Shown: piece by piece, positions 1 to 64,000 of the stretch
Layout: every line of letters starts with the position of its first letter
How positions within the stretch are numbered: position 1 is the stretch's first letter
DNA from: Patescibacteria group bacterium
GTDB taxonomy: Bacteria > Patescibacteriota > JABMPQ01 > JAQVVF01
Assembly (NCBI GenBank): GCA_041662665.1
Contig: JBAZSC010000003.1
Span: forward strand, 143,115-207,114
Direction: 5' to 3'
DNA: 64,000 nucleotides
Translations under genes and position numbers: made by a program
The notes under the pieces: model-generated
Database searches by the model: none
What the model was told of the DNA's origin: nothing
What the model saw: the letters and a program-made list of their open reading frames with translations, nothing else

Positions 1-1
1 T

Positions 2-1192
2 TTAGATAAATATTTTCAAATTGCGCCATGTTTTCGAGATGAAGATCCAAGAGCTGATCGTCATCCTGGTGATTTTTATCAAATTGATTTGGAGATGTCT
101 TTTGTTGAACAAGAAGATATTTGGAAAGTTATTGAGCCTTTGATGATTGAATTGACTGAAAAATTCTCAGATAAAAAAATAATTACAAAACCTTTTCCAA
201 GATTTACTTACAAAGAAGTAATGAGCAAATATGGATCTGACAAGCCGGATTTGAGATTTGATTTTGAAATAAAAGATATTTCGGATATTGTTAAAGATTG
301 TAAGTTCAAGGTTTTTAGTGATGCTGTAAAAAATGGTGGAGTTGTTAAAGCTCTAAATATAGAGGGTGGCGCTAAATTTTCAAGAAGTGAAATTGATAGT
401 TTAACGGATATTGCAAGAAGTAAAGGAGCAAAAGGGCTGGCTTATATCGTTGTTACTGGACCAAGTGATACTGATATTGCCAAGGGAACTTGTAAAATAG
501 AAGGCTATGATTTTTCTCTAAAATCTCCAATAGCAAAATTTTTGGATTACGAAGTGTTAATAAAAATAGTTAAAGAGCTAAAACCAAAAAATGGCGATAT
601 TATATTTTTTGGTGCTGATGTTTGGAAAACTGCTTGTACGTCTTTGGGAGCTGTTAGAGAAGAATGTGGTAAAAAATTAGGATTAAAAGATCCAAAAAAA
701 GCAGCTTGGCTGTGGATTTATGATTATCCAATGTATGATATGTCAGAATTAGAGCCTGGCAAAATTGATTTTTCACATAATCCTTTTTCGATGCCTCAAG
801 GTGGTATTAAAGCTTTGGAAGAAAAAGATCCATTAGAAATTTTAGCTTATCAATATGATATTGTTTGCAATGGATTTGAAGTAAGCTCTGGCGCAATTAG
901 AAACCATGATCCAAAAACAATGTACAAGGCTTTTGAAATTGCTGGATATTCAAAAGAAGATGTTGATTCTAAATTCGGTCATATGATTAAAGCTTTTGAA
1001 TTTGGCGCTCCTCCTCATGGTGGTTGCGCTCCTGGATTTGATAGATTGATGATGATATTATTAGAGTGTTCAAGTATTCGTGATATTTATGCTTTTCCAA
1101 AAAATGGTAAGGGGCAAGATGTCATGTTAGGCGCTCCATCTGTTGTTTCTGAAAAACAATTGAAGGAATTACATTTGAAAATAGTTGACTAG
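2..1192 (+). CDS. aspS: Aspartyl-tRNA synthetase, C-terminal part (5' end lies outside the window)
   Basis: The frame is open from nt 2. It carries the class II motifs FRDEDPRADRHPGDFYQID and GAPPHGGCAPGFDRLMMIL (motif 3). The track ORF 89..1192 is the same frame from an internal TTG. Confidence 0.9.
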   Translation, partial: LDKYFQIAPCFRDEDPRADRHPGDFYQIDLEMSFVEQEDIWKVIEPLMIELTEKFSDKKIITKPFPRFTYKEVMSKYGSDKPDLRFDFEIKDISDIVKDCKFKVFSDAVKNGGVVKALNIEGGAKFSRSEIDSLTDIARSKGAKGLAYIVVTGPSDTDIAKGTCKIEGYDFSLKSPIAKFLDYEVLIKIVKELKPKNGDIIFFGADVWKTACTSLGAVREECGKKLGLKDPKKAAWLWIYDYPMYDMSELEPGKIDFSHNPFSMPQGGIKALEEKDPLEILAYQYDIVCNGFEVSSGAIRNHDPKTMYKAFEIAGYSKEDVDSKFGHMIKAFEFGAPPHGGCAPGFDRLMMILLECSSIRDIYAFPKNGKGQDVMLGAPSVVSEKQLKELHLKIVD

Positions 1193-1201
1193 GGCTTATA
1201 A

Positions 1202-1226
1202 CCTTCTACCCTGCCCACGGCAGGGG
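1202..1226. repeat. GC-rich hairpin repeat CTTCTACCCTGCCCAYGGCAGGGG (copy A, intergenic after aspS)
   Basis: ccttctaccctgcccacggcagggg, with a 7-bp stem ccctgcc/ggcaggg. A degenerate partial copy tttgccatgggcaaa lies at 1250-1264. Confidence 0.7.
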
Positions 1227-1298
1227 TTTAGTAGGTGTGAAAAACTACCTTTGCCATGGGCAAAGTAGAATATTTTTAAAAATTAAAAACAAAAAATT

Positions 1299-2663
1299 AT
1301 GTTGAAGAAAATTATTTTTTCTTTGCTGGCATTGGTATTCATTCTGCCATTTTATTGCAGTGCAGATGGAGGTATATTACCGCCACCAGATTATTATGTT
1401 CGAGAAGACAGTCAAAAAGCAGTTATTGTGTATGATCAAGGTCTTGAAACTTTGATTTTGTCTGTTGAATTTTCTGGCGATGCAAAACAATTTGGTTGGG
1501 TGATTCCAACTCCAACTAGACCAGAAGTTTCAAAGTCTTCGGATGAGCTTTTTAAATCGTTAGATGATTTGACAGGTCAAACAAGAATATATGATCAAAA
1601 TTATGGTTTGGGAGTTGCGCCAATGGCTGAAAAAGAAGGCGTGACTGTTTTAGAAAGAAAGAAAATTGATATTTATGATATTGCAGTTTTAGAGTCAACT
1701 AGTTCTAAAGATTTAGCGACTTGGCTAAAAGATAATGGCTTTCAATATCCAGAAAATGAAGCTTATATTTTTGATGATTATATTAAGAATAATTGGGTAT
1801 TTACAGCTGTAAAGGTTCAGGCAGAGTTTTTGGATACTGTCGCTTCAAAAAGACTAAGCGAGGGTCGAGCAACTCCTTTGCAATTAGTTTTTAAATCAGA
1901 AAATATTGTTTATCCTTTAAAAATTTCGGCTGTTCAAGTTGAAAAAGCAAAACAAAAAAATGCAAATCAGATTTTGGATGACGAAAAAGATTTGTATACA
2001 ATTCAAGGCGAGACTGCTGTTTTGAAAGATGATTATATGTCAATTTATTATCCGCCAACTGAACCATATGTTGGAATTACTTTGTATGTTTTGGCAGATC
2101 ATAAAAAAAATGTACCAGGATTTACGACTGATTATGCAGGATTTGTGATGCCAAAACAGATTGAAAATTGGGCAGTTGTTTCTGGCAAGCCTTGGATGCA
2201 AACTTCTAAAAAATATTTTTTAACAAAGCTCTATGATTCAATGACAATTTCAGAAATGACTGATGATTTGTATTTGCGTGATGCTGATAATAATAAAACA
2301 GTTGGAACTGGAGTTGATCAAGGCTGGAAAACAGTGGCAAAAGAAATTTTGTACTTTTTCTTATATTTAATAATTTGGATTATTTCTCCGATTGGAATTA
2401 TCTTTTTAATTGCGACGTTAATTCAATTTTTAGCAAAATCAAATGTGGCGCATATTATTGCATGGGTTTTTCAGATTTTGATGTTTTTTGGAAATTTGAT
2501 TTTTGTAATTTTATTTAATTTAGCAAGTCTTGATACAACTTCAACATTTAAAATGTCTTTGGGATTAACTATTGCAAGTTATTTAACAATACTGATTATG
2601 ATAGTTGTTGCAATTTGTCAGGAAATGTATAAAAGAAAAAATTTGAACGAATTAAAAAAATAA
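1299..2663 (+). CDS. Hypothetical secreted or membrane-anchored protein with an N-terminal signal peptide and C-terminal TM helices
   Basis: 454 aa ORF. Hydrophobic N-terminus MLKKIIFSLLALVFILPFYCSA, and several hydrophobic helices in the last ~100 aa. Confidence 0.6.
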   Translation: MLKKIIFSLLALVFILPFYCSADGGILPPPDYYVREDSQKAVIVYDQGLETLILSVEFSGDAKQFGWVIPTPTRPEVSKSSDELFKSLDDLTGQTRIYDQNYGLGVAPMAEKEGVTVLERKKIDIYDIAVLESTSSKDLATWLKDNGFQYPENEAYIFDDYIKNNWVFTAVKVQAEFLDTVASKRLSEGRATPLQLVFKSENIVYPLKISAVQVEKAKQKNANQILDDEKDLYTIQGETAVLKDDYMSIYYPPTEPYVGITLYVLADHKKNVPGFTTDYAGFVMPKQIENWAVVSGKPWMQTSKKYFLTKLYDSMTISEMTDDLYLRDADNNKTVGTGVDQGWKTVAKEILYFFLYLIIWIISPIGIIFLIATLIQFLAKSNVAHIIAWVFQILMFFGNLIFVILFNLASLDTTSTFKMSLGLTIASYLTILIMIVVAICQEMYKRKNLNELKK

Positions 2664-2684
2664 ATAATAATTAATTATAAAATT

Positions 2685-3083
2685 ATGTCAGAAGGCGAGC
2701 CACAATTATCACAATCAGAAATAAAAGGTAGTACTAAAGGAAAAAGTATTACCAAAGAGGGAGAAAAAATGAGTTCAGAAGAATTATATCTTGAAGTAAA
2801 CGGATTGCTTCAAGCTTCTGCAGATGAATTGAGATCAATAAACCAAAAAAGGCAAGGAATGTTAGATAGGATAAAAGAGCTTGAACCAATGATAGAGGAA
2901 TGTATTGAAGTGTTAAGAGAAAAACACGAAGGTGAATATTTTGAGTATGTCAGCTTAAAAAGAGATTTGAAAGAATTATATACGCAGAAAGAAGTTATCT
3001 TTGAATTACAAAGGCAATTTGATAAATTTGCTGATCATTTAGCAAAATTAGTTTATGATATAAAGAAGAGGGAGACTAATTAA
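2685..3083 (+). CDS. Hypothetical small coiled-coil protein
   Basis: 132 aa ORF, charged and heptad-like. No recognisable domain. Confidence 0.45.
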   Translation: MSEGEPQLSQSEIKGSTKGKSITKEGEKMSSEELYLEVNGLLQASADELRSINQKRQGMLDRIKELEPMIEECIEVLREKHEGEYFEYVSLKRDLKELYTQKEVIFELQRQFDKFADHLAKLVYDIKKRETN

Positions 3084-3099
3084 TTTAAATTAATAAAAT

Positions 3100-3441
3100 A
3101 TGAAAGAAGGAAGAGAGCCAATAGAAGGCATAGAATATCAAGAAATTTATTCTAGATACAAAGTTGAAATTGAAAAATACAAAGAAGAAATTGCTCAATA
3201 TGATCTATTGATAAAACATGAAGAAGAAAGAATGGCTGTTGCAAAAGTTGATTTAAAAAAACATGCTGATGATAAAAATCTATATGACTATATTCTAGAT
3301 AATTATGAGACACTCATGTTTCTTCGCGAAGAAAATATTATGTTAAGAAAAAGGGCAATCGATGAAATAGATCGTCTTGAAAAAATGGATAAAATTACAA
3401 CAAAAATGGCTTTAAATGTTAAGAAAGATGTGACAAATTAA
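3100..3441 (+). CDS. Hypothetical small coiled-coil protein
   Basis: 113 aa ORF, K/E-rich. No recognisable domain. Confidence 0.45.
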   Translation: MKEGREPIEGIEYQEIYSRYKVEIEKYKEEIAQYDLLIKHEEERMAVAKVDLKKHADDKNLYDYILDNYETLMFLREENIMLRKRAIDEIDRLEKMDKITTKMALNVKKDVTN

Positions 3442-3445
3442 TTTT

Positions 3446-4015
3446 ATGATGAAGAAGTTTGAGAGTTTTCTAAAAAATAAAAAAGCAAAATATAAGGTAG
3501 TTTCGCATCGCAAGGTTTATACTGCTTGGGATAGTTCAGCGACACAACATATCAATATTAAAACTGTTGCAAAGACATTATTAGTTAAAGCAGATAATGA
3601 TTATTTTTTTGTTGTTTTATCTGCGAATAAAAAATTGGATATAAATAAGCTGAAGAAAATTATTAATGTTTGGCGTGTGAAAGAGGCTAAAACTTTAGAC
3701 AATATAAGAACTGCAACCACTAAAGCATCCGCCTTCGCTAAAGCTTCGGCGGACAGGCAAAAATTATTAAAAGCACAGAAAATTAAAAAAATTTCATTGT
3801 GTTCTGAAAATATTGTTAAGAAAAAAATTGTTGGCAAAGAAGGAGCGATGGCGCCATTCGGCAGTTTTTATGGTTATAAAACTTTTGTTGATTCATTGTT
3901 GTTAAAACAAAAGAAAATTAATTTAAATGCTGGTAGTTTTACTGAATCTCTGGAAATGACTCCAGCGAATTATAAAAAAGTAGAAGAACCAATTGTTGGA
4001 AGTTTTGGAAAATAA
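3446..4015 (+). CDS. YbaK/ProX-type aminoacyl-tRNA deacylase-like protein carrying an in-frame palindromic-element insertion
   Basis: KTLLVKADNDYFFVVLSANKKLDINKLKK and GAMAPFGSFYG resemble the YbaK/ProX editing domain. A GC-rich repeat at 3727-3756 encodes KASAFAKASADRQ. Confidence 0.55.
   Translation: MMKKFESFLKNKKAKYKVVSHRKVYTAWDSSATQHINIKTVAKTLLVKADNDYFFVVLSANKKLDINKLKKIINVWRVKEAKTLDNIRTATTKASAFAKASADRQKLLKAQKIKKISLCSENIVKKKIVGKEGAMAPFGSFYGYKTFVDSLLLKQKKINLNAGSFTESLEMTPANYKKVEEPIVGSFGK
3727..3756. repeat. Palindromic element copy 1 (TCCGCCTTCG...CTTCGGCGGACA family), in-frame inside a CDS
   Basis: tccgccttcgctaaagcttcggcggaca. The outer inverted repeat tccgcc/ggcgga is read directly from the sequence. 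Confidence 0.8.
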
Positions 4016-4090
4016 AGAATCGCGAATTTACACAAATTTTTCACAAATGATGCACTAATTATACGGATTAAAAAAATTTAAAAATTATAA

Positions 4091-4750
4091 ATGCGTGAAC
4101 AAGAAGCAATTCATGATGTTACAATGGAATCAGAAAAAAAATCTGAGTCTGGTTTAGAAATCGTTAAAAATGAAGATTCGGAAAAAGTTGTAGAAATTGC
4201 AAAAGATTTGAATGATAAAATAGATAAAAATGAACCAATTAAAGGTGAGGAAGTATTGGATTTAAGAGAGGCATTGCGAAAGATGAAGTTTGATTTTTAT
4301 GGTGAAAAAAAGACTGCAGATGAGATAAAGGAGATTCCTAACGTAAAAAGAAATATCGAAATATATGAAAATGGAGAAATTATAGATTTTGATGAAGTGA
4401 CTTATCTGCCAAAAGAAATTGCAGTCAAATTGATTGCAAAAGCAACCGAAGCAAATACAGCAATATTTTTAAGAGGTTTGCATTTTATTTCTGACGAAGT
4501 AGCATTATTACTTAGCAGATTTGTTGGTAATATTTATCTTGATGGTTTAGAAACAATTACTGATAAGCAAGCCGAATTGTTTTTGGAACATAGGGGAGGT
4601 ATTACTTTAAGCGGTTTAACTGATTTGTCAGATATTGGGGTTAGATACCTATCTCAAACTTCTGATTTTTATGATTTTCCACCAAAAATTAAAACAAGAA
4701 TTGAGAACTATAGAAATGCAGAAATACAACGTAAAATTAGAAAAATTTGA
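4091..4750 (+). CDS. Hypothetical protein
   Basis: 219 aa ORF, acidic N-terminus. No recognisable domain. Confidence 0.5.
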   Translation: MREQEAIHDVTMESEKKSESGLEIVKNEDSEKVVEIAKDLNDKIDKNEPIKGEEVLDLREALRKMKFDFYGEKKTADEIKEIPNVKRNIEIYENGEIIDFDEVTYLPKEIAVKLIAKATEANTAIFLRGLHFISDEVALLLSRFVGNIYLDGLETITDKQAELFLEHRGGITLSGLTDLSDIGVRYLSQTSDFYDFPPKIKTRIENYRNAEIQRKIRKI

Positions 4751-5417
4751 AGGGCCTTTGGATTTACTTTTGGATTTGATTGAAAAAGAAAAAATGGATA
4801 TTACTCATGTTTCATTATCAAAAGTAACAGATGATTATCTAAAATATTTAGAAAATTCAGAGGAAATTAGTCCAGCATTGTTGGCTGATTTTTTGCATGT
4901 GGCAGCACAATTGATTTTGATAAAATCAAGAAACTTATTGCCAGAAATTAATTTAGGAACAGATGAAGAAGTTTCAGCTGCAGAATTGCAAGCTAGATTG
5001 TTGGAATACAAGAAATATAAAGATTTGTCATTAAAAATTCAAGAATTATATGGCAAAAATATTTCTTTTGAACAAAAATTTAGTTTGCAAAAAATCGATG
5101 CTTTCTATCCAGGAAAAACTTTGAATTTAAATAATATGAACTTAGCTTTGTCTGAATTACTTGGTAGATTTGAAAAAATAGAAATATTGGAAAAGAAAAC
5201 AATCAAAAAGGCAGTGTCAATCAAAGAAAAAATTGTTTTTATAAAAGGATTGATTTTGAAGCAAGCAAAATTTAAATTTCATGATTTAATTAAAAATAAA
5301 AAATCAAAGTCTGAAACAATTGTTTCTTTTTTGGCATTGCTGGAATTGAATAAACAGCATTGCTTAAATATCTCGCAAGAAAATATTTTTGGAGATATAC
5401 TTATAAATCGCGACTAG
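4716..5417 (+). CDS. scpA: Segregation and condensation protein A (ScpA)
   Basis: The N-terminal LEKFEGPLDLLLDLIEKEKMDITHVSLSKVTDDYLKYL is the ScpA signature. Start chosen at the internal ATG 4716; the track ORF extends back to 4635. Confidence 0.8.
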   Translation: MQKYNVKLEKFEGPLDLLLDLIEKEKMDITHVSLSKVTDDYLKYLENSEEISPALLADFLHVAAQLILIKSRNLLPEINLGTDEEVSAAELQARLLEYKKYKDLSLKIQELYGKNISFEQKFSLQKIDAFYPGKTLNLNNMNLALSELLGRFEKIEILEKKTIKKAVSIKEKIVFIKGLILKQAKFKFHDLIKNKKSKSETIVSFLALLELNKQHCLNISQENIFGDILINRD

Positions 5418-5451
5418 ATATTCGGATATTACGATATTCGGATATTAGAAA
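5417..5451. repeat. ATATTCGGATATTA tandem motif (locus 1 of 3), between scpA and scpB
   Basis: atattcggatattacgatattcggatattagaaat. Confidence 0.65.
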
Positions 5452-5462
5452 TAAAAATATTT

Positions 5463-6026
5463 ATGCTAAACCTACACAGTGCATTAGAATCATTGATATT
5501 TGCATCAGGAAAACCAATTGAGATAAAAAAATTGGGAAAGATTTGCAATGTTGAAGAAAAAAAAGTTCAAGAGACTTTAAAAATTTTGAATAGAGAATAC
5601 GAAAAAAATGATCGAGGTTTAAGATTAATTTTGCAATCTGATGTTGTGCAAATGGTAACAAATCCAAAGAATTCTGAAATAGTAAAAAGTTTGTCATCTA
5701 GTGAGCTGGCTGAAGATTTGTCAGCTGTTTCTTTAGAAAGTTTGACTATTATTGCATATAAAGGTCCGATTACTCGAGCAGAGCTTGAAGCAATTCGCGG
5801 AGTTAATTGTTTGTATGTATTAAGGAATTTGTTGATCAGAGGTTTGATTGAAAAAAAACAGCATCCAAAAGACTCAAGATTAGGAATATATGCAGTAACA
5901 ACAAAATTTTTAAGACATTTGGGATTAAATAAAATTTCTGATTTGCCAAATTATGAAGAAATGAAAGCAAAAATAATTCAACCTGTAAATGAAAAAAAAG
6001 ATGAACCTGTAGTTTTGGCAAAATAA
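5463..6026 (+). CDS. scpB: Segregation and condensation protein B (ScpB)
   Basis: LESLIFASGKPIEIKKL and tandem winged-helix-like repeats. Lies immediately downstream of scpA. Confidence 0.8.
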   Translation: MLNLHSALESLIFASGKPIEIKKLGKICNVEEKKVQETLKILNREYEKNDRGLRLILQSDVVQMVTNPKNSEIVKSLSSSELAEDLSAVSLESLTIIAYKGPITRAELEAIRGVNCLYVLRNLLIRGLIEKKQHPKDSRLGIYAVTTKFLRHLGLNKISDLPNYEEMKAKIIQPVNEKKDEPVVLAK

Positions 6027-6113
6027 AAATAGTCTTGACTGGTATTTGATTTTTGTAATAAAAATGGTGTAAACTTTAATATTACGGAAATTTTAAAAAA
6101 TAAAATAAAATCT

Positions 6114-6695
6114 ATGGGAAAGTATTTCAGACCGTCATGGGATGACTATTTCATGGCGATTGCAAAGATCGTAGGAACAAGGGGGACTTGCGACAGACTG
6201 AGAGCTGGAGCAGTATTGGTAAAAGACAAAAGAATTATTTCAACAGGTTATAATGGCGCTCCTCCAGAATTAGGACATTGTGATGATATTGGTCATTTGA
6301 TGGAAGAAGGTCATTGTGTTAGAACGATTCATGGCGAGCATAATGCTATTTTGCAAGCTGCAGTATTGGGTGGTATTTCAACTGTTGGGTCAACATTGTA
6401 TACTCTTTATAATCCTTGTATTCATTGTGCAAAATATGTGGTAATGGCTGGAGTAAAAAGAGTAGTTATCGGTCAGATTTATCGTGGTGAAAAAGCATTA
6501 GAATATTTGAAAAAAGCTGGTTTGGAAATTGAATCATATAAACCAAGTTCAGAGTGGGATCAAAATTTGTTAAAATTATTTTCAGCAGAAATAGAAAAAG
6601 TTGAAGCAAAAGAAGGAAATGTAAAATTAGTTGAAGATAGTAATAAAATTGATGATTTGAATATTGTTCAACCAAATCAGACGGTCGCACTCTAA
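6114..6695 (+). CDS. comEB: dCMP deaminase (ComEB/cytidine-deoxycytidylate deaminase family)
   Basis: The zinc-binding motifs HGEHNAI (HxE) and PCIHCAKYV (PCxxC), and WDDYFMAIAKIVGTRGTC at the N-terminus. Confidence 0.8.
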   Translation: MGKYFRPSWDDYFMAIAKIVGTRGTCDRLRAGAVLVKDKRIISTGYNGAPPELGHCDDIGHLMEEGHCVRTIHGEHNAILQAAVLGGISTVGSTLYTLYNPCIHCAKYVVMAGVKRVVIGQIYRGEKALEYLKKAGLEIESYKPSSEWDQNLLKLFSAEIEKVEAKEGNVKLVEDSNKIDDLNIVQPNQTVAL

Positions 6696-6747
6696 TATGT
6701 TTTCGAATGTTTGCGAATTTATTTTCTAATTAACTAATTGAACTAAA

Positions 6748-7326
6748 ATGAAGCATAAAGTGATTGCTGTTGTAGGGATGCCAGGAGCGGGCAAAACTGA
6801 AGCAGCGATGTATTTATTAAAAAAAGGATTAAACAGAGTCTATTTTGGTGATTGTTGTTTTGATGAGATTAAAAAGAGAGGTTTAAAAACAAATGCCAAA
6901 ATTGAAAAAGAAATCAGAGAAGAATTAAGAAAAAAACATGGAATGGGTGCATTTGCAATTCTTTCAATGCCAAAAGTAAAAGATGCTTATAAAAAAGGAG
7001 ATGTAGTAATTGAAAGCATGTATTCTTGGGATGAATACAAAATAGTTAAAGACAAATTTAAGAATGATTTTAAAGTTATTGCAATTTGTGCTAACACTGA
7101 ACTTCGACACAAGAGATTAACAGGTAGAAAAGAATTGAAGCATGGTGTTGCTCGAAAATTTTCTTTGAAAGATGCAGCTGAAAGAGATTTTGTTCAAATC
7201 GAAAATATTGCAACAGGCGGACCGATTGCAATTGCTGATTACATTATTTTGAATGAAGGATCAAAGAAATCATTATTTGAAAATTTGGATAAAATTTTAA
7301 AAAAGTTAAAAGTAAGAATTAAGTAA
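6748..7326 (+). CDS. P-loop nucleotide/nucleoside kinase family protein (dNMP-kinase-like)
   Basis: Walker A VGMPGAGKTEAA at the N-terminus, ~190 aa. Sits next to dCMP deaminase. Confidence 0.45.
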   Translation: MKHKVIAVVGMPGAGKTEAAMYLLKKGLNRVYFGDCCFDEIKKRGLKTNAKIEKEIREELRKKHGMGAFAILSMPKVKDAYKKGDVVIESMYSWDEYKIVKDKFKNDFKVIAICANTELRHKRLTGRKELKHGVARKFSLKDAAERDFVQIENIATGGPIAIADYIILNEGSKKSLFENLDKILKKLKVRIK

Positions 7327-7338
7327 TTTTTTAAGATA

Positions 7339-7368
7339 AAAGTCCTGCAAGAAACAGGACTTTTTTAT
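7339..7368 (+). terminator. Rho-independent terminator
   Basis: gtcctg-caagaaa-caggac followed by TTTTTT. Confidence 0.75.
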
Positions 7369-7422
7369 TGCTAAAAAACGTATTATTGGATAGAATTATG
7401 CTGAATTAATTAATATTTTTTT

Positions 7423-8661
7423 ATGATATTTGCACATGCGCCCGCAGGATATTTGATATTAAGATTCACAGAAAAATTTTGGAATAAGAAAAAAATTTTC
7501 AAAAAGAAAAAAAGATTGGTTTTATATTTAATTGGAATCATATTTTCTATTTTTCCTGATTTTGATTTGTTTTACCATTATTTTTATTCTGCGAACACTC
7601 CACATCGTCAGTATATTTCGCATGGAATTATTGTTTATCTTGTTTTGTTTTTGTTGATTTACTTGATTGGATTATTAGCAAAAAAACAGTTTATTAAATC
7701 AATTGCTTGGGTGATTTTGCTTGGTGTTTCTACTCATTTATTTCTAGATACTATTGCGTCTGGAATTGCTATTTTTACTCCATTATCTTCTATGATGATT
7801 GGATTAAGATCAATCTGGTTTTTAAAATACAGTTTTTTTACAACAAATTTGTTTTTGATAAATTGTTCTTTAGAATTGTTAATTACTCTTTTTGCGATTG
7901 ATGTTTTTGTCCATGATTTTGTTAAAAATGCAAAATTAAAATTAGGAATTTTTATTGCAAGTATTATAATTTTTATTTCTGGATTTATCGGTTTAGCTTA
8001 TGTGAATGCGCATATTTATAATGGCGGACATTTTGATGCTTATTTTGAAGATAATGACCATGATGGAATTATAAATTTGGTTGATTTTGATATTGATGGT
8101 AATGGAATTTTAAATATTAATGATGCAGATGCTAATGGAAATGGCTTTTCTAATAAAGAAGATATTTTGAGCGCGACAAATTTGATGATTGGCAGATGGT
8201 ACGATTTTACAGAAGGAAGTTGGGGCGAGCTTTTTTCTAGATGGGGATTATTAACAAATTCTGATTTGATATCAAAAACATATGAAGCAGCTGGAATTTA
8301 TTTTCAAACAGAATTTGATAAAGATTACAAAAATAATCCAAATGACTATGTTGGCGTACCTGATGATCCATTGTTTGATCGAAGGACAGAAAATATTTAT
8401 GCATTTTGTAAACATAATGATCGATTGTTTGATGGTAAGAATTTGGAAGTTGGAGATATTGTATTTTTTAATCTACCTTCGTCTGCTGACTCCGGTGGAC
8501 AAGGTAATGGTTTGGCAGGATTAGTAACTTCATTTGATAAAAATAAGGAAACTGATATAATAATAGGGGAACCTGGTAAGATGATATATGAAGAAAATTT
8601 AAACGTTTTGAATGAAAAAATGAATGGCGTAAAAGCATATTGTCGCATAGTTAAAAATTAA
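7423..8661 (+). CDS. Polytopic membrane protein with Dx[DN]xDG calcium-binding-like repeats and a C-terminal soluble domain
   Basis: At least 5 hydrophobic helices in the first 190 aa. Repeats DNDHDGIINLVDFDIDGNGILNINDADANGNG follow, then a C-terminal domain of unknown function. Confidence 0.6.
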   Translation: MIFAHAPAGYLILRFTEKFWNKKKIFKKKKRLVLYLIGIIFSIFPDFDLFYHYFYSANTPHRQYISHGIIVYLVLFLLIYLIGLLAKKQFIKSIAWVILLGVSTHLFLDTIASGIAIFTPLSSMMIGLRSIWFLKYSFFTTNLFLINCSLELLITLFAIDVFVHDFVKNAKLKLGIFIASIIIFISGFIGLAYVNAHIYNGGHFDAYFEDNDHDGIINLVDFDIDGNGILNINDADANGNGFSNKEDILSATNLMIGRWYDFTEGSWGELFSRWGLLTNSDLISKTYEAAGIYFQTEFDKDYKNNPNDYVGVPDDPLFDRRTENIYAFCKHNDRLFDGKNLEVGDIVFFNLPSSADSGGQGNGLAGLVTSFDKNKETDIIIGEPGKMIYEENLNVLNEKMNGVKAYCRIVKN

Positions 8662-8677
8662 TAAAATAATTTTATAG

Positions 8678-8740
8678 GATTGTTAAATTGTTTCATTGTT
8701 AAATTGTTAGCTAAAAAGTTAACAATTTATCAATTTAACA
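8678..8740. repeat. TTGTTAAATTGTT motif cluster (2 direct copies plus 1 inverted), upstream of the CBS gene
   Basis: The exact 13-mer ttgttaaattgtt occurs at 8680 and 8696. Further exact copies are at 47724 and 53834. Confidence 0.55.
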
Positions 8741-8756
8741 TTAAGCAATAAATGCT

Positions 8757-9212
8757 ATGCAAGTACAAGAAGTAATGACGAAGAAAATTGTCAAAATAAA
8801 AAAAGGGACAACGCTTCGAGAAGCGGCAAAAATTTTGATCAAAAATGATATAACTGGCGCGCCTGTAGTTAACGAAAAAAATAAAGTGATTGGCTTAATT
8901 TCTGAAAAGAATGTTTTTAGAGCGTTGTATCCAAATTATGAAGAATTTTATATTGATCTAGATATAATTGCAAAACCAAATACTTTGAATGACAGATTAA
9001 AAAATATTGTTGATTTGAAAGTTGAAAATTTTATGGTTCGTGATGTTATTTCAGCCTTGCCTTCTGATTCTTTAGTAAAAGTTGGCGGAATTATGATGGC
9101 ACGAGGCGTTCATCGAGTTTTAGTTGTTGATGAAAAAGATACTTTGCTTGGCGTTGTTAGCAGAAGAGACATTTATCCAGTAGTTTTTAAAATGTTGTTA
9201 AATATAAAATAA
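8757..9212 (+). CDS. CBS-domain pair protein
   Basis: Two CBS-like modules, KIVKIKKGTTLREAAKILIKNDITGAPVV and FMVRDVISALPSDSLVKVGGIMMARGVHRVLVVD. Confidence 0.75.
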   Translation: MQVQEVMTKKIVKIKKGTTLREAAKILIKNDITGAPVVNEKNKVIGLISEKNVFRALYPNYEEFYIDLDIIAKPNTLNDRLKNIVDLKVENFMVRDVISALPSDSLVKVGGIMMARGVHRVLVVDEKDTLLGVVSRRDIYPVVFKMLLNIK

Positions 9213-9281
9213 CGAGTAACTAGTAATAAGTAACTAGTAATTAGTAATAAATATGCCAGAATTTCAGAGGTTGAGATAATT

Positions 9282-9315
9282 ATCCGCCTTCGCTTTGCTA
9301 AGCTTCGGCGGACAA
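9282..9315. repeat. Palindromic element copy 2, intergenic (upstream of mutM)
   Basis: atccgccttcgctttgctaagcttcggcggacaa. Confidence 0.8.
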
Positions 9316-9339
9316 AGGACGACAGTATAATATAATTTT

Positions 9340-10158
9340 ATGCCTGAATTACCAGAAGTAGAAACGATTAAAAGACAGCTAGAAAATAAAATAATTGGCA
9401 AGAAGATTAAGGATGTTGAAGTTCGATATGCCAAGTTATTAAATTTGCCAGAAAAAGATTTTATTAAACAAGTTTCTGGAAGTAAAATTGTTGCTTTAAA
9501 AAGAAGAGCAAAACTTTTGATTTGGCAATTATCAAATGATAAAAATTTAGTTTTTCATTTGAAGATGGCTGGACAGGTTATTTGGGCAGGAAAAAATCCA
9601 GAATTAGCAAGATATACTTATGTTATTTTTACTTTGTCAGATTCTAATAAAGTATTTTTTAATGATAAAAGAAAATTTGGTTGGGTGAAATTTTTGAATA
9701 ATCAAGATTTAGAAAAATTATTATTGTCTTATGGTCATGAACCATTAGATAAAAATTTTACTTGGCAAGATTTGAAAGAAATTTTAAATAAGAAAAAAAG
9801 AATTAGAATAAAACCATTGTTAATGGATCAAACTTTATTGGCTGGAGTTGGCAATATTTATGCTCAAGAAGCTTGTTTTTGCGCAGGAATTTTGCCAGAG
9901 CGAAAAGCAGGCGATATAGTTGACGAAGATATTAAAAAGTTGTATGATTGCTTGAAAAAAGTTTTACTTGATTCTATCAAACATCATGGTACTTCAGCTG
10001 ATGCTTATGTAGATGCAATGGGCAATAAGGGCAGTTTTGAAGCAAGATTGAAAGTTTATGGACGTGAAGGCGAGAAATGTTATAGATGCGGTGGAATAGT
10101 AAAAAAGATGAGACTTGGGGGACGAGGAACTTATTTTTGTCCAAAATGCCAAGCGTAG
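9340..10158 (+). CDS. mutM: Formamidopyrimidine-DNA glycosylase (Fpg/MutM)
   Basis: The N-terminal MPELPEVE catalytic signature and a C-terminal zinc finger, CYRCGG...CPKCQ. Confidence 0.92.
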   Translation: MPELPEVETIKRQLENKIIGKKIKDVEVRYAKLLNLPEKDFIKQVSGSKIVALKRRAKLLIWQLSNDKNLVFHLKMAGQVIWAGKNPELARYTYVIFTLSDSNKVFFNDKRKFGWVKFLNNQDLEKLLLSYGHEPLDKNFTWQDLKEILNKKKRIRIKPLLMDQTLLAGVGNIYAQEACFCAGILPERKAGDIVDEDIKKLYDCLKKVLLDSIKHHGTSADAYVDAMGNKGSFEARLKVYGREGEKCYRCGGIVKKMRLGGRGTYFCPKCQA

Positions 10159-10179
10159 AGACGTAGCATTGCTACGTCT
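10159..10179 (+). terminator. Perfect 9-bp hairpin right after the mutM stop (weak T tract)
   Basis: agacgtagc-att-gctacgtct. The T-run lies only ~8 nt downstream. Confidence 0.4.
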
Positions 10180-10199
10180 GTACAAAGATTTTTAAAGTT

Positions 10200-10233
10200 A
10201 TCCGCCTTCGTCCTGTGGGACTTCGGCGGACAG
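10200..10233. repeat. Palindromic element copy 3, intergenic (downstream of mutM)
   Basis: atccgccttcgtcctgtgggacttcggcggacag, with inner hairpin gtcc-tgtg-ggac. Confidence 0.8.
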
Positions 10234-10296
10234 GTAAAGTTCATAAAGTATTTTTTTGGATATTGTTCTTTTGACAACGAGGAGAGGAGGAAAGAA

Positions 10297-10488
10297 ATGG
10301 AAAATTGTTCAAAGGGATTTTCGCAAGGGATTTTAAGTGGTAAAGATTATTTTATTTTTGCTGTAGATTTGGTAAAGCTTGTTCCGATTATGGTTGTGGC
10401 TGTACCAATTGTTTTGATGAATGTTGCGCGTGATAGATTGTCTAAAGACAAAAGTAAAAAATCAAGAATCTGTGGAATTGATTGGTAG
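10297..10488 (+). CDS. Small membrane protein (hypothetical)
   Basis: 63 aa ORF with a strong Shine-Dalgarno GAGGAGG 6 nt upstream. One hydrophobic helix. Local GC is higher than the surroundings. Confidence 0.5.
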   Translation: MENCSKGFSQGILSGKDYFIFAVDLVKLVPIMVVAVPIVLMNVARDRLSKDKSKKSRICGIDW

Positions 10489-10508
10489 CAAAAGAAGGAG
10501 GAAGGAAG

Positions 10509-11072
10509 ATGAGCGACAATGACTACGAAGGAGCTTTTGAGGGCATGTTGCATGGTTCTTTGAGAAGTAGGCTTGAAAATCTCTTTAAGACATTTTGGAA
10601 AGAAATTGTTTATTTGAAGGATACTCGAGGATTGGTTTTAAGTTTTGGAGTGTCGATTGTTGTGATTCTTGTTGTTGTTATTTTGATACCGTTGATAATA
10701 GTAATATGGTTGTATGATAAACTCGCAGCTATCTTTAACAGGTTTTCTGAAAAGAAAACAGATAGCTCTGAGTTTGAAAGAAAAGAAAAGACTGAGGCGA
10801 GAAAGAGGATGTTTGGGGAAGTAATGAAAGTTTTGTTTTTGGTATTGGTACTTGTAGTATTTTTTTTCTTGATTGCAATAAGACAACTTGGTTTTGCTTT
10901 TATCTGTTTGTGTGGAGGTCTCTTCTTTTGGTATATTTGGGAAAAATTTTTTACGGATCATGCAGGTTCGAGTAGTAATGTAACTTGTTGTGAATCTCTT
11001 GATCAGTGTACTTGTGATGGTGGAGAAATGTGTGATGCTTGCAGATATTATTATAATCATATTAATCAATAA
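10509..11072 (+). CDS. Membrane protein with a Cys-rich C-terminal tail (hypothetical)
   Basis: Strong Shine-Dalgarno AAGGAGGAAGG before ATG 10509. Hydrophobic helices and a C-terminal CCESLDQCTCDGGEMCDACRYY. Followed by the hairpin terminator at 11082-11105. Confidence 0.6.
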   Translation: MSDNDYEGAFEGMLHGSLRSRLENLFKTFWKEIVYLKDTRGLVLSFGVSIVVILVVVILIPLIIVIWLYDKLAAIFNRFSEKKTDSSEFERKEKTEARKRMFGEVMKVLFLVLVLVVFFFLIAIRQLGFAFICLCGGLFFWYIWEKFFTDHAGSSSNVTCCESLDQCTCDGGEMCDACRYYYNHINQ

Positions 11073-11081
11073 TTGATCTTT

Positions 11082-11105
11082 AACTGGTTTTGACCAGTTT
11101 TTTTG
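11082..11105 (+). terminator. Rho-independent terminator
   Basis: aactggt-tttg-accagtt followed by T7. Confidence 0.75.
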
Positions 11106-11109
11106 TACT

Positions 11110-11134
11110 AAAAAAACTCTTTGAAAAGAGTTTG
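11110..11134 (-). terminator. Rho-independent terminator for the minus-strand gene 11147..11530
   Basis: On the minus strand, aaactctt-ttcaa-agagttt then T7. Confidence 0.7.
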
Positions 11135-11146
11135 GTTAAAAGGGTA

Positions 11147-11530
11147 CTAGGGTAGAGTGGAGCATAGGCCGTAAAGTTCGACGATGGCATCTTGGTTGTC
11201 TTTGGGTGGTTTGATGGAGATGAGTGAATCAGGAATGAGTCCTAGAATATGAAATTTGATTTTGATTTCAAGCGAAGGAGAAAAGGTTTTGGTAATTTCC
11301 GAAGTGCCTTTGGTAATGACAATACAAGGGTCTTTCATGGTTTTGAATAGATAGCTGATGCCGATAATAGTGGCATTCCAGGCGGGCATTTCTTTTTCTC
11401 CAACCTGAACAATTTCATCTCCGAAGAAATCTTCCTCGTCATAACTTGTGAGAAGAACAGGTTCTGCAAAAGCGGAGGAACAAACAGAGAAAATGCACAG
11501 GAAGCAAAGTGCAGAGATGGCCTTTTTCAT
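11147..11530 (-). CDS. Secreted hypothetical protein (signal peptide)
   Basis: GGAGG Shine-Dalgarno 6 nt before ATG 11530. N-terminus MKKAISALCFLCIFSVCSSAFA. Own terminator at 11110-11134. Confidence 0.6.
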   Translation of the reverse strand: MKKAISALCFLCIFSVCSSAFAEPVLLTSYDEEDFFGDEIVQVGEKEMPAWNATIIGISYLFKTMKDPCIVITKGTSEITKTFSPSLEIKIKFHILGLIPDSLISIKPPKDNQDAIVELYGLCSTLP

Positions 11531-11627
11531 TGTTGTCCTCCGTGGGTGAAAGCCGACCATATCATATCATATTGAATGAATTTGTCAAGTTTTTGACAGT
11601 TATTTTATATTATAGTAAACTTGGAAT

Positions 11628-12714
11628 ATGCAGGAATTATTACAAAAATTAGAAAAAATAAAACAGGACATTGCGAAAGTAATGGATCGTCTTTGATATT
11701 GCGGGTAAAATTAGTAAAATAAGTAAAATAAGTAAAGATGTCCAGAGTCCTGATTTTTGGAAAGATACAAAAAAAGCAAAGGCAGTGATGCGTGATTTGG
11801 ATAGTCTAAAGAAAATGGTGGAATTATGGGAGGGCATGTTAGCTGAAACGAATGATTTATTTGATATGTTAGAAATTGCAAAGGATGATGAAATCTTGCA
11901 AAAAGAATTAGAACAGCGTTTTGAAATATTGAACAAAAAATTTGAACAGCACCAATTTGAAATAATGATGGCAGGTGAATATGATTTGAATAATGCAATT
12001 ATGATGATTCATTCAGGAACTGGTGGAACAGAAGCGCAAGATTGGGCAGAAATGTTACTTAGAATGTATTTGAGATATTGTGAAAAAAGAGGCTGGCAAA
12101 CTGAAATTATCGACAAGGTTTTGGGTAGCGAAGCTGGCATAAAAAATGCTACAATAAAGATAACTGGTAATTATGCTTATGGTTATCTAAAAGCTGAAGC
12201 TGGAATTCATAGATTAGTACGGCAATCTCCTTTTGATGCTGATCATGCAAGACATACTTCTTTTGCTTTGGTTGAAGTAATTCCAGAATTATCATCTGAT
12301 ATTAACATACAAATTGATCCAAGCGAATTAAGAATTGATACATATCGATCAAGTGGTGCAGGAGGCCAGAGTGTTAATAAAACAAGCTCTGCAGTTCGAA
12401 TTACACATTTGCCAACAGGAATTGTGGTTGCTTGCCAGAATGAAAGATCACAAGCTCAGAATAGAGAAACAGCAATGAGTATTTTGAAATCAAGACTTTT
12501 TGAGAGAGAATTGAAAAGAAAGAATGAAGAAAAAGCAAAAATTCGAGGCGAACATATTGAAGCAACTTGGAGCAATCAAATCAGGTCTTATGTTTTACAT
12601 CCATACAAAATGGTTAAAGATCATCGAACAGAATATGAGGTTAAAGATGCGGAGGCAGTGTTAAATGGAGATTTAGATGGATTTATTGATGAGTATTTAA
12701 AACGAGAATCATGA
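11628..12714 (+). CDS. prfB: Peptide chain release factor 2 with a programmed +1 ribosomal frameshift (join 11628..11693, 11695..12714)
   Basis: Frame 0 reads MQELLQKLEKIKQDIAKVMDRL, then CTT TGA at 11691-11696. The +1 frame continues DIAGKI...SPDFWKD and carries SPF (RQSPFD) and GGQ (SGAGGQSVNKT). Confidence 0.9.
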
Positions 12715-12784
12715 ATTAAGAATTATGAATAATGATCTAATGCTTTGATCATAATTCATTATTCATGATTCATAATTCATTTTT

Positions 12785-13462
12785 ATGATTGAATTCAAAC
12801 AAATTAACAAATCTTATTCTGACGGTCTTGTTTTAAGTGATATAAATCTCACAGTCAATGACGGCGAATTTATTACTTTTGTTGGAAGATCTGGCGTTGG
12901 CAAAACGACTATTTTTCGGTTGCTAATTGGTGAAGAAAAACCAGATTCAGGAGAATTAATTGTTAATGGCTGTAATGTCGAAAAATTAAGCAAAAGCAGA
13001 ATTCCATATTATCGCAGAAAATTAGGCGTTGTGTTTCAGGATTTTAAATTGTTATCAAGAAAAACTGTTTATGAAAATGTGGCTTTTACTTTGGTTGTAT
13101 CAGGTGCATCAAATAAAAAAATAAAAGAATTGGTACCACAAGCTATTGGCTTGGTTGGATTGTCAGGAAAAGAAGAACGTTTTCCGCATGAATTGTCAGG
13201 TGGTGAACAACAACGTTGTGCAATTGCAAGAGCTATAGTTCATCAACCAAAAATTTTGATAGCTGATGAGTTGACTGGTGATTTGGATGCAATTTATTCT
13301 TGGGAAATTATGGAAATATTATTAAGAATTAATAAGCTTGGAAATACTGTTTTGATTGCAACTCATGATCGAGATATTGTTAATCGTTTGAATAAAAGAG
13401 TGATTACAATGGAAAATGGCAAGATTGCCAAAGATCAGCGTGTAGGGCACTACATGATCTAA
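12785..13462 (+). CDS. ftsE: Cell division ABC transporter ATP-binding protein FtsE
   Basis: Walker A GRSGVGKTT, signature LSGGEQQR, Walker B ILIADE. Immediately upstream of an FtsX-like permease. Confidence 0.85.
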   Translation: MIEFKQINKSYSDGLVLSDINLTVNDGEFITFVGRSGVGKTTIFRLLIGEEKPDSGELIVNGCNVEKLSKSRIPYYRRKLGVVFQDFKLLSRKTVYENVAFTLVVSGASNKKIKELVPQAIGLVGLSGKEERFPHELSGGEQQRCAIARAIVHQPKILIADELTGDLDAIYSWEIMEILLRINKLGNTVLIATHDRDIVNRLNKRVITMENGKIAKDQRVGHYMI

Positions 13463-13589
13463 TTTCCAATTATCATTTTTCAATTTTCAATAAATAACCA
13501 ATTTTCAATTTTCAGAGCGACGACGTTTTGGAAATTGATCATTGACAATTTATTGTAAATTGGAAATTGTAAATTTTTATAGATAATTT

Positions 13590-14504
13590 ATGTTAAGATC
13601 TCTATTTCGTGTCATTAAGTTTGGTTTCATGAATTTCTGGCGGAATATCTGGATGTCTTTTGCTACGACTTTGATTATGGTTTTGACTTTATTCTCAATT
13701 AGTCTTTTGATTGTTTTGAATCTTTATGGAAATTTGATTTTGGAAAATATTAAAAATAAAATTGATGTAACTGTCTTTTTTAGTCAGGATGTCAGCAAAG
13801 CGCAAATCGATGAACTGCAAAGTGCTTTGTCGAATATGAGTGATGTTGAAGAAGTAAAATATACATCAAAAGATGAGGCTTTAAAAGAATTTCAAGAAAA
13901 ACATGGCGATAACCCTTTGTTGTTATCTTCAATTACAGAATTAGAAGGCAATCCATTGCGAGATACACTTGTAATTCGAGCTAGAAATTTGGAAAAATAT
14001 AATGATATTAAAATATTTTTGGATAATGAAAAATATCAGCCAATTGTTGAAAAATTTACTTTTGATGATAATAAAGAAATTATCAATAAAGTTTCTTCAA
14101 CATTGAGCATTGCTAAAAAAATAGGTATTGGCGTGAGTGTAATCTTTTGTATTATCGTAGTTTTGGTTATGTTTAATACAATCAGAATGACAATTTATAC
14201 TCAGAAAGATGAGATCAGTATTATGAGACTTGTTGGTGCCACGAACTATTTTATTGAGATTCCTTTTATTATTGAAGGCATGCTTTATGGATTATTTGCG
14301 AGTGTGATTTCAACAATTATTTTGTATCCAATTATTTTGTATACTACTCCAAAGATAAATGAATTTTTTCAACTGGTTAATGTTGATGCTGCTTCTGTAA
14401 TTAACAAAAATTTGTTGATTATCATTGCTGTCCAACTTTTACTTGGAATATTTTTGGGAGTAGTTTCTAGTGCTATTGCTATAAGAAAGTACCTTAAAGT
14501 TTAG
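13590..14504 (+). CDS. ftsX: Cell division permease FtsX
   Basis: 304 aa with an N-terminal TM, a periplasmic domain and three C-terminal TM helices. Lies downstream of ftsE. Confidence 0.8.
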   Translation: MLRSLFRVIKFGFMNFWRNIWMSFATTLIMVLTLFSISLLIVLNLYGNLILENIKNKIDVTVFFSQDVSKAQIDELQSALSNMSDVEEVKYTSKDEALKEFQEKHGDNPLLLSSITELEGNPLRDTLVIRARNLEKYNDIKIFLDNEKYQPIVEKFTFDDNKEIINKVSSTLSIAKKIGIGVSVIFCIIVVLVMFNTIRMTIYTQKDEISIMRLVGATNYFIEIPFIIEGMLYGLFASVISTIILYPIILYTTPKINEFFQLVNVDAASVINKNLLIIIAVQLLLGIFLGVVSSAIAIRKYLKV

Positions 14505-14565
14505 CTTCACTCTAATACCTCTCAAATAGCACTAATAAAATCTCTAATGTTTTTACAATAACAAA

Positions 14566-15435
14566 ATGAGCGTTATTGAAGTTAAAAATTTAAAAAAATA
14601 TTTTGGCAAGACTAAGGCAGTTGATGGTATTAGTTTTGAAGTTAAAAAAGGAGAGATCTTTGGTTTTTTGGGTCCAAATGGTGCAGGCAAGACAACAGCA
14701 ATTCGATGTATGATGGATTTTATAAAACCGACAAGTGGCGAAATTAAAATTTTAGACAGAGATGCCCAAAAAGACTCTGTTTTTTTGAAAGAAAAAATTG
14801 GCTATTTATCAGGAACTGTCAGGCTCTATGATAAATGGACTGGTAAAGAGCATCTTGATTTTATTAAAGAATTAAATGGCAAAAATAATATTGCTAATGA
14901 TTTGATTAAAAGATTAGACTTTGATGTTAAAGTGAAAACAAAAAGTCTGTCATCTGGAAACAGACAAAAGCTTGGAATAATTATGGCAATGTTATGCAAT
15001 CCAGAAGTTTTAATTCTTGATGAGCCATCAATGGCTCTTGATCCTTTGATGCAACATGAAGTTTATCATTTGATTAAAGAAGCATCAGAAAAAGGAACAA
15101 CTGTTTTTATGTCTTCTCATAATTTGGCAGAAGTGCAGAAAATTTGCAGTAGAATTGGAATTATAAAAAATGGCAAGATGGTAGCAATGGAAGATATTTC
15201 GACTTTGCGACAAAAAAGTATGTATACGATGAATATTAATTTTGAAGATAAAATTAATGCTGATGATTTTAAATTAGCTGGAGTTGAGATAATTAAGGCA
15301 TTGCCGAATGAGTTAAGTCTAGGAGTGAAAGGCGATTTGAATCCAATAATCAAAAAAATTGGTAATTATAGAATAAAAGATTTGGATATTGAACCTGCAT
15401 CTCTGGAAGAGATTTTCTTGGAATATTATGGTTAA
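14566..15435 (+). CDS. ABC transporter ATP-binding protein (ABC-2 type)
   Basis: GPNGAGKTT, LSSGNRQKL, LILDEPSMALD. Confidence 0.85.
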   Translation: MSVIEVKNLKKYFGKTKAVDGISFEVKKGEIFGFLGPNGAGKTTAIRCMMDFIKPTSGEIKILDRDAQKDSVFLKEKIGYLSGTVRLYDKWTGKEHLDFIKELNGKNNIANDLIKRLDFDVKVKTKSLSSGNRQKLGIIMAMLCNPEVLILDEPSMALDPLMQHEVYHLIKEASEKGTTVFMSSHNLAEVQKICSRIGIIKNGKMVAMEDISTLRQKSMYTMNINFEDKINADDFKLAGVEIIKALPNELSLGVKGDLNPIIKKIGNYRIKDLDIEPASLEEIFLEYYG

Positions 15436-15471
15436 ATTATTTGATTATGTTTAAATAAATATAGATGATTT

Positions 15472-15514
15472 TATCGCGGAAATACGCGGAAATTACGCGG
15501 AAAACGCAGAAAAA
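15472..15514. promoter_or_regulatory. Array of 4 direct ACGC(G/A)GAAA repeats at 10-11 bp phasing between the ABC ATPase and permease genes
   Basis: tcgcggaaat-acgcggaaatt-acgcggaaa-acgcagaaa. Ends 3 nt before ATG 15517. Confidence 0.6.
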
Positions 15515-15516
15515 AT

Positions 15517-16332
15517 ATGGTAAAAGAATTTTTCATTTTAGTTTGGCGGACAATTAAAGATCGCAAAATAACGATCATTGTTTATTGTTTGGCAGTAATT
15601 GCATTTTTATGGATGTATGTTGGTTTGTTTCCAGCATTTCGTGATCAGTCAGCAACTTTTAATGAAATGATGAAAAGTTATCCGCAGGATTTCATGAAAG
15701 CTTTTGGAGTGGAAAATATTGATATGAGTTCTTTGGAAAGTTTTTTGGCAATGGAGCAATTTGGAATAATCTGGCCTTTGATGGTTAGTTTTTTGATGAT
15801 TTCTTTGGCTGGAATAATGTTGGCTGGAGAAATAGAAAAGGGAACTTCCGAATTATTATTATCTAGGCCTGTATCTAGGCAACAAATTTTTTGGTCGCGG
15901 TATTTGGTTGGGATTGCTGTTTTGATAGTTTTTGTTTTTTGTTCAGTAATGGCAGTAATTCCTTTTGCGAAAATTTATAAGGTTGATTATCTAATTAATA
16001 ATTTTTGGACAATGTCTATGGCTTGCTTTTTGTTTGGTTGGGCGATTTTCAGCATTGCTTTTATGTTTTCAGCTATTTTTTCAGAGAGAAGCAGAGTTTA
16101 TATGTTGGCAGGTGGCTTGTTAGTTTTGATGTATGTGATAAAAATAATTTCTTCTTTGAAAGAAAGTTTGGAAAATTTGAAATATTTTTCTTTTTTCTAT
16201 TATTATGATGCTAATAGGGCATTGGTGGAGAATATAATTGATGGCAAATCTTGGGTTGTTTTTATGAGTGTTGCTGTTGTTTGTACTGTGATTGGGATGG
16301 TGGTGTTTAGAAAGAGGGATGTGGCGGTGTAG
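15517..16332 (+). CDS. ABC-2 type transporter permease
   Basis: 271 aa with 6 predicted TM helices. Directly downstream of the ABC-2 ATPase. Confidence 0.7.
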   Translation: MVKEFFILVWRTIKDRKITIIVYCLAVIAFLWMYVGLFPAFRDQSATFNEMMKSYPQDFMKAFGVENIDMSSLESFLAMEQFGIIWPLMVSFLMISLAGIMLAGEIEKGTSELLLSRPVSRQQIFWSRYLVGIAVLIVFVFCSVMAVIPFAKIYKVDYLINNFWTMSMACFLFGWAIFSIAFMFSAIFSERSRVYMLAGGLLVLMYVIKIISSLKESLENLKYFSFFYYYDANRALVENIIDGKSWVVFMSVAVVCTVIGMVVFRKRDVAV

Positions 16333-16365
16333 GTGTTTATAATTATTTTAAAATAAAAACTTATT

Positions 16366-17040
16366 ATGAAAAAAATTATATTTATTATATCTTTATTTGT
16401 GTTATTTTTTGGTTTTTATTTTGTTGATGCGAAGAAGCATAAAGTTGTACAAGTGCTTGATGGTAATACAATCAAAGTTAATATTCATGGTAAGATCAAA
16501 TCTGTAAAACTTATTGGTATTGATGCGCCGAAAATTAAAAGTTTTGGAAAATCAGATGAATGTTTTGGTAAAGAAGCATTAAGCTATTTAAAATCTAAAA
16601 TTGAAAATAAGAGAGTAAAGATTTTGAAAGATTCTGATGGGCGTAAGATTGATAATAAAGGATTCCTTTTGCGTTATGTTTATTTGGGTGAAAAAAATAT
16701 TAGTGCAAAAATACTTAAAGATGGTTATGTTTATGTTTATACTGGTTATCATTTTTCTAAAGTTAAAAGATTTAAAAAATTAGAAAAATACGCTCGCAAT
16801 AATGAAAGAGGATTATGGAATATTAGTACATGTGATGGTCAAAGAGAGATACCTGTAAAAGAACCGGTAAAAGTAATTAGTCATATTTATTATACGAGTT
16901 CTTACTATACTGCTAGATATTATTATTGTGATACTGATGATGCATGGAAAGGATTATCGCCGACATATTTAAGATCTTTTAATTCTGTTGAAGAATTATT
17001 GAGAAATTTTCCAGGCAGAATATTACACCAACCTTGTTAA
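16366..17040 (+). CDS. Thermonuclease (staphylococcal nuclease/SNase)-like secreted nuclease
   Basis: Signal/TM N-terminus, then KVVQVLDGNTIKV...VKLIGIDAPK...RYVYLGEKNISAKILKDGYVYVY, typical of the SNase fold. Confidence 0.7.
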   Translation: MKKIIFIISLFVLFFGFYFVDAKKHKVVQVLDGNTIKVNIHGKIKSVKLIGIDAPKIKSFGKSDECFGKEALSYLKSKIENKRVKILKDSDGRKIDNKGFLLRYVYLGEKNISAKILKDGYVYVYTGYHFSKVKRFKKLEKYARNNERGLWNISTCDGQREIPVKEPVKVISHIYYTSSYYTARYYYCDTDDAWKGLSPTYLRSFNSVEELLRNFPGRILHQPC

Positions 17041-17070
17041 AAATATAATTTTCTAAATTAATTTTAAAAA

Positions 17071-18822
17071 ATGGAAAAACAAAAAGACAAGAAAAATTTG
17101 TTGAAATGTTTATTTTCCGGCTTTATTATCATCGGAGTTGTTGTCATAATATTTGGCAATAATAATTTCAACAGATTAAAACCGAATATGGATTCAGCAT
17201 CAAATGAAATCGACGAACAAAGCAAAAAAGATATTTATAATGTTCTTTGGCAGAAAGACATTTCTAAGTGGCCAGAAGGTCTTCCTCAAGAACTAGATGA
17301 AAAAAAATTATCCTCTATTAGTCCAAAAACATTTGGTGAGGAAGTTTTTACTATGCTTCAAGATGTTAAAACAAAAACAATTCCTTTAGTTCAAAGAAAT
17401 CCAAAAGGTTACGATGAATTATCTAAGCTTTCGGAAAATGGATTTAATACAAGAGCAGCCTATACATTGGGAGGATTAATGGGGCCTGATTATTTTAACG
17501 GATATGACGGGATGAAAAGCATTAATAAATTAGAATTTCCTCGAGATTATGGAATGCATGAAAATTTTCAATTTGGATGGAATTTTATGTCCCTTAATCT
17601 CAAAGATCAAAATGGTAATGATATTGATGTACTCATTAATTATTTTACCAGAGCAATATATCCACCTGACATTGCTAAAAAAATGGGCCTCTCGGAAATT
17701 GATAATCAAGTTGTCGAACAAATTGTAGGTGTAGGGTATTCTGATAGAAATTTGCATTTTCAAGCTGCGAATCCGGTAATTTCAGGGAAAACTGGTTTAG
17801 TTGAATTCGGAAGTCAGCCATATGAAATAAAATTTGGAAATAATGAAGTTAAAAGTATTAACAAAGACTCATTTTTGCCATATACCGTCAAAATATATGA
17901 TCCAGAAACTGACCTTAAAATCGATTTAACGTTTGAACAAACAAAACCAATGTTTTTAGAAGGTGATGAAGGCAAAGACCCAAGTATGTATAATCTTGGT
18001 ACATGGTATTATTCAATCCCAAATCTAAAAGTAAGCGGCACAGTTAATTATGCTGGAGATGATAGGAATGTAGAAGGCAAGGGATGGTTTGATAATCAAT
18101 GGACTGCAGGAGTTATGCCTCCAGGATATCCTGATAATTATTATATTCGTGGACTTTCAAACATAGCAACTGTAGCAAAAAACAAAGTATCTCCGGGATG
18201 GGCTTGGGACTGGACAGAAGTTCAGTTTGACAATAATACCGAGATTACCCTTTCCAAAATGCATTCACCGTACGCACAAGACTTAAAAAATCATGGTGAA
18301 ACTCCCCCAGCAAATACGGAAGCGGAAGCTACTGGCAAATTCATTGACACTGATGGCACAGCAACAGATATCAGCGCTAATGTAACAATTAATAAATGGT
18401 TTAAAAGTCCGAATTCTGGCGCATGGTATCCCGATGGTTGGGAAGTTACAGTATCAGAAAAAAATATGACTTTTACTATGACCCCAACTAGCCCTAATCA
18501 ATTATTCACTACTGCCACAGGAGCCGAATTTCGCGAAGGTGGTGTAAAAGTTACCGGCAAAATGGGCGACACTAAACTTGCTGGCTATGGTTTTGGAGAA
18601 GGAACAGCTTATTCAGGACTAGATTATACTTTTTCTAAACAATTTGAAACTCTAGGGGTTGAAGATAGTCCTCAAAATATTGCATTATTTTCTCCATCAG
18701 TTCCAAGTATATGGCTTTTTGTCCAAAGCATTCTTTTATATCTAGTATCTCTCATTTTAATTGCTTGGCTTCTAATTATAATTATTCATGCGATTTCAAA
18801 AAAATTTCATAAGAGAAATTAA
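17071..18822 (+). CDS. Large membrane-anchored extracytoplasmic protein (hypothetical)
   Basis: 583 aa with N- and C-terminal TM helices and a G/N/T-rich central region. No recognisable domain. Confidence 0.6.
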   Translation: MEKQKDKKNLLKCLFSGFIIIGVVVIIFGNNNFNRLKPNMDSASNEIDEQSKKDIYNVLWQKDISKWPEGLPQELDEKKLSSISPKTFGEEVFTMLQDVKTKTIPLVQRNPKGYDELSKLSENGFNTRAAYTLGGLMGPDYFNGYDGMKSINKLEFPRDYGMHENFQFGWNFMSLNLKDQNGNDIDVLINYFTRAIYPPDIAKKMGLSEIDNQVVEQIVGVGYSDRNLHFQAANPVISGKTGLVEFGSQPYEIKFGNNEVKSINKDSFLPYTVKIYDPETDLKIDLTFEQTKPMFLEGDEGKDPSMYNLGTWYYSIPNLKVSGTVNYAGDDRNVEGKGWFDNQWTAGVMPPGYPDNYYIRGLSNIATVAKNKVSPGWAWDWTEVQFDNNTEITLSKMHSPYAQDLKNHGETPPANTEAEATGKFIDTDGTATDISANVTINKWFKSPNSGAWYPDGWEVTVSEKNMTFTMTPTSPNQLFTTATGAEFREGGVKVTGKMGDTKLAGYGFGEGTAYSGLDYTFSKQFETLGVEDSPQNIALFSPSVPSIWLFVQSILLYLVSLILIAWLLIIIIHAISKKFHKRN

Positions 18823-19035
18823 TAAAAAAATTTTATTGATCTTAGATGATGTTGAAAAATTGGTGTTTTAGTTTTTATTTTGATTTGCCAAAATTATTTT
18901 TATGAAAACAAAAAAGAGCAAAACAATTCAAATCGTTCTTCTTGTTTTGATTATTATCGGAATTATTTTGTTGTGTACTCAAAAATTTTGGGTAGACAAT
19001 TTGGTTGATTTTATTATGCAATATGAAAAAATCTA

Positions 19036-19290
19036 ATGTATTATCTTTATATTTTAGAATGTGCTGACAAGACTTTGTACACTGGGATTGCAACAGATCT
19101 GAAGCGGAGATTGCTTGAACATAATAGTTCTAAGTTAGGGGCGAAATATACGTGTGCAAGGAGGCCCGTTAAGTTAGTTTATTCAAAAAAATTTAAAACT
19201 AGATCAAAGGCTTGTATTGAAGAGGCGAGGATTAAAAAGCTAAAAAAAATTGAAAAAATGGAATTGATTCATAGGGGTTCAATATATTGA
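19036..19290 (+). CDS. GIY-YIG nuclease superfamily protein (YhbQ/UPF0213-like)
   Basis: YYLYILECADKTLYTGIATDLKRRLLEHN...KYT...RPVKLVY. Confidence 0.75.
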   Translation: MYYLYILECADKTLYTGIATDLKRRLLEHNSSKLGAKYTCARRPVKLVYSKKFKTRSKACIEEARIKKLKKIEKMELIHRGSIY

Positions 19291-19342
19291 GCCCCTACTG
19301 TTTTTATATTGAAATATTGAAGATTTGCGCTATAATAGGGTT

Positions 19343-19380
19343 GTTCCGCCTTCGTCTCCTTTCGGGAGACTCCGGCGGAT
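19343..19380. repeat. Palindromic element copy 4, abutting the tRNA-Gln 5' end
   Basis: gttccgccttcgtctcctttcgggagactccggcggat, with inner hairpin gtctcc-tttcg-ggagac. Confidence 0.75.
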
Positions 19381-19385
19381 TGCGA

Positions 19386-19456
19386 TCCGGGATCGTCTAA
19401 TGGTAGGACAACAGGTTCTGGACCTGTTTATCTTGGTTCGAATCCAGGTCCCGGAG
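19386..19456 (+). tRNA. tRNA-Gln (anticodon CTG)
   Basis: Manual fold: acceptor tccggga/tcccgga, D-stem gtct/ggac with a GG loop, anticodon stem acagg/cctgt with loop ttCTGga, T-arm cttgg-TTCGAAT-ccagg, discriminator G. No CCA is encoded. Confidence 0.85.
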
Positions 19457-19475
19457 AAAAATATAATATTATATT

Positions 19476-20858
19476 ATGTTGAAACATCATTTTTTTACGC
19501 CAGAATACATGAATGTTTTTGATTTGGATCAGATCTACATGACGAGCTCAATGTGGTATGACACAAAAATGAAAGATACTTGGGCGACTTTTGATTTGAT
19601 TGTTAGAGATATGCCGAAGAATCGTAATTTTTTGATTTTTGCTGGTTTGGAGGAGATGGCAACTCATTTACAAAATTGGAAATACACAAATGAACAAATT
19701 GCGATGCTTAAAAAAATGGAATTAATTTCTGATACGTTTGCTAAATTTTTGAAAACGGTCAAGTTTGAAGGTGATGTTTATGCAATGCCAGAAGGAAGTA
19801 TTTTTTTTAATAATGAGCCAATAGTTAGAATTACCGCTCCTCTGATTCAAGGAAATTTATTGACGGCTTTTATGATGACTTGCTTGAGTTCTAATACTAT
19901 TTATTCTTCGAAATTTGTAAGATCAGTAATCGCTGCCAAAGATAAAAATGTAATCGGTCCAAGTCCAGTTAGAGCCCATGGATTTGAATCTGCTTTTAAA
20001 GCGCAAAGGAGTGCTTATATTGTTGGTAGTAAGCAAGTACCTTCTCCAGTTGTCCGAAACTTTTTAAACATTCCGATGGGCGATAATGCAACAATTGCTT
20101 ATCATGCTTTTGTCAATTCTTATGAATCTGAACAAGAAGCGATGCAAGTTGCCGCAGATCATGCTAAAGTTGATCTTTCTTTGATGGTTGATACTTATGA
20201 TTATGATAAAGGAATAAAAAATGCAATTGTAATTGGAAAACAGTATGAAAAAATGGGCAAGAGTTTGAAAATTGTTGTAGATAGTGGTGATCTGTATGAA
20301 AACGTAGTGAAGGTTAAGAGAAAGATTGATGAGGCAGGCTTAAAAAATATAAGAATTGTTGTTGCGAGCAATCTAGATGAATACAAAATTACTGACTTGA
20401 TGAAAAAGAAAATTCCAGCGAATACTTTTATTGTTTGTACAGAAGCTTTGACTTCTTCAGATGATCCTAAATTAGAAGTTGTTTATAAAATATCTGAAAT
20501 AATAGAAAAAGATGGTAGGATAATTAATAAAATGAAATTATCGCCAGGCAAAATGAGTTTTCCAGGAAGAAAACAAGTTTATCGTAAATTTAAAAATAGT
20601 CATTTTGAAAAAGATATTATTGGATTAGAAGGCGAAAAAGGATTAGGTGAGCCATTATTAAGACCAATATTTAAAAAGGGAAAATTGGTTTATAATTTGC
20701 CAAGTGTTATAAAGATTAGAGATTATGTTTCCGAACAATTAAAGCAAATGCCAGAGAAATATTTAGAAATAGAAAAAACTTATAAATATCCAGTTGAAAT
20801 TAGTGAAAAATTGCAGAAATTAATTATTGAAACAAAAAAGGAAATACAAGCGAAATAA
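19476..20858 (+). CDS. pncB: Nicotinate phosphoribosyltransferase
   Basis: N-terminal FDLDQIYMTSSMWYD and FAGLEEMATHLQNWKYT, typical of the NAPRTase family. Confidence 0.75.
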   Translation: MLKHHFFTPEYMNVFDLDQIYMTSSMWYDTKMKDTWATFDLIVRDMPKNRNFLIFAGLEEMATHLQNWKYTNEQIAMLKKMELISDTFAKFLKTVKFEGDVYAMPEGSIFFNNEPIVRITAPLIQGNLLTAFMMTCLSSNTIYSSKFVRSVIAAKDKNVIGPSPVRAHGFESAFKAQRSAYIVGSKQVPSPVVRNFLNIPMGDNATIAYHAFVNSYESEQEAMQVAADHAKVDLSLMVDTYDYDKGIKNAIVIGKQYEKMGKSLKIVVDSGDLYENVVKVKRKIDEAGLKNIRIVVASNLDEYKITDLMKKKIPANTFIVCTEALTSSDDPKLEVVYKISEIIEKDGRIINKMKLSPGKMSFPGRKQVYRKFKNSHFEKDIIGLEGEKGLGEPLLRPIFKKGKLVYNLPSVIKIRDYVSEQLKQMPEKYLEIEKTYKYPVEISEKLQKLIIETKKEIQAK

Positions 20859-20985
20859 AATTTAAGGAGGGGTAGGGGTTCAGAATTCTGAACCTTTATT
20901 TTTGTTTTCATTCTTTTTGATTGACAGAAAAATATATTTATGTAATGCTATTTAATCGTTCTTTGCCAACAAGGAGGGAAGGGAA

Positions 20986-22266
20986 GTGGAACAAAGAGAC
21001 AGAGATCTTGTTAAAGCGATGGTCAATGCTTATTTGGATAAGATGAGGGCCGGGTCGGATCCAGCGTGGACTGGCAGAAAGGAAAAGAATGCTTTGCATG
21101 ATGCTTTGTATATTGATGGTGTTCCGATTGTCTATGATGAAAAAAATTCTGCTCAATCATTGTTTAGCCAACTTGTTAGATTCAAAAAGGATAGTTTTGA
21201 TTGTTATCCTCGCGATATGGTTTACCATTTTTTGTACATGTTGGAATATCTGCAGATTTTGGAAGAGGATGGAATTAATGGATTGAATAAGAGGATTGCG
21301 ATTCTTGTTGATCAGTTGAGGACAATGAATCGTGATGATTATGATGGTATTCGTCATATTTGTAGACTTTTGGATAATTTGTTACAGACTGTGATTTATT
21401 TTTGTCCGCATCTGGTCTTTGGAGTGGAGTTGAAATTGAAGTCAGGCAGTGTCATGGATGATGAAGCTTTTGGTAATCTTTATGGCTATGAACATAATCG
21501 ATGGCCATATGAGAAAATGATGGAAATGCAAGGATTTAATCCTAATGATTCTCGAAGATTGCGAATGGTTGTTAATTTGCCATATAGTTTTACGACAGGT
21601 ACTCATGGTTCTGGCGAAAGAGCTGCTGTTGGATCATCGCGAGTACCGATTTGTTTTGGTACTTTGATGTATCGAGAAAGAATTCAGAAAAATGGTTCAG
21701 TACCTTGCGTCAAGATTTCAGTGAAACGACCTTTGTTGTCTGAGGATTATACGGCATTTGCAATTGACGAAGTAGAAAGTGTTCGACTTGTTCCAGAATG
21801 TGATTATATTCCATATTATTCTGATTTTGCTGATCATCCAGAAAAAGAAAAGCTGATTTCAAGAATGAAGCCAGAAGATTATTATCTGATTTTCAGAGAT
21901 TTTAGTAATTACGTTAATTTCAGGAGAGATAATGTTCCTAGTTCTTATGATCTATTGGAGCGAGCGGCATTTTTGGCAGGTTTCTGCGAGCCAAGCTATT
22001 TTTGTCGATTAACTGAATTAGATTATGATAGAAAATCTTTTCAACTCGGTTTCATTTGGGAAGTAGATATTCCAAGCCATAAGCCTCAAGTCTATGAATT
22101 TTGGGATATTGAAAAGCCTGATGACGATACTCATGTGGCATTGGGCATGGTCTATGTTGCAATCAAATCACTTGATCAAGAAGTTATGAAGAAGGTGTGT
22201 GTTCACGAAGGCATTGATATTATTCGAAGATTAATGCAAATTCCTGTTCATGATCGACATTTCTAG
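20986..22266 (+). CDS. Hypothetical protein (GTG start, strong Shine-Dalgarno, GC-richer than neighbours)
   Basis: 426 aa ORF. AAGGAGGG lies 7 nt before GTG 20986. No recognisable domain. Confidence 0.6.
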   Translation: MEQRDRDLVKAMVNAYLDKMRAGSDPAWTGRKEKNALHDALYIDGVPIVYDEKNSAQSLFSQLVRFKKDSFDCYPRDMVYHFLYMLEYLQILEEDGINGLNKRIAILVDQLRTMNRDDYDGIRHICRLLDNLLQTVIYFCPHLVFGVELKLKSGSVMDDEAFGNLYGYEHNRWPYEKMMEMQGFNPNDSRRLRMVVNLPYSFTTGTHGSGERAAVGSSRVPICFGTLMYRERIQKNGSVPCVKISVKRPLLSEDYTAFAIDEVESVRLVPECDYIPYYSDFADHPEKEKLISRMKPEDYYLIFRDFSNYVNFRRDNVPSSYDLLERAAFLAGFCEPSYFCRLTELDYDRKSFQLGFIWEVDIPSHKPQVYEFWDIEKPDDDTHVALGMVYVAIKSLDQEVMKKVCVHEGIDIIRRLMQIPVHDRHF

Positions 22267-22341
22267 TACTTTTAGACACATTATGTGTCTTTTTTTATTC
22301 TCAGTTGATTTTCAGCTTTATTTGGTATAAAATATATTGCT

Positions 22342-23016
22342 ATGAGAATATTAGTTATTGAAGACGATCGCAAGATCGCTAATGCCATAAAAAAGGGTTT
22401 AGAGCAAGAATCATATGCAGTTGATGCTGTTTTTGATACAAAAGATGATAAATTGGGTCTGGCATTGCTAATCAATTATGATTTGATAATTTTGGATCGA
22501 ATGTTGCCTGGTATTTCTGATGGCTTGAATATTTGTCGAAAATTAAGAAAAGAAGGCAAAAAAATGCCGATTTTAATTTTGACTGCAAAAGATAAAATTA
22601 ATGAAAGAGTGGAAGGACTAGATGCTGGTGCAGATGATTATTTAATTAAGCCTTTTGCTTTTGAAGAATTATTAGCAAGAGTGAAAGCATTATTAAGACG
22701 TCCAAATCAAAGCTTGAATCAAATTCTAAGAGCAGGTGATTTGTCATTAGACTTACAAAATTTTAAAGTAATGCGAAAAAATATCGAAATAAAATTGTCG
22801 AGTACTGAATTTAAATTATTAGAATATCTAATTAGAAATAAAGGCAGAATTTTGACGAAAGATAATATAATGGAACATGTGTGGGATTATGATGCTGAGA
22901 TTTTGCCAAATACGGTAGAAGTATTTATTGGTTATTTGCGCAATAAAATTGATAAACCGTTTTCATCTTTAAGTCATCTTCAGACAATTCGAGGTTTCGG
23001 ATATAAAATTGAGTAA
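22342..23016 (+). CDS. OmpR-family two-component response regulator
   Basis: Receiver MRILVIEDD...LDRMLPG and a C-terminal winged helix. Confidence 0.9.
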   Translation: MRILVIEDDRKIANAIKKGLEQESYAVDAVFDTKDDKLGLALLINYDLIILDRMLPGISDGLNICRKLRKEGKKMPILILTAKDKINERVEGLDAGADDYLIKPFAFEELLARVKALLRRPNQSLNQILRAGDLSLDLQNFKVMRKNIEIKLSSTEFKLLEYLIRNKGRILTKDNIMEHVWDYDAEILPNTVEVFIGYLRNKIDKPFSSLSHLQTIRGFGYKIE

Positions 23017-23035
23017 CTTAAAAATTTTAATATTG

Positions 23036-23080
23036 AGATATTCGGATATTACGGATATTAGAAATTAGAAATTAGAAATT
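23036..23080. repeat. ATATTCGGATATTA tandem motif (locus 2 of 3) plus 3x AAATTAG, between the response regulator and kinase genes
   Basis: gatattcggatattacggatattagaaattagaaattagaaatt. Confidence 0.65.
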
Positions 23081-23086
23081 TTCGTC

Positions 23087-24097
23087 ATGACATTTAAATC
23101 TGCTTATCTAAAATTAACGGCATTTTATGTTCTGATTGTAATGATAATCAGTATTTTTTTTAGTGTTGTTTTATATCGGATTTCTTCAAATGAATTGAAT
23201 GAGAGATTGAGACAGCAAATGCAAAACTTTCAAGAATTGCAGTTTTTTGAAGGAAGTATGAATTATATTAATAGTTTTGAATTAATGAGATTGCAGCAGT
23301 TAGCACAAGCAAATCATAATTTAAAATTCTTTTTAATTTATTTTAATTTTTTTATTCTGGCTGTATCTTTTGGTTTGGGATATTTTTTAGCCCAAAGAAC
23401 ATTAAAACCAATCAAACAAATGATGGAATCGCAGAATAGATTTACAGCTGATGCATCTCATGAATTAAGGACTCCTTTAACTGCGATGAAATCTGAAATT
23501 GAAGTTAATTTGCGAGATAATAATTTGAGTTTAGAAAATGCTAAAAAATTATTAAGAAGTAATTTAGAAGAAGTGGAAAAGTTGGAAAATTTATCTAGGT
23601 CATTATTAAAATTGGCAAATTATGAAAGTAATAAAAATTTAATAATTACAAATGTGGCTTTAGAAGATATTATTGCAGAAAGTTATTTACGTGTAGAAAA
23701 ATTGGCAAAAGAAAAGCAGATTACTTTTGAAAATGATTTGAAAAATATAAAAGTTAATGGCAATAGAGATTCTTTGATTCAACTTTTTAAAATTTTATTA
23801 GATAATGCAATTAAATATAGCAAACCAAATTCTAAAATATTTATTTTGATGGATAAAGTAAAAAATGATGCAATTATAAAAGTTCGTGATCAAGGAATGG
23901 GTATTAAGGAAGAAGAATTGAAGCATATTTTTGATCGATTTTATCGAACAGATTTGTCGCGATCAAAAGAAAAAAATAATGGCTATGGATTAGGATTATC
24001 AATTGCGATGCAGATTGTAAAATTACATAATGGAAAAATTAGCGTGGAAAGTCAGATCGAACAAGGATCCGAATTTACTGTTATCTTACCAATCTAA
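23087..24097 (+). CDS. Sensor histidine kinase
   Basis: Two N-terminal TM helices, H-box ADASHELRTPLT, G-box GYGLGLSIA. Confidence 0.88.
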   Translation: MTFKSAYLKLTAFYVLIVMIISIFFSVVLYRISSNELNERLRQQMQNFQELQFFEGSMNYINSFELMRLQQLAQANHNLKFFLIYFNFFILAVSFGLGYFLAQRTLKPIKQMMESQNRFTADASHELRTPLTAMKSEIEVNLRDNNLSLENAKKLLRSNLEEVEKLENLSRSLLKLANYESNKNLIITNVALEDIIAESYLRVEKLAKEKQITFENDLKNIKVNGNRDSLIQLFKILLDNAIKYSKPNSKIFILMDKVKNDAIIKVRDQGMGIKEEELKHIFDRFYRTDLSRSKEKNNGYGLGLSIAMQIVKLHNGKISVESQIEQGSEFTVILPI

Positions 24098-24180
24098 GCT
24101 ATTTTTCAGGAAAATATAATACGAATATATGAATGAATGCAAATGATACGAATTACGAATACAAGAAAAATATTAATTGA

Positions 24181-25980
24181 TTGAAATATTTTATGCAAAA
24201 GATTATTGAATTTTTAAAGAAACGAAAAATGATTGTAGGAGTGGCAATTGTTGTTTTAGCAATCGCAGGTTATTTCAGCATTAAAGCTATAAAAGGCAAT
24301 GCTGCTGGTGTGACAAAATATGTTGTAGCAAAAGTAGAAAAAGGCACTCTAATCACTTCAGTAACTGGTAGCGGTCAAGTTTCTGCTTCTGATCAAGTTG
24401 ATATTAAACCGACATCAGCTAGTGAAGTAACAAGCGTTTCAGTTAAAAAAGGCCAGGAAGTTAAAACTGGCGATTTCTTAGTCCAATTAGATTCTCAAGA
24501 TTCTGCATCTGCAGTTGCTGATGCTGAAGTAAATTTGGAAAATGCAAAATTGGAATTAGAAAAAGCAAATCAACCTTCTGATGAATTATCAATTCTACAG
24601 GCAGAAAATTCTTTGGAGCAAGCTAAACAAAATAGAGAAAATGCATCTTCTGATTTAACAAAAAGCTATACAGATGGAATTGGCAGTGCCAATAAAGTAT
24701 TTTTAGATTTGACAGAAGCAATGCAAGCAATGAATCAAAATAATTTGTTGAATTTTAATTATTATTATGATGTTACGAAATCTTATGATAGTGGTAAAGC
24801 ATTATATTACAAAAATACAGCGCAAAATTCTTATCAAACTGCTTTAAAATTATATAATGAAACTTTGAGCGATTTAGGTACGACAAGCAGATCTTCATCA
24901 GCAGAAGAAATGGAAACATTAATTAATAATTCATATTCAGCTAGTGTTAAAATTGCAGAATCATTAAAAAATTATATTAATTTAATACAGTTCTATAAAA
25001 ATATTTTAAGCTCTCATAATGTTTCAATTGATTCAGCTGTTGATAGGCAATTAACGACTTTTTCTTCTGATGTTACAAAAATCAATAATGGCATTTCAGA
25101 ACTTTCTTTAGCAAAACAAAAATTGCAATCTAGTAAAAATGCAATTATAAATGCAGACTCCCAAGTGCTTGAAAAACAAGCAGCTTTAGATAAAGCAAAA
25201 GAGCCTGTTGATGAAATAGAAATTAAGACAAAACAAAATAATATTAAGCAAAGAGAAAATGCTTTAATTGATGCGCAAAAGAAGTTAGCAGATTGCAATG
25301 TAAAAGCGCCATTCGATGGTATTGTTGCGACAATTGATGCAAAAGTTGGTGATTCTGTATCACAAAATGCATCCTTTATAACATTAATTACAAAAGATAG
25401 AATTGCTGATATCTCTTTGAATGAAGTTGATTCAGTAAAAGTGAAGGCAGATCAAAAAGTAACATTAACTTTTGATGCAATTTCTGATTTAACTTTGACT
25501 GGAAAAATAGCTGAAATTGATTCGATTGCAACGACGACTCAAAATGTTGCTAGTTATAATGCAAAGATAGTTTTTGATACACAGGACGAAAGAATTAAGC
25601 CTGGAATGAGTGTTTCTGCTTCAATAATTACAGATTCAAAAGCTGATGTATTATTAGTGCCAGTTTCAGCTGTTAAAAATTCTTTATATGTTGAAATGCC
25701 TGATGAAGACATTGCTCCAAATGCAACATCACAAAATAGCGGAATTATTTTAAAGAAAGAATTAATACAACAGCAAATTACAATTGGGCTTTCTAATGAC
25801 AGCTATTCTGAAATTACAGATGGTTTGAAAGAGGGCGATATAATTATTACTCGAACAATTGCGCCAACAACTACAAAGGCAACGACGACTACTTCAGGAA
25901 ATAGTTTGTTTCAAATGGGTGGAAATCAGAAAAACATGGGTGGAAATAATTTGAGAAGTTCGCAAATGCAAAGAGACTAA
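24181..25980 (+). CDS. HlyD/MacA-family periplasmic adaptor (membrane fusion protein)
   Basis: N-terminal TM, a long coiled-coil region, and C-terminal beta-barrel-like segments. Lies upstream of the MacB-type ATPase and permease. Confidence 0.7.
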   Translation: MKYFMQKIIEFLKKRKMIVGVAIVVLAIAGYFSIKAIKGNAAGVTKYVVAKVEKGTLITSVTGSGQVSASDQVDIKPTSASEVTSVSVKKGQEVKTGDFLVQLDSQDSASAVADAEVNLENAKLELEKANQPSDELSILQAENSLEQAKQNRENASSDLTKSYTDGIGSANKVFLDLTEAMQAMNQNNLLNFNYYYDVTKSYDSGKALYYKNTAQNSYQTALKLYNETLSDLGTTSRSSSAEEMETLINNSYSASVKIAESLKNYINLIQFYKNILSSHNVSIDSAVDRQLTTFSSDVTKINNGISELSLAKQKLQSSKNAIINADSQVLEKQAALDKAKEPVDEIEIKTKQNNIKQRENALIDAQKKLADCNVKAPFDGIVATIDAKVGDSVSQNASFITLITKDRIADISLNEVDSVKVKADQKVTLTFDAISDLTLTGKIAEIDSIATTTQNVASYNAKIVFDTQDERIKPGMSVSASIITDSKADVLLVPVSAVKNSLYVEMPDEDIAPNATSQNSGIILKKELIQQQITIGLSNDSYSEITDGLKEGDIIITRTIAPTTTKATTTTSGNSLFQMGGNQKNMGGNNLRSSQMQRD

Positions 25981-25982
25981 GT

Positions 25983-26017
25983 TATAAAGTTTTAAAGTTA
26001 TAAAGTTCATAAAGTTG
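25983..26017. repeat. 4x tandem ATAAAGTT
   Basis: gttataaagttttaaagttataaagttcataaagtt, downstream of the HlyD-family gene. Confidence 0.5.
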
Positions 26018-26029
26018 TCTGCTATTTTC

Positions 26030-26058
26030 CAAATAAAAAAAGGCTGGTTAGGGCCTTG
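26030..26058 (-). terminator. Rho-independent terminator for the minus-strand gene 26074..26397
   Basis: On the minus strand, aaggc-cctaacca-gcctt then T8. Confidence 0.65.
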
Positions 26059-26073
26059 GTTGAGAGTGCTGTT

Positions 26074-26397
26074 CTAAAGTTTTAGAAGTGAATACATCTT
26101 TTGGAGCGTCGATTCATCTTGTATGATTTTTGCAATTTCATATTTTGGTACGGAGATTCCTATCTTTTCCGCTGCAAGTTCATTGAGTAGCACAGTGGAT
26201 GTTTTGTCATAATAGAGATGTACCCAATCTCCGTATGTGGTTGTTGGTTCTACAAAATCGTCAATTTTTACGAGAGCGAGAATTCGTTGTTCCTTGCTGA
26301 AAGATGATGAATTGTGAATTTCTACCCATTCAGCGAGAGAAAGATTAAGCCTTCTTAATTCATCAGCAGACAATTTCTGAAGTTCTGTCATTTCCAT
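26074..26397 (-). CDS. Hypothetical protein (GC-richer, strong Shine-Dalgarno) inserted antisense into the efflux locus
   Basis: 107 aa. GAAGGAGGAGG precedes the ATG. Own terminator at 26030-26058. Confidence 0.55.
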   Translation of the reverse strand: MEMTELQKLSADELRRLNLSLAEWVEIHNSSSFSKEQRILALVKIDDFVEPTTTYGDWVHLYYDKTSTVLLNELAAEKIGISVPKYEIAKIIQDESTLQKMYSLLKL

Positions 26398-26465
26398 CTC
26401 TTCTTCCTCCTCCTTCTTCTAGTGCAATAGAATGAGATTCTAGACTAAATAATATAACATAATTT

Positions 26466-27158
26466 ATGATAGAGTGCAAGGGTATTACGAAAATTTACAA
26501 GTCTGGCGAGAATGAATTCAAGGCATTAGACAATGTTTCATTCAAAATTAATGATGGAGAATATGTGGCAATTGTTGGCCCTTCTGGTTCTGGGAAATCA
26601 ACTTTGATGCATATTATCGGTGCTTTGGATACGCCAACATCTGGAGAATATCTATTGGATGATAAGGATGTTTCGAAATTATCTGATGATGAATTGGCAG
26701 AAATTAGGAAAAATAAAATTGGTTTTGTTTTTCAATCTTTTAATTTATTGCCAAGAGCTACTGTATTAAAAAATGTAATTTTGTCATTAATTTATTCTGA
26801 TAAAGATGTGGAAAAGAGAGAGGAAAAAGCCAAGCAAGCATTGTTGCAGGCTGGCATGGATGAAAATCATTTTAATCATCTTTCGAATCAACTTTCTGGT
26901 GGACAAATGCAAAGAGTAGCTATTGCAAGAGCTTTAGTTAATAATCCTTCTTTAATTTTAGCTGATGAGCCAACTGGAAATTTGGATACAAAAACTGGAG
27001 AAATAGTTTTGAAAACTTTTGAAGATTTGAATAGAAAAGAACATCATACGATAATTCTAATTACACACGAACATGATGTGGCGAAACATGCGGATAGGGT
27101 TATTCAGATTAAGGATGGAAAAATTATTAAGGATGATAAAAATATAAAAACTTATTAA
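26466..27158 (+). CDS. MacB/LolD-type ABC transporter ATP-binding protein
   Basis: [35 protein letters not shown]. Confidence 0.88.
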
Positions 27159-27227
27159 CTGTCATTCTGAGGCCGAAGCCGAAGAATCCCATGAATATGC
27201 ATTTAACCAGGATGACGTGGTATTTTT

Positions 27228-28445
27228 ATGAGAATAGCTGATTTATTTCAAGAAACTTATCAAGCGTTAATTGCTAATAAAGTTAGATCAGGTTTGACTA
27301 TACTAGGCATTGTTATTGGTATTGGCTCGGTAATTGCGATGATTGCGATTGGCCAAGGCTCTCAAAAAATGATTCAGTCGAATATTGAATCATTAGGATC
27401 AAATTTGATTTTGGTAATGCCAGGAATGCAAAGGACAGCTGGAGTTAGCCAAGGTAGAGGCTCTTCACAGACTTTGACGCTTGAAGATGCTGATAGAATA
27501 GTTTCTGAGATAAATAACGTGAAAGGAGTTGCGCCGGAATTATCTTCTAGATATCAGGCAGTTGCTTCAGGTAATAATACAAACACTTCGGTTGTAGGAA
27601 CTGTTGCTTCATATCCAACTATTAGAAATTTAACTATTGATCAAGGATCTTTTATATCAGATCAACAAGTTGCTAGTATGTCAAAAGTGGCAGTAATTGG
27701 TCCAACAACTCGTGATGATTTGTTTGGAGAAAATGCAGATTGCTTAGGAAAGATTGTTAGAATTAATGGTATAAATTTTACAATTATAGGCGTGACGAAA
27801 TCGAAAGGCAGTTCTGGCATGACGAATCAAGATGATATGATTTTTGTGCCTATAAAAACTGCTCAACAATTTTTAGCTGGTAGTAATTTTGTTAGTACTA
27901 TTTCTGTCCAAGCAGAAAACCAAAATTCAATGGCTCAAGTTCAAGAAGAGGCAAGTAGCTTGCTTTTAGAAAGACATAATATCTCTGATCCAACCTTAGC
28001 TGATTTTAGTATTATGAATCAATCTGATATTGTGGCAACTGCTTCTTCGGTAACAAATACATTTACTGTTTTGCTTGGATCTGTAGCTGCGATATCTCTT
28101 GTTGTTGGCGGTATCGGTATTATGAATATGATGTTAACTACTGTAACTGAAAGAACTCGCGAGATTGGTTTGCGAAAAGCAGTTGGCGCAAAAAAAGCAG
28201 ATATTAATTTACAGTTTTTGACTGAATCAATAATGCTGACATTTATCGGCGGAGTTTTGGGAGTTCTATTGGGCTGGTTGATTTCGTTAGCAGTACAAAA
28301 ATTTGGTGGAATTACAACAAATATTTCTTTAACTTCTGTCTTATTAGCCTTTGGTGTTTCAGCTTTGATTGGAATTGTCTTTGGATATTATCCTGCACGA
28401 AGAGCGGCAAGTTTGAATCCAATTGAGGCGTTAAGATACGAATAA
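27228..28445 (+). CDS. MacB/FtsX-family ABC transporter permease
   Basis: N-terminal TM, large periplasmic domain, 3 C-terminal TM helices, ends NPIEALRYE. Confidence 0.85.
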   Translation: MRIADLFQETYQALIANKVRSGLTILGIVIGIGSVIAMIAIGQGSQKMIQSNIESLGSNLILVMPGMQRTAGVSQGRGSSQTLTLEDADRIVSEINNVKGVAPELSSRYQAVASGNNTNTSVVGTVASYPTIRNLTIDQGSFISDQQVASMSKVAVIGPTTRDDLFGENADCLGKIVRINGINFTIIGVTKSKGSSGMTNQDDMIFVPIKTAQQFLAGSNFVSTISVQAENQNSMAQVQEEASSLLLERHNISDPTLADFSIMNQSDIVATASSVTNTFTVLLGSVAAISLVVGGIGIMNMMLTTVTERTREIGLRKAVGAKKADINLQFLTESIMLTFIGGVLGVLLGWLISLAVQKFGGITTNISLTSVLLAFGVSALIGIVFGYYPARRAASLNPIEALRYE

Positions 28446-28466
28446 CTTATTATTAATATTTAACAC

Positions 28467-28500
28467 ATCCGCCTTCGTCCTGCGGGACTTCGGCGGACAA
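28467..28500. repeat. Palindromic element copy 5, intergenic, immediately 5' of the 28510 start codon
   Basis: catccgccttcgtcctgcgggacttcggcggacaa. The inner hairpin is the same as in the nrdG copy. Confidence 0.8.
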
Positions 28501-28509
28501 GGAAAAATT

Positions 28510-28962
28510 ATGAAAAAAACGTGGATTATTATGGTGGTGTTATTAATTGTGGTAGGTGGCGGATCATTTTATGGCGGTATGAAATATGGACAAGGAAAGA
28601 AAACAAATTTGAGTGGAAGCGCAAAACAAGGTTTCCAGAACATGACTGATGAACAAAGACAGCAAAGAGCGCAAAATGGCGGATTAGGAAGAATGGGCAA
28701 TGGTAACGGTGGACTTGCAAATGGTGAAATTATTTCTAAAGATGATAAAAGTGTAACAATCAAATTGCGCGATGGCGGATCAAAAATTATTCTTTTTTCT
28801 GATTCTACAAAAGTTACCAAAAATGCAGAAGGAACAAAAAATGATTTGAAAGTTGGGGAAAATTTAATGGTGAGTGGAGATTCTAATTCTGATGGCAGTG
28901 TAACTGCAAAAACGATTCAGCTGATGCCTGCAGTTTTGGATAATGCACCAAAGACTAACTAA
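28510..28962 (+). CDS. Secreted Gly/Asn-rich small protein (hypothetical)
   Basis: Signal peptide MKKTWIIMVVLLIVVGGG. The ATG sits 10 nt downstream of a palindromic element whose 3' end supplies an AAGGA Shine-Dalgarno. Confidence 0.55.
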   Translation: MKKTWIIMVVLLIVVGGGSFYGGMKYGQGKKTNLSGSAKQGFQNMTDEQRQQRAQNGGLGRMGNGNGGLANGEIISKDDKSVTIKLRDGGSKIILFSDSTKVTKNAEGTKNDLKVGENLMVSGDSNSDGSVTAKTIQLMPAVLDNAPKTN

Positions 28963-28974
28963 AAATATATTAAA

Positions 28975-29010
28975 AAACAGCCTCAAAATTTTTAGGCTGT
29001 TTTTGTTTTG
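28975..29010 (+). terminator. Rho-independent terminator
   Basis: cagcct-caaaattttt-aggctg followed by a T-run. Confidence 0.7.
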
Positions 29011-29063
29011 CTGAATTTAATTATATGCTATACTGATTTAATTTAGAAAATTAATATTATATT

Positions 29064-29879
29064 ATGACTGAAGTTTATAATGTAGCGAAAATGGAAGGAA
29101 TCAACAACTTGAAGAAGAAAATGCCAATTCTTGTTTTGGCAGCAGTTGTTGTACTTTTATTGCTTGATGGTGTAGGAACAATTGGAGCAGGTGAGCGAGG
29201 AATTTTGTTGCAATTTGGAGCAGTAAAAGACAATGTTTTTGGCGAAGGTCTTTATTTTAAGATTCCTTTAGTTCAAAAAGTAGTAAAAATGGATGTAAAG
29301 ATTAAAAAAGACGAAGTTCCAGCAAGCGCATCTTCAAAAGATTTGCAAGTTGTAACATCTAAAATTGCAATTAATTATCATTTAGATCCTGATGCAGTTA
29401 ATAAAATTTGGAAAGAAGTTGGCACAGATTATAATGATCGAATAATTGCTCCAGCAATCCAAGAAGCAGTAAAAGCAACAACTGCAAAATTTACAGCTGA
29501 AGAATTAATTATCAAAAGACAAGTTGTTAAAGAGCAAATAAAAGAAAATTTAGCAAAAAGATTAGTAAAAAATTATATAACAGTTGATGAATTGAATATT
29601 GTTGCTTTTGATTTTTCAGAAGCATTTAATAGCGCAATTGAAGCAAAAGTAACAGCAGAACAATTAAAATTAAAAGCAGAACGAGATTTGCAAAGAATTA
29701 AAATTGAAGCTGATCAGAAAATTGCAGAAGCAGAAGGAAAGTCTAAAGCGATCAGAACAGAAGCACAGGCATTGAGTGAAAATGCAAAAGTTGTAGAACT
29801 TCGATGGATTGAAAAATGGGATGGAAAAACTCCAACATATTGGGGTGGAGCAACTCCTTTTATTGGATTAGAAAAGTAA
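29064..29879 (+). CDS. SPFH/band-7 (prohibitin-like) membrane protein
   Basis: N-terminal TM then GERGILLQFGAV...YFKIPLVQKV. The coiled-coil C-terminus is typical of the prohibitin family. Confidence 0.75.
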   Translation: MTEVYNVAKMEGINNLKKKMPILVLAAVVVLLLLDGVGTIGAGERGILLQFGAVKDNVFGEGLYFKIPLVQKVVKMDVKIKKDEVPASASSKDLQVVTSKIAINYHLDPDAVNKIWKEVGTDYNDRIIAPAIQEAVKATTAKFTAEELIIKRQVVKEQIKENLAKRLVKNYITVDELNIVAFDFSEAFNSAIEAKVTAEQLKLKAERDLQRIKIEADQKIAEAEGKSKAIRTEAQALSENAKVVELRWIEKWDGKTPTYWGGATPFIGLEK

Positions 29880-29887
29880 ATTGAATA

Positions 29888-29966
29888 ATCTGCCTTCGTC
29901 CCTCGCTTTGCGAAGATGAGGGACTTCCTCCTTCGCTACGTTACGGAGGACAAGTCGGCGGACAAA
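29888..29966. repeat. Palindromic element copy 6, composite/nested double element
   Basis: atctgccttcg-gtccctc...gagggac-ttcc-tcctccttcg...ggagga-caagtcggcggacaaag. Two nested hairpins lie inside the family termini. Confidence 0.7.
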
Positions 29967-29969
29967 GAA

Positions 29970-30005
29970 AAACAGCCTTGAAATTCAGGGCTGTTTTATT
30001 TTGAA
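29970..30005 (+). terminator. Rho-independent terminator
   Basis: aacagcctt-gaaattc-agggctgtt (one G-U pair) followed by ttttatttt. Confidence 0.65.
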
Positions 30006-30080
30006 AAACATTGACAGATATTTGTTTAAATTGTATTCTTTGTGGTTGGCGTATTTCCCTGGCAAAGGAGGGAGAAGGAA

Positions 30081-30521
30081 ATGGCAGACAAAAAAGATAC
30101 AGGATTTTGTGTGAAAACTTTAGGAGAAGGTAATGATAAAGTATCTTTTATTGCTTGCAGCACTTGTGGTGAGAAAATGTTCGGCGTTCTTTGTGATCAA
30201 TGTGTCGGAAATCATGTTTATTTTATTGGTCATAGTCCAAATTGCACATCTGAATTTGCAAAAGTTGCATCAAAACATGAAGGGCATGCAATTCGGGGGG
30301 AAAAGTCAGAATTAAATGAAATTTGTGTTGATGTAGTAACTAAGGACGGTATTAAGGATTATGTTGTTAAATGTAGAATTTGTGATCAACAGCTTATAGT
30401 TTTTCATTGTGAAAGATGTGATGAAAGAATAATTCATGGACATACTGCTGATTGTGATAGCGAGTCAGCACAGGTTCTAAGAAGACACGATGGTCATCCA
30501 TGTCATGAAGTTACTGGTTAA
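30081..30521 (+). CDS. Cys/His-rich protein with two tandem zinc-ribbon-like modules (novel family)
   Basis: AAGGAGGG Shine-Dalgarno. Two copies of the module C-x2-C...CxxC(D/E)...GH(S/T)xxC...(K/Q)VxxRH(D/E)GH. The terminator at 30539-30562 is identical to the one after 37146..37340. Confidence 0.65.
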   Translation: MADKKDTGFCVKTLGEGNDKVSFIACSTCGEKMFGVLCDQCVGNHVYFIGHSPNCTSEFAKVASKHEGHAIRGEKSELNEICVDVVTKDGIKDYVVKCRICDQQLIVFHCERCDERIIHGHTADCDSESAQVLRRHDGHPCHEVTG

Positions 30522-30538
30522 CTGATTGTACTTTTTTT

Positions 30539-30562
30539 AAACACCTTTTGGTGTTTTTTTTA
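30539..30562. terminator. Bidirectional rho-independent terminator ACACC-TTTT-GGTGT flanked by A/T runs
   Basis: aaacaccttttggtgtttttttt serves the convergent genes 30081..30521 (+) and 30560..31759 (-). The hairpin is identical to 37339-37360. Confidence 0.75.
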
Positions 30563-31759
30563 TTTCGTAATAACTCTTTTGAATACTGGAACAGCAATTG
30601 TCAAAGTAACAGCACCAAAAATAAGTAGAATTAAAAGTTCATTTCTGACATCAACAAAGCTTGCTCCCAAGACCATGACTTTGCGTAAAGCATTGATGGC
30701 ATAAGTTAGCGGAATAACTTTGGAAATATCTTGCATGATTTGTGGCATCATTAAAATAGGAAAAAAAACTCCTGATAAGAATAACATTGGAAATTGGAAC
30801 ATGAATAATAGTTGGGTTGCTGTTTCTTGTTCTGAAGCCATAGCAGATACTAAGATACCCAAGCCGACAAATGAAAAAATACCTAAAAGTAAAATTAGTA
30901 AAATTAATAAAAGGTTGCCGTGAATTGTTACGCCAAAAAGAATGACTGCTAAAAGTAAAACAATCGCGCCTTGAATTAAGCCTCTGATCGATTGAGCAGT
31001 TGCCTTGCCTAAAATAATAGCTAGTCGATTGATTGGCGAAATTAAAATACCATCTAGTGTTCCATCTTCTTTTTCTTTAGAAATTGCAGCAGCAAGACCA
31101 GTCAAAACTGCAGTCATAACAATCATAGCCATGATGCCAGGAGCAACAAATTCAAAATAGTTTGGATTGCCTGGAATAATACCTTGAATTGTTGATTTGA
31201 TTGGTTGCATCATTGCAGTGGCTTGTTCTATTGAGCCTGGTTGATTTTCTGGTGATGTAATAATAACTAAAAATTTGGCAGTTTTTTGGATGCCAATTTG
31301 TTGTCCTAATCCAGAGGCCATATTAGATAATATTTGATCAACAACTGCACTGATTTGTGGATTGGATTGGTCTTCAACAATTATTACTTCTGGCTGTTTG
31401 TTGCCATTAATTTGGGAAGTAAAATCTTTTGGAATAAATATTCCACCACTGATTGTTTGTTTTTTAATGCCATTTTTTATTGCATCAATACTATCAAAAG
31501 TTGATGTTTTAAATGCTGATTGATTGTCTTGTTTTAAATCCGTGATCATGGTTACTAATTGGTTTCCGTATTGCTGGTTGTCTAAATTTGCGATGCCAAT
31601 TGGAATATTTTTTAGAGTATTTTGATTAGGAAAAATAAATCCAGTCAAAATCATCATAAAAATAGGCATAATAATGAATGTGGCTAAACGGAGTTTGTCT
31701 CTAGAAAATTCAATTAAATCTTTTTTTGCGATGTGAAATATATCTTTGATTGTTTGCAT
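30560..31759 (-). CDS. ABC-2 type transporter permease
   Basis: 399 aa with an N-terminal TM, a large extracytoplasmic loop and 5 C-terminal TM helices. Confidence 0.75.
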   Translation of the reverse strand: MQTIKDIFHIAKKDLIEFSRDKLRLATFIIMPIFMMILTGFIFPNQNTLKNIPIGIANLDNQQYGNQLVTMITDLKQDNQSAFKTSTFDSIDAIKNGIKKQTISGGIFIPKDFTSQINGNKQPEVIIVEDQSNPQISAVVDQILSNMASGLGQQIGIQKTAKFLVIITSPENQPGSIEQATAMMQPIKSTIQGIIPGNPNYFEFVAPGIMAMIVMTAVLTGLAAAISKEKEDGTLDGILISPINRLAIILGKATAQSIRGLIQGAIVLLLAVILFGVTIHGNLLLILLILLLGIFSFVGLGILVSAMASEQETATQLLFMFQFPMLFLSGVFFPILMMPQIMQDISKVIPLTYAINALRKVMVLGASFVDVRNELLILLIFGAVTLTIAVPVFKRVITK

Positions 31760-31768
31760 AATTTTAAT

Positions 31769-32686
31769 TTAATGTTGAAATTTTTTCTGCGTTTTCTGCG
31801 TAAGATTCTGCGTTTTTCTGCGATTTATTTTTTTTACGCAGAATGACGCGGAACTAACGCAGAATGTGCAGAATTTATCTGACCCTTTGTTTATTCTCGC
31901 CAAAACGATGCATGTCTGAAGCAGGGATTTTTTTCCAGCATTATCTCTAATTTCAGTACCTGTTACTTTCAAAAAAACATCTTGAAGAGTTGGATTTTCT
32001 TTATTGGTTACTAATTTTTTTAAATTTTCTGAATTATCTAAAGCAACAATTTTTCCATGATCAACAATTGCAATTCTATTTGATAAAATATCAGCTTCTA
32101 ACATGTCATGTGTTGTAAGCAAAATAGTAATTCCTTTTTTATTTAATTCTTGAATAAATTCTCTAATTAAATTGGATGTTTGTGGATCAAGCCCAAGAGT
32201 TGGTTCATCAAGAAAGAGAATATTTGGTTCAGTTAATAAGGCGCGAACAATATTGATTCTTTGTTTCATGCCAGTTGAATATGTTCCAACTTGAGAATCA
32301 AGCCAATCAGTCATGTGCAATCGATCAACCCATTTTTTTGTTCGATCTGTAATTTGTTGTTTTGAGAGATGAAAAAGTTGGCCGAAGAATCTTAGATTTT
32401 CTCGAGCAGTTAATCGATCATAAAGAATAATTTTTTCTGCGACTAAGCCGATTTGTTTTCTAATGTCATCTGGATCTTTTTTTAAATCAAAACCAGCTAT
32501 TTTAATTTCACCTTCTGTTGGCTGTAAAAGTGTGGTTAAAATTCTGATTGTTGTTGACTTGCCAGCACCATTTGGGCCAAGAAATCCAAAGATTTCACCT
32601 TTTTTAATTTCAAAGCTAATATTGTCAACTGCAATAAATTTTTTAAATTTTTTTGTTAAATTTTTTACTTCAATAATATTTTCCAT
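31769..32686 (-). CDS. ABC transporter ATP-binding protein (ABC-2 type) whose 3' tail runs through the CGCAGAA repeat array
   Basis: GPNGAGKST, YSTGMKQRI, LFLDEPTLGLD. The domain ends near LQDVFLKVTG; the final ~55 codons translate repeat DNA. Confidence 0.8.
   Translation of the reverse strand: MENIIEVKNLTKKFKKFIAVDNISFEIKKGEIFGFLGPNGAGKSTTIRILTTLLQPTEGEIKIAGFDLKKDPDDIRKQIGLVAEKIILYDRLTARENLRFFGQLFHLSKQQITDRTKKWVDRLHMTDWLDSQVGTYSTGMKQRINIVRALLTEPNILFLDEPTLGLDPQTSNLIREFIQELNKKGITILLTTHDMLEADILSNRIAIVDHGKIVALDNSENLKKLVTNKENPTLQDVFLKVTGTEIRDNAGKKSLLQTCIVLARINKGSDKFCTFCVSSASFCVKKINRRKTQNLTQKTQKKFQH
31783..31873. promoter_or_regulatory. Palindromic super-array: 4x TTCTGCG, AT spacer, then 4x CGCAGAA, between the ABC ATPase and permease genes on the minus strand
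   Basis: ttctgcg at 31785, 31794, 31806 and 31816. acgcagaa/acgcggaa at 31836, 31846, 31857 and 31866. Confidence 0.6.
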
Positions 32687-32757
32687 AATTGTAATTGTTA
32701 TTTTTTGTTACTAAAATTGTTTATTTGTAGATTTTCGTTTTATTTATATAATCATTC

Positions 32758-32815
32758 AAGCGGATTTAAACGGATTAAACGCGGATAAAACGGATGGCTG
32801 ATGTTGTTTTGCGGT
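32758..32815. promoter_or_regulatory. Array of 4 AAACGGAT/AACGCGGAT repeats (variant core CGGA) upstream of the minus-strand ABC operon
   Basis: aagcggat, aaacggat, aaacgcggat, aaacggat at about 10-11 bp spacing. Confidence 0.5.
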
Positions 32816-32824
32816 TTAATTTAA

Positions 32825-33397
32825 TTATAAAAGATGTCCTAGCAAAATTTTCAAGCCAATACCTATCAAAACAAGTCCACCAATGATTTCAGCTTTTTTG
32901 CCCCATTTTTCGCCGCTTTTTTTGCCAATGTAAATAGAAATCAATGATAATGTGAATGTTGTGATGCCAATAATTGAGACTGATAGCCAAATATTAACAG
33001 GCAGCAAAGCAATTGTTACGCCAATTATTAGAGCATCAATACTAGTTGCAATTGATTGAGTTAATAATATTTTAAGGCTATGAATATCAATTTTTTTCTC
33101 TTCTTCTTTTTTGAAAGATTCAATCAACATTCTGACTCCCAAAATAGTCAGAAGAATAAAAGCAATCCAATGATCAATGCCGGAAATAAATTGCACAAGA
33201 CCAATACCAAGAATATAGCCAATTAATGGCATTAAAAATTGAAAAAAACCAAAAAAGAAAGCTATTCTTAGAGCTTTTTTTGCTCCCATTTGGTGATGAT
33301 GTGCGCCATTTGCAGCTGCAACAGCCATAGCATCAAATGATAGGGCAATAGCAATAAAAAAGATATTTATAAGTGACATATTATTATAATAATACAC
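32825..33397 (-). CDS. mntP: Manganese efflux pump MntP family (DUF204)
   Basis: 190 aa with 6 TM helices. Duplicated LSFDAMAVA / IATSIDALIIG half-motifs. Confidence 0.65.
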   Translation of the reverse strand: MYYYNNMSLINIFFIAIALSFDAMAVAAANGAHHHQMGAKKALRIAFFFGFFQFLMPLIGYILGIGLVQFISGIDHWIAFILLTILGVRMLIESFKKEEEKKIDIHSLKILLTQSIATSIDALIIGVTIALLPVNIWLSVSIIGITTFTLSLISIYIGKKSGEKWGKKAEIIGGLVLIGIGLKILLGHLL

Positions 33398-33488
33398 TTG
33401 TTAATGATTGAAAAGAATTTAATAAATAGTTGAAGTTATTCTTATAATGGTGTATACTGTAAAAGTTACTTAATAATTTAAATTAAAT

Positions 33489-34775
33489 ATGATAGAAATA
33501 TTAAGAAATTTATGGAGGCGAAAATTTAGAACTTTATTAACTATTTTTGGTATTGCAATTGGTATTTTTGCATTTACAGTAATGGGATCGATGGCTCTGA
33601 AATTAAATAAAATGATTGATGGAGGAAAAAAATATGTGACTGGTCAAATTACAATTGCTCCAAAAGGCACTGATTTTATGATGGGACAAATGGGAGCAAT
33701 GTTGCCGGTTAATACACTAAACAAAATTGCAAAGGTTGAAGGTGTTGAAGCAGTGACTGGCGGAATTGAATTGTCATTAGATGAGCCGAATCCTGATGAT
33801 CCAGCATCAATGAGTTTTGGCATGCCAGCAACAATTGAAGGCATGGATTTGAAAACCAAATTTAAAAACAGAAATTGGGAAAATATGGAAATGAAAGAAG
33901 GCAGAATGATTAAAGAAGGCGATCCTGATGATGTGATTGCAATTGGGGAAACAATAGCTTTAGATAAGAAATGGAAATTAGATGACAAGGTAAAAATTCG
34001 TGGCAAAGAGTTTAAGGTAATTGGTATTTTGGATAAAACAATGACTGGACCTGATTCGTATGTTTTTATGCCTTTAAACTCTGCTCGAGATTTGTATGTA
34101 GAGTCAAATCCATTTTTGAAGTCATTAAAAGAACAACAAGCTCAGGCTGCAAATATTTCTACTAGAGAATTAGCTAGTTTACCAAAAGCAACTAGAGATC
34201 AAATTATGCAAGCAAAAGCTTTTAAAATGGAAGATTTATCCACTATGGGATCAATATCTTGGAAAGACGGAGCAGATTCTGAAGTTGTAGCGAATAAGAT
34301 CAAAGAAAAATTTAAAGATGAAGTTATAGTATTATCCCCAAAAAAAATGGGAGAAGAAATTGATAAAGCTTCGGCAATGATGAATGCTGTTATTTTAGGT
34401 GGCGCATTATTAGCTTTGTTAGTTGGAAGTTTTTCTGTTATCAATACGATGATTATGTCGATTTCTGAAAGAACAAGAGAAATTGGTATTAAAAAATCTT
34501 TGGGTGCATCAAATAAATCGATTGCTTTGGAATATGCTTTAGAAGCTGGTGTAATTGGAACTTTGGGCGGCATATTGGGTATCAGTATTGGTGTTTTATT
34601 GATTGTAATATTTAATAATAAAATGGCAGAAACTGGTGCTGAAGTATTTTTGTTAGATATTAAGTTTTTGTTTGAAGTTTTATTATTTTCATTTATATTA
34701 GGAATCGTAGCTGGTATTTTGCCAGCAATTAAGGCAGCAAAGATGAAAGTAATACAGGCGATTAGAGAGATGTAA
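33489..34775 (+). CDS. MacB/FtsX-family ABC transporter permease
   Basis: N-terminal TM, periplasmic domain and C-terminal 3-TM FtsX domain. Confidence 0.8.
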   Translation: MIEILRNLWRRKFRTLLTIFGIAIGIFAFTVMGSMALKLNKMIDGGKKYVTGQITIAPKGTDFMMGQMGAMLPVNTLNKIAKVEGVEAVTGGIELSLDEPNPDDPASMSFGMPATIEGMDLKTKFKNRNWENMEMKEGRMIKEGDPDDVIAIGETIALDKKWKLDDKVKIRGKEFKVIGILDKTMTGPDSYVFMPLNSARDLYVESNPFLKSLKEQQAQAANISTRELASLPKATRDQIMQAKAFKMEDLSTMGSISWKDGADSEVVANKIKEKFKDEVIVLSPKKMGEEIDKASAMMNAVILGGALLALLVGSFSVINTMIMSISERTREIGIKKSLGASNKSIALEYALEAGVIGTLGGILGISIGVLLIVIFNNKMAETGAEVFLLDIKFLFEVLLFSFILGIVAGILPAIKAAKMKVIQAIREM

Positions 34776-34783
34776 TTTATTTT

Positions 34784-34866
34784 ACGCAGAACAACGCAGA
34801 AGCTGACGCAGAAGACGCAGAAAAGTTTCCGCATTTTCTGCGTTGGATTCTGCGTATGTCTGCGTT
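34784..34866. promoter_or_regulatory. Everted super-array: 4x ACGCAGAA then 4x (T)TCTGCG, upstream of the MacB-type ATPase gene 34943
   Basis: acgcagaa at 34784, 34794, 34806 and 34814. ttccgca/ttctgcg/ttctgcg/gtctgcg at 34828-34864. Confidence 0.6.
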
Positions 34867-34942
34867 AAAAACAATTAGATATTAATAAAACTTAATTATC
34901 TTAATCTTTATAAATTAGTCAAGTGAAATTAAATTATAAATT

Positions 34943-35623
34943 ATGAAAAATGTTATTGAAGCTAAGGGTTTGAAAAAAATATATAAAATGTCAAAGACAA
35001 ATATTGTTCATGCTTTGAATGGTGTTGATTTGAATGTGGAAGAAGGCGAATTTACTGCAATTATTGGACCTTCTGGATCCGGAAAATCAACTTTGATGCA
35101 TATCTTTGGTTTGTTAGACAAGCCAGATGAAGGAACTTTAATCATTGATGGAGTTGATATGAGTAATTTAAAAGACAAAGAAGCTTATAAATTGCGTGCA
35201 AAAAAAATTGGTTTTGTTTTTCAAGGATTTAATTTGATTCCGGCATTGTCAGCTTTGGAAAATATTATGTTGGCTGGAAAATATGGAGGAATGAAAATGA
35301 CTGAAAGAAAAGCCAGAGCAATTGAATTATTAAAAATGGTTGGACTAGAATCAAGAATGAATCACAAGCCAAATGAATTGTCTGGCGGACAACAGCAAAG
35401 AGTAGCAATTGCTCGAGCTTTGATGAACAAGCCAGCAATTATTCTAGCTGATGAGCCAACTGGAGAATTGGATACAAAAACATCTTTAGAAATTATTGAA
35501 TTGATGAAAAAATTAAATAAAGAAGATAATCAAACATTTTTGTTGGTTACACATAACATGGAAGTGGCGAAAGATTGTAGAAAAATTGTAGAGATGAGAG
35601 ATGGGCAAAAAATAACAAAATAA
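34943..35623 (+). CDS. MacB/LolD-type ABC transporter ATP-binding protein
   Basis: [35 protein letters not shown]. Confidence 0.88.
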
Positions 35624-35659
35624 CTAAATTATAAATAACAAAATTTCAATTAAAAATTT

Positions 35660-35690
35660 AAAACGGCCTTAAATGGCTGTTTTTGTTTTT
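35660..35690 (+). terminator. Putative rho-independent terminator
   Basis: cggcc-ttaaat-ggctg followed by tttttgttttt. Confidence 0.5.
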
Positions 35691-35705
35691 AAGTAAAAAC
35701 TTGAT

Positions 35706-35726
35706 ATCACAAATTGTGATTTCCAA
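35706..35726. promoter_or_regulatory. Operator-like palindrome ATCACAAATTGTGAT(TTCCAA) upstream of the ORF6N gene
   Basis: Perfect 7-1-7 palindrome, 50 nt upstream of ATG 35774. Confidence 0.45.
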
Positions 35727-35773
35727 AAATAACACTTTTTGAAGTTATTTTTTGAGTATGTTAAATTAATAAT

Positions 35774-36298
35774 ATGAAAAAGTATTTCATAATGCCAAGT
35801 GAAAAGATAGTCAGTAAAATATATATTATACGCAATAAAAAAGTGATGCTTGATCGTGATTTGGCATTGCTTTATGGCGTGACGACAAAGGTACTAAATC
35901 AAGCTGTTAGACGAAATATTAAACGGTTTCCAGCTGATTTTATGTTTAGATTGGAAAAACTGGAATTTGAAAATTGGAAGTCACAAATTGTGACTTCCAA
36001 TTCTGATAAAATGGGATTAAGAAAATTACCTTTTGCTTTTACTGAACAAGGTGTGGCAATGTTAGCAAGTGTTTTAAAAAGTGATCGAGCAATTCAGGTA
36101 AATATTCAAATTGTTAGAACTTTTATTAAATTGAGAGAACTATTGGCAACAAATGAAGAATTGCAATCTAAGTTAATGAGATTAGAACAGCGTTATGATA
36201 AAAAATTAAAAGAAGTTTTTAATATATTAAGATTATTATTGACAGAAAAAGAAAAACCAAAAGATGAATTGGGGTTTAAATATAAAAGAATAAAATAA
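35774..36298 (+). CDS. ORF6N-domain protein
   Basis: The N-terminal IYIIRNKKVMLDRDLALLYGVTTKVLNQAVRRNIKRFPADFMFRL...SQIVTS...LPFAFTEQGVAMLASVL matches the ORF6N fold. It contains a perfect 27-bp palindrome. Confidence 0.7.
   Translation: MKKYFIMPSEKIVSKIYIIRNKKVMLDRDLALLYGVTTKVLNQAVRRNIKRFPADFMFRLEKLEFENWKSQIVTSNSDKMGLRKLPFAFTEQGVAMLASVLKSDRAIQVNIQIVRTFIKLRELLATNEELQSKLMRLEQRYDKKLKEVFNILRLLLTEKEKPKDELGFKYKRIK
35974..36000. repeat. Perfect 27-bp palindrome TTGGAAGTCACAAATTGTGACTTCCAA inside the ORF6N coding sequence
   Basis: 13-1-13 perfect inverted repeat, sharing the core TCACAAATTGTGA with the upstream site. Encodes NWKSQIVTSN. Confidence 0.8.
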
Positions 36299-36308
36299 TA
36301 AAAATTAT

Positions 36309-36334
36309 GAACAGCCTAATGGTTGTTTTTTTAT
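36309..36334 (+). terminator. Rho-independent terminator after the ORF6N gene
   Basis: aacagcc-taat-ggttgtt followed by T8. Confidence 0.65.
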
Positions 36335-36394
36335 ATTCACTTGTTATACTTAAGTGTTAAAAATGTTCCTTCGACAAAAAGGGAGGGAGAGAAA

Positions 36395-37162
36395 ATGGAT
36401 ATACAACTGGCAATGACGATGTGGCGATTCCAGGACATTTTCGGAAGATTAAAGAAATGCATACGCTGGGGTGGATATAAGGAAAGGCATTATGAGCAGT
36501 CTTCTTTGGAGCATTCCTTTGCAATTGCACTTTTGACAGCATTTTGTGTAATGAAAGAAAAAGAATTAAAAGGACCAGCTGAAAATTTTGATCCTTTTAG
36601 AATGGTTGTTCATGCATTAGTTCATGATTTTTGTGAAGGAGCGATTGGTGATATTACTTATCGATTCAAAAATGATCCAAGACTTCTATATCTGGTTAAG
36701 TTAATTGAAAAAGAAGAAGGTTTGCGGTCAACAAGACATATATCTTTCATAGGTCCTTTTTTAGCTGAGGCTATTATCTTGGAGCCAGGCAGTCTTGAAG
36801 AAAAATTTTTCGATGCAATGGAAAGATTAGATTATTTTTTTTATGCGCTGGCTGAATATGAAATTCATAAACATTTGGATTTTGTAGCTGTCTTTGATCG
36901 ACAACACGCAAAATTAGTTGAATATGCAAGTGTATTTCCATCAGTTGCTATGATATATAGTCAAGAAGTCCAAGAATATGTTGAAAAGGAAATGAAAACT
37001 AATTGGGGTTTGATTGGTTTGGGTGGAGAGCTTAGACCTCATAAACCATGTCAAAAAGATGTTGAAGATTTGGAAGAAGCGCTGAAGCAATTATTGGCGC
37101 AACTTGCCAAGCAGAGGGAAGCCTCTGGAGAGAAAGGAGGAACAGATGCCAGCACTGTCTGA
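36395..37162 (+). CDS. HD-domain phosphohydrolase (YfbR 5'-deoxynucleotidase-like)
   Basis: LEHSFAIALL (H) ... VHALVHDFCEGAIGDIT (HD...D). AAGGGAGGGAG Shine-Dalgarno, and GC-richer than neighbours. Confidence 0.6.
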   Translation: MDIQLAMTMWRFQDIFGRLKKCIRWGGYKERHYEQSSLEHSFAIALLTAFCVMKEKELKGPAENFDPFRMVVHALVHDFCEGAIGDITYRFKNDPRLLYLVKLIEKEEGLRSTRHISFIGPFLAEAIILEPGSLEEKFFDAMERLDYFFYALAEYEIHKHLDFVAVFDRQHAKLVEYASVFPSVAMIYSQEVQEYVEKEMKTNWGLIGLGGELRPHKPCQKDVEDLEEALKQLLAQLAKQREASGEKGGTDASTV

Positions 37163-37340
37163 AAAAGAACAAGCAAGGATGAAAGCAGAAAAGCAAGAAG
37201 TTTGTACTGAATGTGGGGTACCAACTCATAGGAATTATTGTCGCAGTTGTGATGAATATTTTGAAGATGGTCATACATTAGTTTGTAATGATATGATGGC
37301 ACAAGACGCAAGACGTCATTCAGAATGTCGTACCCATTAA
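37146..37340 (+). CDS. Small zinc-ribbon protein, single-module paralogue of the 30081..30521 product
   Basis: AAAGGAGGA Shine-Dalgarno. Overlaps the upstream stop by 17 nt. Protein CTECGVPTHRNYCRSCDEYFEDGHTLVC...RRHSEC. The ACACC-TTTT-GGTGT-T8 terminator is identical to 30539-30562. Confidence 0.6.
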   Translation: MPALSEKEQARMKAEKQEVCTECGVPTHRNYCRSCDEYFEDGHTLVCNDMMAQDARRHSECRTH

Positions 37341-37365
37341 CACCTTTTTGGTGTTTTTTTATTTT
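37339..37365 (+). terminator. Rho-independent terminator, same hairpin as 30539-30562
   Basis: aacacc-ttttt-ggtgtt followed by tttttttatttt. Confidence 0.75.
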
Positions 37366-37387
37366 ATGATATTATAAAGTGTTAACT

Positions 37388-37448
37388 TGCAGAACTACGC
37401 GGAAATTAAAAATTTTGAAATAAATTTTTAATCGCGGAAAACGCAGAA
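37388..37448. promoter_or_regulatory. 2+2 CGC(G/A)GAA repeats flanking a 28-bp AT palindrome, upstream of glnA
   Basis: tgcagaa, acgcggaa, then attaaaaattttgaaataaatttttaat, then cgcggaa, acgcagaa. Confidence 0.55.
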
Positions 37449-37494
37449 TCTACTTATAAATTTTTTTTAAAATATTTGTAACTTAAAAATAAAT

Positions 37495-38838
37495 ATGCAA
37501 AAAATGAAAACTAAAGAAGAAGTACTAACGTTATGTGAAAGAGAAAAAGTGAAATTTATTGACCTGCAATTTTCTGATTTATTAGGTCATGTAAAGTCAG
37601 TAACAATTCCAATTGCAAAATTACCTGAAGCAATTGATCAAAATATTTGGTTTGATGGATCTTCAATAGAAGGTTTTGCAAGAATTTGTGAAAGCGATAT
37701 GTATTTGAAATTAGATTTATCAACTTTTGCGATTTTACCATGGACAACTGATAACGGAAATGTGACTGCTCGATTTATTTGCGATGTTTATAAGCCAAAT
37801 GGCGAAGCATATGAAAGCGATCCAAGATATATTTTGAAAAAACAAGTTGCAAAAGCATTATCTTTTGGTTTTAAATATTTTGTTGGTCCAGAATTGGAAT
37901 TTTATTTAATGAAAAGAGATGAAAATGGGAAGATTATTCCATTGCCTCATGATCATGCTGGATATTTTGATTATGCAACTGATGAAGATTCAGAAGTGCG
38001 TAAAGATATGACAACAGCATTGCAAAAACTTGGAATTTTTGTTGAAGCTTTGCATCATGAAGTTGGACCTGGACAGCATGAAATTGATTTTAAATATGGC
38101 GATCCGATTACAACTGCTGATTCGGTTTTGACTTTCAAAATTGCTTTGAAACAAATTGCTAGAAAACATGGATTATTTGTGAGCTTTATGCCAAAGCCAT
38201 TTTTTGGTTTAGCTGGAAATGGGATGCATGTTCATCAAAGTATTTTTATGAATGAGCGGAATGCTTTTTATGATGCAAATGGTTTGTATCATATTAGTGA
38301 ATTAGCAAAATCATTTATTGCTGGACAGTTATTTCATATTAAAGCTTTGAATTCAATTTTAAATCCAATTGTTAATTCATATAAAAGATTAGTATCAGGA
38401 TATGAAGCTCCAGTTTATATTTCTTGGGGACAGGTTAATAGATCGGCTTTAGTTAGAATTCCAAGAGTAAATAGCAATAAACCAAGCGCAACAAGAGCTG
38501 AACTTCGCTGTCCAGATCCAGCTTCAAATCCGTATTTAGCATTTGCAACTATGTTAGCTTCAGGAATTGATGGAATAGAAAATGAAATGTTGTTGCCATT
38601 GCCTGTTGAAGAAAATGTTTTTGAAATGACAAATGAGGAAATGTTAAATCGAGGAATTGAAACTTTGCCAGCTAATTTGTTTGAATCATTAAGACATTTA
38701 GTAAAAGATCAATTATTGCGTGAGGTTTTTGGTGAGACAACTTTCAAAAAATATTATGATATTAAAATGAAAGAATGGGATAATTTTAGAATTTATGTTA
38801 CTGATTGGGAACGTGATAATTATTTGGAAAGATATTAA
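37495..38838 (+). CDS. glnA: Glutamine synthetase type I
   Basis: 447 aa. N-terminal beta-grasp FIDLQFSDLLGHVKSVTIP, and a conserved catalytic region (GPEQEF-like GPELEFYLM). Confidence 0.88.
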   Translation: MQKMKTKEEVLTLCEREKVKFIDLQFSDLLGHVKSVTIPIAKLPEAIDQNIWFDGSSIEGFARICESDMYLKLDLSTFAILPWTTDNGNVTARFICDVYKPNGEAYESDPRYILKKQVAKALSFGFKYFVGPELEFYLMKRDENGKIIPLPHDHAGYFDYATDEDSEVRKDMTTALQKLGIFVEALHHEVGPGQHEIDFKYGDPITTADSVLTFKIALKQIARKHGLFVSFMPKPFFGLAGNGMHVHQSIFMNERNAFYDANGLYHISELAKSFIAGQLFHIKALNSILNPIVNSYKRLVSGYEAPVYISWGQVNRSALVRIPRVNSNKPSATRAELRCPDPASNPYLAFATMLASGIDGIENEMLLPLPVEENVFEMTNEEMLNRGIETLPANLFESLRHLVKDQLLREVFGETTFKKYYDIKMKEWDNFRIYVTDWERDNYLERY

Positions 38839-38865
38839 ATATGAATCATGAATTATGAATTAAGA

Positions 38866-38889
38866 ATAGGCGAAAGCCTATTTTTTTTA
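38866..38889 (+). terminator. Rho-independent terminator after glnA
   Basis: taggc-gaaa-gccta followed by T9. Confidence 0.75.
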
Positions 38890-38933
38890 AACGATTTTTG
38901 TTAAAATATGTATGAAAATAACTTTATAAAAAT

Positions 38934-39356
38934 ATGAAAATTAGTGTAAAAAAATTAAAACAAGAAGCAATTATTCCAAAATATGCTCATGATACAGATG
39001 CAGGATTGGATTTATATTCAATTGAAGATTATACTTTGAAATCTAAACAAAGATATATATTCAAAATTGGAATAAGTGTTCAGATTCCTGATGGATATGT
39101 CGGTTTGTTTTGGGATAAATCTGGTTTAGCTGCTAAATTTGGAATAAAAGTAATGGGCGGAGTGATCGATAATGGTTATCGAGGAGAATATGGCATAATT
39201 TTGTATAATACTTCTGATTGCGATTTTGTTGTTAAAAAAGGAGATAAAATTGCGCAAATGTTGATTCAAAAAGTTGAGCATGTTGAAGTTGAAGAGGTTG
39301 ATGTCTTGTCTGAAACTGACCGAAGTGATGGCGGATTTGGATCTAGCGGAAGATAG
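38934..39356 (+). CDS. dut: dUTP diphosphatase
   Basis: DAGLDLYS, GLFWDKSGLA, GVIDNGYRGE, C-terminal RSDGGFGSSG. Confidence 0.88.
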   Translation: MKISVKKLKQEAIIPKYAHDTDAGLDLYSIEDYTLKSKQRYIFKIGISVQIPDGYVGLFWDKSGLAAKFGIKVMGGVIDNGYRGEYGIILYNTSDCDFVVKKGDKIAQMLIQKVEHVEVEEVDVLSETDRSDGGFGSSGR

Positions 39357-39400
39357 CAAACACTCAAACAATAAAACAAAAAAACAATAAAACAAATCTT

Positions 39401-39841
39401 ATGAAAATTGAAAGTGTTTTTAAAAATGGTGAAAATATTCCTCCCAAGTATACTTGTGATGGTGAGAATATTAATTTGCCTTTAAAATTTATTGATGTGC
39501 CAGAAAATACAAAGAGCTTAGCTTTGATTTTTGATGATCCTGATTCGCCGTCTGGAATTTGGACGCATTGGATTGTTTGGAACATTGATCCCAAAAATTT
39601 AGAGATCAAAGAAAATAGCGTACCTAAAAATTCTGTTTTAGGAAAAACAACATTTGGCGAAATTGGATATGGCGGACCTTGTCCTGGATCAGGTGAGCAT
39701 CGTTATGTTTTTAAATTGTTTGCTTTAGATATTGTTCTTAATTTGGTTGAAGGTGCAGAAATTTCTGAATTAGAAAAAGCAATTGAAGATCATGTAATTG
39801 CTAAAGCTGAGTTAATTGGAAAATATGAACGTGAAAATTAA
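39401..39841 (+). CDS. YbhB/YbcL-family phosphatidylethanolamine-binding (PEBP/Raf kinase inhibitor-like) protein
   Basis: GENIPPKYTCDGENINLPLKF...GYGGPCPGSGEHRYVFKLFALD. Confidence 0.8.
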   Translation: MKIESVFKNGENIPPKYTCDGENINLPLKFIDVPENTKSLALIFDDPDSPSGIWTHWIVWNIDPKNLEIKENSVPKNSVLGKTTFGEIGYGGPCPGSGEHRYVFKLFALDIVLNLVEGAEISELEKAIEDHVIAKAELIGKYEREN

Positions 39842-39856
39842 AATTAAAATTAAAAA

Positions 39857-40462
39857 ATGATTAAGTATATTTTGCATGGCGGTGCGACGAAAATAGATAA
39901 TAAATCGAATCAAGATTTTAATCAGGAAATTGTAAAAGATTTACAAGAGCCAATTAAGATATTGCTTGTTTGTTTTGCTAAGGATAAAGAGCAATGGAAG
40001 GATGCATTTGAAAGACATAAGAGCTATCTAATAAAATATAATTTAGGTAAGAATTTTGAATTCGCCTTAGCTGATGAAAATTCGGTGAGATTTATTGATC
40101 AGATAAAAAATAATCATGTTTTATATTTTGTGGGAGGAAGTGATGAGTTATTGCAAAAATATTTAAAGAAAATAAATGATTTAGGTACTTTATTTAATGA
40201 TAAAGTTGTTGTAGGTTCTTCAGCTGGAGCAAATATGTTAGCAAAATATTATTATTCAACTGACGATAATTGTATTAAAAATGGTTTGGGAATTTTGCCA
40301 ATTAAAGTTTTTTGTCATTATAAAAATAATTTAAAAGAGCTTGAAGAATTAAAAAAATATAAAGAGAATTTAAAAATATATACGATTTATGAAACGGAAT
40401 ATTTAGTTATAAAACAAATAATATCCCCCTGCCATGGGCAGGGTAGAAGTTTTGAATGTTAA
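39857..40462 (+). CDS. Peptidase S51 (dipeptidase E/cyanophycinase-like) family protein
   Basis: LYFVGGSDELL...VVVGSSAGANMLAKY. The C-terminal 12 codons (SPCHGQGRSFEC) are encoded by a GC-rich hairpin repeat. Confidence 0.55.
   Translation: MIKYILHGGATKIDNKSNQDFNQEIVKDLQEPIKILLVCFAKDKEQWKDAFERHKSYLIKYNLGKNFEFALADENSVRFIDQIKNNHVLYFVGGSDELLQKYLKKINDLGTLFNDKVVVGSSAGANMLAKYYYSTDDNCIKNGLGILPIKVFCHYKNNLKELEELKKYKENLKIYTIYETEYLVIKQIISPCHGQGRSFEC
40425..40449. repeat. GC-rich hairpin repeat (copy B, inverted orientation, in the 3' end of the S51 peptidase CDS)
   Basis: ccccctgccatgggcagggtagaag is the reverse complement of copy A, with one mismatch. Confidence 0.7.
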
Positions 40463-40492
40463 ATGTTAAAAGTTAATTGTTAAATGTAATTT

Positions 40493-41143
40493 ATGAAAGG
40501 TATTTTTGCAGTAAATAAACCAAAAGGTCCAACATCAAATGACATTGTTCAGATTATAAAGCGTGAAAATAGAGGCGAGAAAGTTGGACATGCTGGAACA
40601 CTTGATCCTTTGGCAAGTGGTGTTCTTGTAATTGCTGTTGGCAGAGAAGCAACAAGAAAAATTTCAGAACAAGTGAAAAAAGAAAAAGAATATATTGCAA
40701 AAATAAAATTAGGCCAGAATAGTACAACTGATGACGAAGAAGGAGAAAAAGAAAATATTGAAGTAAAAGTTCAGCCTAATTTAGATGATATTAAAAAAGT
40801 TTTACCAAAATTTGTTGGTAAGATAATGCAGACTCCGCCAATTTATTCGGCAATTAAATTAAAAGGAAAAGAGGCATATAAGTATGCAAGAGCTGGAAAA
40901 GAAATTAAACTTGAAAAAAGAGAAGTTGATATCAAAGATATTAAGGTATTAGGATATTCCTGGCCAATTTTAGAAATAAATGTTGTAACTGGACCTGGCG
41001 TATATATTAGATCTCTTGCTCGAGATATTGGTCGTGAATTGGGTTGTGGAGGTTATCTTGCAGATTTACAGCGAACTAGAGTTGGTGATTTCACAATCGC
41101 TGATTCTATGCCGATTTCTAACGCTGAAAAACGCAGAAGTTAA
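40493..41143 (+). CDS. truB: tRNA pseudouridine(55) synthase TruB
   Basis: GIFAVNKPKGPTSNDIV...GHAGTLDPLASGVLVIAVG, with a catalytic Asp. Confidence 0.88.
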   Translation: MKGIFAVNKPKGPTSNDIVQIIKRENRGEKVGHAGTLDPLASGVLVIAVGREATRKISEQVKKEKEYIAKIKLGQNSTTDDEEGEKENIEVKVQPNLDDIKKVLPKFVGKIMQTPPIYSAIKLKGKEAYKYARAGKEIKLEKREVDIKDIKVLGYSWPILEINVVTGPGVYIRSLARDIGRELGCGGYLADLQRTRVGDFTIADSMPISNAEKRRS

Positions 41144-41157
41144 CTGGTTTAAATAAT

Positions 41158-41913
41158 ATGAGCCTATTTGTAATTTTAGGACTTTGTATAATTTATTTTG
41201 TGGTTGGAATTTTTAGCGTGTCAGTTGGCGGAACAACATTAGTGATGGTCCCATTGTTGATTTATGCTGGCATGGATATTAAAACTGCAATTGCAACAAA
41301 TATGTTTGCGCTGATTTTTTTAAGTCTAAGCGGAATGTTTGGATTTAGAAAAGAAATTAAAAAACAACATATTTGGTGGTTAATTGCATTTGTTATTTTA
41401 ACTTTAATATCTTCTTTTTTGGGAGCAAAATTGGTTTTAGGAATAAATGAAGAAATTTTAAAAAAGATAATTGCAGTAATTATTATTTTGGCTGCAGGCA
41501 CCTTATTTATAAAAAAAGACGCTGGGTTGAATGAAAACAAAAATAAAATTGCGGTTTGGAAAATTATTGTTGGATTGATTTTGGTTTTTGTTTTGGGAGT
41601 TTATGGTGGATTTTTTAGTGGCGGGTATGTAACTATTTTGACTTATGTGCTAATTTTGTTTTTTGGATTAAGCTTTTTGCAGTCTGCATTTGATACAAAA
41701 GTGATAAACTTTTTTTCATCAGGCATAGCATGCGTTATATTTTTTGTTAACAATTTAATTGATTTTAGATTAGGATTAATATTTGCAGTATTTATTTCTA
41801 TCGGCGCATTGTTTGGAACAAAATTAGCGATTAAGAAAGGAAATAAGTGGATAAGAATAATTTATTTAACAGCAATTTTTATATTAGCAATAAAGTTATT
41901 ATTATTTGGATGA
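41158..41913 (+). CDS. TSUP/TauE-SafE family membrane transporter
   Basis: 251 aa, 8 TM helices, internally duplicated 4-TM repeat with G-rich helices. Confidence 0.65.
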   Translation: MSLFVILGLCIIYFVVGIFSVSVGGTTLVMVPLLIYAGMDIKTAIATNMFALIFLSLSGMFGFRKEIKKQHIWWLIAFVILTLISSFLGAKLVLGINEEILKKIIAVIIILAAGTLFIKKDAGLNENKNKIAVWKIIVGLILVFVLGVYGGFFSGGYVTILTYVLILFFGLSFLQSAFDTKVINFFSSGIACVIFFVNNLIDFRLGLIFAVFISIGALFGTKLAIKKGNKWIRIIYLTAIFILAIKLLLFG

Positions 41914-41976
41914 CGCGGAGTCAAAAATTTTTGTGACAAAATTTTTGACGCAGAAGCGAACGCAGAAAATGCGGAA
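41912..41976. promoter_or_regulatory. 1+3 CGC(G/A)GAA repeats flanking the AT palindrome GTCAAAAATTTTTGTGACAAAATTTTTGAC, upstream of gene 42025
   Basis: acgcgga, then palindrome 41919-41948, then acgcagaa, acgcagaa, tgcggaa. Confidence 0.55.
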
Positions 41977-42024
41977 TTGCAATTTTATATATTAAAATTA
42001 TTTTAATAATTTATTAAAAAAAAT

Positions 42025-43356
42025 ATGGAAGAGAATATTAAGCCAAAAAAAAGAGGTATGGCGAGTTGGCTAAAAGTTTTTTTGATTATTTTGGTTACTA
42101 TAATTGTAGGAGGAGCGGCATATGGCGGAATTTTTTACTGGCATAATTTGAGAGGAATCTGGACATCAATTTTGCCAGCTAAAGAAAATATTGCAACAAC
42201 AATTGAAAATTCAGAAAATGTAGTTTTGCAAGAAAATAAGCAAGAAGTTTTTGTAGCTAATGATACACAAATGCCATTGCAATTGCCAGATGGATTTTCA
42301 ATCTCTATTTATGCAAAAGAATTGGGCAGTCCAAGAGTGATTGTCGATGATCCAAATAAAAATTTAATTGTCAGTTTAACGTCGAATGGAAAAGTTGTTG
42401 CTTTGCTTGATAATGATGCAAATGGAAAATCAGATGAAACAAAAGTTTTGGCAGAAAATTTGAATTCGCCACATGGTTTGGCTTTTGATTGCAAAGATTT
42501 GAATAATTGCAAATTATATGTTGCTGAATCAAATCAAGTTTCTATTTATGATTATGATGTCAACAAAGTAGAAATAAAAAATAAGAAAAAAATAATTGAT
42601 TTGCCAGATCAAGGAATGCATTTTACAAGAACATTATTGATTGATCCAAATATTAATAGATTATTAATTTCAGTCGGTTCTGATTGCAATGTTTGCAATG
42701 AAAAGGATAATAAACGAGCTTCAATCTTATCAGCAAATTTAGACGGTACTGATTTGAAAACTTACGCATCTGGTTTGCGAAATTCTGTTTTTATGACTAT
42801 GCATCCAAAGACTGGTCAGATTTTTGCTAATGATATGGGGCGAGATCTATTAGGCGATAATTTACCACCAGATGAAGTAAATATAATTAAAGAAGATAAA
42901 AAATATGGTTGGCCATTTTGTTATGGCAGGAATGTTCGTGATAATACATTTAATGATGATGTGCCAGTTGGTGTTTGTGCAGAACCTAATTATGTTCCTT
43001 CATATATTGATATGCAGGCACATTCTGCACCATTGGGACTACAATTTGTTCCGGATACTGCAAATTGGCCAGAAGATTTTAGAAATGATCTAATTATTGC
43101 TTATCATGGATCTTGGAATAGAACAGTGCCAACAGGATACAAGCTTGTTAAATATGATATGGATGCAAATGGCAATTATGTAGTTGATGAAAAAAGTTTG
43201 CCAAAAATGACTGATTTTATTACTGGCTGGCTAACTCCCAAAAATGAATCTTTAGGCAGACCAACTGGAATATTAATTCATGATGATGGAGTGATGTATA
43301 TTGCTGATGATAAAGCGGGCGTGATTTATCGCGTATTTTATGGAAAAGCTAGTTAA
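42025..43356 (+). CDS. Membrane-anchored beta-propeller protein, PQQ-dependent sugar/sorbosone dehydrogenase-like
   Basis: N-terminal TM, LPDGFSISIYAKELGSPRVI, C-terminal GRPTGILIHDDGVMYIADDKAGVIYRV. Confidence 0.5.
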   Translation: MEENIKPKKRGMASWLKVFLIILVTIIVGGAAYGGIFYWHNLRGIWTSILPAKENIATTIENSENVVLQENKQEVFVANDTQMPLQLPDGFSISIYAKELGSPRVIVDDPNKNLIVSLTSNGKVVALLDNDANGKSDETKVLAENLNSPHGLAFDCKDLNNCKLYVAESNQVSIYDYDVNKVEIKNKKKIIDLPDQGMHFTRTLLIDPNINRLLISVGSDCNVCNEKDNKRASILSANLDGTDLKTYASGLRNSVFMTMHPKTGQIFANDMGRDLLGDNLPPDEVNIIKEDKKYGWPFCYGRNVRDNTFNDDVPVGVCAEPNYVPSYIDMQAHSAPLGLQFVPDTANWPEDFRNDLIIAYHGSWNRTVPTGYKLVKYDMDANGNYVVDEKSLPKMTDFITGWLTPKNESLGRPTGILIHDDGVMYIADDKAGVIYRVFYGKAS

Positions 43357-43419
43357 AATAGTTAGACTGGTTAAATTTAGCGTAAAATTAATAAAATTGA
43401 TAAAATTAATAAAAAAAAT

Positions 43420-43908
43420 ATGGCGAAAAGAGTTTATACGCAAGTGTTTTGTGTTGTTGGAACAATTGTTGTAAAAGATGACAAAATTTTGTTGATTAGA
43501 GAAGCAGGAACAATTGATAAAGGTAAATGGAATTTGCCGGCTGGCTGGCTTGATTTGGGTGAAAATCCGATTGATGGCGCAAAAAGAGAAGCAAAAGAAG
43601 AAACTGGTTTAGATATAAAAATAACTGATTTTTTAGGGATTTATTCTTTAGTGCGTTTAGATTTGCAAAAAGTTGATGGATTTATTAGACATCCAATAAA
43701 ATTAATTTTCATTGGAAAAATAAATGGTGAGAAAATTGATAATATTGATAATGAAGAGATTGCTGAAGTGAAATGGTTTTCTTTAAGTGAGATTGAGAAG
43801 ATGTCAAAAAATGAATTGCGTGATATGGATATTAAAGATCAATTTAAAGATTGTTTAGCTGGTAAACAATATTCATTAGAAATAATTAAGCATACTATTA
43901 GAAAATAA
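43420..43908 (+). CDS. NUDIX hydrolase
   Basis: Nudix box GWLDLGENPIDGAKREAKEETGL. Confidence 0.85.
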   Translation: MAKRVYTQVFCVVGTIVVKDDKILLIREAGTIDKGKWNLPAGWLDLGENPIDGAKREAKEETGLDIKITDFLGIYSLVRLDLQKVDGFIRHPIKLIFIGKINGEKIDNIDNEEIAEVKWFSLSEIEKMSKNELRDMDIKDQFKDCLAGKQYSLEIIKHTIRK

Positions 43909-43917
43909 AATAAAATT

Positions 43918-44709
43918 ATGAAAAAAACAAAAATCTTGGTTTTAGCAATATTGTGTTTTTTGGTATCACCAGTATTTGCAAAAACTTATACTCTAGATGA
44001 AATTTCAAAACATAATAAGGCAACAGATTGTTGGATGTTAATTTCTGGTAAAGTTTATGATGTCACTTCATATTTTGGAGGACAACATCCAAGCGGTGAT
44101 GGTTCGATGTTGCCATATTGCGGGATTGATGCGACTGAAGGTTTTTCGACAAAGGGCAATATTGGAGAAGATCATAAAGTTAGATCTTATGATTTATTGA
44201 CTGAATATTATATCGGTGATTTGCAGGAAGAAACTATTGTTAATAAAACAGAAAAATTGGTTGTAAATGAAATAACGAATGAAACAAAAATTGAAGCAAA
44301 CCAAGCTAATGAATTAGGAACTACTGCTATTCAAACAAAAAGAGAGGTTGAACAGAATGCAATAGAATTCAAATATCCAAGCGCAATTGTTTCGGCAGCA
44401 ATAATTTTATTTATTTATTTTATTTTAGGTATTATTTATTTATTATCTTCAAATAAACCTTTATTTAAATTAAAAATAACTAAATTTACTAGCATTATCT
44501 TGTTTGTTACTTTTATTTTTTCTGGTCTTTTAGGATTATATTTGGCATTTTTTAATAATGCTTATTGGGGCGAACAATTGAATTTAAAATCAATTCACGT
44601 GGCTTTTTCAGTTGCTTTTGCTATTTCATCTATTATCCATATTATTTTGCATTTGAAACAAATTTTGAATTATTTAGCTATATCAAAACAAAAGAATGAC
44701 AATTTATGA
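43918..44709 (+). CDS. Secreted cytochrome b5-like heme-binding domain protein with a C-terminal membrane anchor
   Basis: Signal peptide. LDEISKHNKATDCWMLISGKVYDVTSYFGGQHPSGD has the b5-type HPGG-like motif. Two C-terminal TM helices. Confidence 0.55.
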   Translation: MKKTKILVLAILCFLVSPVFAKTYTLDEISKHNKATDCWMLISGKVYDVTSYFGGQHPSGDGSMLPYCGIDATEGFSTKGNIGEDHKVRSYDLLTEYYIGDLQEETIVNKTEKLVVNEITNETKIEANQANELGTTAIQTKREVEQNAIEFKYPSAIVSAAIILFIYFILGIIYLLSSNKPLFKLKITKFTSIILFVTFIFSGLLGLYLAFFNNAYWGEQLNLKSIHVAFSVAFAISSIIHIILHLKQILNYLAISKQKNDNL

Positions 44710-44823
44710 CGCAGTAAGATTTATTTCATACTTTTTTGTTGATAACATTTTTAAAACTTGTGTTATACTTTAAATGACTATAAAAGCTTCGAAAAATATA
44801 AATTGTTTAAAACAAAAATAAAA

Positions 44824-44866
44824 ATAGCTGTTTTAGTAATTGAATGATTGATTACAGCTATTTTTT
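44824..44866 (+). other. Hairpin with T-run (8-bp stem, 22-nt loop) in the 375-nt nrdD leader; terminator or attenuator candidate
   Basis: atagctgt...acagctat followed by tttttt. Confidence 0.35.
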
Positions 44867-44936
44867 GTCCTCTATTTTTAAAGAAAAAACTTTAAGGAAG
44901 AGGATTTTTAATCCGCAAAAAATGAATTTGATGTTA

Positions 44937-44970
44937 ATCCGCCTTCGTCTTGCGAGACTATGGCGGATAA
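44937..44970. repeat. Palindromic element copy 7, in the long nrdD leader region
   Basis: atccgccttcgtcttgcgagactatggcggataaag, with inner hairpin gtct-tgcg-agac. Confidence 0.75.
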
Positions 44971-45084
44971 AGTTAGTTTAATTTTTTATAGTCAGTCTAA
45001 TATAATAAAGTGCTTTAAAGTTTGCTTTTAAAAATTTATATATTAAAAATAATAAATATTTTCTATTAAAAATAAAATTAAAAT

Positions 45085-46977
45085 ATGAAGGATCAAAACA
45101 AACAAACAAAAAAGGAGAGAAAAGAAGTAAATGTTGATGTTCTGTCAACCATAGATGAATATTTAGGAAAGATGGATTGGCGAGTTTCAGCAAATGCAAA
45201 CCAAGGCTATTCTTTAGGCGGTATGATTTTGAATACTGCTGGAAAAGTAGTAGCTAATTATTGGTTGCACAAAATTTATCCAAAGGAAGTTGGAGAAGCG
45301 CATATCCATGGTGATTATCATATTCATGATTTGGATATGTTTTCAGGCTATTGCGCTGGTTGGAGCATTAGGCAACTTCTTGAAGAAGGATTTAATGGTG
45401 TTTCTGGTAAGGTTGAATCTGGTCCAGCAAAACATTTAGAAACAGCTTTGGGTCAAATGGTAAATTTTTTAGGAACATTACAAAATGAATGGGCAGGCGC
45501 TCAAGCATTTTCATCTTTTGACACATATTTAGCGCCATTTGTTAAAGTTGATAAATTAAGTTATGAAAGAGTTTTTCAATGCATTCAGCAATTTGTTTTT
45601 AATTTAAATGTTCCATCAAGATGGGGAACACAGACGCCATTTACAAATGTTACTTTAGATTGGGTTTGTCCAGAAGATATGAAAGATCGAAAACCAGTAA
45701 TTGGTGGAAAAGTCGTTGATTTTACTTATGGAGATTGCCAAAAAGAAATGGATTTAGTCAATAAAGCTTTTATTGAAACAATGATTACTGGAGATAATAA
45801 AAGCAGAATTTTTACTTTTCCAATTCCAACTTATAATATTACAAAAGATTTTGATTGGGAAAATGAAAATGTAAAATTATTATTTGAAATGACTGCTAAA
45901 TATGGCACTCCTTATTTTCAAAATTTTTTGAATTCAAGTTTAAAACCATCTGATGTCAGAAGCATGTGCTGTAGATTGCAATTAGATTTGCGTGAATTGA
46001 AAGCAAAAGGCGGAGGTTTGTTTGGTTCAGCAGAAATGACTGGCAGTATTGGTGTTGTAACTATTAATTTGGCAAGAATTGGTTATCTAGCTAAAACAAA
46101 AGAAGAATTTTTACAACGATTAGCAAGATTAATGGATCTTGCAAAGACTTCTTTAGATATGAAAAGAAAAGTAATTGAGGAAAACATGGAAAAAGGATTG
46201 TTGCCATATACAAAACGCTATCTTGGATCTTTGCATAATCATTTTTCAACAATTGGCATTAACGGATCTAATGAAGCCTGTTTGAATTTTTTAAAAAAAG
46301 ATATTTCTCATCCAGAAGCGAAGAAATTCATTGTTGAAGTTTTGGATTTTATGAGAAAAAAATTAGCTGACTATCAAGAAGAGACAAACAATTTTTATAA
46401 TTTGGAGGCAACTCCGGCAGAAGGAACGACTTATAGGTTTGCAAAAGAAGATCAGAAAAGATATCCAGATATTATTCAAGCTGGAACAAAAGATGCGCCA
46501 TATTATACAAACTCAACTCATTTGCCAGTTGGTTATACTGATAATCCAATGGAAGCTTTGGATCATCAAGATGATTTGCAGACTAAATATACAGGCGGAA
46601 CAGTATTGCATTTATTTTTGGGCGAAAGGATTATGAATTGGAAAGTTTGTCGAGATTTAGTAAAAAGAGTAGCTGAAAATTACAGATTGCCATATTTTAC
46701 GATGACTCCGACATTTAGCATTTGTCCAACGCATGGCTATTTGAATGGCGAGCAAAAGAATTGCCCAATTTGTGAAAAAGAATGCGAAGTTTGGTCAAGA
46801 GTAATGGGATATTTTAGACCTGTTTCACAATGGAATAAAGGCAAGCAAAGTGAATATAAAGAACGCAAAGAATATGAAATTAAGAATTTAAAATATGAAA
46901 ATAGCAGGATTTCAGAAATTAAGCCTATTGGAATATCCAGACCGGATTTGCGCAATAGTGTTTCTGCAAGGATGTAA
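45085..46977 (+). CDS. nrdD: Anaerobic ribonucleoside-triphosphate reductase (class III)
   Basis: C-terminal Zn/Gly-radical region CPTHGYLNGEQKNCPICEK...RVMGYFRPVSQWNKGKQSE and a central RNR fold. Confidence 0.9.
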   Translation: MKDQNKQTKKERKEVNVDVLSTIDEYLGKMDWRVSANANQGYSLGGMILNTAGKVVANYWLHKIYPKEVGEAHIHGDYHIHDLDMFSGYCAGWSIRQLLEEGFNGVSGKVESGPAKHLETALGQMVNFLGTLQNEWAGAQAFSSFDTYLAPFVKVDKLSYERVFQCIQQFVFNLNVPSRWGTQTPFTNVTLDWVCPEDMKDRKPVIGGKVVDFTYGDCQKEMDLVNKAFIETMITGDNKSRIFTFPIPTYNITKDFDWENENVKLLFEMTAKYGTPYFQNFLNSSLKPSDVRSMCCRLQLDLRELKAKGGGLFGSAEMTGSIGVVTINLARIGYLAKTKEEFLQRLARLMDLAKTSLDMKRKVIEENMEKGLLPYTKRYLGSLHNHFSTIGINGSNEACLNFLKKDISHPEAKKFIVEVLDFMRKKLADYQEETNNFYNLEATPAEGTTYRFAKEDQKRYPDIIQAGTKDAPYYTNSTHLPVGYTDNPMEALDHQDDLQTKYTGGTVLHLFLGERIMNWKVCRDLVKRVAENYRLPYFTMTPTFSICPTHGYLNGEQKNCPICEKECEVWSRVMGYFRPVSQWNKGKQSEYKERKEYEIKNLKYENSRISEIKPIGISRPDLRNSVSARM

Positions 46978-47617
46978 TTTTAAGTGTCCTTTTTGCCATA
47001 ATCCAGAATTGGTATATAACGATCCGCCTACGTCCTGCGGGACTTTGGCGGACAAAGTAACCGAGGAAGAGGTCTTCGGTTATTTGGTTAAGAAGAAAAA
47101 AATGCTAGATGGAGTTTGTATCACAGGAGGCGAGCCAACTTTGCATGCTGATTTGATTGATTTTATTGTAAAGCTTAAAAAGATTGGATATTTGGTTAAG
47201 CTGGATACAAATGGATCAAACCCTAAAATGTTGAAAGAACTTTTTGACAAAAAATTACTTGATTATGTGGCTATGGATTTAAAAGCACCATTTGAAAGAT
47301 ATTCGGAAATTGTGGGTTTAGGGCATAGGGCACAGGGCTTGGGTATTATTGAAAATTGTAAAAAGTCTTTTAAATTAATCCAGGAATCTTCCGTTGATCA
47401 TGAATTTAGGACGACTGTTTTTCCGCAAGAACATATAGAAAATGATTTTATGAAAATGGCAGGATATCTGAAAAAAGGCGAGAAATATTATTTGCAAAAT
47501 ATTAGATACATTAAAAATTTAGATCAAAATTTGGATCAAAGTAAAAAAATAGATATTGCTATGCTTTTGAATAAATTAAAGAGTAAATTTCCTGATATTT
47601 GTGTTGAAGAAAGATAA
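46895..47617 (+). CDS. nrdG: Anaerobic ribonucleotide reductase activating protein (radical SAM) with an in-frame palindromic-element insertion
   Basis: GCNFKCPFCHNPEL, then the insertion-encoded DPPTSCGTLADK, then ITGGEPTL. Overlaps the nrdD 3' end by 83 nt. Confidence 0.8.
   Translation: MKIAGFQKLSLLEYPDRICAIVFLQGCNFKCPFCHNPELVYNDPPTSCGTLADKVTEEEVFGYLVKKKKMLDGVCITGGEPTLHADLIDFIVKLKKIGYLVKLDTNGSNPKMLKELFDKKLLDYVAMDLKAPFERYSEIVGLGHRAQGLGIIENCKKSFKLIQESSVDHEFRTTVFPQEHIENDFMKMAGYLKKGEKYYLQNIRYIKNLDQNLDQSKKIDIAMLLNKLKSKFPDICVEER
47011..47046. repeat. Palindromic element copy 8, in-frame inside nrdG
   Basis: atccgcctacgtcctgcgggactttggcggacaaag, which encodes DPPTSCGTLADK. Confidence 0.8.
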
Positions 47618-47625
47618 TATTCGGA

Positions 47626-47660
47626 TATTAGGATATTCGGAAATTAAAAAAATTGAATAT
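47626..47660. repeat. ATATTCGGATATTA tandem motif (locus 3 of 3), after nrdG
   Basis: aatattcggatattaggatattcggaaattaaaaaaatt. Confidence 0.65.
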
Positions 47661-47831
47661 TAAATACAGAGTTTACACTTTGTATTTTTTTTGTTAAAAT
47701 AAACATATTGTTGAATTGTTAGATTGTTAAATTGTTAAGATTTGAATACGATTAGCAATTAAATAATTTAGTACTTGAACAATTTTGGTCATAAAAAAAC
47801 GCTTTAATAGCGTTTGAGTAAAAAGAGCAGA

Positions 47832-48326
47832 TTAGAGGAACTTTCGGCAATATTCTGTTGCTTTGGCGCAGGGAGTTTCAGTAAGAAAAAAGATGATATC
47901 ATGATCATGTTGCATTCCTAGCATTTTTAGATTTGCTTGATGTGAAATATCTGGATTACTTGATTCATGCAAAGAATTGAGATCTTGAATGATCTTAGGA
48001 ATGGTATTTTGTCGCATTCTTTCGTTGGTTGCGCAAACAAATTCACGTTGTACTTGAAACCAATCGCGAGATTCTTCGGTATTTTTCCACATTCCGGTAT
48101 ATTGACTCATCAATCCAAGAGATTGCCTTGCCAGTTTGAGATCCTCTCTGACTTTTTCTATTTTTTCATCGATTTTTCCAAGTTCCATTAGCTGAAGACA
48201 GATTTTATCACCATTGCAAATTGCAATATCGACTTCATCGGCTCGAGCTTTGGTAATGAATGTAGAAAGCAAGAAAACGACACAGAGAATAATCACAGTT
48301 CCAATCGTCTCTTTTGCCCTTCTCAC
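47832..48326 (-). CDS. Secreted protein, possibly DUF1311/LprI-like
   Basis: GGAGGG Shine-Dalgarno 4 nt before GTG 48326. Signal peptide RRAKETIGTVIILCVVFLLSTFITKARA. GC-richer than neighbours. The track ORF starts at an upstream TTG. Confidence 0.45.
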   Translation of the reverse strand: MRRAKETIGTVIILCVVFLLSTFITKARADEVDIAICNGDKICLQLMELGKIDEKIEKVREDLKLARQSLGLMSQYTGMWKNTEESRDWFQVQREFVCATNERMRQNTIPKIIQDLNSLHESSNPDISHQANLKMLGMQHDHDIIFFLTETPCAKATEYCRKFL

Positions 48327-48411
48327 TTTTCCCTCCGTTTTGTCCCTTTCTTGGGACTTCAAGGAACCAGATTGATTATAAGCACAAGATTATATTTTTG
48401 TCAACTGAAAA

Positions 48412-49761
48412 TTGTTAATTAAAACTCATATGATATCACAAATTCTTAACTTACGAATACGCACAAATGCCTTATGGCCACAAATTTCACGAATTTTTGT
48501 ATTAATGTTTTTTGTATTGAGTATTTGTTTGCCTAATTTTGGCTTTGCAAAAGCAAAAGATTGGGGGATTATTTATAATTTGACTGGTTCTGAGCTTACA
48601 TTATCTCAACAAATCTTTAATAAATCGCAGAGACTGCAAATTAAAATACCGGCAAACTTGATTGATGAAGAACAGATTGATGTTAAATTTAAGAAATTAG
48701 ATAAAGCAGATTATAAAATACCAGAAGGATATAAGGCAATAAGCAATATTTATCGTTATGAAATTGCTAATGTTTCTGATAATTTTGTTTTATTAGGAAA
48801 GATAAAATTGTTGTTAAAGCATAATTCTAATACTTTTAATCAAAAAGGATTTTTTTATTGGGATGAAGACGAAAAATTGTGGAAAGAATTAAAAAGTAGA
48901 ATTGATGAAAATAAGAATTTGGCGATTGCAAAGACAGATATTGAATCTCTTGATGTTGTTGTTTTAGAAAAAATTTCTAAATTAGGAATTGTTGAGCCAA
49001 ATAAAAAAGCTGGTGTTTCTAATCCAGATTTATATTCAATTGGAGCTGTTTTGATGGATGTAAAATCTGGTAAAGTTATGTATTGCAAAGACTGTGATCG
49101 AAAATTGACTTTAGCTTCAATGACAAAGATAATGACGGCAAATGTTGTTCTAGAATCTGGAGTTGATTTGAATAAAATATATACATATCAACCTTGGGAT
49201 AATGCAGAAGGACAAAGTGTGTGGTTAACTTCTGGCGATAAAATAAGAATAGAAGATTTGCTTTATACTTCTTTGGTTAAATCAGCGAATAACGCAACAA
49301 GAGCGTTGGCTCATTCAACAGGAATGAGTGATTCTGAATTTGCTGCAAAGATGAATGAAAAAGCAAAAAAAGTGGGAGCAGATTCTTGTTCTTTCTATGA
49401 TCCAACAGGTTTGGATTGGCGTAATGCATGTACTCCCAAAGATTATGTTAAAGTTGCAATTGATGCATTGAAAAAATTTAAAATTATGCAAGCTTCTACA
49501 ACAAAAGCATATTCTTATCAAACTTTGGGAGGAAAGACAATCAGTGTTACGAATACAAATGTTTTATTGAATACAAATTTGTATATTTTGGGTGGAAAAA
49601 CAGGTTATCTGCCAGAAATTGGAATGAATCTGATGACAAAAGCACGTGATAAAGCTGGGCATGAAATTATTAGTGTTGCCATAGGTTCTTCTTCGTATTA
49701 TGGTGTAACAAATGATGTTGAAACTTTGTTGAGATGGGGATTTGCTAATTGGACGTGGTAA
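48412..49761 (+). CDS. dacA: Serine-type D-Ala-D-Ala carboxypeptidase (PBP5/S11 family) with an N-terminal extension
   Basis: SxxK = SMTK, SxN = SAN (LVKSANNAT), KTG = GGKTGYL. Confidence 0.75.
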   Translation: MLIKTHMISQILNLRIRTNALWPQISRIFVLMFFVLSICLPNFGFAKAKDWGIIYNLTGSELTLSQQIFNKSQRLQIKIPANLIDEEQIDVKFKKLDKADYKIPEGYKAISNIYRYEIANVSDNFVLLGKIKLLLKHNSNTFNQKGFFYWDEDEKLWKELKSRIDENKNLAIAKTDIESLDVVVLEKISKLGIVEPNKKAGVSNPDLYSIGAVLMDVKSGKVMYCKDCDRKLTLASMTKIMTANVVLESGVDLNKIYTYQPWDNAEGQSVWLTSGDKIRIEDLLYTSLVKSANNATRALAHSTGMSDSEFAAKMNEKAKKVGADSCSFYDPTGLDWRNACTPKDYVKVAIDALKKFKIMQASTTKAYSYQTLGGKTISVTNTNVLLNTNLYILGGKTGYLPEIGMNLMTKARDKAGHEIISVAIGSSSYYGVTNDVETLLRWGFANWTW

Positions 49762-49841
49762 AACCACAAATCTAACACAAATTTATAACAGATTTAACAC
49801 AGATACACAGATAATATTTTTTGTGATATAATAAAAATGAT

Positions 49842-49945
49842 AAAAAAGTTAGACTTGTTAGATTGGTTAGACTTGTTACTATCTGACCAGTCTAATTAGT
49901 TTAACTAGTCTAACTAGTTTAACCAATCTAACAAATTTAACAAAC
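49842..49945. repeat. Long imperfect inverted repeat (TTAGACTTGTTAGATTGGTTAGAC / GTCTAACTAGTTTAACCAATCTAACA) upstream of the BON-domain gene
   Basis: The arms share ttagattggtta and its complement taaccaatctaa, centred near 49876. Confidence 0.45.
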
Positions 49946-49949
49946 TAAT

Positions 49950-50183
49950 ATGCCAGAACTAAATAACAGATCAGACAAAGATATTTATCAAGATATAGAA
50001 AAAATGTTTCTTGAAGAAGAAGATATATTGACAGATAATGTTAACGTTGAAGTTAATTCTGGAAAAGTAACTTTGTCAGGATCTGTTGAAACTTTGGAAG
50101 AAAAACAAGATTTAGAAGATGCGATTTCTGATGTTGCAGGTGTTGCACTAATTACCAATGATCTACAGATAGAAAAAATATAA
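49950..50183 (+). CDS. BON-domain protein
   Basis: VNVEVNSGKVTLSGSVETLEEKQDLEDAISDVAGVALITNDLQIE. Confidence 0.6.
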   Translation: MPELNNRSDKDIYQDIEKMFLEEEDILTDNVNVEVNSGKVTLSGSVETLEEKQDLEDAISDVAGVALITNDLQIEKI

Positions 50184-50216
50184 CATAATACGAATTTATT
50201 TCGTTTTAAAACAAAA

Positions 50217-50591
50217 ATGCAAATTTTTTTGGATTATATTGAATGGTGGTATTCTTATGGTCTAATTAGAATGCTTAAATATCTAAAAGCATTTATTTTG
50301 GTTTTGGTTGATACTTTTTCTGTAAAGATCTGTCTTGCAACTTTGTTTGCGCCATGGAAACGAGATATTTTTTCAACTGAAGGAATGAGTTTACAGGAAA
50401 GATTTGGTGTTTGGGGGAGCAATATGATTGCTAGAATGTTCGGATTTGTTATCAAATCTATAACTTTATTAATTTTTTTGATTTGTTTTGCTGTGCTGAT
50501 TTGTTTTGAATTTGCGATCATGATTATCTGGTTATTATTACCATTCTTGTTAGTTGAAGCGATTGTTTTTGGAGTTTTGTATTTACGTTAA
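50217..50591 (+). CDS. Small membrane protein (hypothetical)
   Basis: 124 aa with 3 hydrophobic helices. Confidence 0.5.
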   Translation: MQIFLDYIEWWYSYGLIRMLKYLKAFILVLVDTFSVKICLATLFAPWKRDIFSTEGMSLQERFGVWGSNMIARMFGFVIKSITLLIFLICFAVLICFEFAIMIIWLLLPFLLVEAIVFGVLYLR

Positions 50592-50729
50592 TTTTCAATT
50601 TCTAATTTTTAATTTTTATTAAATTATTAATGAACTAATTTTCAAACACTCCGTCAAGTATTTCGTTAGGTTTAGAAATTAGAATATTAAGAATTTAATA
50701 GAAATTGAAAATTAGAAATTAGTTTATTT

Positions 50730-53297
50730 ATGATTGTATTCAATACTGGAAAATCTAAAATATTTCGTTATGCAGGATTAGTTAGATTCTTGCGTGTTTT
50801 TATTTTTAAAATTTTATCATTTTTTGTTTATCTATTAGGCATTGCTTCTTTAGCTTTTGTAATTTTATATAATTTTTCGAGTTTGTATAATCTGAATTTT
50901 AATAGCAGAATGTTGGGATTAGCATTGATTATTTTCGCTATTTCTTTATTATATTTATCTTTTCATATTTTTTATGAATCTGGAGTAAAAAATGTTAAGC
51001 CATTAATTCCTTTAAAAGGTGCTTTAGATATTGCAAAGAGCGATGGAAATATTAATATGGCTGATTTTGTTTCTATTAATTTGGCAATTGCAATTTCTAA
51101 TACATTAAGCAAAAGCAAAGACAAAAAGAATGCAATGATTAATTCTTCTGATTTGCTTTTAGAGCTTTTGAAAGTAAAATCGATAAAATTTATTGTTAAT
51201 AGGATTGGTCTAAGCGTTTTAGAACTAGAAAAAAATGTAGAAAAATATGCATCAACTGAATCTAAAGGATATCTTGATCTAAAAGAAGTTTTGAAAAAAG
51301 CTTTAGAAGTTGGATATCTAGAAGGTCATGAGATAATTAGTTGCGGAGACGTATTTGTCGTTTTGTCAGTATTTGATCCTTTAATGAAAAAGATTTTGTT
51401 TGAATTAAATTTGAAAACAGAAGATATAGCAAATATTGTTTATTGGGAAACAGCTTTTTATAAATTCAGAAAAGAAAAAAACTTTGATCCAGACAATGTG
51501 AAAAGAAGAGGAGGAATTGGAAGAGAATGGGCATATGGATATACTAGAGCTTTAAGAACTTTTGGTCATGATGTAACTGATGAAATATTAAGAGGCGCAT
51601 TGCCATTTCATATTATTGGGCATGAAAAAAATATTAATCAAATAGAAGAAGTCTTAGTTCGAGCAACTCATCATAATGTTATTTTGGTTGGTCAGCCTGG
51701 TGTTGGAAAAAGAACAGTTGTTTTGGGATTAGCAAAAAGAATGATGGAAGGAACGACTTATTCAAGCTTAGCGAATAAGAGATTAATTGAATTGGATGTT
51801 GATAGGTTATTAGCAGGTGCCGAGACTCCTGGTGAGATCATCGAAAGATTAGAAGCAGTTTTGTCTGATGCTGTTGTTGCTGGCAACATTGTTTTGTTTA
51901 TCGATAATATTCAAAAATTGTTTGGAAGCGGCGAGGGCAAAGTTGGAACAATTGATGCATCGCAAGTTTTAGTGCCATTTTTGGAGAATCCAAACTTATA
52001 TTTTGTTTCAACTGCAAATGCAGATGATTTTCACCAATACATTGAAACAAGATCTGCTGTTGCTGACAAATTTGAAATAATGGATATTGCTGAGCCAAAT
52101 GAAAATGTAACTTTAAGAATATTGGAAGATCTAGCTCCAAGATTAGAATCACAAGGCGGTGTTATTATGAGCTATCCAGCATTGAAATCAATTTATAAAT
52201 TAGCTGATCAATTTTTGTATTCAAAGCCTTTTCCTGAGAAAGCGATTGATTTATTGAATGAAGTGATTGTTTTTGGATCTGCTTTTGGTAGAGGAACGAT
52301 TGTTTTACCTAGACATGTCGAGACATTAATGAAGAAAAAAGTAAAAGCGCCAATTGGAGAAGTTACCGGATCCGAAAAGCAATTATTGTTGCATTTAGAA
52401 GAATTTTTACATAAACGAATAGTCGATCAAGAAGAGGCGATAAGAGTTGTTTCTGATGCTTTAAGAAGGGCAAGGTCAGGAGTTGAAGCAGGCAATAAGC
52501 CAGTTGGCAGTTTCTTGTTTTTGGGTCCAACTGGTGTTGGAAAAACAGAAACTACAAAAGCTCTTGCAGAAGCATATTTTGGTTCAGAAAAGACAATGAT
52601 TCGTTTTGATATGTCGGAATATCAAGATCTATCTGGTGTATATAGATTGATCGGTGCACCTCCTGGATCGCCTGATGCTAAGGCTGGAGGAGAATTGACA
52701 AATGCTGTAAAAGAAAATCCTTTTACCGTTGTATTGTTTGATGAAATTGAAAAAGCGCATAAGGATATTTTGAATTTATTTTTGCAAATGCTTGATGAAG
52801 GCTGGCTAACTGATTCTTTAGGTAGGAAAGTTAGATTTAATAATACTTTAATCATTGCAACTTCGAATGCTGGTGCTAATTTAATTCAAGAAGGAATAAA
52901 ACAGCATCTTGATCCAATTGTTTTGAAAGAAAGATTGATTGACTATTTGCAAGCAGAAGGCATATTTAGGCCAGAATTTTTGAATAGATTTACATCTGTA
53001 GTTTATTTCAAGCCATTAGAAAAAGAACACGTTTTACAAATTACGAAAATGTTGCTTGGCAAATTGGTAAAAAGATTAGAACAAGAAAAAGGAATATATT
53101 TGAGAGTTGAAGAGCCAGCAATTGAGCGCTTAGCAGAACTTGGTTTTGATCCTTTGATGGGTGCTAGACCGATTATGCGAACAATACAGAATTATGTTGA
53201 AAATATTTTAGCGAAAAAAATGTTGACTGGCGAAGTTAAACGAGGGAGTCAATATACAATTACATTGTCTGATATTGATAGTATAAAACAGCAATAA
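50730..53297 (+). CDS. Membrane-anchored Clp-family AAA+ ATPase (two nucleotide-binding domains, no long M-domain)
   Basis: Four N-terminal TM helices, a Clp-N-like repeat, D1 Walker A GQPGVGKRT, D2 GPTGVGKTE and sensor-2 GARPIMR. Confidence 0.8.
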   Translation: MIVFNTGKSKIFRYAGLVRFLRVFIFKILSFFVYLLGIASLAFVILYNFSSLYNLNFNSRMLGLALIIFAISLLYLSFHIFYESGVKNVKPLIPLKGALDIAKSDGNINMADFVSINLAIAISNTLSKSKDKKNAMINSSDLLLELLKVKSIKFIVNRIGLSVLELEKNVEKYASTESKGYLDLKEVLKKALEVGYLEGHEIISCGDVFVVLSVFDPLMKKILFELNLKTEDIANIVYWETAFYKFRKEKNFDPDNVKRRGGIGREWAYGYTRALRTFGHDVTDEILRGALPFHIIGHEKNINQIEEVLVRATHHNVILVGQPGVGKRTVVLGLAKRMMEGTTYSSLANKRLIELDVDRLLAGAETPGEIIERLEAVLSDAVVAGNIVLFIDNIQKLFGSGEGKVGTIDASQVLVPFLENPNLYFVSTANADDFHQYIETRSAVADKFEIMDIAEPNENVTLRILEDLAPRLESQGGVIMSYPALKSIYKLADQFLYSKPFPEKAIDLLNEVIVFGSAFGRGTIVLPRHVETLMKKKVKAPIGEVTGSEKQLLLHLEEFLHKRIVDQEEAIRVVSDALRRARSGVEAGNKPVGSFLFLGPTGVGKTETTKALAEAYFGSEKTMIRFDMSEYQDLSGVYRLIGAPPGSPDAKAGGELTNAVKENPFTVVLFDEIEKAHKDILNLFLQMLDEGWLTDSLGRKVRFNNTLIIATSNAGANLIQEGIKQHLDPIVLKERLIDYLQAEGIFRPEFLNRFTSVVYFKPLEKEHVLQITKMLLGKLVKRLEQEKGIYLRVEEPAIERLAELGFDPLMGARPIMRTIQNYVENILAKKMLTGEVKRGSQYTITLSDIDSIKQQ

Positions 53298-53304
53298 AAT
53301 ATTT

Positions 53305-53817
53305 ATGAATAGTATCTATGTATTGGAAGTTGGAACGGTTGATGATCTAGATTGGGAAAATTTGGCTTTGAATTTACAAAAAGTTTTTGATTTTAGTGTA
53401 AAAAAAATCGGGCCAATTGATGTGCCTGATTTTGCTTTTAATGCAGAAAAAAATCAATATGATGCAGAAAAAATTTTATTGGATCTGCAAAAAGTAGAAT
53501 TTGAAGATTTGGAAAAAATGATCGCTGTAACTAATAAAGATTTGTTTGCTTTGGAATATAATTATATTTTTGGACAAGGTGATTGTCCAGGCAGGCAAAG
53601 TATTGTGTCAGTATTTCGTTTGAAAGACAAAAATGAAAATTTATTTAACGAAAGAGTTTTAAAAGAAGCAATCCATGAATTAGGCCATAATTTTGGTTTG
53701 TCTCATTGCTTAAATATAAAATGCCCAATGCATTTTTCCATTAATATTGCTGATACTGACTTGAAGGAAATTACATTGTGCGAAAAATGTGGAAATTTGT
53801 TAAAGATGGTGAATTAA
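53305..53817 (+). CDS. Archaemetzincin-family zinc metallopeptidase
   Basis: HELGHNFGLSHCLNIKCPMHF...CEKCG matches the archaemetzincin signature HExxHxxGxxHC...CxxC. Confidence 0.75.
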   Translation: MNSIYVLEVGTVDDLDWENLALNLQKVFDFSVKKIGPIDVPDFAFNAEKNQYDAEKILLDLQKVEFEDLEKMIAVTNKDLFALEYNYIFGQGDCPGRQSIVSVFRLKDKNENLFNERVLKEAIHELGHNFGLSHCLNIKCPMHFSINIADTDLKEITLCEKCGNLLKMVN

Positions 53818-54014
53818 TGTGCAATTGCTAAAATTGTTAAATTGTTTTATATTAAAATTGAAAGTTAGAAAATATATATGGATAAGCAAACACAAAAAGA
53901 ATTCACAAATCTAAAAAAATTAATAAAGGATGGTTTTAAGATGCAGGATGATGGAATTGTTGAGAAATTAGATAAGTTTAAATTATCAATTGATGAAAAA
54001 ATGATAAATTAGCC

Positions 54015-54251
54015 TTGATGGTTAAAAAAGGATTTGATGATGTTGATAAAAGATTAGATGAGCATCAGAGAGAATTAGAAGGAATTAGTATTGAGCTTGG
54101 CAATCTTCGTTCGAAATTGACAAAGGTATGCAGTCAAGAAGAACATCTGAAGCTAATGGGAGAATTCAGAGTGTTAGAAAAACGTTTTAATGATTTAATA
54201 TTTTATTTTAATAAAAATATATGTCAAAAAAACGAACAAAAATTGAATTAA
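54015..54251 (+). CDS. Hypothetical small coiled-coil protein
   Basis: 78 aa ORF. No recognisable domain. Confidence 0.35.
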   Translation: MMVKKGFDDVDKRLDEHQRELEGISIELGNLRSKLTKVCSQEEHLKLMGEFRVLEKRFNDLIFYFNKNICQKNEQKLN

Positions 54252-54454
54252 TGAAATTTTATGGATATGTATGCCATTCAAATATGCTAAGAAAAGATTT
54301 TAATAAGTTGTTAAAAAAAGTGGAGCATGTTGAAAAGAGAATGGGTTTTGATATCTACCGGAATAATGGTTTTGTAACTGATGATGAGATGTTAGGTTTG
54401 AAACAAAGAATTAAAGAGTTGGAGGCTGTAGTAGACTATTCTCATATATCTTAG
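54221..54454 (+). CDS. Hypothetical small protein
   Basis: 77 aa ORF overlapping the previous one by 31 nt. No recognisable domain. Confidence 0.35.
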   Translation: MSKKRTKIELMKFYGYVCHSNMLRKDFNKLLKKVEHVEKRMGFDIYRNNGFVTDDEMLGLKQRIKELEAVVDYSHIS

Positions 54455-54483
54455 TTGTTAATGCTTTGATAAATACTGGTATT

Positions 54484-55233
54484 TTATTTTTTAGTTAAAG
54501 TTTGTTGTTTTGAGTTTAGTCTTAATTTCCAGACGATCCAGAAAGCCTCGTAAAATATTTTTTTTGAGAATTTAGAAATACCATTTTTGCGATCAGCAAA
54601 GACAATTGGTATTTCTTTTATTTTAAAGCCAGCTAATTTTGTTTTATACGCCATTTCAATTTGAAATGAATAGCCATCAGATTGGATTTGATCAAAATCA
54701 ATTTTTTCTAGGACTTGGCGTTTATAACAGCGAAATCCGGAAGTAAGATCGTCAATTTCTAGCTTTAGGATTGTTTTGGCATATAATGTTCCAAAACGGC
54801 TAATCAATTTTCGATGAAGCTCCCAATTCTTTGTTGATCCGCCATTAATATATCTTGATCCAATAACCAAATCAGAATCCTTCATGGCTTTTAAGAAGCT
54901 TGGAATACTATGCGGATTGTGGGAAAAATCAGCGTCCATTTCAAAAATATAGTCAGCGCCTAAGAAGAGCGCTTTTTTAAATCCAGAGATATAAGCTGAT
55001 CCTAAGCCCATTTTTGCTTCTCGATTGATGACGTAAAGTTGTTTTGGCATATCTTCGCTTAATCTTTGAGCCATAATACCTGTTTGATCTGGTGAATTGT
55101 CATCTACGATGATAATGTTGCCGTCAATGTTGTTATCGCGAAAAACAGTTAATATTTCTCGGACAATTTTTTTAAAATTTTCAACTTCGTTGTAGGTTGG
55201 TAGAACAATGCTGACCATAGTTTTGTTTTTCAC
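54484..55233 (-). CDS. GT2-family polyprenol/dolichol-phosphate glycosyltransferase (DPM1-like)
   Basis: MVSIVLPTYNE...IIVDDNSPDQTG...DADFSH. Confidence 0.8.
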   Translation of the reverse strand: MKNKTMVSIVLPTYNEVENFKKIVREILTVFRDNNIDGNIIIVDDNSPDQTGIMAQRLSEDMPKQLYVINREAKMGLGSAYISGFKKALFLGADYIFEMDADFSHNPHSIPSFLKAMKDSDLVIGSRYINGGSTKNWELHRKLISRFGTLYAKTILKLEIDDLTSGFRCYKRQVLEKIDFDQIQSDGYSFQIEMAYKTKLAGFKIKEIPIVFADRKNGISKFSKKIFYEAFWIVWKLRLNSKQQTLTKK

Positions 55234-55368
55234 TCTAATTAATTTTCTAATAAATCTAATATATTTTCGAATTCTGGCTTAGGAAAGGTATTTACTTAGC
55301 ATTATAAATGTCATATAATGAGTTTAACATATAATTTATGCTAAAAACATAGTTATTTATGCAAAAAT

Positions 55369-56082
55369 ATGAAAAAAATATTTAAAACATATAAAAAATT
55401 TGAGAAAGCTAATTTGTTGCAATTAAGTTCCTTTTTTCTTGGTTTTGCAGTTGGCAAAAATAAAGATAAGAAAATACGACCTTTTTTTAAAAATGCTTAC
55501 ATTGTTATAAAGGAAAATAAAGGAATATTATATTGGCGAAAAGAAAATTTTGAGAAAGCCATTTTGGTATTGAATAATCTGATCGAGAAGAAGCCAAAAT
55601 ATAATTCTGAATTATTGAAAAAAATTGAAAAAAAAGCGAAGGAAATTAAAAGGATAACAGCAAAAATTGCCAAGATGAAATTAAATAAAAAGAGTAATCA
55701 AGAGATAGCTAAATTTGTGCAGGTGCTATATAATATCAAAGTTGAATGGGCAGATTTGTTGTTTATCCCTAATATCTTAGTTATGGAACAAAAGCCAAGT
55801 AAATTTGAAATTTTGGCAATTGAGATTGAAAATAGAATTAATATATTAATGGATTCGATAATCAAGGAAATATCTAGAAGAACTTTTTATTCTGTAAGTC
55901 AATTATATTTTGCTTTGCCAATTGAGATAAAAGATATTATAAATAAAAAGGGATTAAAAAGATATGAATTGGATAACAGAAGCAAATTATGTTTAATTGA
56001 AGTGAACAGGAATGGCAAGCTAAAAGTAATTTCTGGAATTGAAGCTAAAAATATTATTAAAAAATACAAAACAATTTTATAA
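55369..56082 (+). CDS. Hypothetical protein
   Basis: 237 aa ORF, K-rich. No recognisable domain. Confidence 0.45.
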   Translation: MKKIFKTYKKFEKANLLQLSSFFLGFAVGKNKDKKIRPFFKNAYIVIKENKGILYWRKENFEKAILVLNNLIEKKPKYNSELLKKIEKKAKEIKRITAKIAKMKLNKKSNQEIAKFVQVLYNIKVEWADLLFIPNILVMEQKPSKFEILAIEIENRINILMDSIIKEISRRTFYSVSQLYFALPIEIKDIINKKGLKRYELDNRSKLCLIEVNRNGKLKVISGIEAKNIIKKYKTIL

Positions 56083-56128
56083 AAAATTTATGAACAATGA
56101 AATTGTTCAATGTTAAGTTATTATATTT

Positions 56129-58323
<2,195 letters not shown>

Positions 58324-58355
58324 GCGAATCAAAAGTTTAAAATCTAAAGTCAAAA

Positions 58356-58383
58356 ATAAAACCTCGACGAGAGGTTTTTTGTT
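58356..58383. terminator. Bidirectional terminator between the convergent ahcY and rhodanese genes
   Basis: aaacctc-gacga-gaggttt, with an A-run on one side and T6 on the other. Confidence 0.7.
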
Positions 58384-58400
58384 TATAATTTTTAAATATT

Positions 58401-59207
58401 TTATTCGATTGGGTAATTTTTGTTTTGCCAATCTAGGTAACCGTTGATGAGATTAATTGCTTGCGTAAAACCTTTTTTAGTTAGACTTTCGACAATCAAT
58501 TTGCTTCTATTTCCTGTTTCATCATAAACAATTAATTCTTTGTTTCTAGGCAATTCTTTTATTCTGTTAGCTACTTCTTCGAATGGCATATTAATTGCAT
58601 TTTTGATATGTGATTTGTCAAAACTATCTTTTTCTCTGATATCTAAAATAACGATATCCTCGTTATTATCAATTTTTTGTTTTAATTGATCTAAATTAAT
58701 GCTTTTATAAATTGCATCGAATCCAGAAATTATTGGATAATTTTGTTCTTCCCAACCTGTTACTCCTTCCTTGAAACTTTTAACATTTTTTAATCCTTTT
58801 GACGATAGTAGCTCAGCGGCTTTCGTTGAAGTTTTGCAGGTATTATCATTAGTACAAGTTGTAATTATTTCTTTATTATTTGGAATTTCTTTTATTCTTG
58901 CTTCGACTTGCTCATATGGAATATTTATTGAACCAGGAATATGCTTGGTTAAATAATTTTGTTCACTTTGAACGTCTAAAATATAAATGTTTTCTTGATT
59001 GTCAATTTTTTCTTTTAATTCTGAAGCAGTAATTGTTGGTATTGTAGATTGTGATTCGTTCAAATTTGTTTGGCTATTTTTGACTGGCTTGATATTTAAT
59101 TTCCATTGAGGTTTAACAAAAATAGCAATAATGCCGCCAACTACGATAATTACTGCGAAAATTAACATGATCGTTTCTTTTTTGCTTGCTTTATATGGTT
59201 CTGACAT
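58401..59207 (-). CDS. Membrane-anchored tandem rhodanese-domain protein
   Basis: N-terminal TM then two rhodanese-like modules (ILDVQSEQNYLTKHIPGSINIP; ILDIREKDSFDKSHIKNAINMP). Confidence 0.7.
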   Translation of the reverse strand: MSEPYKASKKETIMLIFAVIIVVGGIIAIFVKPQWKLNIKPVKNSQTNLNESQSTIPTITASELKEKIDNQENIYILDVQSEQNYLTKHIPGSINIPYEQVEARIKEIPNNKEIITTCTNDNTCKTSTKAAELLSSKGLKNVKSFKEGVTGWEEQNYPIISGFDAIYKSINLDQLKQKIDNNEDIVILDIREKDSFDKSHIKNAINMPFEEVANRIKELPRNKELIVYDETGNRSKLIVESLTKKGFTQAINLINGYLDWQNKNYPIE

Positions 59208-59215
59208 TTTATTTT

Positions 59216-60154
59216 TTATATAGCGATTTTATTTATAATATTTTTATTTCCTCGTAAATAATCTGAAGTTGCGATTTCTTTTTTTCCTTCTGGTTGCCAT
59301 TTATCTATAACAAGAATGTTTTTAAAACAGGCAACAGCGATTTTATTCTCATGAATAAATATTGTGCCATTTTGTTTTTTTGTATCTTGATTGATTATAC
59401 TTGCTTTTGTTATTTTGAAACGTTTTTTGTCGATAAAAGTATAGGCTGAAGGCCAAGGATAGAAAGCATTAATTTGTTGTAAAATATTTTTGGCATTTTG
59501 TTGCCAATCAATTTTTCCATCTTCTTTTTTGATGATTCTTGTGTAAGTTGCTTGATTATTATCTTGAGGCTTGGGAGTAATTTTTTTATTAATATAATCA
59601 GGCAATATTTTTAGGAGAAATTCAGCACCGATTTTTGATAAACGATTATGCAATGTTTCTGAGGTATCATCATTATATATTTTTTCAGTTTTTTGTGCAA
59701 TTATGTCGCCTTCATCCATTTTTTCGTTCATAACCATAATTGTGATGCCTGTTTCTTTTTCTCCATTTAGAATTGCAGTTTGAATTGGAGATGCACCGCG
59801 ATATTTTGGTAATAAAGAGGCATGAATATTAATACAACCATATTTTGGTAAATTTAAAATGTCTTTTGGAATAATTTTTCCGTAGGCTGCAACAATAATA
59901 ACATCAGGATTAAGATCTTTAATTTGATTTATGAATTCTATATTTTCTTTTATTTTTTGAGGTTGAAGAACTTTAATATTATTTTTAATTGCAATCTGTT
60001 TGACTGGTGAGGGTAAAAATATTTGTTTTCTGCCAACTTTTTTGTCTGGCTGAGTTACAACTGCAATTAAGTTTGTTCCTTTTATTAGAGAATTCAAAGT
60101 TGGGACAGCAAAATCAGGTGTACCAAAAAAAATTGTTTTTATATTTTTTAACAT
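59216..60154 (-). CDS. fmt: Methionyl-tRNA formyltransferase
   Basis: IFFGTPDFAVPTLNSLI...VVTQPDKKVGRK, and a formyltransferase fold. Confidence 0.88.
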   Translation of the reverse strand: MLKNIKTIFFGTPDFAVPTLNSLIKGTNLIAVVTQPDKKVGRKQIFLPSPVKQIAIKNNIKVLQPQKIKENIEFINQIKDLNPDVIIVAAYGKIIPKDILNLPKYGCINIHASLLPKYRGASPIQTAILNGEKETGITIMVMNEKMDEGDIIAQKTEKIYNDDTSETLHNRLSKIGAEFLLKILPDYINKKITPKPQDNNQATYTRIIKKEDGKIDWQQNAKNILQQINAFYPWPSAYTFIDKKRFKITKASIINQDTKKQNGTIFIHENKIAVACFKNILVIDKWQPEGKKEIATSDYLRGNKNIINKIAI

Positions 60155-60586
60155 TTATTTGATAATTTTATCTATAAATAGAATGCCGTCGAGATGATCA
60201 ATTTCATGCTGAAGTACACGAGCATAAAGTCCTTTGGCAGTGATTTTGTTTTTATTTCCATTTTCATCTTGGAATTTGACTGTAACTTTGTAGGCTCTTT
60301 TTACTTTGCCAAAAATTTTAGGTAAAGATAAACAACCTTCTTCAGCAATTTCTTTTTTTAAAGATTTAGAAGTTATTTTTGGATTAATAAATATTTTTGG
60401 TCCATCTTTAGTTTGAATAGCAATTAATTTTATTGATTTTCCAATTTGTGGAGCGGCTAAGCCAATACCATCATGATCAAGCATAGTTTTAACAAATTCA
60501 GGAACCATTTTTTGAATATCAGAAAAATTCTCAATTGTTTGAGTTTTCATTCTAAGGATTTCATTTGGATAAGTAATAATCTTCAT
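60155..60586 (-). CDS. def: Peptide deformylase
   Basis: GIGLAAPQIG, EGCLS, HEIDHLDG. Confidence 0.9.
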   Translation of the reverse strand: MKIITYPNEILRMKTQTIENFSDIQKMVPEFVKTMLDHDGIGLAAPQIGKSIKLIAIQTKDGPKIFINPKITSKSLKKEIAEEGCLSLPKIFGKVKRAYKVTVKFQDENGNKNKITAKGLYARVLQHEIDHLDGILFIDKIIK

Positions 60587-60639
60587 GTAACACTCTAATT
60601 TATTTTCTAATATTTGCGAATGAGTTTTCGAATACTGTC

Positions 60640-62610
60640 TTAAAGTAAGCTCTCTGGATCGATATCAACAATCCAATCATTAGGAACTTGTTTTAAGATA
60701 TAATCTTTAAATTTTAGATCTTTAAGTTTAATTATAATTTGCCAGATGTATCGGCCTTGAATTTTTGTAAAAAACGATGGGGCAGGACCTAAAATAGTTA
60801 AAAGTTTAAAGTCTAAAGTTAAAAGTTTTCGAAGCTTGTTTGCCAAATTCGCTGATTCGTGTTGGGCTTGGTCTGGATCGGAATTTTTATAGATTAACTT
60901 GATGACTTTAACGAATGGAGGATAATCAAGATCTCGACGAGTTTTAATTTCATTTTTGTAGAAACTTTCAAAATCATGATTGGACGCAGTTTTAATAACA
61001 AAGCTATCTGGCTTATATGTTTGAAAAATTACTTTGCCAGGAGTAATACCTCTACCAGTTCTTCCAGCAATTTGTGTAAGAAGTTGAAAGGTTCTTTCTT
61101 GCGCTTTGTAATCTGGTAGATTCAAACCAACATCTGAAGAAATAACGCCCACAAGATCGACTCCCTCAAGATCCCAGCCCTTGGCAATCATTTGCGTACC
61201 GATCAAGATATTGGCTTTTTTTAGCCTAAAATCATTGTAAATTTGGGCATGCGAGTGCTTGGTGCGAGTAGTATCTGAATCCATCCTGAATATTCTAACA
61301 TATTTATACATTTTTTGCAACTCCTGTTCAACTTTTTCTGTTCCAGTGCCAAAATATTTTATAGCTGAACTTTTGCATCTTGGACAGGAAATCGGTGTGG
61401 GAGTTGTGTAGCCACAGTAATGACAGCTTAAATTATTTTGTTTATAGAGATGAAAAGTAAGAGGAACATCGCAATTTTTGCAAGTCGCAACATAACCGCA
61501 ATCTCGACAATTTACAAATGTGGCGATGCCTCTTCTATTTATATATAGCAGAGCTTGGCGATTATTTTTTATAATAGTTTCTAGCTCTTTTTGCAAACTT
61601 TCGGAAAAAATTGAGAAATTCCTCTTTTTGAATTCTTCTCGCATATCAACAATTTCTACTTTTGGCATTATTGAGTTTGCGGTGAATCTTGAAGGCAATT
61701 TTAGTAGTGAATAAATATTTTGTTCAGCCATATAATATGATTCGATACTTGGAGTAGCTGATCCAAGGACAACTTTTGTGTTAAATATGTTGGCTAATTT
61801 TATAGCTGCTTCTCTTGCATGGTAACGAGGATTTTGATCATATTGTTTATATGATGAATCATGCTCTTCATCAATAATGATAATGCCTAAATTTTGAATG
61901 GGAGCAAAGATTGCTGATCTTGGTCCAATAATTATTTTTGCTTTATTTGATTTTATTTTTTTCCATTGAGTAAATTTTTCTCCAGTTGATAATTTGGAAT
62001 GTAAAATTGCAATTTGTTCTTGATTAAAATGTTGGGAGAATCGATTGATTGTTTGTGGAGTTAAAGAAATTTCTGGAACTAAGACAATTGATTGTTTATC
62101 TAATTTTATTTGCTGTTCAATTAATTTTAAATAAATTTCTGTTTTGCCTGAACCAGTTACTCCATGAATAAGAAAAACTTTAAAATCTTTTGTTGAATTT
62201 ATTTTTTCAAATATTATTTGTTGTTGTTTTGTGAGTTTTGGATAGGCGATAGTATCTGATTTTACATCTTTTTCTTTTGTTCTTTGATTAACAGCTTGTG
62301 GCAACATTAGCTTTATGACAGAAGCAACAGATGTGTGGTAATATTCTGAAATCCATTTTGCAAGTTCTATCTGCTTGTTCGTTAAATTAATATTTTCTAC
62401 TTGTTTAATGATCTCTTTAGGTTTAAAACCAAGCTCTTGAACATTATTATTGTTCAGTGAATAAACGATACCTTTTATTGTTTTTCCACGAAAAGGAATC
62501 TCAACAACTTGACCTAGCGATATATTTTCTTTTGATAAATAAGAAAAAACCTGATTTTTGTCAGGAGGTAATTTAATTGATGGAATAATATTATATAAAT
62601 TAAATGACAT
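60640..62610 (-). CDS. priA: Primosomal protein N' (PriA helicase)
   Basis: Walker A GVTGSGKTE, DEEHD, Cys-rich zinc-binding insert CRDCGY...CKNCD...CHYCGY...CPRC. Confidence 0.88.
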   Translation of the reverse strand: MSFNLYNIIPSIKLPPDKNQVFSYLSKENISLGQVVEIPFRGKTIKGIVYSLNNNNVQELGFKPKEIIKQVENINLTNKQIELAKWISEYYHTSVASVIKLMLPQAVNQRTKEKDVKSDTIAYPKLTKQQQIIFEKINSTKDFKVFLIHGVTGSGKTEIYLKLIEQQIKLDKQSIVLVPEISLTPQTINRFSQHFNQEQIAILHSKLSTGEKFTQWKKIKSNKAKIIIGPRSAIFAPIQNLGIIIIDEEHDSSYKQYDQNPRYHAREAAIKLANIFNTKVVLGSATPSIESYYMAEQNIYSLLKLPSRFTANSIMPKVEIVDMREEFKKRNFSIFSESLQKELETIIKNNRQALLYINRRGIATFVNCRDCGYVATCKNCDVPLTFHLYKQNNLSCHYCGYTTPTPISCPRCKSSAIKYFGTGTEKVEQELQKMYKYVRIFRMDSDTTRTKHSHAQIYNDFRLKKANILIGTQMIAKGWDLEGVDLVGVISSDVGLNLPDYKAQERTFQLLTQIAGRTGRGITPGKVIFQTYKPDSFVIKTASNHDFESFYKNEIKTRRDLDYPPFVKVIKLIYKNSDPDQAQHESANLANKLRKLLTLDFKLLTILGPAPSFFTKIQGRYIWQIIIKLKDLKFKDYILKQVPNDWIVDIDPESLL

Positions 62611-63636
62611 TATTTTGTAAAGTAATTAATGACTTTTTCTTTTCTGTTTTCATTTCTAAGATAATAAGGAAGCAACCTATATAAAAGCGATATCATTGGT
62701 TTTATTTTATACAGACTGATAAATTTTTCACAGAATTTTTTTTGTTCTAAGAGTCTGTTAAATTTTTCACTATATTTATAATTTGGATCAATAATTTTTT
62801 TTGCTGCTTCTTGACCAGATAGGAGAGCGCCAAAGATTCCTTCACCTGTTAATCCATTAGTGAATCCGCCTGCTTCACCGATAAGAAAAAAGTTATTAAA
62901 TTTCATTCCTCGATAATCATAATTAATTGGAAATGACTCAATATTTTTTTCTGTAATGCCATTTTTGTTTAGCCATTCAAAAAAATTGTTTCTTAATTTT
63001 GAAATTGAAAAATATTTTTGATCTGTTGCTGTTCCAAAACGAGTGTGATTTTGGTGTGGAAAGATCCAAGCATAGTGAGGACCAAATAGTTTTGTGTCAA
63101 TTTTGATTTCAAAATCTTTGAACAATTTATTTGTTCGGACTTGCATCGTAGTCGCTAATTTGGTAGTTGGTATCTTTAGGAACTTTCGAACTAGAGAGTT
63201 TGCTCCATCTGCGCCAATTAAATATTTAAATTGATAACTTTCTTTCTCAGTATTTAGAGAGTTTTTTTGAATAGAAATAACTTTTGTGCTAGTTAGAATA
63301 GTTGCTCCGGATTTTTTTGCTTGTTCTGCTAGATAGGATCCTAGTTTTTCACGTTCAACAGTATAGAGATAAGGTTCGTTTTGATTTAAATTGATTATTT
63401 TTCTGTAAACAATAATTTTTGCTGAATTGAAACTTTTATCACAAATTGATATTGGAATGTTAAAATAGTTTATATCTTTTTGTGTTAAACCGCCAGCACA
63501 AATTTTTTTGCCAAATTCTGAATTTTTTTCTAATACTAATACTTTCTTGTTTTGTTTTGCAAGAGTTTTGGCTGCTGATAATCCGGCAGGGCCAGCACCA
63601 ATTATTATTGTTTCATAAAATTTATTTTGATTCATA
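62610..63636 (-). CDS. FAD-dependent oxidoreductase (geranylgeranyl reductase-like)
   Basis: N-terminal dinucleotide-binding IIIGAGPAGLSAAKTLAK. Start placed at ATG 63636; the track ORF extends to TTG 63701 through a duplicated segment. Confidence 0.65.
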
Positions 63637-63783
63637 ACTTTGGAAAAATATTGCTTTTTAAAAGTTTGCAGAAAATTGGTACGGGGCAAGCCTCGCACCA
63701 ATTATTATTGTTTCAAAGTATTGCATTTGCTTTAAGTCTAGCATTTTTTTGAAAATCTTCAAATATTTTGCTATACTAAAGTT

Positions 63784-64000
63784 ATGAAAAAGAAGCGCAT
63801 ATTTATTTCATTAAATGTTTCTCTCAGTATAAAAAGAAAAATTGCAAAAGTGCAAAAGAATTTTGCTGATTTTAATGGTGTAAGATGGGAACCTCGAAAA
63901 AAGTTACATATTACATTGCATTTTCTGAACTATTTAGACAATAATGAAATTGAAAAAGTTAAAAGTGTCTTGTCAAAGATTAAATTGAAAATCTTTATAG
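63784..64000 (+). CDS. thpR: RNA 2',3'-cyclic phosphodiesterase (2'-5' RNA ligase LigT/ThpR family), N-terminal part (3' end lies outside the window)
   Basis: RIFISL...GVRWEPRKKLHITLHFL contains the first HxTL motif. Confidence 0.6.
   Translation, partial: MKKKRIFISLNVSLSIKRKIAKVQKNFADFNGVRWEPRKKLHITLHFLNYLDNNEIEKVKSVLSKIKLKIFI

Follow-up and report, generated by a model that had tools for sequence, protein, structure and literature searches.

A short hairpin repeat read in frame within a YbaK/ProX-type deacylase gene belongs to a family spread across bacterial phyla

Palindromic repeats that are read in frame within genes are already known, among them the Rickettsia palindromic elements (RPEs; Ogata et al., summarised in PMC3733652) and intragenic REPs. 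The RPEs, described in Rickettsia, occur between genes and also in frame within functional genes, where they keep to a preferred frame and to permissive sites of the protein, and RPE-4 and RPE-6 have been equated with REPs of the CGTC type (PMC3733652). The CGTC-tagged REPs, which also include dRS3 of Neisseria (Di Nocera et al. 2013, PMC3733652), have no known dedicated transposase, accept TGTC as a variant of the tag, and are found inside genes as well, often those of DNA repair; the stems described for them are of 8-9 bp, start with AT, enclose a loop of 4-5 nt and have a CCA tail (PMC3733652). REPs and REPINs in general are imperfect palindromes of 20-40 nt, dispersed in many copies whose number varies among relatives; they prefer spacers at the 3' ends of genes and are occasionally intragenic. 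They carry a GTAG tag, are mobilised by RAYT transposases and, as REPINs or BIMEs, form inverted pairs. The very AT-rich genome of yeast mitochondria harbours GC-rich hairpins that are short and mobile, namely the GC clusters and 'byp' elements; some of these lie within protein-coding genes, and the ribosome skips the byps.

We observed a GC-rich hairpin repeat in a 64-kb stretch of DNA from a tiny uncultured bacterium (the whole stretch is called the window here), one copy of which lies in a YbaK/ProX-type deacylase gene. The pattern CCGCC-N8-30-GGCGGA occurred at 7 sites in the window against 0.03 expected from shuffles, and a structure-aware scan returned 8 copies, all on the plus strand and each a hairpin of 25-35 nt (Table 1; the core of the deacylase copy starts at 3728). 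The repeat follows the plan A-TCCGCC-TTC-G[variable stem-loop]C-TTC-GGCGGA-CARG. An outer stem of 6 bp (TCC[G/T]CC/GG[C/A]GGA) encloses a 3x3 internal loop (TTC/TTC), a G-C closing pair and a variable inner stem-loop, and is followed by the tail CA[A/G]G. The flanks have the consensus G-C-[T/A] on the 5' side and C-A-[A/G]-G-[T/C] on the 3' side. The same two-tier hairpin is predicted for all eight copies (z-scores -1.6 to -4.5). In the deacylase gene (window positions 3727-3756, ATCCGCCTTCGCTAAAGCTTCGGCGGACAG) the core at 3728-3753 reads TCCGCC-TTC-GC(TAAA)GC-TTC-GGCGGA, with the tail ACAG and an outer GC/GC closing pair, and its predicted fold, ((.((((((...((....))...))))))...)), has an energy of -13.5 kcal/mol (z=-2.15).

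Table 1. Copies of the hairpin element in the window, with the host gene and the insertion that holds the deacylase copy
Feature	Position	Strand	Basis or remark
Element copy in the YbaK/ProX-type gene	3725..3758	+	sequence, predicted fold
Intergenic copy, inner stem GCTT/AAGC	9283..9312	+	28 nt 5' of fpg start codon
Intergenic copy, inner stem GTCC/GGAC	10201..10230	+	43 nt 3' of fpg stop codon
Intergenic copy, inner stem GTCTCC(T)/GGGAGAC	19345..19379	+	6 nt upstream of tRNA-Gln (19386-19456)
Intergenic copy	28468..28497	+	13 nt upstream of ATG at 28510
Intergenic copy, TCCTCC/GGAGGA variant, extended outer stem GACTT/AAGTC	29926..29950	+	
Intergenic copy	44938..44967	+	118 nt upstream of nrdD; inside about 125 nt absent from relatives
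Coding copy in nrdG (ORF 46895..47617)	47023..47052	+	variable linker that follows the motif CxxxCxxC-HNPEL
Deacylase gene (aminoacyl-tRNA trans-editing, YbaK/ProX type), 189 aa	3446..4015	+	Pfam, homologues, synteny, predicted structure
84-nt (28-codon) lineage-specific insertion AKTLDNIRTATTKASAFAKASADRQKLL, containing the element	3686..3769	+	exact edges uncertain by a few codons

The copies form a hairpin family with a two-tier structure, and the inner stem covaries. Inner stems vary in sequence and retain their pairing: among 30 distinct 29-nt copies 98% of cells were paired, and the third inner pair, on which the finder set no requirement, was UA in 11, CG in 8, GC in 7 and AU in 2. None of 500 shuffles reached the observed covariation score of the inner stem. 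Within the window, the inner stem GTCC-TGYG-GGAC is common to three copies and that of a fourth differs by one compensated pair; these shared or compensated stems point to spread within the genome.

The ORF at 3446..4015, whose reality the preliminary description had still regarded as open to refutation, is a real gene with the YbaK/ProX fold. It matches the Pfam family tRNA_edit (PF04073, E=2.8e-18) in two stretches, and its product has 73 homologues and retains 20 of 20 invariant residues, including K43, F138-G139-S140 and D149. The gene order AspRS-DUF2330-x-YbaK-x-ScpA-ScpB is kept in relatives. When the AF2 model (mean pLDDT 89.5) was searched with Foldseek, YbaK (1dbx) and ProX (2dxa/2z0k) were recovered with a TMt of 0.8-0.84 and a probability of 1.0.

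We confirmed that the copy is in frame within this gene. The TCC at 3728 is a codon, positions 3722-3760 encode KASAFAKASADRQ, and the element itself encodes ASAFAKASADR. The comparison with YbaK-like orthologues that had been suggested earlier did reveal a gap: the closest syntenic orthologues, P0002 and P0003 (161 aa, 83-84% identical), are without 28 residues at this site, and the 28-residue insertion was found in none of 16 aligned homologues, nor in the DNA of P0002 and P0003. It is not the element alone that was inserted, as the insertion measures 84 nt against 30 nt for the element. The site is length-variable across the family, and in the solved structure 3op6 just 18 residues correspond to query residues 76-130. 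The AF2 model places the insertion on the protein surface, at the tip of a helical hairpin and in a region of low confidence (pLDDT 60-66 at residues 91-110, versus >90 in the core). If translated as predicted, the insertion would add 28 residues to the deacylase, with ASAFAKASADR derived from the element. Since the catalytic core is untouched, we regard the copy as most probably a passenger that the enzyme tolerates and not as one of its working parts.

The second coding copy in the window lies in nrdG, where the codons GAT CCG CCT ACG TCC TGC GGG ACT TTG GCG GAC AAA give DPPTSCGTLADK. Codon reading bore out that GCG-GAC-A(A/G) is translated as Ala-Asp-Lys/Arg in both genes. The earlier statement that the two copies share one frame holds for the 3' arm; the 5' arms are read as TCC GCC in the deacylase gene and T CCG CC in nrdG, out of phase owing to a 4-nt difference between the inner stem-loops. 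Agreement of two 3' arms has 1-in-3 odds by chance and is no evidence alone, so that the preferred frame does not follow from the two window copies; it does stand in a wider catalogue. Coding copies are strongly frame-biased: of the 26 that were checked, which come from many phyla, 24 share the 3'-arm phase ..G GCG GAx (binomial p=5e-10), and the 5' arm is read as TCC GCC in 22. These 26 are the copies whose position was fixed with respect to Pfam domains or on some other stated ground. Four candidates in other phases (L153, L202, L215 and L235) were excluded as lying upstream of the true start codon, and two more (L164 and L209), whose reading position could not be placed, are outside the 26. 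The phase is shared by both orientations (13 sense, 13 antisense), the peptide being S-A-F-A-K-A-S-A-D or S-A-E-A-L-A-K-A-D/E, and many of the copies lie in inter-domain linkers. The stronger proposal, that the family enters genes in a preferred frame, is not upheld, as selection after insertion fits the data equally well.

With RPEs the element thus has in common its palindromic form, its presence between genes and in frame within functional genes (YbaK and nrdG in the window), a single preferred frame and a location at permissive sites of the protein. It differs from them in its nested stem with a 3x3 internal loop and in its size, 26-35 nt, if RPE-1 is taken as roughly 100-150 bp. It also differs in keeping a single phase in both orientations and in occurring beyond one lineage.

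The likeness to REPs lies in a short, repeated, imperfect palindrome, present in 8 copies in 64 kb. In contrast to REPs and REPINs, the element carries neither GTAG nor CTAC, and its window copies are same-strand singletons and not inverted pairs. No RAYT or other linked gene was seen to recur at 202 loci, with 64 kb covered of the window's own genome. Separate hairpins of the GTAG type are present in the window at 10155-10190, 1200-1238 and 40414-40452. A possible likeness to the CGTC-tagged REPs lies on the reverse strand, where TGTC is adjacent to the stem (CTTGTC-CGCC...) in 6 of the 8 window copies; in the collection scans this was partly forced, as the search pattern ended in GGACA. DNA repair hosts are a further likeness, with copies in one UvrD and one RecF. 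The element departs from the described CGTC stems in its GC outer stem, TTC/TTC internal loop, second variable stem and missing CCA tail. In Bradyrhizobium the element appears to lie within a CGTC-like REP.

Other classes resemble the element less closely. Like the GC clusters and byps, it is a short GC-rich hairpin in a very AT-rich genome and lies in some coding genes; unlike the byps, which are mitochondrial, it is in frame and stop-free, so that plain read-through is enough. The element does not show the marks of MITEs, which measure 70-300 bp, end in the inverted repeats of an IS and duplicate their target site. Intrinsic (Rho-independent) terminators are likewise GC-rich hairpins after genes, and a terminator role was ruled out, as a T-run follows the hairpin at none of the eight window copies; their 3' flanks read CAGGCAAAAA, CAAAGGACGA, CAGGTAAAGT, TTGCGATCCG, CAAGGAAAAA, CAAGTCGGCG, TAAAGTTAGT and CAAAGTAACC. 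The nrdD leader has a separate hairpin with a T-run alongside the element.

The hairpin family is spread across phyla. We found it in at least 13 of them, including Patescibacteria, and in phage contigs, so that it is not a lineage-specific family like the RPEs. A core identical to that of the deacylase copy occurs in Bradyrhizobium, Rikenellaceae and Nitrospirae loci, and the outer arms, the TTC/TTC loop and the CARG tail are conserved in sequence across phyla. For the pattern used in the genome scan, several hundred chance matches were estimated in 596 Gb, and matches without the complementary TCC[G/T] prefix were dropped as chance. The host proteins of coding copies are mutually unrelated (RecF, UvrD, ABC ATPases, RsmG, DnaJ, phage primase and capsid proteins).

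Copy number differs among relatives. The density was 8 in 64 kb in the window and 3 in 41 kb in GCA_964574655.1; no copies were found in the relatives L320 (20 kb), L321 (20 kb), L009 and L005, and syntenic sites are empty in relatives. Copies are depleted from coding sequence, which makes up 87% of the window and contains 2 of its 8 copies (P=1e-4). In low-GC loci convergent spacers were preferred to divergent ones (10 vs 3). Beyond the window, a few copies are tandem or clustered (L066, L086 and L152). A tRNA lay within 200 nt of 18 of 215 copies, against 2.6 expected at random positions; we rejected an association with tRNA genes, as most of the excess was put down, by estimate, to both features being confined to non-coding DNA. 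Five loci depart from this explanation: there, a conserved hairpin overlaps tRNA-Ser at its 3' end.

Comparison of filled and empty sites yielded neither clean insertion boundaries nor target duplications at the four sites examined. The filled site was longer by 84 nt in YbaK, by about 100 nt in the BON spacer and by about 125 nt in the nrdD leader; in nrdG the difference was +18 nt in the window and +0 nt in the element-bearing relative L008. The copies had no common flanks beyond the hairpin. An all-against-all BLAST of 1,162 ORFs from the 202 element-bearing loci gave no recurrent family that could be a linked transposase or marker gene, the largest cluster being ABC ATPases at 6 loci. At the gathering score, Rfam returned only tRNAs for the window and 18 element-bearing loci, and a permissive Rfam search around one copy gave a best sub-threshold E of 2.2, which is chance. 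Among the curated plasmids of PLSDB and phages of INPHARED there was no blastn match, a search that is blind to diverged copies. The exact element DNA and all six translated peptides matched no paper in the literature searches, and the motif is absent from the text of two REP survey papers and from the supplements of PMC3733652. We found no earlier description of this hairpin family.

We consider it likely that the element is a non-autonomous palindromic repeat of the REP type, and that its deacylase copy is a translated, tolerated passenger. Its behaviour is REP-like in that the copies are dispersed, mostly intergenic, and present in one and absent from another of close relatives. Copies may arise anywhere, through a trans-acting, hairpin-dependent process or by templated copying from another copy. 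Purifying selection would then retain those that are intergenic, or in frame and stop-free in permissive loops and linkers, and the surviving coding copies would be those in the mild, Ala-rich phase TCC GCC ... GCG GAx. Against this reading we count the lack of clean element ends at any filled/empty site, the lack of a recurrent gene family near the copies, and element lengths that fall into 3-nt classes (26, 29, 32) although the majority of copies are intergenic. Further, a 26-nt hairpin conserved across phyla makes a purely selfish element insufficient unless a conserved partner recognises the hairpin, and the uniform sense orientation of 11 copies would also suit a role at the RNA level.

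A more tentative alternative dispenses with transposition: gene conversion or template switching would have brought the deacylase copy from another locus, or part of it would have been assembled in situ, with one arm taken from the native sequence. We observed that it shares 26 of 29 nt with the copy at 28468, from the 3' arm into the 3' flank, and that the match extends 17 nt beyond the hairpin, into the RBS/ATG region of the gene at 28510. However, the 5' flanks of these two copies are dissimilar, and the flank match is A/T-rich and maybe due to chance, with an estimate of about 1e-3 after multiple comparisons. Copying would also suit insertions that always exceed the length of the element and have no clean ends. 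In L008, nrdG shows no net length change, and the 3' arm of its element, GGAGGA, coincides with the native GAG GAA codons. The nrdG allele is, moreover, common to two genomes, neither of which is the other's closest relative. What copying between loci leaves unexplained is the distribution of the family over so many phyla.

Less likely is a functional RNA hairpin, acting as an mRNA stabiliser, a processing site, an exonuclease block or a means of slowing the ribosome, with the deacylase copy kept for expression or co-translational folding. All 11 copies of the window and L008 are sense to the surrounding genes (two-sided p about 0.001); this orientation is inseparable from replication direction, since GC skew is positive across the whole window and the genes are co-directional with it. 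In other lineages the element is found in both orientations, the checked coding copies are evenly divided between them, and antisense copies are more numerous than sense ones in those low-GC tandem-gene spacers that belong to neither the window nor L008. Copies do lie in 5' leaders and between cistrons, one of them between a TATAAT box and tRNA-Gln. On the other side stand the close relatives that have no copies at the same sites, the missing Rfam match and the missing T-runs, the hairpin with a T-run in the nrdD leader being separate. The predicted hairpins are stable and their pairing is kept by covariation, as an RNA role would lead one to expect; quasi-palindrome template switching, however, may keep stems perfect without selection. 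We also considered a 5'-terminal leader hairpin set by the promoter, and rejected it: it fits the copy at 19345 alone, and -10-like boxes elsewhere are inconsistent.

It is very improbable that the encoded peptide S-A-F/E-A-K/L-A-S/K-A-D/E is itself selected, as a linker or a surface helix module, with the DNA palindrome as a by-product. The single phase in both orientations, the lengths that step by 3 nt and the frequency of inter-domain linkers would all agree with it, as would the preferred phase, in which 9 of 10 codons have G or C at the third position, like true genes of GC-rich bacteria. Yet the majority of copies are intergenic (6 of 8 in the window), the host proteins have nothing to do with one another, orthologues without the peptide are the rule, and the inner part of the peptide varies freely while the DNA stays paired. 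Chance resemblance, or an ORF that is not a real gene, has nothing in its favour except that the first frame argument, drawn from two copies, was weak, and is already refuted by the excess of sites over shuffles and by the Pfam match, homologues, synteny and predicted fold of the deacylase.

Returning to the REP-type reading, a wider suggestion is possible, which we put forward with reserve: the hairpins may be an undescribed, pan-bacterial repeat family of at least 13 phyla and phage genomes that is apparently built to be translated. This rests on the 3-nt length classes, on an element that is stop-free in all six frames, and on one Ala-rich phase in either orientation. If true, the conservation across phyla would call either for recognition of the hairpin by a universal host factor or for a spread that depends on living inside genes. 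If these copies are one family with a single phase, the question becomes which conserved factor or process recognises and spreads the hairpin. Palindromic repeats that survive in genes also reveal the parts of proteins able to absorb extra residues, and are a source of new segments.

The copies matter for the annotation of uncultured bacteria as well: they give rise to small ORFs that are spurious, essential genes acquire odd 'insertions' from them, and start sites are probably miscalled on their account too. For instance, the public nrdG call of the element-bearing L008 begins MVGDPP..., yet the N-terminus upstream of it reads through in frame.

We observed that the YbaK copy of the GC-rich two-tier hairpin is read in frame inside a real gene; this observation of the preliminary description was confirmed, with Pfam, homologues, synteny and fold in agreement. 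The possibility it had raised, that the ORF is not a gene, is contradicted by conserved homologues, a tRNA_edit match and shared gene order. The Pfam tRNA_edit model (E=2.8e-18) matched the 189-aa product in two stretches, indicating that the YbaK domain is interrupted. Among 73 homologues, the closest two (P0002 and P0003; 161 aa, 83-84% identical) share with the window the gene order AspRS, DUF2330, hypothetical, YbaK, hypothetical, ScpA, ScpB, dCMP deaminase. The gap in orthologues that was to be looked for is present: both proteins lack 28 residues (AKTLDNIRTATTKASAFAKASADRQKLL), so the insertion amounts to 84 nt, beyond the ~34-nt element alone.

The insertion site is length-variable across the YbaK family, with 6-11 extra residues nearby in other homologues, and 3op6, the sole solved relative found by sequence, has only 18 residues opposite query residues 76-130. 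All 20 of the 20 invariant alignment columns are kept in the window protein. Its AlphaFold2 model (mean pLDDT 89.5; core >90) matches YbaK (1dbx), ProX (2dxa, 2z0k) and 3op6 with target-normalised TM-scores of 0.78-0.84, and residues 91-110 (pLDDT 60-66) are modelled as a helix-loop-helix tip (H66-91, H98-110). In the most likely account, the deacylase is functional and tolerates the copy, a REP-like hairpin that is translated as a passenger in one of its surface loops.

Source names carried by the identical protein assign the window to a Patescibacteria-group metagenome-assembled genome. The window has ~30% G+C, a GC skew that is positive throughout, and genes mostly on the plus strand. A repeat search gave a six-member family (D2), the pattern CCGCC-N8-30-GGCGGA matched 7 sites (0.03 expected from shuffles), and a structure-aware scan found 8 copies, all on the plus strand. 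Their common plan is an outer 6-bp stem TCCGCC/GGCGGA, a symmetric TTC/TTC internal loop and a G-C closing pair, while the inner stem-loop varies yet stays paired (GC/GC, GCTT/AAGC, GTCC/GGAC, GTCT/AGAC, GTCTCC/GGAGAC). The element is usually preceded by A and followed by ACA(A/G)G. The minimum-energy fold of every window copy is the two-tier hairpin (-13.5 to -22.5 kcal/mol, z -1.6 to -4.5). Six of the eight copies are intergenic, one of them 13 nt before a start codon; the two in genes represent a depletion, as the window is 87% coding (P=1e-4). No T-run follows any of the 8 copies, and an Rfam search returned no family matching the element. The copy placed between a TATAAT box and tRNA-Gln(CTG), 6 nt upstream of the tRNA, would form the 5' leader of the tRNA precursor. 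In a Rikenellaceae locus (L057), a copy lies 5 nt upstream of tRNA-Ala.

Coordinates of the hairpin copies and other features (window positions unless a locus is named)
Feature	Position	Remark
Copy starts, + strand	3728, 9283, 10201, 19345, 28468, 29926, 44938, 47023	structure-aware scan; 29926 is a TCCTCC/GGAGGA variant
YbaK copy	3727-3756	ATCCGCCTTCGCTAAAGCTTCGGCGGACAG
YbaK ORF	3446..4015	codon TCC at 3728-3730; 3722-3760 translated as KASAFAKASADRQ
YbaK insertion	3686-3769	absent from P0002/P0003
nrdG ORF	46895..47617	start ATG 46895
nrdG/nrdD overlap	46895-46977	83 nt, nrdD 3' end
Copy before tRNA-Gln	19345-19379	region 19326-19456
TATAAT box	19326-19331	
AT-rich hairpin	44810-44880	upstream of nrdD; alignment A6, columns 130-190
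GTAG-AGACG hairpin	10155-10190	TAG of GTAG is the fpg stop codon
Its sister in L001	16513-16541	CBS-fpg spacer
CCCTGCC-NNN-GGCAGGG hairpin	1200-1238, 40414-40452	opposite orientations; the latter overlaps the 3' end of ORF 39857..40462
Word repeats	5416-5462, 23020-23092, 47615-47661	
Word repeats	8679-8717, 47707-47745, 53833-53871	
Word repeats	31783-31822, 34785-34864	
Word repeats	12740-12794, 38833-38868	
Word repeats	9212-9245	
Word repeats	50578-50720	
Similar gene stretches	13187-13296, 26886-26995, 35372-35481	65-80% identity
Similar gene stretches	14573-14702, 32547-32676	65-80% identity
tRNA-Ser copies	L039 7843-7876; L096 1627-1660	34 nt
UvrD gene with insertion	L017 3356-6061	minus strand

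We further examined the reading frame of coding copies, taking as candidates those ORFs that extend 40 codons or more beyond a copy in both directions; in GC-rich loci the frame was judged from the flanks only, by the GC3 rule. The 3' arm was read as ..G GCG GAx in 33 of 46 candidates. Pfam scans placed each copy relative to real domains, except for one 1,639-aa protein without a Pfam match that was accepted on ORF length. In sense orientation, both arms are in the preferred phase (S-A-F-A-K-A-S-A-D-K type) in RecF, UvrD, an ABC ATPase, RsmG, an HMBD protein, an FHA-T2SSE ATPase, PEP synthase, a phage capsid fusion and the window YbaK. Only the 3' arm is in phase in a PD40 protein, a phage HTH protein and nrdG, and only the 5' arm in DnaJ (G/F region). 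Antisense copies in the preferred phase (L-S-A-E-A-L-A-K-A-D/E type) lie in ABC-F, a GT28 glycosyltransferase, fumarylacetoacetase, a metallo-beta-lactamase, a FecR anti-sigma factor, an FGE-sulfatase, the QH-AmDH gamma subunit, a methyltransferase, a GIY-YIG/MmeI protein, a phage primase, a phage S49 protease and the 1,639-aa protein; XerC/D carries an antisense copy in another phase. Thus the 3'-arm phase is common to 24 of the 26 placed copies (p=5e-10), and the 5'-arm phase to 22 of 26 (p=1e-7). The other-phase candidates L153, L202 (TypA), L215 and L235 are non-coding copies located before the true start; L164 and L209, other-phase candidates without placement, were excluded from the 26. 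The preferred reading frame, which had been proposed by analogy with Rickettsia RPEs, therefore holds for the family, but did not follow from the two window copies alone.

The preferred-phase consensus is TCC GCC TTC GCC AAG GCT TCG GCG GAC AAG, with G or C at the third position of 9 of its 10 codons; read in the other phases it yields PPSPRLRRT, RLRQGFGGQ, VRRSLGEGG or CPPKPWRRR, and no phase of the consensus contains a stop codon. We favour selection over a bias arising at insertion: no other phase gives so mild a peptide as the preferred one, and loops and linkers between domains are where the copies are located. The UvrD helicase of Bradyrhizobium frederickii (L017) has a ~75-aa insertion between helicase motifs, made of several different translated palindromic repeats including one hairpin copy (GPASAFAKASADMSG), which echoes the published REPs in DNA repair genes.

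The nrdG ORF encodes a radical-SAM activase and adjoins nrdD. Its copy, GAT CCG CCT ACG TCC TGC GGG ACT TTG GCG GAC AAA, is translated as DPPTSCGTLADK. The 3'-arm phase equals that of YbaK (GCG GAC A), whereas the 5' arm is read as T CCG CC rather than TCC GCC, an effect of 4 additional nt in the inner part of the nrdG copy. Among 120 NrdG homologues listed, only the window protein and P0078 (from the relative GCA_964574655.1) contain the segment. The DNA of P0078 at this site is GATCCTCCTTCGTCCTGCGGGACTTCGGAGGAC, with the outer stem changed on both sides (TCCGCC/GGCGGA to TCCTCC/GGAGGA). The syntenic relatives L009, L320 and L321 have empty alleles, nearly identical to one another; compared with these, nrdG is 18 nt longer in the window and of the same length (+0 nt) in L008, the P0078 genome. 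Identities of ClpB, NrdD, S11 and M54 place the window genome marginally nearer to L009, where the site is empty, than to L008, where it is filled. The common allele therefore implies that the segment was lost, was gained twice at one site, or moved by transfer of the allele. The public nrdG call (P0074, 219 aa) begins 21 codons after the ATG used here; the longer ORF is probably correct, since its N-terminus MKIAGFQKLSLLEYP is conserved in L008 and L009. Upstream of nrdD, an AT-rich hairpin (ATAGCTG...CAGCTAT, then TTTTTTG), conserved in all four relatives, represents a leader element or a site resembling a terminator and is separate from the GC-rich repeat.

Among syntenic relatives, L320 (20 kb), L321 (20 kb) and L009 (8.8 kb) have no copy, and all three copies of window 1-13 kb are missing from L001, the syntenic part of GCA_964574655.1. 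L008, another locus of that genome, carries three copies, two at sites empty in the window. In each of four filled/empty comparisons the extra DNA exceeded the hairpin in length, and neither recognisable ends nor duplications marked it. The YbaK copy shares 26 of 29 nt with the copy at 28468, from the 3' arm into the flank, which hints at copying between loci.

A scan of species-level genomes (one per species, 596 Gb) with CCTTCG-N4-20-CTTCGG[A/C]GGACA returned at least 120 loci. Several hundred chance matches were estimated; about two-thirds of the matches listed also carry a TCC[G/T] complementary prefix and an inner palindrome, neither specified by the pattern. Real copies among the matches listed occur in Bradyrhizobium and other Pseudomonadota, Bacteroidota, Verrucomicrobiota, Planctomycetota, Acidobacteriota, Nitrospirota, Omnitrophota, Elusimicrobiota, Armatimonadota, Lentisphaerota, Kiritimatiellota, Bdellovibrionota and four Patescibacteria lineages. 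Bradyrhizobium, Rikenellaceae and Nitrospirae loci contain a core identical to that of the YbaK copy. Judged from these matches, the family is not lineage-specific and is spread over many phyla. Metagenomes were scanned with a stricter pattern, copies being those among the matches listed, and IMG/VR viral contigs held ~30 real copies; blastn against curated plasmids and curated phages gave no match.

The 207 distinct canonical copies have the flank consensus GC[T/A] before and CA[A/G]G[T/C] after, and a G-C closing pair in 205. Lengths cluster at 26 nt (98), 29 nt (39) and 32 nt (18). Dividing the length by 3 leaves a remainder of 2 for 77-80% of copies, in GC-rich and GC-poor genomes alike, but in only 4 of 11 window-lineage copies. 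In 30 distinct 29-nt copies the third inner pair, whose pairing the copy finder did not require, was UA (11), CG (8), GC (7) or AU (2), and unpaired in 2. No recurrent gene family was found near copies among 202 loci. In low-GC loci, intergenic copies lie in 10 convergent versus 3 divergent spacers, and both orientations occur outside the window lineage. Copies near tRNA genes numbered 18 versus 2.6 at random positions, an excess attributed mostly to the confinement of both features to non-coding DNA. At five loci (L039, L096, L167, L179, L184; at least two Saccharibacteria), a 34-nt copy starts in the last bases of tRNA-Ser. In L039 and L096 the acceptor end, the discriminator base and CC together make up the TCCGCC arm of the copy, and a second small hairpin, GCGGAC-AAA-GTCCGC, follows. 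In L029, L054, L061, L068, L088, L091 and L117 (Bradyrhizobium, other Alphaproteobacteria) the hairpin appears nested in the loop of a larger palindrome, as in TGGATTGC(hairpin)GCT(T/A)CGCTCGCAATGA and CTCCCCGC(hairpin)GCGGGG.

GTAG- and CGTC-tagged REPs have been described in 8 phyla, intragenic ones often in DNA repair genes, and RPE-4 and RPE-6 were equated with CGTC REPs (Di Nocera et al. 2013; PMC3733652). Like these REPs, the element occurs dispersed, preferentially at gene 3' ends and at times within genes, and no dedicated transposase is known for it. Unlike GTAG REPs, it has no GTAG tag; unlike CGTC REPs, it lacks A-T pairs at the start of its stem, a 4-5 nt loop and a CCA tail, the only likeness to the CGTC tag being TGTC adjoining the stem on the reverse strand. 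Neither the text and supplements of PMC3733652 nor the text of a 2025 REP survey contain strings of the element, and the literature searched for the element DNA and all six peptides gave no match. We file it as a palindromic repeat of REP-like character that is also found in frame within genes, because the behaviour is shared, the defining REP features are absent, and so are its strings from the literature searched.

The window holds other repeats. The hairpin GTAG-AGACG(variable stem-loop)CGTCT-GTAC has the appearance of a classic GTAG-tagged REP, here in a genome of the Patescibacteria; its L001 sister lies in a different spacer, with a wholly different, fully paired inner stem. The CCCTGCC-NNN-GGCAGGG hairpin (tail GGCAGGG-TAGAAG) is a third palindromic repeat, of GTAG type. 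The 65-80% identical stretches in distant genes probably reflect paralogy among genes of ABC-transporter or FtsX type rather than mobile repeats. Many window spacers hold short tandem words (ATATTCGGATATTACG, AATTGTTAAATTGTT, TTCTGCG, TCATAATTCAT, GTAACTAGTAAT, ATTAGAAATT), some recurring in distant spacers, and L001 has words of its own (GTTATAAAG three times, TTCGAATAT).

Follow-up and report, generated by a model that had tools for sequence, protein, structure and literature searches.

The 64-kb window (the whole stretch of 64,000 nucleotides analyzed here) contains ten units of a GC-rich hairpin repeat at nine loci, all on the + strand, as identified by pattern matching, a half-site search, and a covariance model. 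We consider that these units are probably non-autonomous REP-class repeats that act as single-stranded DNA (ssDNA) hairpins, with a small GIY-YIG nuclease of the Ssn/UPF0213 kind as their most likely partner. The original prediction described a dispersed palindromic family of eight copies. All eight are real, and the described anatomy was seen in the eight intervals; the pattern TCCGCC-N(10-40)-GGCGGA has seven exact matches in the window, all on the + strand, versus 0.01 expected from shuffled sequences. The count and one position needed correction: a diverged ninth copy lies at 8472-8503, the long copy at 29888-29966 consists of two units, and the last copy is located at 47023-47056, not 47011-47046. 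A covariance model returned without filtering exactly nine + strand hits in the window, and the - strand hits were weak palindromic echoes only. The units and their relevant neighbors are as follows.

3728-3757, + strand: unit 1, TCCGCC TTCG CTAAAG CTTC GGCGGA CAGG, 53.6 bits, inside the YbaK/tRNA_edit ORF 3446-4015.
8472-8503, + strand: unit 2, diverged, TCTACC...GGTGGA CAAG, 17.5 bits, inside the YdjM-like ORF 7423-8661.
9283-9316, + strand: unit 3, intergenic, 70 nt past the stop of a CBS-domain gene and 24 nt before the fpg start.
10201-10234, + strand: unit 4, intergenic, 42 nt 3' of the fpg stop.
19036-19290, + strand: gene for a small single-domain GIY-YIG nuclease of 84 aa, UPF0213-like (Pfam PF01541, 5.7e-16).
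19345-19379, + strand: unit 5, with a 6-bp inner stem and without the CAAG tail, the GIY-YIG stop 54 nt upstream and tRNA-Gln 6 nt downstream.
19386-19456, + strand: tRNA-Gln(CTG), directly downstream of unit 5.
28468-28501, + strand: unit 6, intergenic, 22 nt 3' of the stop of a MacB-type permease gene.
29889-29967, + strand: unit 7, the outer unit, TCTGCC...GGCGGA CAAAG, interrupted by unit 8 at 29925/29926, with the stop of a Band_7 gene 9 nt upstream.
29926-29954, + strand: unit 8, nested, 29 nt, TCCTCC/GGAGGA subtype with a CAAG tail, 22.4 bits.
44938-44971, + strand: unit 9, intergenic, upstream of nrdD.
47023-47056, + strand: unit 10, inside the nrdG (radical SAM activase) ORF 46895-47617, just past the CxxxCxxC motif.

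The units are about 29-35 nt long and are laid out as (A)TCCGCC, TTC, G-inner hairpin-C, TTC, GGCGGA, and CAAG, CAGG, or CAAA. The outer stem thus spans 6 bp, the internal loop is TTC/TTC, the inner hairpin varies, and the CAAG-like 3' tail is unpaired and gives the unit its direction. In general form, the GC-rich outer stem is NCCNCC/GGNGGN', and the internal loop is a conserved, symmetric 3x3 pyrimidine loop. The foot of the hairpin strand reads CAAG, CAGG, or CGAG, and the other strand reads CTTG. The GC content of the units is 44-65%, versus 29-34% in the window (overall about 31%). Folded as ssDNA, the units adopt a two-tier hairpin with energies between -8 and -11 kcal/mol. Seven of nine reach z-scores of -2.5 to -4.1, and folding is weakest in the short copy at 3728 and the diverged one at 8472. 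T.G (G.U-compatible) pairs are present in two window copies, and the stem of unit 2 holds one T.G wobble and one compensatory A-T pair. With ten units in 64 kb, the family is a high-copy imperfect palindrome in the 20-40-nt range and is mainly extragenic.

Six of the nine loci are intergenic, located 9-230 nt 3' of stop codons between co-directional genes, in a window of ordinary housekeeping genes that lie mostly on the + strand. The remaining three loci carry in-frame units within coding sequences. Two such copies had been predicted and both are in frame; the third lies in the YdjM-like ORF. Their translations are SAFAKASADR in YbaK (unit 1), LPSSADSGGQ in the YdjM-like protein (unit 2), and PPTSCGTLADK in NrdG (unit 10). 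One consensus unit translated by hand has no stop codon in any of the six reading frames, and the CTAAAG inner hairpin of unit 1 contains a TAA stop in one sense frame. The tail of unit 6 supplies the sequence AAGGA 8 nt before the next ATG. No T-run directly follows the hairpin at any window unit, the tails being CAAG or A-rich, and canonical hairpin-plus-T-run terminators occur separately from the units at 7342-7360, 28977-29000, and 29972-29994, the last just downstream of unit 7. The identification of the units as intrinsic terminators was rejected for these reasons. Rfam searches, at the gathering threshold over the window and at E<=10 over 9240-10260, returned tRNA-Gln and noise only, and a full-text literature search with the DNA motif and the encoded peptides returned nothing relevant.

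This Patescibacteria lineage has recently both acquired and lost units. The comparison genome was GCA_964574655.1, which is near-complete and syntenic, with a 654-kb contig and about 82% nucleotide identity; the empty-site comparison covered 3728, 8472, 9283, 10201, 44938, and nrdG, and the MacB homologues were too conserved to pick out the relative. A 20-kb stretch of GCA_964574655.1 (L123) that matches the window at 1-14 kb holds zero units, and the window's unit is missing from this genome at five sites (3728, 8472, 9283, 10201, and 44938, the last compared in L168). Orthologous loci without the element, which the original prediction had suggested looking for, therefore exist. Relative to L123, the window carries a clean, in-frame insertion of 30+3 nt at 8472. 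At 3728, the unit lies within a lineage-specific insertion of 28 aa that none of the YbaK homologues shares, the homologues having 161-169 aa versus 189 aa here. The 9283 site of GCA_964574655.1 holds a different hairpin, AGACGCCCAAATTGGGCGTCT. At L168 13098 (after a BON-domain gene) and L168 17259, in turn, this genome carries units that the window lacks. The nrdG site is occupied in both genomes, with the stem TCCGCC/GGCGGA in the window and TCCTCC/GGAGGA in L168, which is a compensatory G-C to T-A double change of the outer stem, and nrdG is uninterrupted in a third genome (L169).

The units insert whole and without target duplication, also into one another and, where the reading frame survives, into coding sequences. 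Unit 8 is nested in the 3' internal loop of unit 7, and its deletion restores a perfect right arm, GGGACTTCGGCGGACAAAG. Since taking out the unit 8 sequence leaves an intact arm, the mobile unit corresponds to the hairpin plus the CAAG tail. No target-site duplication longer than 1 nt was found at the nested insertion or at the 8472 site. We also considered a model in which the target supplies the left arm, the right arm pairing with a pre-existing TCCNCC. We rejected this model, since neither the empty 8472 site nor the target of the nested insertion has a left arm, and at these two sites the left arm therefore comes along with the unit.

The long-standing view of short hairpin repeats was that they are species-specific and linked to RAYT transposases. 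The enrichment beyond the window on which the original prediction was to stand or fall was found: a scan of one genome per species (596 Gb) with the pattern TCCGCCTTCG-N(4-30)-CTTCGGCGGA gave at least 120 loci, of which a few tens could be chance matches by our own estimate. Among the matches listed, positions that the pattern leaves unspecified show C at +1 in 89 of 119 and AAG at +2 to +4 in 55-66 of 119. The inner GC-YAAR-GC is likewise conserved among the cross-phylum matches listed, and the commonest cross-phylum inner hairpin is GCCAAGGC. The matches listed come from Patescibacteria (Saccharibacteria, Doudna-, Andersen-, Roizman-, and Torokbacteria), Acidobacteriota, Bradyrhizobium and other Alphaproteobacteria, Bacteroidota, Planctomycetota, Verrucomicrobiota, Omnitrophota, Armatimonadota, Elusimicrobia, and others, amounting to more than ten phyla in all. 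Since the same core and tail recur in more than ten phyla, the sequence matches indicate that the hairpin family is not lineage-specific. When metagenomes were scanned with the lineage-specific inner hairpin CCTTCGTCYTGYGRGACTTCGG, seven loci were returned, mostly from the same organism or as chance matches in GC-rich DNA.

With a covariance model built from real sequences (R1), 1.4 Mb of related loci yielded 248 distinct units. Many of these loci contain 2-8 units, and at least eight occur on a single viral contig of 45 kb. The arrangements across phyla are singletons, tandem copies, and inverted dimers; the dimers are tail-to-tail by 19:1, and those of Acidobacteriota overlap through GGCGGACCGCC. 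In the set of 248, the outer stem is closed by U-A, C-G, or A-U, with 36 double changes versus 4 unpaired cases, and an inner pair changes from C-G to U-A with 29 double changes. In this alignment, which was fitted to the model, 99% of the cells are paired, versus 30-50% in slid controls. The double changes, here and at nrdG, indicate that the stems are kept by compensatory change, and they bear out the earlier claim that structure is conserved more than sequence. Units in coding sequences across phyla are 16 sense versus 18 antisense, and the wobbles number 5 for T.G versus 10 for A.C/C.A, with no strand preference. Since antisense units are about as frequent as sense units outside the window lineage and the mismatches show no strand preference, a general sense-RNA function of the units is not supported.

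The genes adjoining the units point to a candidate partner. In an all-against-all BLAST of ORFs within 2.5 kb of units, and in a Pfam scan of 252 ORFs (70-330 aa) no more than 250 nt from a unit, GIY-YIG was the only recurrent non-housekeeping family. Five small GIY-YIG genes occur in the 1.4 Mb of related loci, and a sixth, on a viral contig (L177), was found independently via its protein. All six are located 42-792 nt from a unit (combined Fisher p = 0.0012 for random placement). The window gene has a unit 54 nt downstream and none upstream, and none of the six is demonstrably bordered by units on both sides. Its product matches PDB entries 1YWL (1e-15) and 1ZG2 (2.5e-13), and we describe it by this similarity as UPF0213-like, not as a demonstrable member of the Ssn clade cd10448; an NCBIfam search of the protein gave no match. 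The other five small GIY-YIG proteins share the motif FEKYLKSGSG, and the UPF0213-like and FEKYLKSGSG-type proteins both belong to PF01541 and are mutually homologous. A search for FEKYLKSGSG-type proteins gave a single locus in viral contigs and no match in plasmids. No transposase, of the Y1 or another type, was found in the 64-kb window or between paired or flanking copies, where Pfam identified ordinary genes only, and no RAYT (PF01797-type) was found in the window or as a recurrent family among the 252 unit-adjacent ORFs. The 84-aa GIY-YIG protein of 19036-19290 is thus a candidate for the trans-acting partner, or its gene is at least a candidate co-localized gene.

The units are also concentrated near tRNA genes. 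For 14 units, a tRNA or tmRNA gene is no more than 60 nt away, versus 1.75 expected, an approximately 8-fold enrichment. A tRNA or tmRNA gene is also present in four of the six GIY-YIG loci, so that a common preference for tRNA-adjacent DNA could yield the proximity of units and GIY-YIG genes. The gene order in four of the six loci is tRNA/tmRNA, unit, GIY-YIG, and the order in the window is GIY-YIG, unit 5, tRNA-Gln. In tRNA-Ser genes of three Patescibacteria lineages, a tmRNA, and a tRNA-Arg, the left arm of the unit is the gene's own 3' end, the overlap comprising acceptor positions 70-72, the discriminator base, and CC. In addition, CCGCCTTCGTCY...GGAC is identical to a Patescibacteria tRNA-Glu at positions 2-13 and 22-25, as a single post hoc observation.

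The orientation of the units is uniform in the lineage, with 10 of 10 units on the + strand in the window and 3 of 3 in GCA_964574655.1 (13 of 13 in total). The window shows strongly positive GC skew throughout, and the skew stays positive over the block of minus-strand genes at 58.4-63.7 kb. Given the uniform orientation and the positive skew, the strand carrying the hairpin and tail would be the G-rich leading-strand sequence, which is the lagging-strand template. Since the lagging-strand template is transiently single-stranded at the fork, the orientation fits a single-strand mechanism. IS200/IS605-type single-strand elements also act on the lagging-strand template. Across phyla, unit orientation is weakly tied to GC skew (61:48 overall and 23:9 in low-GC loci), and no tie to gene direction was found.

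In the explanation that we favor, a nuclease acting in trans would recognize the unit folded as ssDNA; small single-domain GIY-YIG proteins of the Ssn/UPF0213 kind, such as the product of 19036-19290, are the most likely candidates. By analogy with SsnA, the nuclease would recognize the hairpin of a single strand and cleave ssDNA close by, and the hairpin strand would be exposed at the replication fork as the lagging-strand template. Units after stop codons may secondarily serve as RNA hairpins at mRNA 3' ends, a role not required by the explanation. A wider reading, to which we give tentative and limited credence, is that the units form an unrecognized cross-phylum class apart from the GTAG, CGTC, and SRM repeats, with small GIY-YIG enzymes as nuclease partners and a left arm that mimics, or in some genomes is, the 3' end of a tRNA or tmRNA. 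Such units would have been seeded at, or targeted to, tRNA 3' ends, and would thence have entered intergenic DNA and, in the streamlined genomes of Patescibacteria, coding genes.

Short palindromic repeats of eight phyla have been sorted into GTAG- and CGTC-tagged superfamilies, with intragenic copies noted and the CGTC class found without a transposase (Di Nocera et al. 2013, PMC3733652), and REPs flanking Y1-HUH genes have been catalogued (Quentin et al. 2018, PMC6006769). The Ssn proteins target CGTC-type repeats, namely dRS3/NTS in Neisseria, generalized as SRM (Chenal et al. 2025, PMC11893778). This family comprises single-domain GIY-YIG proteins of about 94 aa (cd10448), which recognize the hairpin of one strand and cleave ssDNA upstream of it; this hairpin-directed, strand-specific ssDNA nuclease activity was shown experimentally, and the genes are usually flanked by repeats (PMC11893778). 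Since the units are linked to GIY-YIG and tRNA genes, the closest comparison moves from the RAYT-type REPs to the Ssn/SRM systems (PMC11893778). Both are hairpin repeats of 20-50 nt with a conserved unpaired flank that gives direction; both occur in hundreds of copies in many phyla, with no transposase and occasional intragenic copies, and both adjoin genes for single-domain GIY-YIG proteins of about 80-95 aa. On the other hand, the present units lack the 5' CGTC tag, the AT-starting stem of 8-9 bp, and the CCA-like tail. Their conserved unpaired flank is 3' (CAAG), their stem is two-tiered with a TTC/TTC loop, and the window GIY-YIG protein is UPF0213-like with a unit on one side of its gene only. 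About 2% of NTS copies are reported to lie in coding sequences, versus three of nine loci here (PMC11893778; PMC3733652). The SRM consensus HGTCWYN(0-2)YYVSBRHN(0-5)WNVSBRGN(0-2)RNCYNB has no match on either strand of the window, and the consensus units fail this motif on both strands, whereas the NTS control passes. Since they have neither GTAG nor CGTC with an AT-starting stem, and give zero SRM matches, we file the units as Ssn/SRM-like or REP-like and not as a demonstrated member of either.

The original prediction also likened the repeats to Rickettsia palindromic elements (RPE), REPs, and Correia elements. The likeness to REP and RPE stands, through presence and absence among relatives, nesting, compensation, and abundance outside the window, but that to Correia elements or MITEs was rejected because the hairpin makes up the whole unit, without further terminal inverted repeats or a target-site duplication. 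Like RPEs, the units are palindromic repeats in a small AT-rich genome that lie in frame in genes and add short peptide segments. Unlike them, they are not of the 100-150 bp length of the RPE-1 type, and the short RPE-4/6 belong to the CGTC class, whose pattern does not fit the present units (PMC3733652); the host phylum differs, and no sequence relationship is apparent.

Mobilization by a RAYT (HUH Y1 tyrosine transposase, TnpA_REP) encoded elsewhere in the genome, which would make the units a classical REP/REPIN family, seems unlikely. In its favor, the units share the architecture of the GTAG-3 REPs of the E. coli type, namely a 4-nt unpaired tag, an outer stem, 2-3 noncomplementary nucleotides, and an inner GC stem (PMC3733652). 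As in the REP/REPIN-RAYT systems of E. coli and Pseudomonas, they occur as singletons, tandem clusters, and inverted dimers, are mostly extragenic and downstream of genes, and show compensatory stem change. The fixed geometry of the inverted dimers in other phyla also agrees with this reading, and the lack of target duplication and the strand bias suit single-strand HUH chemistry. Class 3 Y1 proteins are known from Acidobacteria, Planctomycetes, and Proteobacteria with atypical hairpins (PMC6006769). However, the tag reads CAAG, or CTTG on the opposite strand, and is neither GTAG/GTGG nor the CnGA foot of class 3, and the REP tables of PMC6006769 and PMC3733652 do not contain the motif. Neither a Y1 nor another transposase was found in the window, between flanking copies, or recurrently among the 252 adjacent ORFs, and RAYT-linked REPs are reported to be species-specific, whereas the present core is common to many phyla. 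Inverted doublets (REPINs/BIMEs) are also absent from the window, which contains only co-oriented singletons and one nested pair. The subterminal hairpins of IS200/IS605 elements and PATEs resemble the units as imperfect hairpins of one strand, without duplication and oriented to the lagging-strand template, but the present units are single hairpins of about 30 nt, not paired left and right ends, and no TnpA/TnpB gene is associated with them.

We give a low probability to the units being primarily RNA elements (mRNA 3'-end stabilizers, processing sites, or terminators) kept by selection on transcripts and not by DNA mobility. Such a function would account for the sense orientation of every unit in the lineage, the six loci that follow stop codons of co-directional genes, the T.G pairs of two window copies, and the AAGGA that one tail places before a start codon, and REPs are known to stabilize mRNA (PMC3733652). 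It would not account for three units within coding sequences and one within another unit, or for orthologous sites that are empty in relatives. The hairpins have no T-run in a genome that has canonical terminators, one of them directly after unit 7. Across phyla, CDS units are antisense as often as sense, G.U pairs are not in excess over A.C, and no Rfam family matches. The slimmest chance goes to an origin of the units from tRNA 3' ends or trailers, or their mimicry of an acceptor stem and D-arm, with tRNA-linked spread. The left arms formed by the 3' ends of tRNA-Ser, tmRNA, and tRNA-Arg speak for this, as do the excess of units within 60 nt of tRNA/tmRNA genes and the tRNA-Glu match, although the latter is a single after-the-fact observation. 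The majority of units lie far from any tRNA, the unit brings its own left arm both at 8472 and in the nested insertion, and the commonest cross-phylum inner hairpin is not D-arm-like. We therefore retain non-autonomous REP-class ssDNA hairpin repeats with a probable GIY-YIG partner as the preferred explanation.

Judged by sequence, the hairpin family is a class outside the GTAG, CGTC, and SRM definitions and of the already known REP/Ssn-like kind. The Ssn work of 2025 described a second, transposase-less repeat class partnered with tiny GIY-YIG ssDNA nucleases (PMC11893778), and the present family would add a third sequence class that escapes the published search motifs. Two of its features were unanticipated: the core is conserved across phyla, and the units are associated with both small GIY-YIG genes and the 3' ends of tRNAs. 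The overlap with tRNA 3' ends provides a testable idea on the origin of such repeats, and if the GIY-YIG link is true, the family would yield new enzyme/sequence pairs for site-specific ssDNA cutting. The units offer strain-level markers, and they cause gene-caller errors, such as a truncated nrdG start. In this minimal CPR genome, the repeats remodel proteins, adding an 11-aa segment beside the radical-SAM cluster of NrdG and altering YbaK and the YdjM-like protein as well.

Besides the units, the window has another small hairpin motif, AGACG-N(5-9)-CGTCTGTACA(A), located 3' of fpg (10159-10181), and the same motif is found in the spacer between the CBS-domain gene and fpg of the syntenic relative, GCA_964574655.1 (L123 16509-16536). 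At the unit 3 site, between the CBS-domain gene and fpg of the window, the AGACG hairpin is reduced to its 3' half (GGACGACAGTA; remnant 9317-9327), as if unit 3 had been inserted into, or had displaced, an AGACG-type hairpin. In the same spacer of the window, GTAACTAGTAAT(A/T)A is repeated in tandem about 2.5 times (9226-9258), and this short repeat is not present in the relative.

Unit 10 lies inside nrdG, whose ORF overlaps the preceding gene. These two genes and a phage-type gene of the window are as follows.

35774-36298, ORF6N-domain protein (KilA-N-like, phage antirepressor-type), surrounded by housekeeping genes
45085-46977, nrdD, its 3' end overlapped by the nrdG ORF
46895-47617, nrdG ORF, overlapping nrdD by 83 nt

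In public annotations, the nrdG start is placed 3' of the CxxxCxxC motif, giving 219-aa and 202-aa versions, apparently because gene prediction was misled by the unit insertion and by the overlap with nrdD. A KilA-N gene is also present in the relative, at a different place (L168 3575-4402). A 426-aa ORF (20986-22266) and a 137-aa ORF (11147-11560, minus strand) of the window gave no Pfam match.

GC skew is positive throughout window positions 56001-64000 (0.20 then 0.09), even though AT skew becomes negative across the minus-strand gene block at 58401-63701. It follows that the GC skew is linked to replication and that the entire window is on a single replichore.

Beyond the window, tail-to-tail inverted dimers of the unit were observed in eight Acidobacteriota loci (L013, L033, L036, L046, L072, L078, L089, and L091), where the two units overlap via GGCGGACCGCC and form REPIN-like doublets. 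No tail-to-tail dimers were seen within the window.

A tRNA-Ser/unit junction is near-identical in a Saccharibacteria MAG (L024 7760-7882) and an Andersenbacteria MAG (L079 1546-1666), and in the latter a GIY-YIG gene lies 3' of the junction. The likeness extends to the inner hairpin, CCCGCCGTAGCGGG, and to CAAAGTCCGCTT(T)AGAAGACC downstream of it. It suggests that a tRNA-Ser-unit-GIY-YIG cassette has been transferred, or else that there was an error in binning. Separately, a Patescibacteria tRNA-Glu (L173 1188-1258) starts GCCGCCTTCGTCTAGTGG...AGGAC, and its positions 2-13 and 22-25 match the left arm and inner stem of the unit (CCGCCTTCGTCY...GGAC), which may be a coincidence.

Units are also carried by viral contigs. 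IMGVR_UViG_3300045935_000065, a GC-rich contig of 45.5 kb classed as viral (L129 and L160), contains at least 8 units, and other viral contigs (L134, L152, and L154) contain 3-5 units. The family is therefore also established in the DNA of phages or prophages, through which the units could pass between phyla.

Follow-up and report, generated by a model that had tools for sequence, protein, structure and literature searches.

A Flexible Minority of Shine–Dalgarno-Led Genes in a Shine–Dalgarno-Poor Patescibacterium

Two kinds of translation-initiation signal appear to be used by the genome investigated here, a reading to which a probability of roughly 0.55 was assigned. Core genes would start on A/T-only, unstructured leaders that lack a Shine–Dalgarno (SD) sequence, this being the clade-wide default, and a flexible, lineage-specific set of genes would start on purine-only leaders carrying a canonical GGAGG. 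On the best reading, the SD sequences of this set look functional and are neither sampling noise nor relics of very recent transfer; the same split was found in related genomes, which suggests that two initiation modes operate side by side in the lineage. The organism is a Parcubacteria/Paceibacteria-type Patescibacterium (approximately 31% GC, standard genetic code). The term "window" is used for the whole stretch of DNA that was analysed (64 kb); together with approximately 80 kb from relatives it formed the sequence basis, which consists of portions of genomes and not of whole genomes.

SD strength and placement in the window

SD strength was expressed as the duplex energy of the −22 to −4 leader region with the anti-SD sequence ACCUCCUUU and was calculated for the 68 curated genes of the window. 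The distribution was bimodal with a clean gap: nine genes, approximately one in seven, lay between −9.5 and −12.3 kcal/mol, and the other 59 all lay above −6.7 kcal/mol (40 of these at or above 0). The same nine had been listed in a first-pass annotation of this DNA as carrying strong SD sites, which was borne out both by these energies and by the non-random placement of GGAGG described below; the coordinates given there were correct in every case, including the GTG starts at 20986 and 48326. The features are collated here with strand and duplex energy (dG, in kcal/mol).

10281..10488, plus strand: SD leader GAGGAGAGGAGGAAAGAA and 63-aa gene (10297..10488); GGAGG at 10286–10290, dG −12.0
10493..11072, plus strand: SD and 187-aa gene (10509..11072); GGAGG at 10497–10501, dG −12.2
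11082..11099, plus strand: intrinsic terminator of the 10297–10509 unit, conserved in the related loci L087 and L089
11147..11588, minus strand: unit of a 127-aa signal-peptide protein (gene 11147..11530); GGAGG at 11537–11541, dG −9.5
20970..22290, plus strand: SD, GTG-start gene of a 426-aa ORFan (20986..22266), and terminator (22274–22290); GGAGG at 20973–20977, dG −11.7
26040..26413, minus strand: terminator (26040–26057), 107-aa orphan gene (26074..26397), and SD (GGAGGAGG at 26406–26413), dG −12.2
30011..30556, plus strand: promoter (TTGACA-17-TATTCT, 30011–30039), SD, 146-aa gene (30081..30521), and terminator (30539–30556); GGAGG at 30067–30071, dG −12.3
36380..37162, plus strand: SD and gene of a predicted 255-aa YfbR-like HD 5′-deoxynucleotidase (36395..37162); GGAGG at 36382–36386, dG −12.0
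37136..37355, plus strand: SD, 64-aa gene (37146..37340), and terminator (37339–37355); GGAGG at 37136–37140, dG −11.9
47797..48404, minus strand: unit of a GTG-start 164-aa protein (gene 47832..48326), with terminator at 47797–47815; GGAGG at 48332–48336, dG −10.0

GGAGG occurs 45 times in the window (both strands), and ten of these copies sit 5–11 nt upstream of the nine SD starts, where 0.17 would be expected (Poisson P approximately 4e-15); placement at starts is thus 60-fold above chance. The control pentamers GGTGG and GGCGG were found at none of the nine starts (0/38 and 0/52, respectively). Measured from the 3′ end of GGAGG to the start codon, the spacing amounts to 5–9 nt in all nine window genes and to 4–8 nt in 11 SD-led genes of relatives, so that all 20 fall within 4–9 nt (mostly 5–6) before ATG or GTG. 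Short spacing had been claimed for the window genes and stands, with the range shifted from 4–8 to 5–9 nt. The SD leaders are nearly pure purine over positions −20 to −1 (T 2% vs. 36% and G 41% vs. 7% in the other genes), and the leaders of the 59 genes without SD are A/T-only. When the window was scanned for SD-led ORFs of at least 20 aa, no additional intergenic member was found; the remaining matches were weaker and lay inside genes.

Chance purine runs, wrongly placed starts, or a chimeric assembly might be held responsible for such a class, and GGAGG-plus-start coincidences do occur inside genes, in the window and commonly in GC-richer Parcubacteria loci. An artefact of this kind is nevertheless highly improbable, given the excess at starts and the clean energy gap; moreover, the same genes were found in independent assemblies (L001, L002, L092, and L093), and the pattern recurred in six loci from other genomes (see below). 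The claim of a distinct class is accordingly supported in the window and replicated outside it, and a sampling artefact, against which that claim was to be checked, is effectively refuted. The absence of SD sequences from housekeeping genes was confirmed as an observation and was not confirmed as a housekeeping trait: it is the default of the genome and extends to transporters, a two-component system, and eight orphans without a family. One gene assignment was corrected, in that 19476 encodes nicotinate phosphoribosyltransferase and glnA is located at 37495.

Transcription units, products, and composition

Most SD-led genes stand alone, and seven of the nine head their own transcription unit. 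Hairpin terminators, described earlier as usual for these genes, were detected directly at the ends of six of the seven units (11082, 22274, 26057(−), 30539, 37339, and 47815(−)); at the seventh, 11147(−), a weaker hairpin was seen by eye. Near-consensus, sigma-70-like promoters of the type TTGACA-N16–18-TATAAT precede 30081, 11530(−) (TTGACA-16-TATGAT at 11561–11588, 11 of 12 positions matching), and 48326(−) (TTGACA-18-TATAAT at 48375–48404, identical to the consensus at 12/12 positions). The gene at 10509 was assigned to one unit with 10297, with which it is co-transcribed, and the SD of 37146 lies within the end of the HD gene at 36395. The 26074(−) unit is inserted antisense between an HlyD-like gene and an ABC-ATPase gene, a gap that cannot hold a gene in 70 of 72 Parcubacteria loci, in which the operon is contiguous.

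The encoded proteins are short (mean 171 aa vs. 287 aa for the others), and rich in cysteine (per-gene mean 4.1% vs. 1.0%, p = 7e-4), and only one of the nine belongs to a Pfam family, as compared with 51 of the 59 others (Fisher p = 1.4e-5). Signal peptides or transmembrane segments are present in four of the nine, the one observation that bears on the suggested role as host- or partner-interaction factors. The product of 10297..10488, the GGAGG of which lies 6 nt from the ATG, has one transmembrane segment and no Pfam family; that of 10509..11072 has four transmembrane segments and eight Cys residues and ends in a C-terminal CxC..CxxC tail, a motif shared with the otherwise different small SD-led proteins that L087 and L089 encode downstream of mutM. 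The 30081 protein has two Zn-type repeats (CxxC-x8-CxxC-x6-8-GH-x3-C-x10-H), and the 37146 protein, with a single repeat, has this domain in common with it. For the product of 47832..48326(−) a signal peptide or anchor is predicted at the N-terminus. For the 426-aa ORFan and the 30081 protein, the AlphaFold2 models (pLDDT 34 and 51, respectively) were too poor for a fold search. The product of 36395 matches PF12917 with 43.1 bits (cut-off 25.9) over residues 12–178 and is a predicted YfbR-like HD 5′-deoxynucleotidase without orphan status, although its subfamily is very rare (three members found). The characterisation of the class as small membrane, secreted, Cys-rich, or orphan proteins thus fits the four signal-peptide or transmembrane cases and the eight genes without a Pfam family, and does not fit 36395.

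Mean GC was 0.368 in the SD genes and 0.307 in the others (Mann–Whitney p = 6e-6); the six genes of highest GC in the window are all SD-led, and the maximum (0.419) is reached by 11147(−). The excess resides mainly in codon positions 1 and 2, with fewer Ile, Lys, and Asn and more Cys, His, and Arg residues in the products, and only +0.055 of it is synonymous (p = 0.03). The extra GC is mostly a matter of amino-acid composition; "noticeably higher GC", as first stated, therefore holds for the genes as a whole and only to a small extent for their synonymous sites. Cys or GC richness, or accessory status alone, does not predict membership in the class, since several such genes lack an SD (28510 in the window; zf_Tbcl_2 in L090 and L091). 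The more general rule that an SD marks any orphan or accessory gene was likewise rejected, because the eight window orphans, unk409 (L092), and, in relatives, a restriction-modification/defence island and GIY-YIG and NYN genes have no SD.

Predicted folds over −30 to +30 were more stable in the SD genes (−7.7 vs. −3.7 kcal/mol, p = 1.5e-4). Over −20 to +20 no difference between the classes was obtained, and the argument from structured starts is therefore weak.

Retention, turnover, and origin

In six related loci (L084, L086, L087, L089, L090, and L091), 11 of 65 genes were SD-led. Their GC lay 0.035 above the locus median (p = 0.01), and their Cys content was 3.5% as compared with 1.1% (p = 9e-4). 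Here as in the window, genes of the class sit at a few variable hot spots between conserved genes; examples are the mutM–prfB and ftsX–NAPRT gaps and the interior of the HlyD/ABC operon. A recognisable family was found among the SD-led genes only for the HD 5′-deoxynucleotidase and for a minus-strand gene of L087 and L089, recorded as PF00265:TK (type II thymidine kinase).

The SD was kept in every orthologue pair (window/L086 for 30081, window/L084 for 36395, and L087/L089 for the thymidine kinase) at a synonymous divergence near saturation (dS 0.6–1.2). The L084 orthologue of 36395 is 85% identical, starts with GTG, and retains the SD, as does a 43% identical HD homologue in L085, a genome of 48% GC in which the neighbouring gene has an A/T leader. 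The syntenic orthologue of 30081 in L086 is 46–47% identical between flanks of 88–93% identity, and its SD and 5′UTR are identical over approximately 36 nt. Protein evolution was fast in two of the three pairs tested, with dN of 0.45 for 30081 and 0.37 for the thymidine kinase vs. 0.03–0.14 for flanking genes. Conservation over 40-nt leaders was only modestly higher for SD genes (32–35 of 40 positions matching) than for SD-less genes (21–34 of 40).

The proposed comparison of presence and absence in relatives was carried out and revealed variation at several places: L084 lacks 37146 but has the same terminator; L087 lacks 11147(−); L087 and L089 carry the thymidine kinase, which the window does not; and each genome has its own content in the mutM–prfB gap, within conserved flanks and before a conserved terminator. 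This variation and the insertion of 26074(−) speak for the proposal that the genes were horizontally acquired, in the sense that their presence is flexible. Against acquisition as recent import from a donor stands the fact that several SD genes go back to the common ancestor of genomes diverged to this degree. No integrase, transposase, prophage, tRNA, or att-site context was found next to the SD genes in the window.

Homologues outside the lineage were found neither among 5.8 billion protein clusters nor among 1.84 billion representatives. In word-indexed searches of the clusters, the 426-aa ORFan (20986) matched only itself and the HD protein 36395 only two relatives; a full HMMER search of the representatives with 30081 yielded one true homologue, the rest being DUF4116-like repeat noise. 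A PHROGs search returned a generic HD match only; among 50,697 phage records the 426-aa protein had no match, and the thymidine kinase of relatives reached 37% identity at most. IMG/VR scans were negative, a PADLOC search for defence families gave no significant match, and metagenome and first genome scans for a donor or phage origin returned nothing. A donor or phage origin was rejected on the basis of these searches. Integron-like cassettes were rejected as well: 35-nt palindromic repeats adjoin a subset of the SD units, and L086 has the 30081 orthologue without the repeat copies that lie upstream of 30081 in the window.

These results bear on an alternative in which the units are relics of recent horizontal transfer, each delivered with its own promoter, SD, and terminator by SD-using, GC-richer donors, the SD being a leftover that is not needed or cannot be read. 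The GC and amino-acid bias of the SD genes, their orphan status, their patchy presence, the insertion into a conserved operon, the GC3 of 11147(−) (0.23 above expectation, clearly raised), and the reported loss of the anti-SD in many Parcubacteria would all fit. This alternative is considered unlikely, however, because SD and spacing were kept in all orthologue pairs and in the 43% identical homologue, because the GC3 of 30081 and 37146 lies at or below the genome average and so points to long-term residents, because no donor or phage relatives were found, and because clearly mobile genes (the restriction-modification island and GIY-YIG) have A/T leaders. In the favoured reading of two initiation signals, recombination among genes that already belong to the lineage would instead drive the turnover of the set. 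Its products would comprise small Cys/His-rich proteins that probably bind Zn, small proteins that are secreted or lie in the membrane, ORFans, and enzymes of nucleotide salvage (an HD 5′-nucleotidase here and a thymidine kinase in relatives).

Genomic islets, ORFan cassettes, and phage morons resemble the SD units as autonomous units between conserved genes, with content replaced among relatives, often antisense orientation, possibly atypical composition, and no homologues. They differ from the present units in that no prophage, integrase, tRNA, or att context and no phage homologues were found here, and in that the SD signal itself marks the class, other accessory genes of the same genomes having none.

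The anti-SD and the two proposed initiation modes

SD-poor bacteria are already known, and for about half of the Parcubacteria a loss of the anti-SD has been reported: the motif was detected in only 48% of Parcubacteria 16S rRNAs, and SD helices were inferred not to form in lineages without it (Tsurumaki et al. 2022, PMC9297842). That study, which covers the same clade from the rRNA side, either accounts for or runs parallel to the SD-poor default in all 80 Parcubacteria loci surveyed here (GC 27–66%, SD usage 0–22%); a retained SD-led gene class is not described there. An automated SD survey of the 80 GC-richer loci was noisy because GGAGG coding for Gly-Gly within genes gives false matches; under strict rules approximately 2.5% of the genes there were SD-led, and the trends were weaker (Cys p = 0.005, GC p = 0.07). 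Neither the window nor any fetched locus yielded an rRNA. The conserved and optimally spaced GGAGG argues for a working anti-SD in this lineage. At approximately 11690, the +1 frameshift site of prfB reads GTAATGGATCGTCTTTGAT and is identical in L087, and in neither is CTT TGA preceded by an SD-like run; such a site without an SD stimulator would be odd were a free anti-SD generally available.

This oddity is turned to account by a second alternative, in which the anti-SD is as a rule inaccessible, or the leaders are occupied by a GGA-binding regulator, and the set is translated only in one ribosome state or under certain conditions, in analogy to rpsU and the bS21-free ribosomes of Flavobacteria. 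Avoidance of SD sequences in the rest of the genome, the prfB site included, fits a ribosome that rarely uses its anti-SD; the leaders consist of extended purine tracts containing two to three GGA motifs; the 30081 5′UTR was preserved as its protein diverged; Parcubacteria often lack bS21 or have an enlarged form of it; and there is precedent in Bacteroidia (PMC9976891, PMC13000453). Such a conditional regulon is judged improbable: no CsrA-like gene is present in the window, the gene products have no evident common function, and the pairing probability of GGAGG was 0.51 vs. 0.46 in shuffled leaders (p = 0.49), on which ground sequestration by upstream pyrimidine tracts in a thermometer-like hairpin was also rejected. 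A yet bolder form, quite unlikely on present evidence, would make the SD-led genes a translationally insulated programme in a lineage with ribosomes that usually disregard the SD or with a masked anti-SD; a ribosome state or condition would expose the anti-SD and selectively switch on the flexible, fast-evolving genes for Cys-rich, secreted, and membrane proteins, perhaps for interaction with a host or partner. If true, this would parallel the single-gene rpsU/bS21 circuit of Flavobacteria on a broad, non-ribosomal scale. Support for the suggestion that the set is specially translated is limited to function, the SDs looking functional from their spacing and from their retention at the above dS and in the 43% identical homologue; it does not extend to a separate regulatory programme.

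The two-signal reading would work by ordinary pairing of the SDs with a retained CCUCC anti-SD. The genes may keep SD-dependent initiation because they are carried on leadered, stand-alone mRNAs, and their GC-richer, more structured start regions would fit the A/T-leader route poorly.

Among the closest known systems is that of the SD-blind Bacteroidia (Flavobacterium johnsoniae; PMC7797042, PMC9976891, PMC13000453), which are alike in the genome-wide absence of SDs, in A-rich leaders, and in a small minority of genes with a strong or extended SD that is read differently. There, however, it is core ribosomal-protein genes that are SD-led (in F. johnsoniae, rpsU almost alone), whereas here SD-led genes account for 13–17% of genes and are orphan, flexible, and Cys-rich, with no ribosomal-protein gene among the nine of the window and the 11 of relatives. 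Bacteroidia also keep an SD at the prfB frameshift site, which this lineage does not.

In full-text searches aimed at translation signals of CPR/Parcubacteria, neither a sizeable conserved SD-led minority in CPR nor a link of SD-led genes to a flexible orphan pool was found described. Were the pattern genome-wide, the SD would offer a simple way of recognising from sequence the genes of uncultured CPR bacteria that are lineage-specific and evolve fast, the foremost candidates for roles in symbiosis or at the cell surface; it would also argue for a retained, working anti-SD in the lineage and offer a natural system for two initiation modes on one ribosome. In gene calling, start-site models trained on one mode would mis-call the other.

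A leaderless default was considered for the SD-less genes and is a hypothesis that is not needed: −10-like hexamers show only a weak excess at −14 to −12 before the ATG, and operon-internal genes likewise start without an SD.

Shine–Dalgarno leaders in the window

The window (31% GC, strong positive GC skew, one tRNA and, over its 64 kb, no rRNA) uses the standard genetic code. Its prfB gene (11629-12714) carries a programmed +1 frameshift, CTT TGA, at approximately 11688-11694, and TGA is therefore a stop codon. The Shine–Dalgarno (SD) sequence of the prfB frameshift site is conserved in most bacteria, SD-blind Bacteroidia included, but is missing in this lineage: no SD-like stimulator lies upstream of the frameshift (GTAATGGATCGTCTTTGAT), and the sequence is identical in the related locus L087.

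The leaders (-22..-4) of a curated set of 68 complete window genes were scored against the 16S tail ACCUCCUUU. The duplex energies were split by a clean gap: nine genes, named here by their starts (10297, 10509, 11147(-), 20986, 26074(-), 30081, 36395, 37146 and 47832(-)), gave values of -9.5 to -12.3 kcal/mol, and the remaining 59 scored above -6.7 kcal/mol, most of them at or above 0, with leaders consisting of A and T only. GGAGG occurs in 45 copies on both strands of the window; ten of these sit 5-11 nt upstream of the nine starts, against 0.17 expected by chance (P ~ 4e-15), and neither control pentamer, GGTGG or GGCGG, occurs at these positions. An exhaustive window scan (ORFs of at least 20 aa) returned no further intergenic SD-led candidates. 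The energy gap and the GGAGG placement confirm the SD gene class noticed in the first-pass annotation, which was also replicated in relatives.

The SD leaders are nearly pure purine (T = 2% vs 36% in other leaders). The -30..+30 region folds more stably in SD genes (-7.7 vs -3.7 kcal/mol); the -20..+20 fold energy did not differ between SD and SD-less genes, and predicted SD sequestration was no greater than in shuffled leaders. Leader conservation between relatives was only modestly higher for SD genes than for SD-less genes. The same genome carries another such gene to the left of the window:

L092 2831-3208 (-), SD-led 125-aa orphan in the secF-aspS interval, ~2 kb left of the window; GACGGAGGAGACAAAG before ATG; GC 0.347

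A 409-aa secreted orphan beside it has an A/T leader.

Character of the SD-led genes

The higher GC claimed for these genes was borne out (0.368 vs 0.307, p = 6e-6), the six GC-richest genes of the window all being SD-led, as was the claim that they usually have their own terminators (detected at the end of 6/7 SD transcription units). Near-consensus TTGACA-N16-18-TATAAT-like promoters were found at three SD units, with a 12/12 match at 48404-48375. SD genes are shorter (171 vs 287 aa), have an approximately fourfold higher Cys content, and belong to a Pfam family in 1/9 cases, as compared with 51/59 of the others (p = 1.4e-5). Codon positions 1 and 2 account for most of their GC excess (fewer Ile/Lys/Asn, more Cys/His/Arg). 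With amino-acid content controlled, the third-position excess was +0.055 (p = 0.03); in 30081 and 37146 third-position GC is at the genome mean or below.

Absence of an SD had been read as a housekeeping trait; it is instead the default, shared by transporters, a two-component system and eight no-family orphans. Of the description of the listed genes as small membrane, secreted, Cys-rich or orphan, Cys richness held, and orphan status did not for 36395, a YfbR-like HD 5'-deoxynucleotidase. The Cys/His motif CxxC-x8-CxxC-x6-8-GH-x3-C-x10-H is present in two copies in 30081 (30081-30521) and in one copy in 37146 (37146-37340), so at least two of the scattered SD genes are related. This Cys/His domain is previously unclassified: a search of 1.84 billion representative proteins yielded one further homologue only (L086 1130-1546), and AlphaFold gave a poor model (pLDDT 51).

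Parcubacteria and close relatives

Across Parcubacteria (~70 loci) the same gene order recurs as in a four-gene unit of the window (24193-28962): HlyD-like protein, ABC ATPase, MacB-type permease, then a small Gly-rich protein (28510..28962). The permease of this unit is an unusually conserved transporter for the clade. The window permease is 58-70% identical to proteins from 80 GTDB species representatives, mostly labelled Paceibacteria, Parcubacteria or related CPR groups, some MAGs evidently being mislabelled; no close species representative was among them. The 80 corresponding loci (~1.2 Mb, GC 27 to 66%) were SD-poor in 80/80 cases, with an SD at 0-22% of first-ATG starts. Under strict rules ~2.5% of their genes were SD-led, and these trended in the same direction as in the window, more weakly (Cys p = 0.005, length p = 0.02, GC p = 0.07). 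Only 48% of the Parcubacteria 16S genes had a detected anti-SD motif in the study of Tsurumaki et al. 2022 (PMC9297842), and bS21 was often missing; together with the 80 loci, this means that an SD-less default is known for the clade.

Six related-genome loci (L084 and L086 from sample SRR22388014, L087 from GCA_964574655.1, L089, L090 and L091) were reached via homologues of mutM, the HD protein and 30081. In all, the analysis covers only ~64 kb of this genome and ~80 kb of sequence from relatives. MutM identity to the window is 86% in L087, 88% in L089 and 67-69% in L090 and L091. Conserved genes of the relatives have A/T leaders throughout; a minority of 11/65 genes is SD-led, with GGAGG 4-8 nt before the start, higher GC (+0.035 above the locus median vs -0.003, p = 0.01) and more Cys (3.5% vs 1.1%, p = 9e-4). 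Recurrence of the split disposes, for the genus, of the sampling artefact that the first-pass annotation had named as refutation.

Every orthologue pair retains the SD, in some cases with altered sequence, as in the change from GGGAGGGAG with ATG to AGGAGGAG with GTG or in a thymidine kinase in which the register is shifted. A 43%-identical HD homologue on a 48% GC contig (L085) also keeps its SD, next to a gene with an A/T leader. Flanking genes have dN of 0.03-0.14 and dS of 0.6-0.9. Against these rates, some SD-led genes evolve fast: dN is 0.45 for 30081 (46-47% identity vs 88-93% for its flanks) and 0.37 for the thymidine kinase. The HD gene has a dN of 0.086.

SD-led genes are flexible among relatives. 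L084 lacks 37146, yet keeps the HD gene and terminator; 11147(-) is absent from L087; in L087 and L089 the thymidine kinase gene lies antisense with a conserved gene on either side, and it is absent from the window. The mutM-prfB gap holds a different SD-led small-protein set in each genome, between conserved flanks and with the same terminator, and a transmembrane segment and CxC..CxxC tail are common to several of these proteins. In the window, 26074(-) interrupts the HlyD/ABC/MacB operon; in 70/72 loci HlyD and ABC lie too close together to accommodate a gene between them.

Between ftsX and NAPRTase the hot spot holds content of another kind, none of it SD-led: a restriction-modification/defence island in L087 (14498-20601; LexA-methylase fusion, Vsr, DUF7380, PD-(D/E)XK/Cas4-like gene), and ABC transporters, SNase and a CrtC/lipocalin-like protein in the window (14566-19290). 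Like the defence island, other plainly accessory or mobile genes of the same genomes (GIY-YIG, NYN, the secreted 409-aa orphan) lack an SD. The small stand-alone GIY-YIG nuclease gene (window 19036-19290; L087 20236-20601), with its A/T leader, has the look of a selfish mobile element. Six otherwise distant Parcubacteria loci carry copies of up to 83% identity, and in L011 a small stand-alone GIY-YIG gene (8695-8928) lies inside an unusually wide HlyD-ABC gap.

Proposed two-tier initiation, and repeat families

The SDs of this class look functional, given their optimal spacing, their non-random placement and their survival where synonymous divergence is nearly saturated; this would imply a working CCUCC anti-SD in the lineage. 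The genes are probably not relics of very recent import, because several of them date back to an ancestor shared by diverged genomes and some third positions have equilibrated; no donor, phage or defence relatives were found in any library searched. Of the earlier interpretation, the distinct gene set stands, and special translation and horizontal acquisition hold in part. We conclude that initiation in this lineage is organised in two tiers: the core genome would be initiated independently of SDs, and flexible, lineage-specific stand-alone cassettes would depend on them. Any reason why the flexible set keeps its SDs is one that we infer; were the set conditionally translated, or the 16S devoid of an anti-SD, the finding would be sharply more interesting.

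The nearest known system is the SD-blind translation of Bacteroidia, in which bS21-free ribosomes read an extended SD retained by rpsU (PMC7797042, PMC9976891, PMC13000453). Both combine an SD-less default with an SD-led exception. In Bacteroidia, however, the exception is one or a few ribosomal-protein genes, the prfB SD is retained and the mechanism is anti-SD sequestration. In their anatomy the cassettes are reminiscent of phage morons or flexible genomic islets, but phage or mobility context is absent. Full-text searches on CPR/Parcubacteria translation signals turned up no account of a class of SD-led genes in CPR.

The window also contains a ~35-nt palindromic repeat family, ATCCGCCTTCG-[short stem-loop]-CTTCGGCGGACARG, resembling Rickettsia palindromic elements or REP/MITE-like mobile hairpins:

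3723-3770, within the coding sequence of a tRNA_edit gene (3446..4015)
9282-9329
10200-10247
28467-28514
29890-29965
44937-44984
47022-47069, within the coding sequence of the NrdG activase gene (46895..47617)

NrdG is ~7 aa longer than its L090 orthologue at the palindromic copy (which encodes DPPTSCGTLADK), and the orthologue diverges over the stretch. L086 lacks the nested double copy that lies upstream of 30081. Three more intergenic repeat families recur 3' of stop codons:

5416-5462, 23020-23082 and 47615-47661, GATATTCGGATATTA
8679-8717, 47707-47745 and 53833-53871, ATTGTTAAATTGTT
25981-26015 (also L087 10825-10855), AAAGTTATAAAGTT

Follow-up and report, generated by a model that had tools for sequence, protein, structure and literature searches.

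In a 64,000-nucleotide (64-kb) fragment of a Patescibacteria (CPR) genome, called the window throughout, four short direct repeats lie between an ABC transporter ATPase gene and an ABC-2 family permease gene and stop almost at the permease start codon. The locus raises the question of whether these repeats are a control element belonging to the operon, or dispersed DNA that has come to rest in it. The window has a GC content of about 31% and a strong positive GC skew, and nearly every gene is on the + strand. The genes prfB, ftsE and ftsX are located upstream of the ATPase/permease pair (14566-16332), and a Shine-Dalgarno sequence is missing from most genes of the window, as it is from the permease gene.

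The array and the ATPase/permease junction

The locus had been described before from its letters alone. The four repeats of that sequence-only reading are present at the site it gave, and the identities assigned to the flanking genes were confirmed by their ABC_tran and ABC2_membrane_2 domains (Table 1). The repeat unit is the heptamer CGCRGAA. The phasing, given as exactly 11-11-10, was wrong: the start-to-start distances measured between units are 10, 11 and 9 bp, and the inter-unit spacers are unequal (ATA, ATTA and AA). The base ahead of the first unit, read as A, is T (TCGCGGAAA), and the segment 15470-15519 as a whole is TTTATCGCGGAAATACGCGGAAATTACGCGGAAAACGCAGAAAAAATATG. That the repeats run up to the start codon holds for the array, and the distance of 3 nt needed correction, since the last heptamer ends 5 nt ahead of the permease ATG at 15517 and a trailing A-run extends to 15515. 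CGCRGAA occurs 29 times in the window against an expectation of 6.1 +/- 2.5, a count reached by none of 100 dinucleotide shuffles, and 20 of these 29 heptamers are grouped into five clusters.

The 81-nt spacer between the two genes (15436-15516) is identical in two independent assemblies of the same strain (L001 and L002), with no difference in copy number. A scan for sigma-70-like promoters found none on the + strand of this spacer, and a scan for intrinsic terminators found no terminator-like site in it; the array can therefore reasonably be called intra-operonic and, if transcribed, would lie on the permease initiation region, both as previously proposed. The permease leader contains no Shine-Dalgarno sequence and no GGAGG, and its predicted fold with the array is not significant (z = -1.27). 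Rfam searches of the whole window and eight related loci, at gathering and E-value thresholds, matched no array to a family and returned tRNA and rRNA hits only. Weak Rfam matches to plant miRNA precursors at the arrays were set aside as merely array hairpins.

Table 1. Features of the array, its junction, related copies and other arrays. Positions are those of the window unless a locus is named.
Feature	Position	Strand	Details
ABC transporter ATPase gene	14566-15435	+	ABC_tran with DrrA-type C-terminus; 5' of the array
ABC-2 family permease gene	15517-16332	+	ABC2_membrane_2; 3' of the array
Four-unit CGCRGAA module	15475-15511	+	CGCGGAA at 15475-15481, 15485-15491 and 15496-15502; CGCAGAA at 15505-15511
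Inferred insertion, 79 nt	15437-15515	+	38-nt AT-rich left part, four-unit module, A-run; alignment with L003, L004, L006 and L242
Left copy of duplicated target, TATGGTTAAA	15427-15436	+	Contains the ATPase stop TAA (15433-15435) and the former, overlapping start of the permease (ATG, 15428)
Right copy of duplicated target, TATGGTAAAA	15516-15525	+	9/10 identical to the left copy; holds the present permease ATG (15517)
Leftover mini-ORF MVKLFDYV*	15428-15454	+	Opened by the old start codon; 8 codons; overlaps the ATPase stop
4+4 palindrome	31785-31873		TTCTGCG x4 at 31785-31822; CGCAGAA-type x4 at 31837-31873, spacing 10-11-9
4+4 palindrome	34785-34854		CGCAGAA x4 (spacing 10-12-9), then TTCYGCR units
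2 + AT hairpin + 2	37388-37448	+	Units at 37388, 37398, 37433 and 37442; upstream of glnA (37495)
Three units, spacing 12-9	41949-41976	+	AT hairpin and degenerate unit (~41914) in front; between TauE-like and GSDH-like genes
Word-array spacers, examples (1)	5417-5447, 8679-8740, 12706-12790, 13461-13575, 14505-14565, 23037-23080
Word-array spacers, examples (2)	39357-39396, 43383-43414, 47617-47742, 49765-49944, 50588-50722
In-frame module in topA	L015 4140-4177		CPR genome; insertion relative to E. coli TopA
In-frame module in class I aminoacyl-tRNA synthetase gene	L063 1760-1799		CPR genome
In-frame module in infB	L054 6243-6309		CPR genome; G domain
In-frame module in miaA	L025 5358-5396		CPR genome
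Module inside insertions of 23S rRNA gene	L074 637-2097		CPR genome

The orthologous gene pairs of related genomes are arranged differently. In L003 and L004 (85% permease identity) the two genes share 8 nt, in L242 (88%) they share 11 nt, and in L006 (80%) they are separated by 11 nt. Alignment with these loci shows that a 79-nt segment carrying the module sits in a junction at which stop and start overlap in related genomes. When the segment 15437-15525, comprising the insert and the right duplicate, was removed in silico, the ATPase end EYYG* overlapped the permease start MVKEFF, which is the arrangement of the relatives. Only at this copy was a target duplication observed. Within the window the left 38 nt of the insert are unique, and there was no support for reading this AT-rich half as the decayed remains of an inverted arm or as duplicated from another locus.

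The earlier suggestion of a translational control element owned by the operon is thus unsupported: the spacer is a lineage-specific insertion, with an empty site in three related genomes and a 10-bp duplication, and the same module is also located behind stop codons, ahead of glnA, and within ORFs and rRNA genes of other genomes. Insertion would break translational coupling, as ribosomes leaving the ATPase gene would meet only the 8-codon leftover ORF. The permease start would now be used de novo, 81 nt downstream, from a purine- and A-rich, weakly structured leader that has no Shine-Dalgarno sequence and consists largely of repeats. An effect on permease translation through lost coupling is likely; an altered permease level, if any, would be a by-product of the insertion rather than an evolved control circuit. 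Because the insertion falls between genes that overlap in relatives, selfish or neutral DNA is more likely than a purpose-built translational switch. The sequence analyses gave no indication of condition-dependent control, and a dedicated regulatory role for the array in the permease operon, though possible, is not supported. On this reading the repeats would mark a recent insertion that destroyed ATPase-permease coupling, and annotation as an operon-specific regulator would mislead.

Copies of the module in the window and in other genomes

The five copies of the window (Table 1) have in common an asymmetric spacing of 10, then 11-12 or a hairpin, and then 9. The array at 15475-15511 and the copy at 31779-31823 are identical at 38 of 45 aligned positions, including the flanks AT (ahead of CGC) and CGCAGAAAAAAT. 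Since local slippage cannot give a common asymmetric spacing with unequal spacers, the thing copied is the whole four-unit module. The sister copies are also insertions, the corresponding junctions being 8-70 nt long in relatives. Long hairpins are predicted for both 4+4 copies (-47.4 kcal/mol, z = -8.4, and -39.3 kcal/mol, z = -7.8).

The copy at 31785-31873 lies directly after the ancestral stop of an ATPase gene (31880-32686, minus strand), with 24 nt between it and the start of a second ABC-2 permease gene (30560-31759, minus strand). This sister copy (31785-31822, minus strand) bears out the earlier remark that the repeats are "again" intra-operonic. The ATPase/permease spacer of this second ABC-2 operon is 22 nt long in L239 and L240 and holds a different palindromic element in L236. 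A separate observation, at 31876-31936, concerns the ATPase gene itself: compared with its orthologues it carries a 1-nt frameshift in an A7 run (31925-31936), and with this frameshift the called ORF continues across the 4+4 element and gains about 45 junk residues. The frameshift may be genuine or may come from an error of assembly.

The copy at 34785-34854 is placed between a MacB/FtsX-type permease gene (33489-34775) and an ABC ATPase gene (34943-35623), a spacer of 8-70 nt in ten relatives. At the same site L236 has a related word (GCGCTGAT/CGCTGAA) as a direct array, with flanks that can still be aligned. Arrays thus persist at a site, yet turn over and homogenise fast.

A genome scan, with one genome per species, for three CGCRGAA units separated by 1-5-nt spacers returned at least 120 loci. 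The matches listed came from Patescibacteria, Omnitrophota, Elusimicrobia, Bacteroidota, Acidobacteriota, Burkholderiales, Planctomycetota, Verrucomicrobiota and two archaea. A longer middle spacer, such as (9,11,9) or (10,12,10), was found in 33 of the 45 four-unit arrays among the matches listed; the spacing was equal in 10 of these 45 and followed the reverse pattern in 2. Many of the listed arrays are palindromes of 3-4 + 3-4 units, with flanks specific to the phylum and several copies per genome, and palindromic copies were also seen in Ramlibacter, Variovorax and Acidobacteria. Direct-only arrays among the matches listed were in sense orientation in 15 cases versus antisense in 5. In CPR genomes the module was located in frame within protein genes and inside insertions of a 23S rRNA gene (Table 1). 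The 0.89 Mb of listed CGCRGAA loci hold 204 further short-word arrays, which indicates that CGCRGAA is one word of a general phenomenon.

Matches in viral contigs comprised 96 stretches, nearly all of them uniform-spacer coding repeats with a period of 9 or 12, so the module does not appear to be phage-borne. A plasmid collection yielded only a copy on a Variovorax secondary replicon, between convergent genes, and a coding repeat in Vibrio. No transposase, RAYT, reverse transcriptase or integrase is encoded among the approximately 66 ORFs of the 64-kb window. An all-against-all comparison of 2,588 ORFs from the 120 listed loci found no gene travelling with the arrays, the top families occurring in only 9 loci. 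When the ORF6N, HD, GIY-YIG, response-regulator and unknown proteins of the window were compared with the 120 listed loci by tblastn, only two response-regulator hits were obtained, and a search for autonomous elements, as inverted-orientation arrays 0.3-4 kb apart, found none that was convincing. A literature search on the CGCRGAA heptamer itself returned primers only.

Relation to known repeats and possible roles

The array at 15475-15511 is best explained as a direct-only copy of a dispersed non-coding module of four CGCRGAA heptamers with variable short spacers, which would act like a selfish or neutral element of the REP/MITE/RPE type. We consider it rather probable, with considerable room for doubt, that the insert in the ATPase/permease junction is an element of this kind. 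Candidates for the copying process are a transposase or another binding protein that would recognise the heptamer, or recombination or template switching between arrays. Against a selfish element stand the almost perfect conservation of the heptamers beside variable spacers, and the location of the module just upstream of the start codon in two ABC-2 permease genes of the window. Conserved heptamers with a recurrent short-long-short spacing are what binding-site selection would be expected to produce, and a trans-acting factor, hence a function, is therefore plausible.

The module may accordingly be a cis-regulatory array bound by a trans-acting factor at the RNA or DNA level, which we regard as possible but doubtful. 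Single-stranded heptamers beside the start codon could be recognised in the RNA by the ribosome or by a protein of the S1, Csp or KH type, as has been suggested for TAACTGA repeats. In the DNA, the array could be occupied by a dimer-of-dimers direct-repeat binder, such as the OmpR/PhoB-type winged-helix regulator encoded at 22342-23016, or by a ribbon-helix-helix protein. The copies would then form a small regulon, with three ABC transporter operons and glnA among its members. Conservation of the heptamer cores while the spacers vary is consistent with this, as are the 2+2 layout with a longer or hairpin-bearing middle spacer that recurs in the genome and across phyla, a mean period of about 10 bp, near one helical turn, the position of the module next to the start codons of two ABC-2 permeases, the sense-strand bias of direct-only arrays (15 versus 5 among the matches listed) and the precedent of heptamer repeats at starts without a Shine-Dalgarno sequence (PMC4679880; bioRxiv 10.1101/2022.06.06.494920). 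Against a regulatory array, the repeats are absent from the orthologous junctions of close relatives, and the different word (GCGCTGAT) at the MacB-type permease/ATPase junction of L236 points to fast turnover. The module also occurs within essential ORFs and rRNA genes, yet not upstream of the response-regulator operon itself; the spacer has no predicted promoter, no co-occurring protein was found in the 120 listed loci, and in the RNA of the palindromic copies the heptamers would be base-paired.

Replication slippage offers an account of another kind, in which the array would be a purely local simple-sequence repeat (LSSR), unrelated to other arrays, functionless and possibly phase-variable. 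Such an array would correspond to what Mrazek called a long simple sequence repeat (summarised in PMC4679880). Tandem arrays of many words with periods of 7-12 are exceptionally abundant in the window, other genomes with CGCRGAA arrays likewise hold many arrays of other words, and units are homogenised within an array, three being CGCGGAA here versus CGCAGAA in the sister copy. We nevertheless think this account unlikely. Slippage would duplicate the unit together with its spacer, yet the spacers differ, and the array does not consist of the identical head-to-tail units, with no spacer, that are expected from slippage of contiguous heptamers. It also leaves aside the asymmetric 10 / 11-12 / 9 spacing and the flanks common to distant copies, the 38 nt of non-repeat DNA in the insert with a 10-bp duplication on its flanks, and the equal copy number in two independent assemblies. 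That the array is an internal promoter, or a terminator or attenuator separating permease from ATPase transcription, is very improbable. The palindromic sister copies would form strong RNA hairpins and could be processing or stabilising sites, as REP elements in the malE-malF spacer of E. coli are; the copy at 15475-15511 has no inverted arm and no significant fold, and 15436-15516 contains no terminator-like site and no promoter-like site on the + strand.

Several other explanations were dropped. CsrA GGA sites do not fit because most copies are CGCAGAA; the sequence or architecture is unfit for ParB/Noc half-sites, MraZ boxes, ARG boxes or CRISPR, and likewise for Chi or DNA-uptake sequences and primase CTG sites. 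A-tract curvature was dropped since other arrays have periods of 7-9.

Among described elements, the module resembles dispersed short intergenic repeats with a behaviour akin to REP/REPIN and MITE/RPE. Classic REP sites are found in ABC transporter operons, at malE-malF and hisJ-hisQ. Like the REP, BIME and REPIN elements of Proteobacteria, the CGCRGAA module is short, non-coding, high-copy and intergenic, often forms inverted hairpin pairs and often lies between the genes of an operon. The palindromic copies of the window and those of Ramlibacter, Variovorax and Acidobacteria have this appearance. Unlike REP, a 20-40-bp palindrome with a GTAG or CGTC tag (PMC3733652), its arms are periodic heptamers with no tagged palindrome; no RAYT gene is present in the 64-kb window, and the copy at 15475-15511 is direct only and non-palindromic.

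A second likeness is to MITEs and to the Rickettsia palindromic elements (RPE), the latter reportedly described by Ogata et al. in 2000. These are small non-autonomous insertions (reviewed in PMC2229807 and PMC3184786), and the module resembles them in the target duplication at this copy, in a presence or absence that differs between close relatives, and in family members in frame inside essential genes (topA, infB and an aminoacyl-tRNA synthetase gene). The window holds five copies with a common architecture, with an empty site in relatives and a 10-bp duplication for this copy. Terminal inverted repeats, as in MITEs, are absent from the copy at 15475-15511, where an inverted arm is missing; two of the sister copies are palindromes. 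The module differs further in having no known parent insertion sequence with matching ends, in its undefined ends and in a far shorter unit, of about 38 nt per arm; an identical heptamer across phyla would be unusual for MITE terminal repeats. Because the module lacks the GTAG/CGTC palindrome and, in this copy, terminal inverted repeats, it is not placed in any named family.

The mycobacterial interspersed repetitive units (MIRU), said to have been described by Supply et al. in 1997, are likewise short repeats in the spacers of polycistronic operons at overlapping stop/start junctions. Unlike MIRU, which have units of 40-100 bp and a short ORF of their own that restores coupling, the CGCRGAA units are heptamers and coupling would be broken. 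Operators of the OmpR/PhoB family include pho boxes, and the PhoP sites of Bacillus have four repeats at an 11-bp period. The array is similar in its four direct repeats with a 6-7-bp core and a period of about 10-11 bp, and an OmpR-type regulator is encoded 7 kb away; it differs in having no promoter context, no conservation at orthologous sites, copies in ORFs and rRNA genes, and a frequently palindromic form.

The nearest described phenomenon is that of the TAACTGA heptamer direct repeats of marine Beggiatoaceae, Cyanobacteria and Bacteroidetes (MacGregor 2015, PMC4679880), together with the TTTTGAA/TTCAAAA heptamer repeats of Nostoc (bioRxiv 10.1101/2022.06.06.494920). Both share with the CGCRGAA module two to six direct heptamer copies between genes, many of them only a few nucleotides from a start that lacks a Shine-Dalgarno sequence, a mostly sense orientation, a patchy distribution across phyla with some copies inside ORFs, and the lack of an identified binding protein or mobilising gene. 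The units of those two repeats follow one another without a gap, at a period of 7, whereas CGCRGAA alternates with variable 2-5-nt spacers at periods of 9-12; its four-unit layout is fixed, the middle spacer is longer, and an inverted partner array is often present. The CGCRGAA insert also has a documented target duplication and an empty orthologous site.

CGCRGAA is tied to a four-unit architecture that is found in distant phyla, in essential genes and in rRNA genes. We tentatively suggest, as a less than probable reading, that the 2+2 (CGCRGAA)x4 module, often mirrored into a 4+4 hairpin, is an undescribed cross-phylum class of element whose heptamers would bind a widely distributed protein, either a mobilising enzyme or a nucleic-acid-binding host factor. 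In CPR bacteria such an element would colonise rRNA genes and the junctions of operons, and would sit in frame within essential protein genes. A shared copying mechanism or binding protein, should there be one, would account for a class of bacterial repeats to which both heptamer arrays near starts and REP-like hairpins with periodic arms belong. The single array is of moderate interest and the cross-phylum four-unit module is the part that deserves follow-up; because the module is present in culturable Ramlibacter, Variovorax and Caenimonas, the question is approachable by experiment.

Other repeats and genes of the window

Tandem arrays with periods of 7-12 make up 13.7% of the intergenic versus 0.73% of the coding DNA of the window, and 28 intergenic arrays were counted versus 2.4 (maximum 8) in shuffles. 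At least ten array words are present, for example ATTGTTAA, GATATTCG, CTCTAAT, TCATAAT, CAATTTTC, GTTAGAC, ATTAGAA and CACAGAT, and in many cases an inverted array comes next. In most cases a short intergenic spacer is built of 7-9-nt words in tandem (examples in Table 1), and the array density of the window exceeds that of every relative examined. The window thus represents a CPR lineage with intergenic spacers largely built of short-word arrays. Some of its words were found again in L006 at non-orthologous sites. Arrays of the window's other words were absent from the unrelated loci; as these loci had been chosen for CGCRGAA, the comparison is a biased test of whether that word is special.

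The prfB region (11628-11740) contains the classical +1 frameshift site CTT TGA (11692), and shortly 3' of it a 9-nt array of 3.6 units (GTAAAATAA) encodes an in-frame KISKISKIS that is missing from the prfB orthologue of L003. Between the permease and response-regulator genes, this sister species has a GIY-YIG gene, a tRNA, a Cas12a-Cas4-Cas1-Cas2 locus and a CRISPR array (L003 4873-11785); the counterpart in the window (16366-22266) holds a staphylococcal-nuclease-like gene, a CrtC/lipocalin protein gene, GIY-YIG, tRNA and NAPRTase genes and an unknown gene. Genes for an ORF6N (KilA-N-like DNA-binding) protein and an HD-domain protein lie at 35774-37162, between the ABC ATPase gene and glnA. 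In the nearest relative, L236, glnA directly follows the ATPase gene, and the pair is therefore a two-gene insertion of the window; no connection of this pair to the arrays was found. A stretch of 666 nt (53818-54483) has no ORF of 80 aa or more and contains several short lysine- and glutamate-rich reading frames.

Two further small elements were observed. A GC-rich hairpin motif, CCGCCTTCG...(C)TTCGGCGG(A), occurs on the + strand at 9284, 10202, 19346, 28469, 29890/29927 and 44939; it has 11 matches versus 1.7 expected, is located upstream of genes and of the tRNA at 19386-19456, and has no Rfam match. A second small palindromic element (GTCATYCTGAGG...GAATCCC...CAGGATGAC) occupies 27159-27227 and separates an ABC ATPase gene (26466-27158) from a MacB-type permease gene (27228-28445); members of its family lie at other operon junctions in relatives (L003 12461-12554 and junctions of L236).
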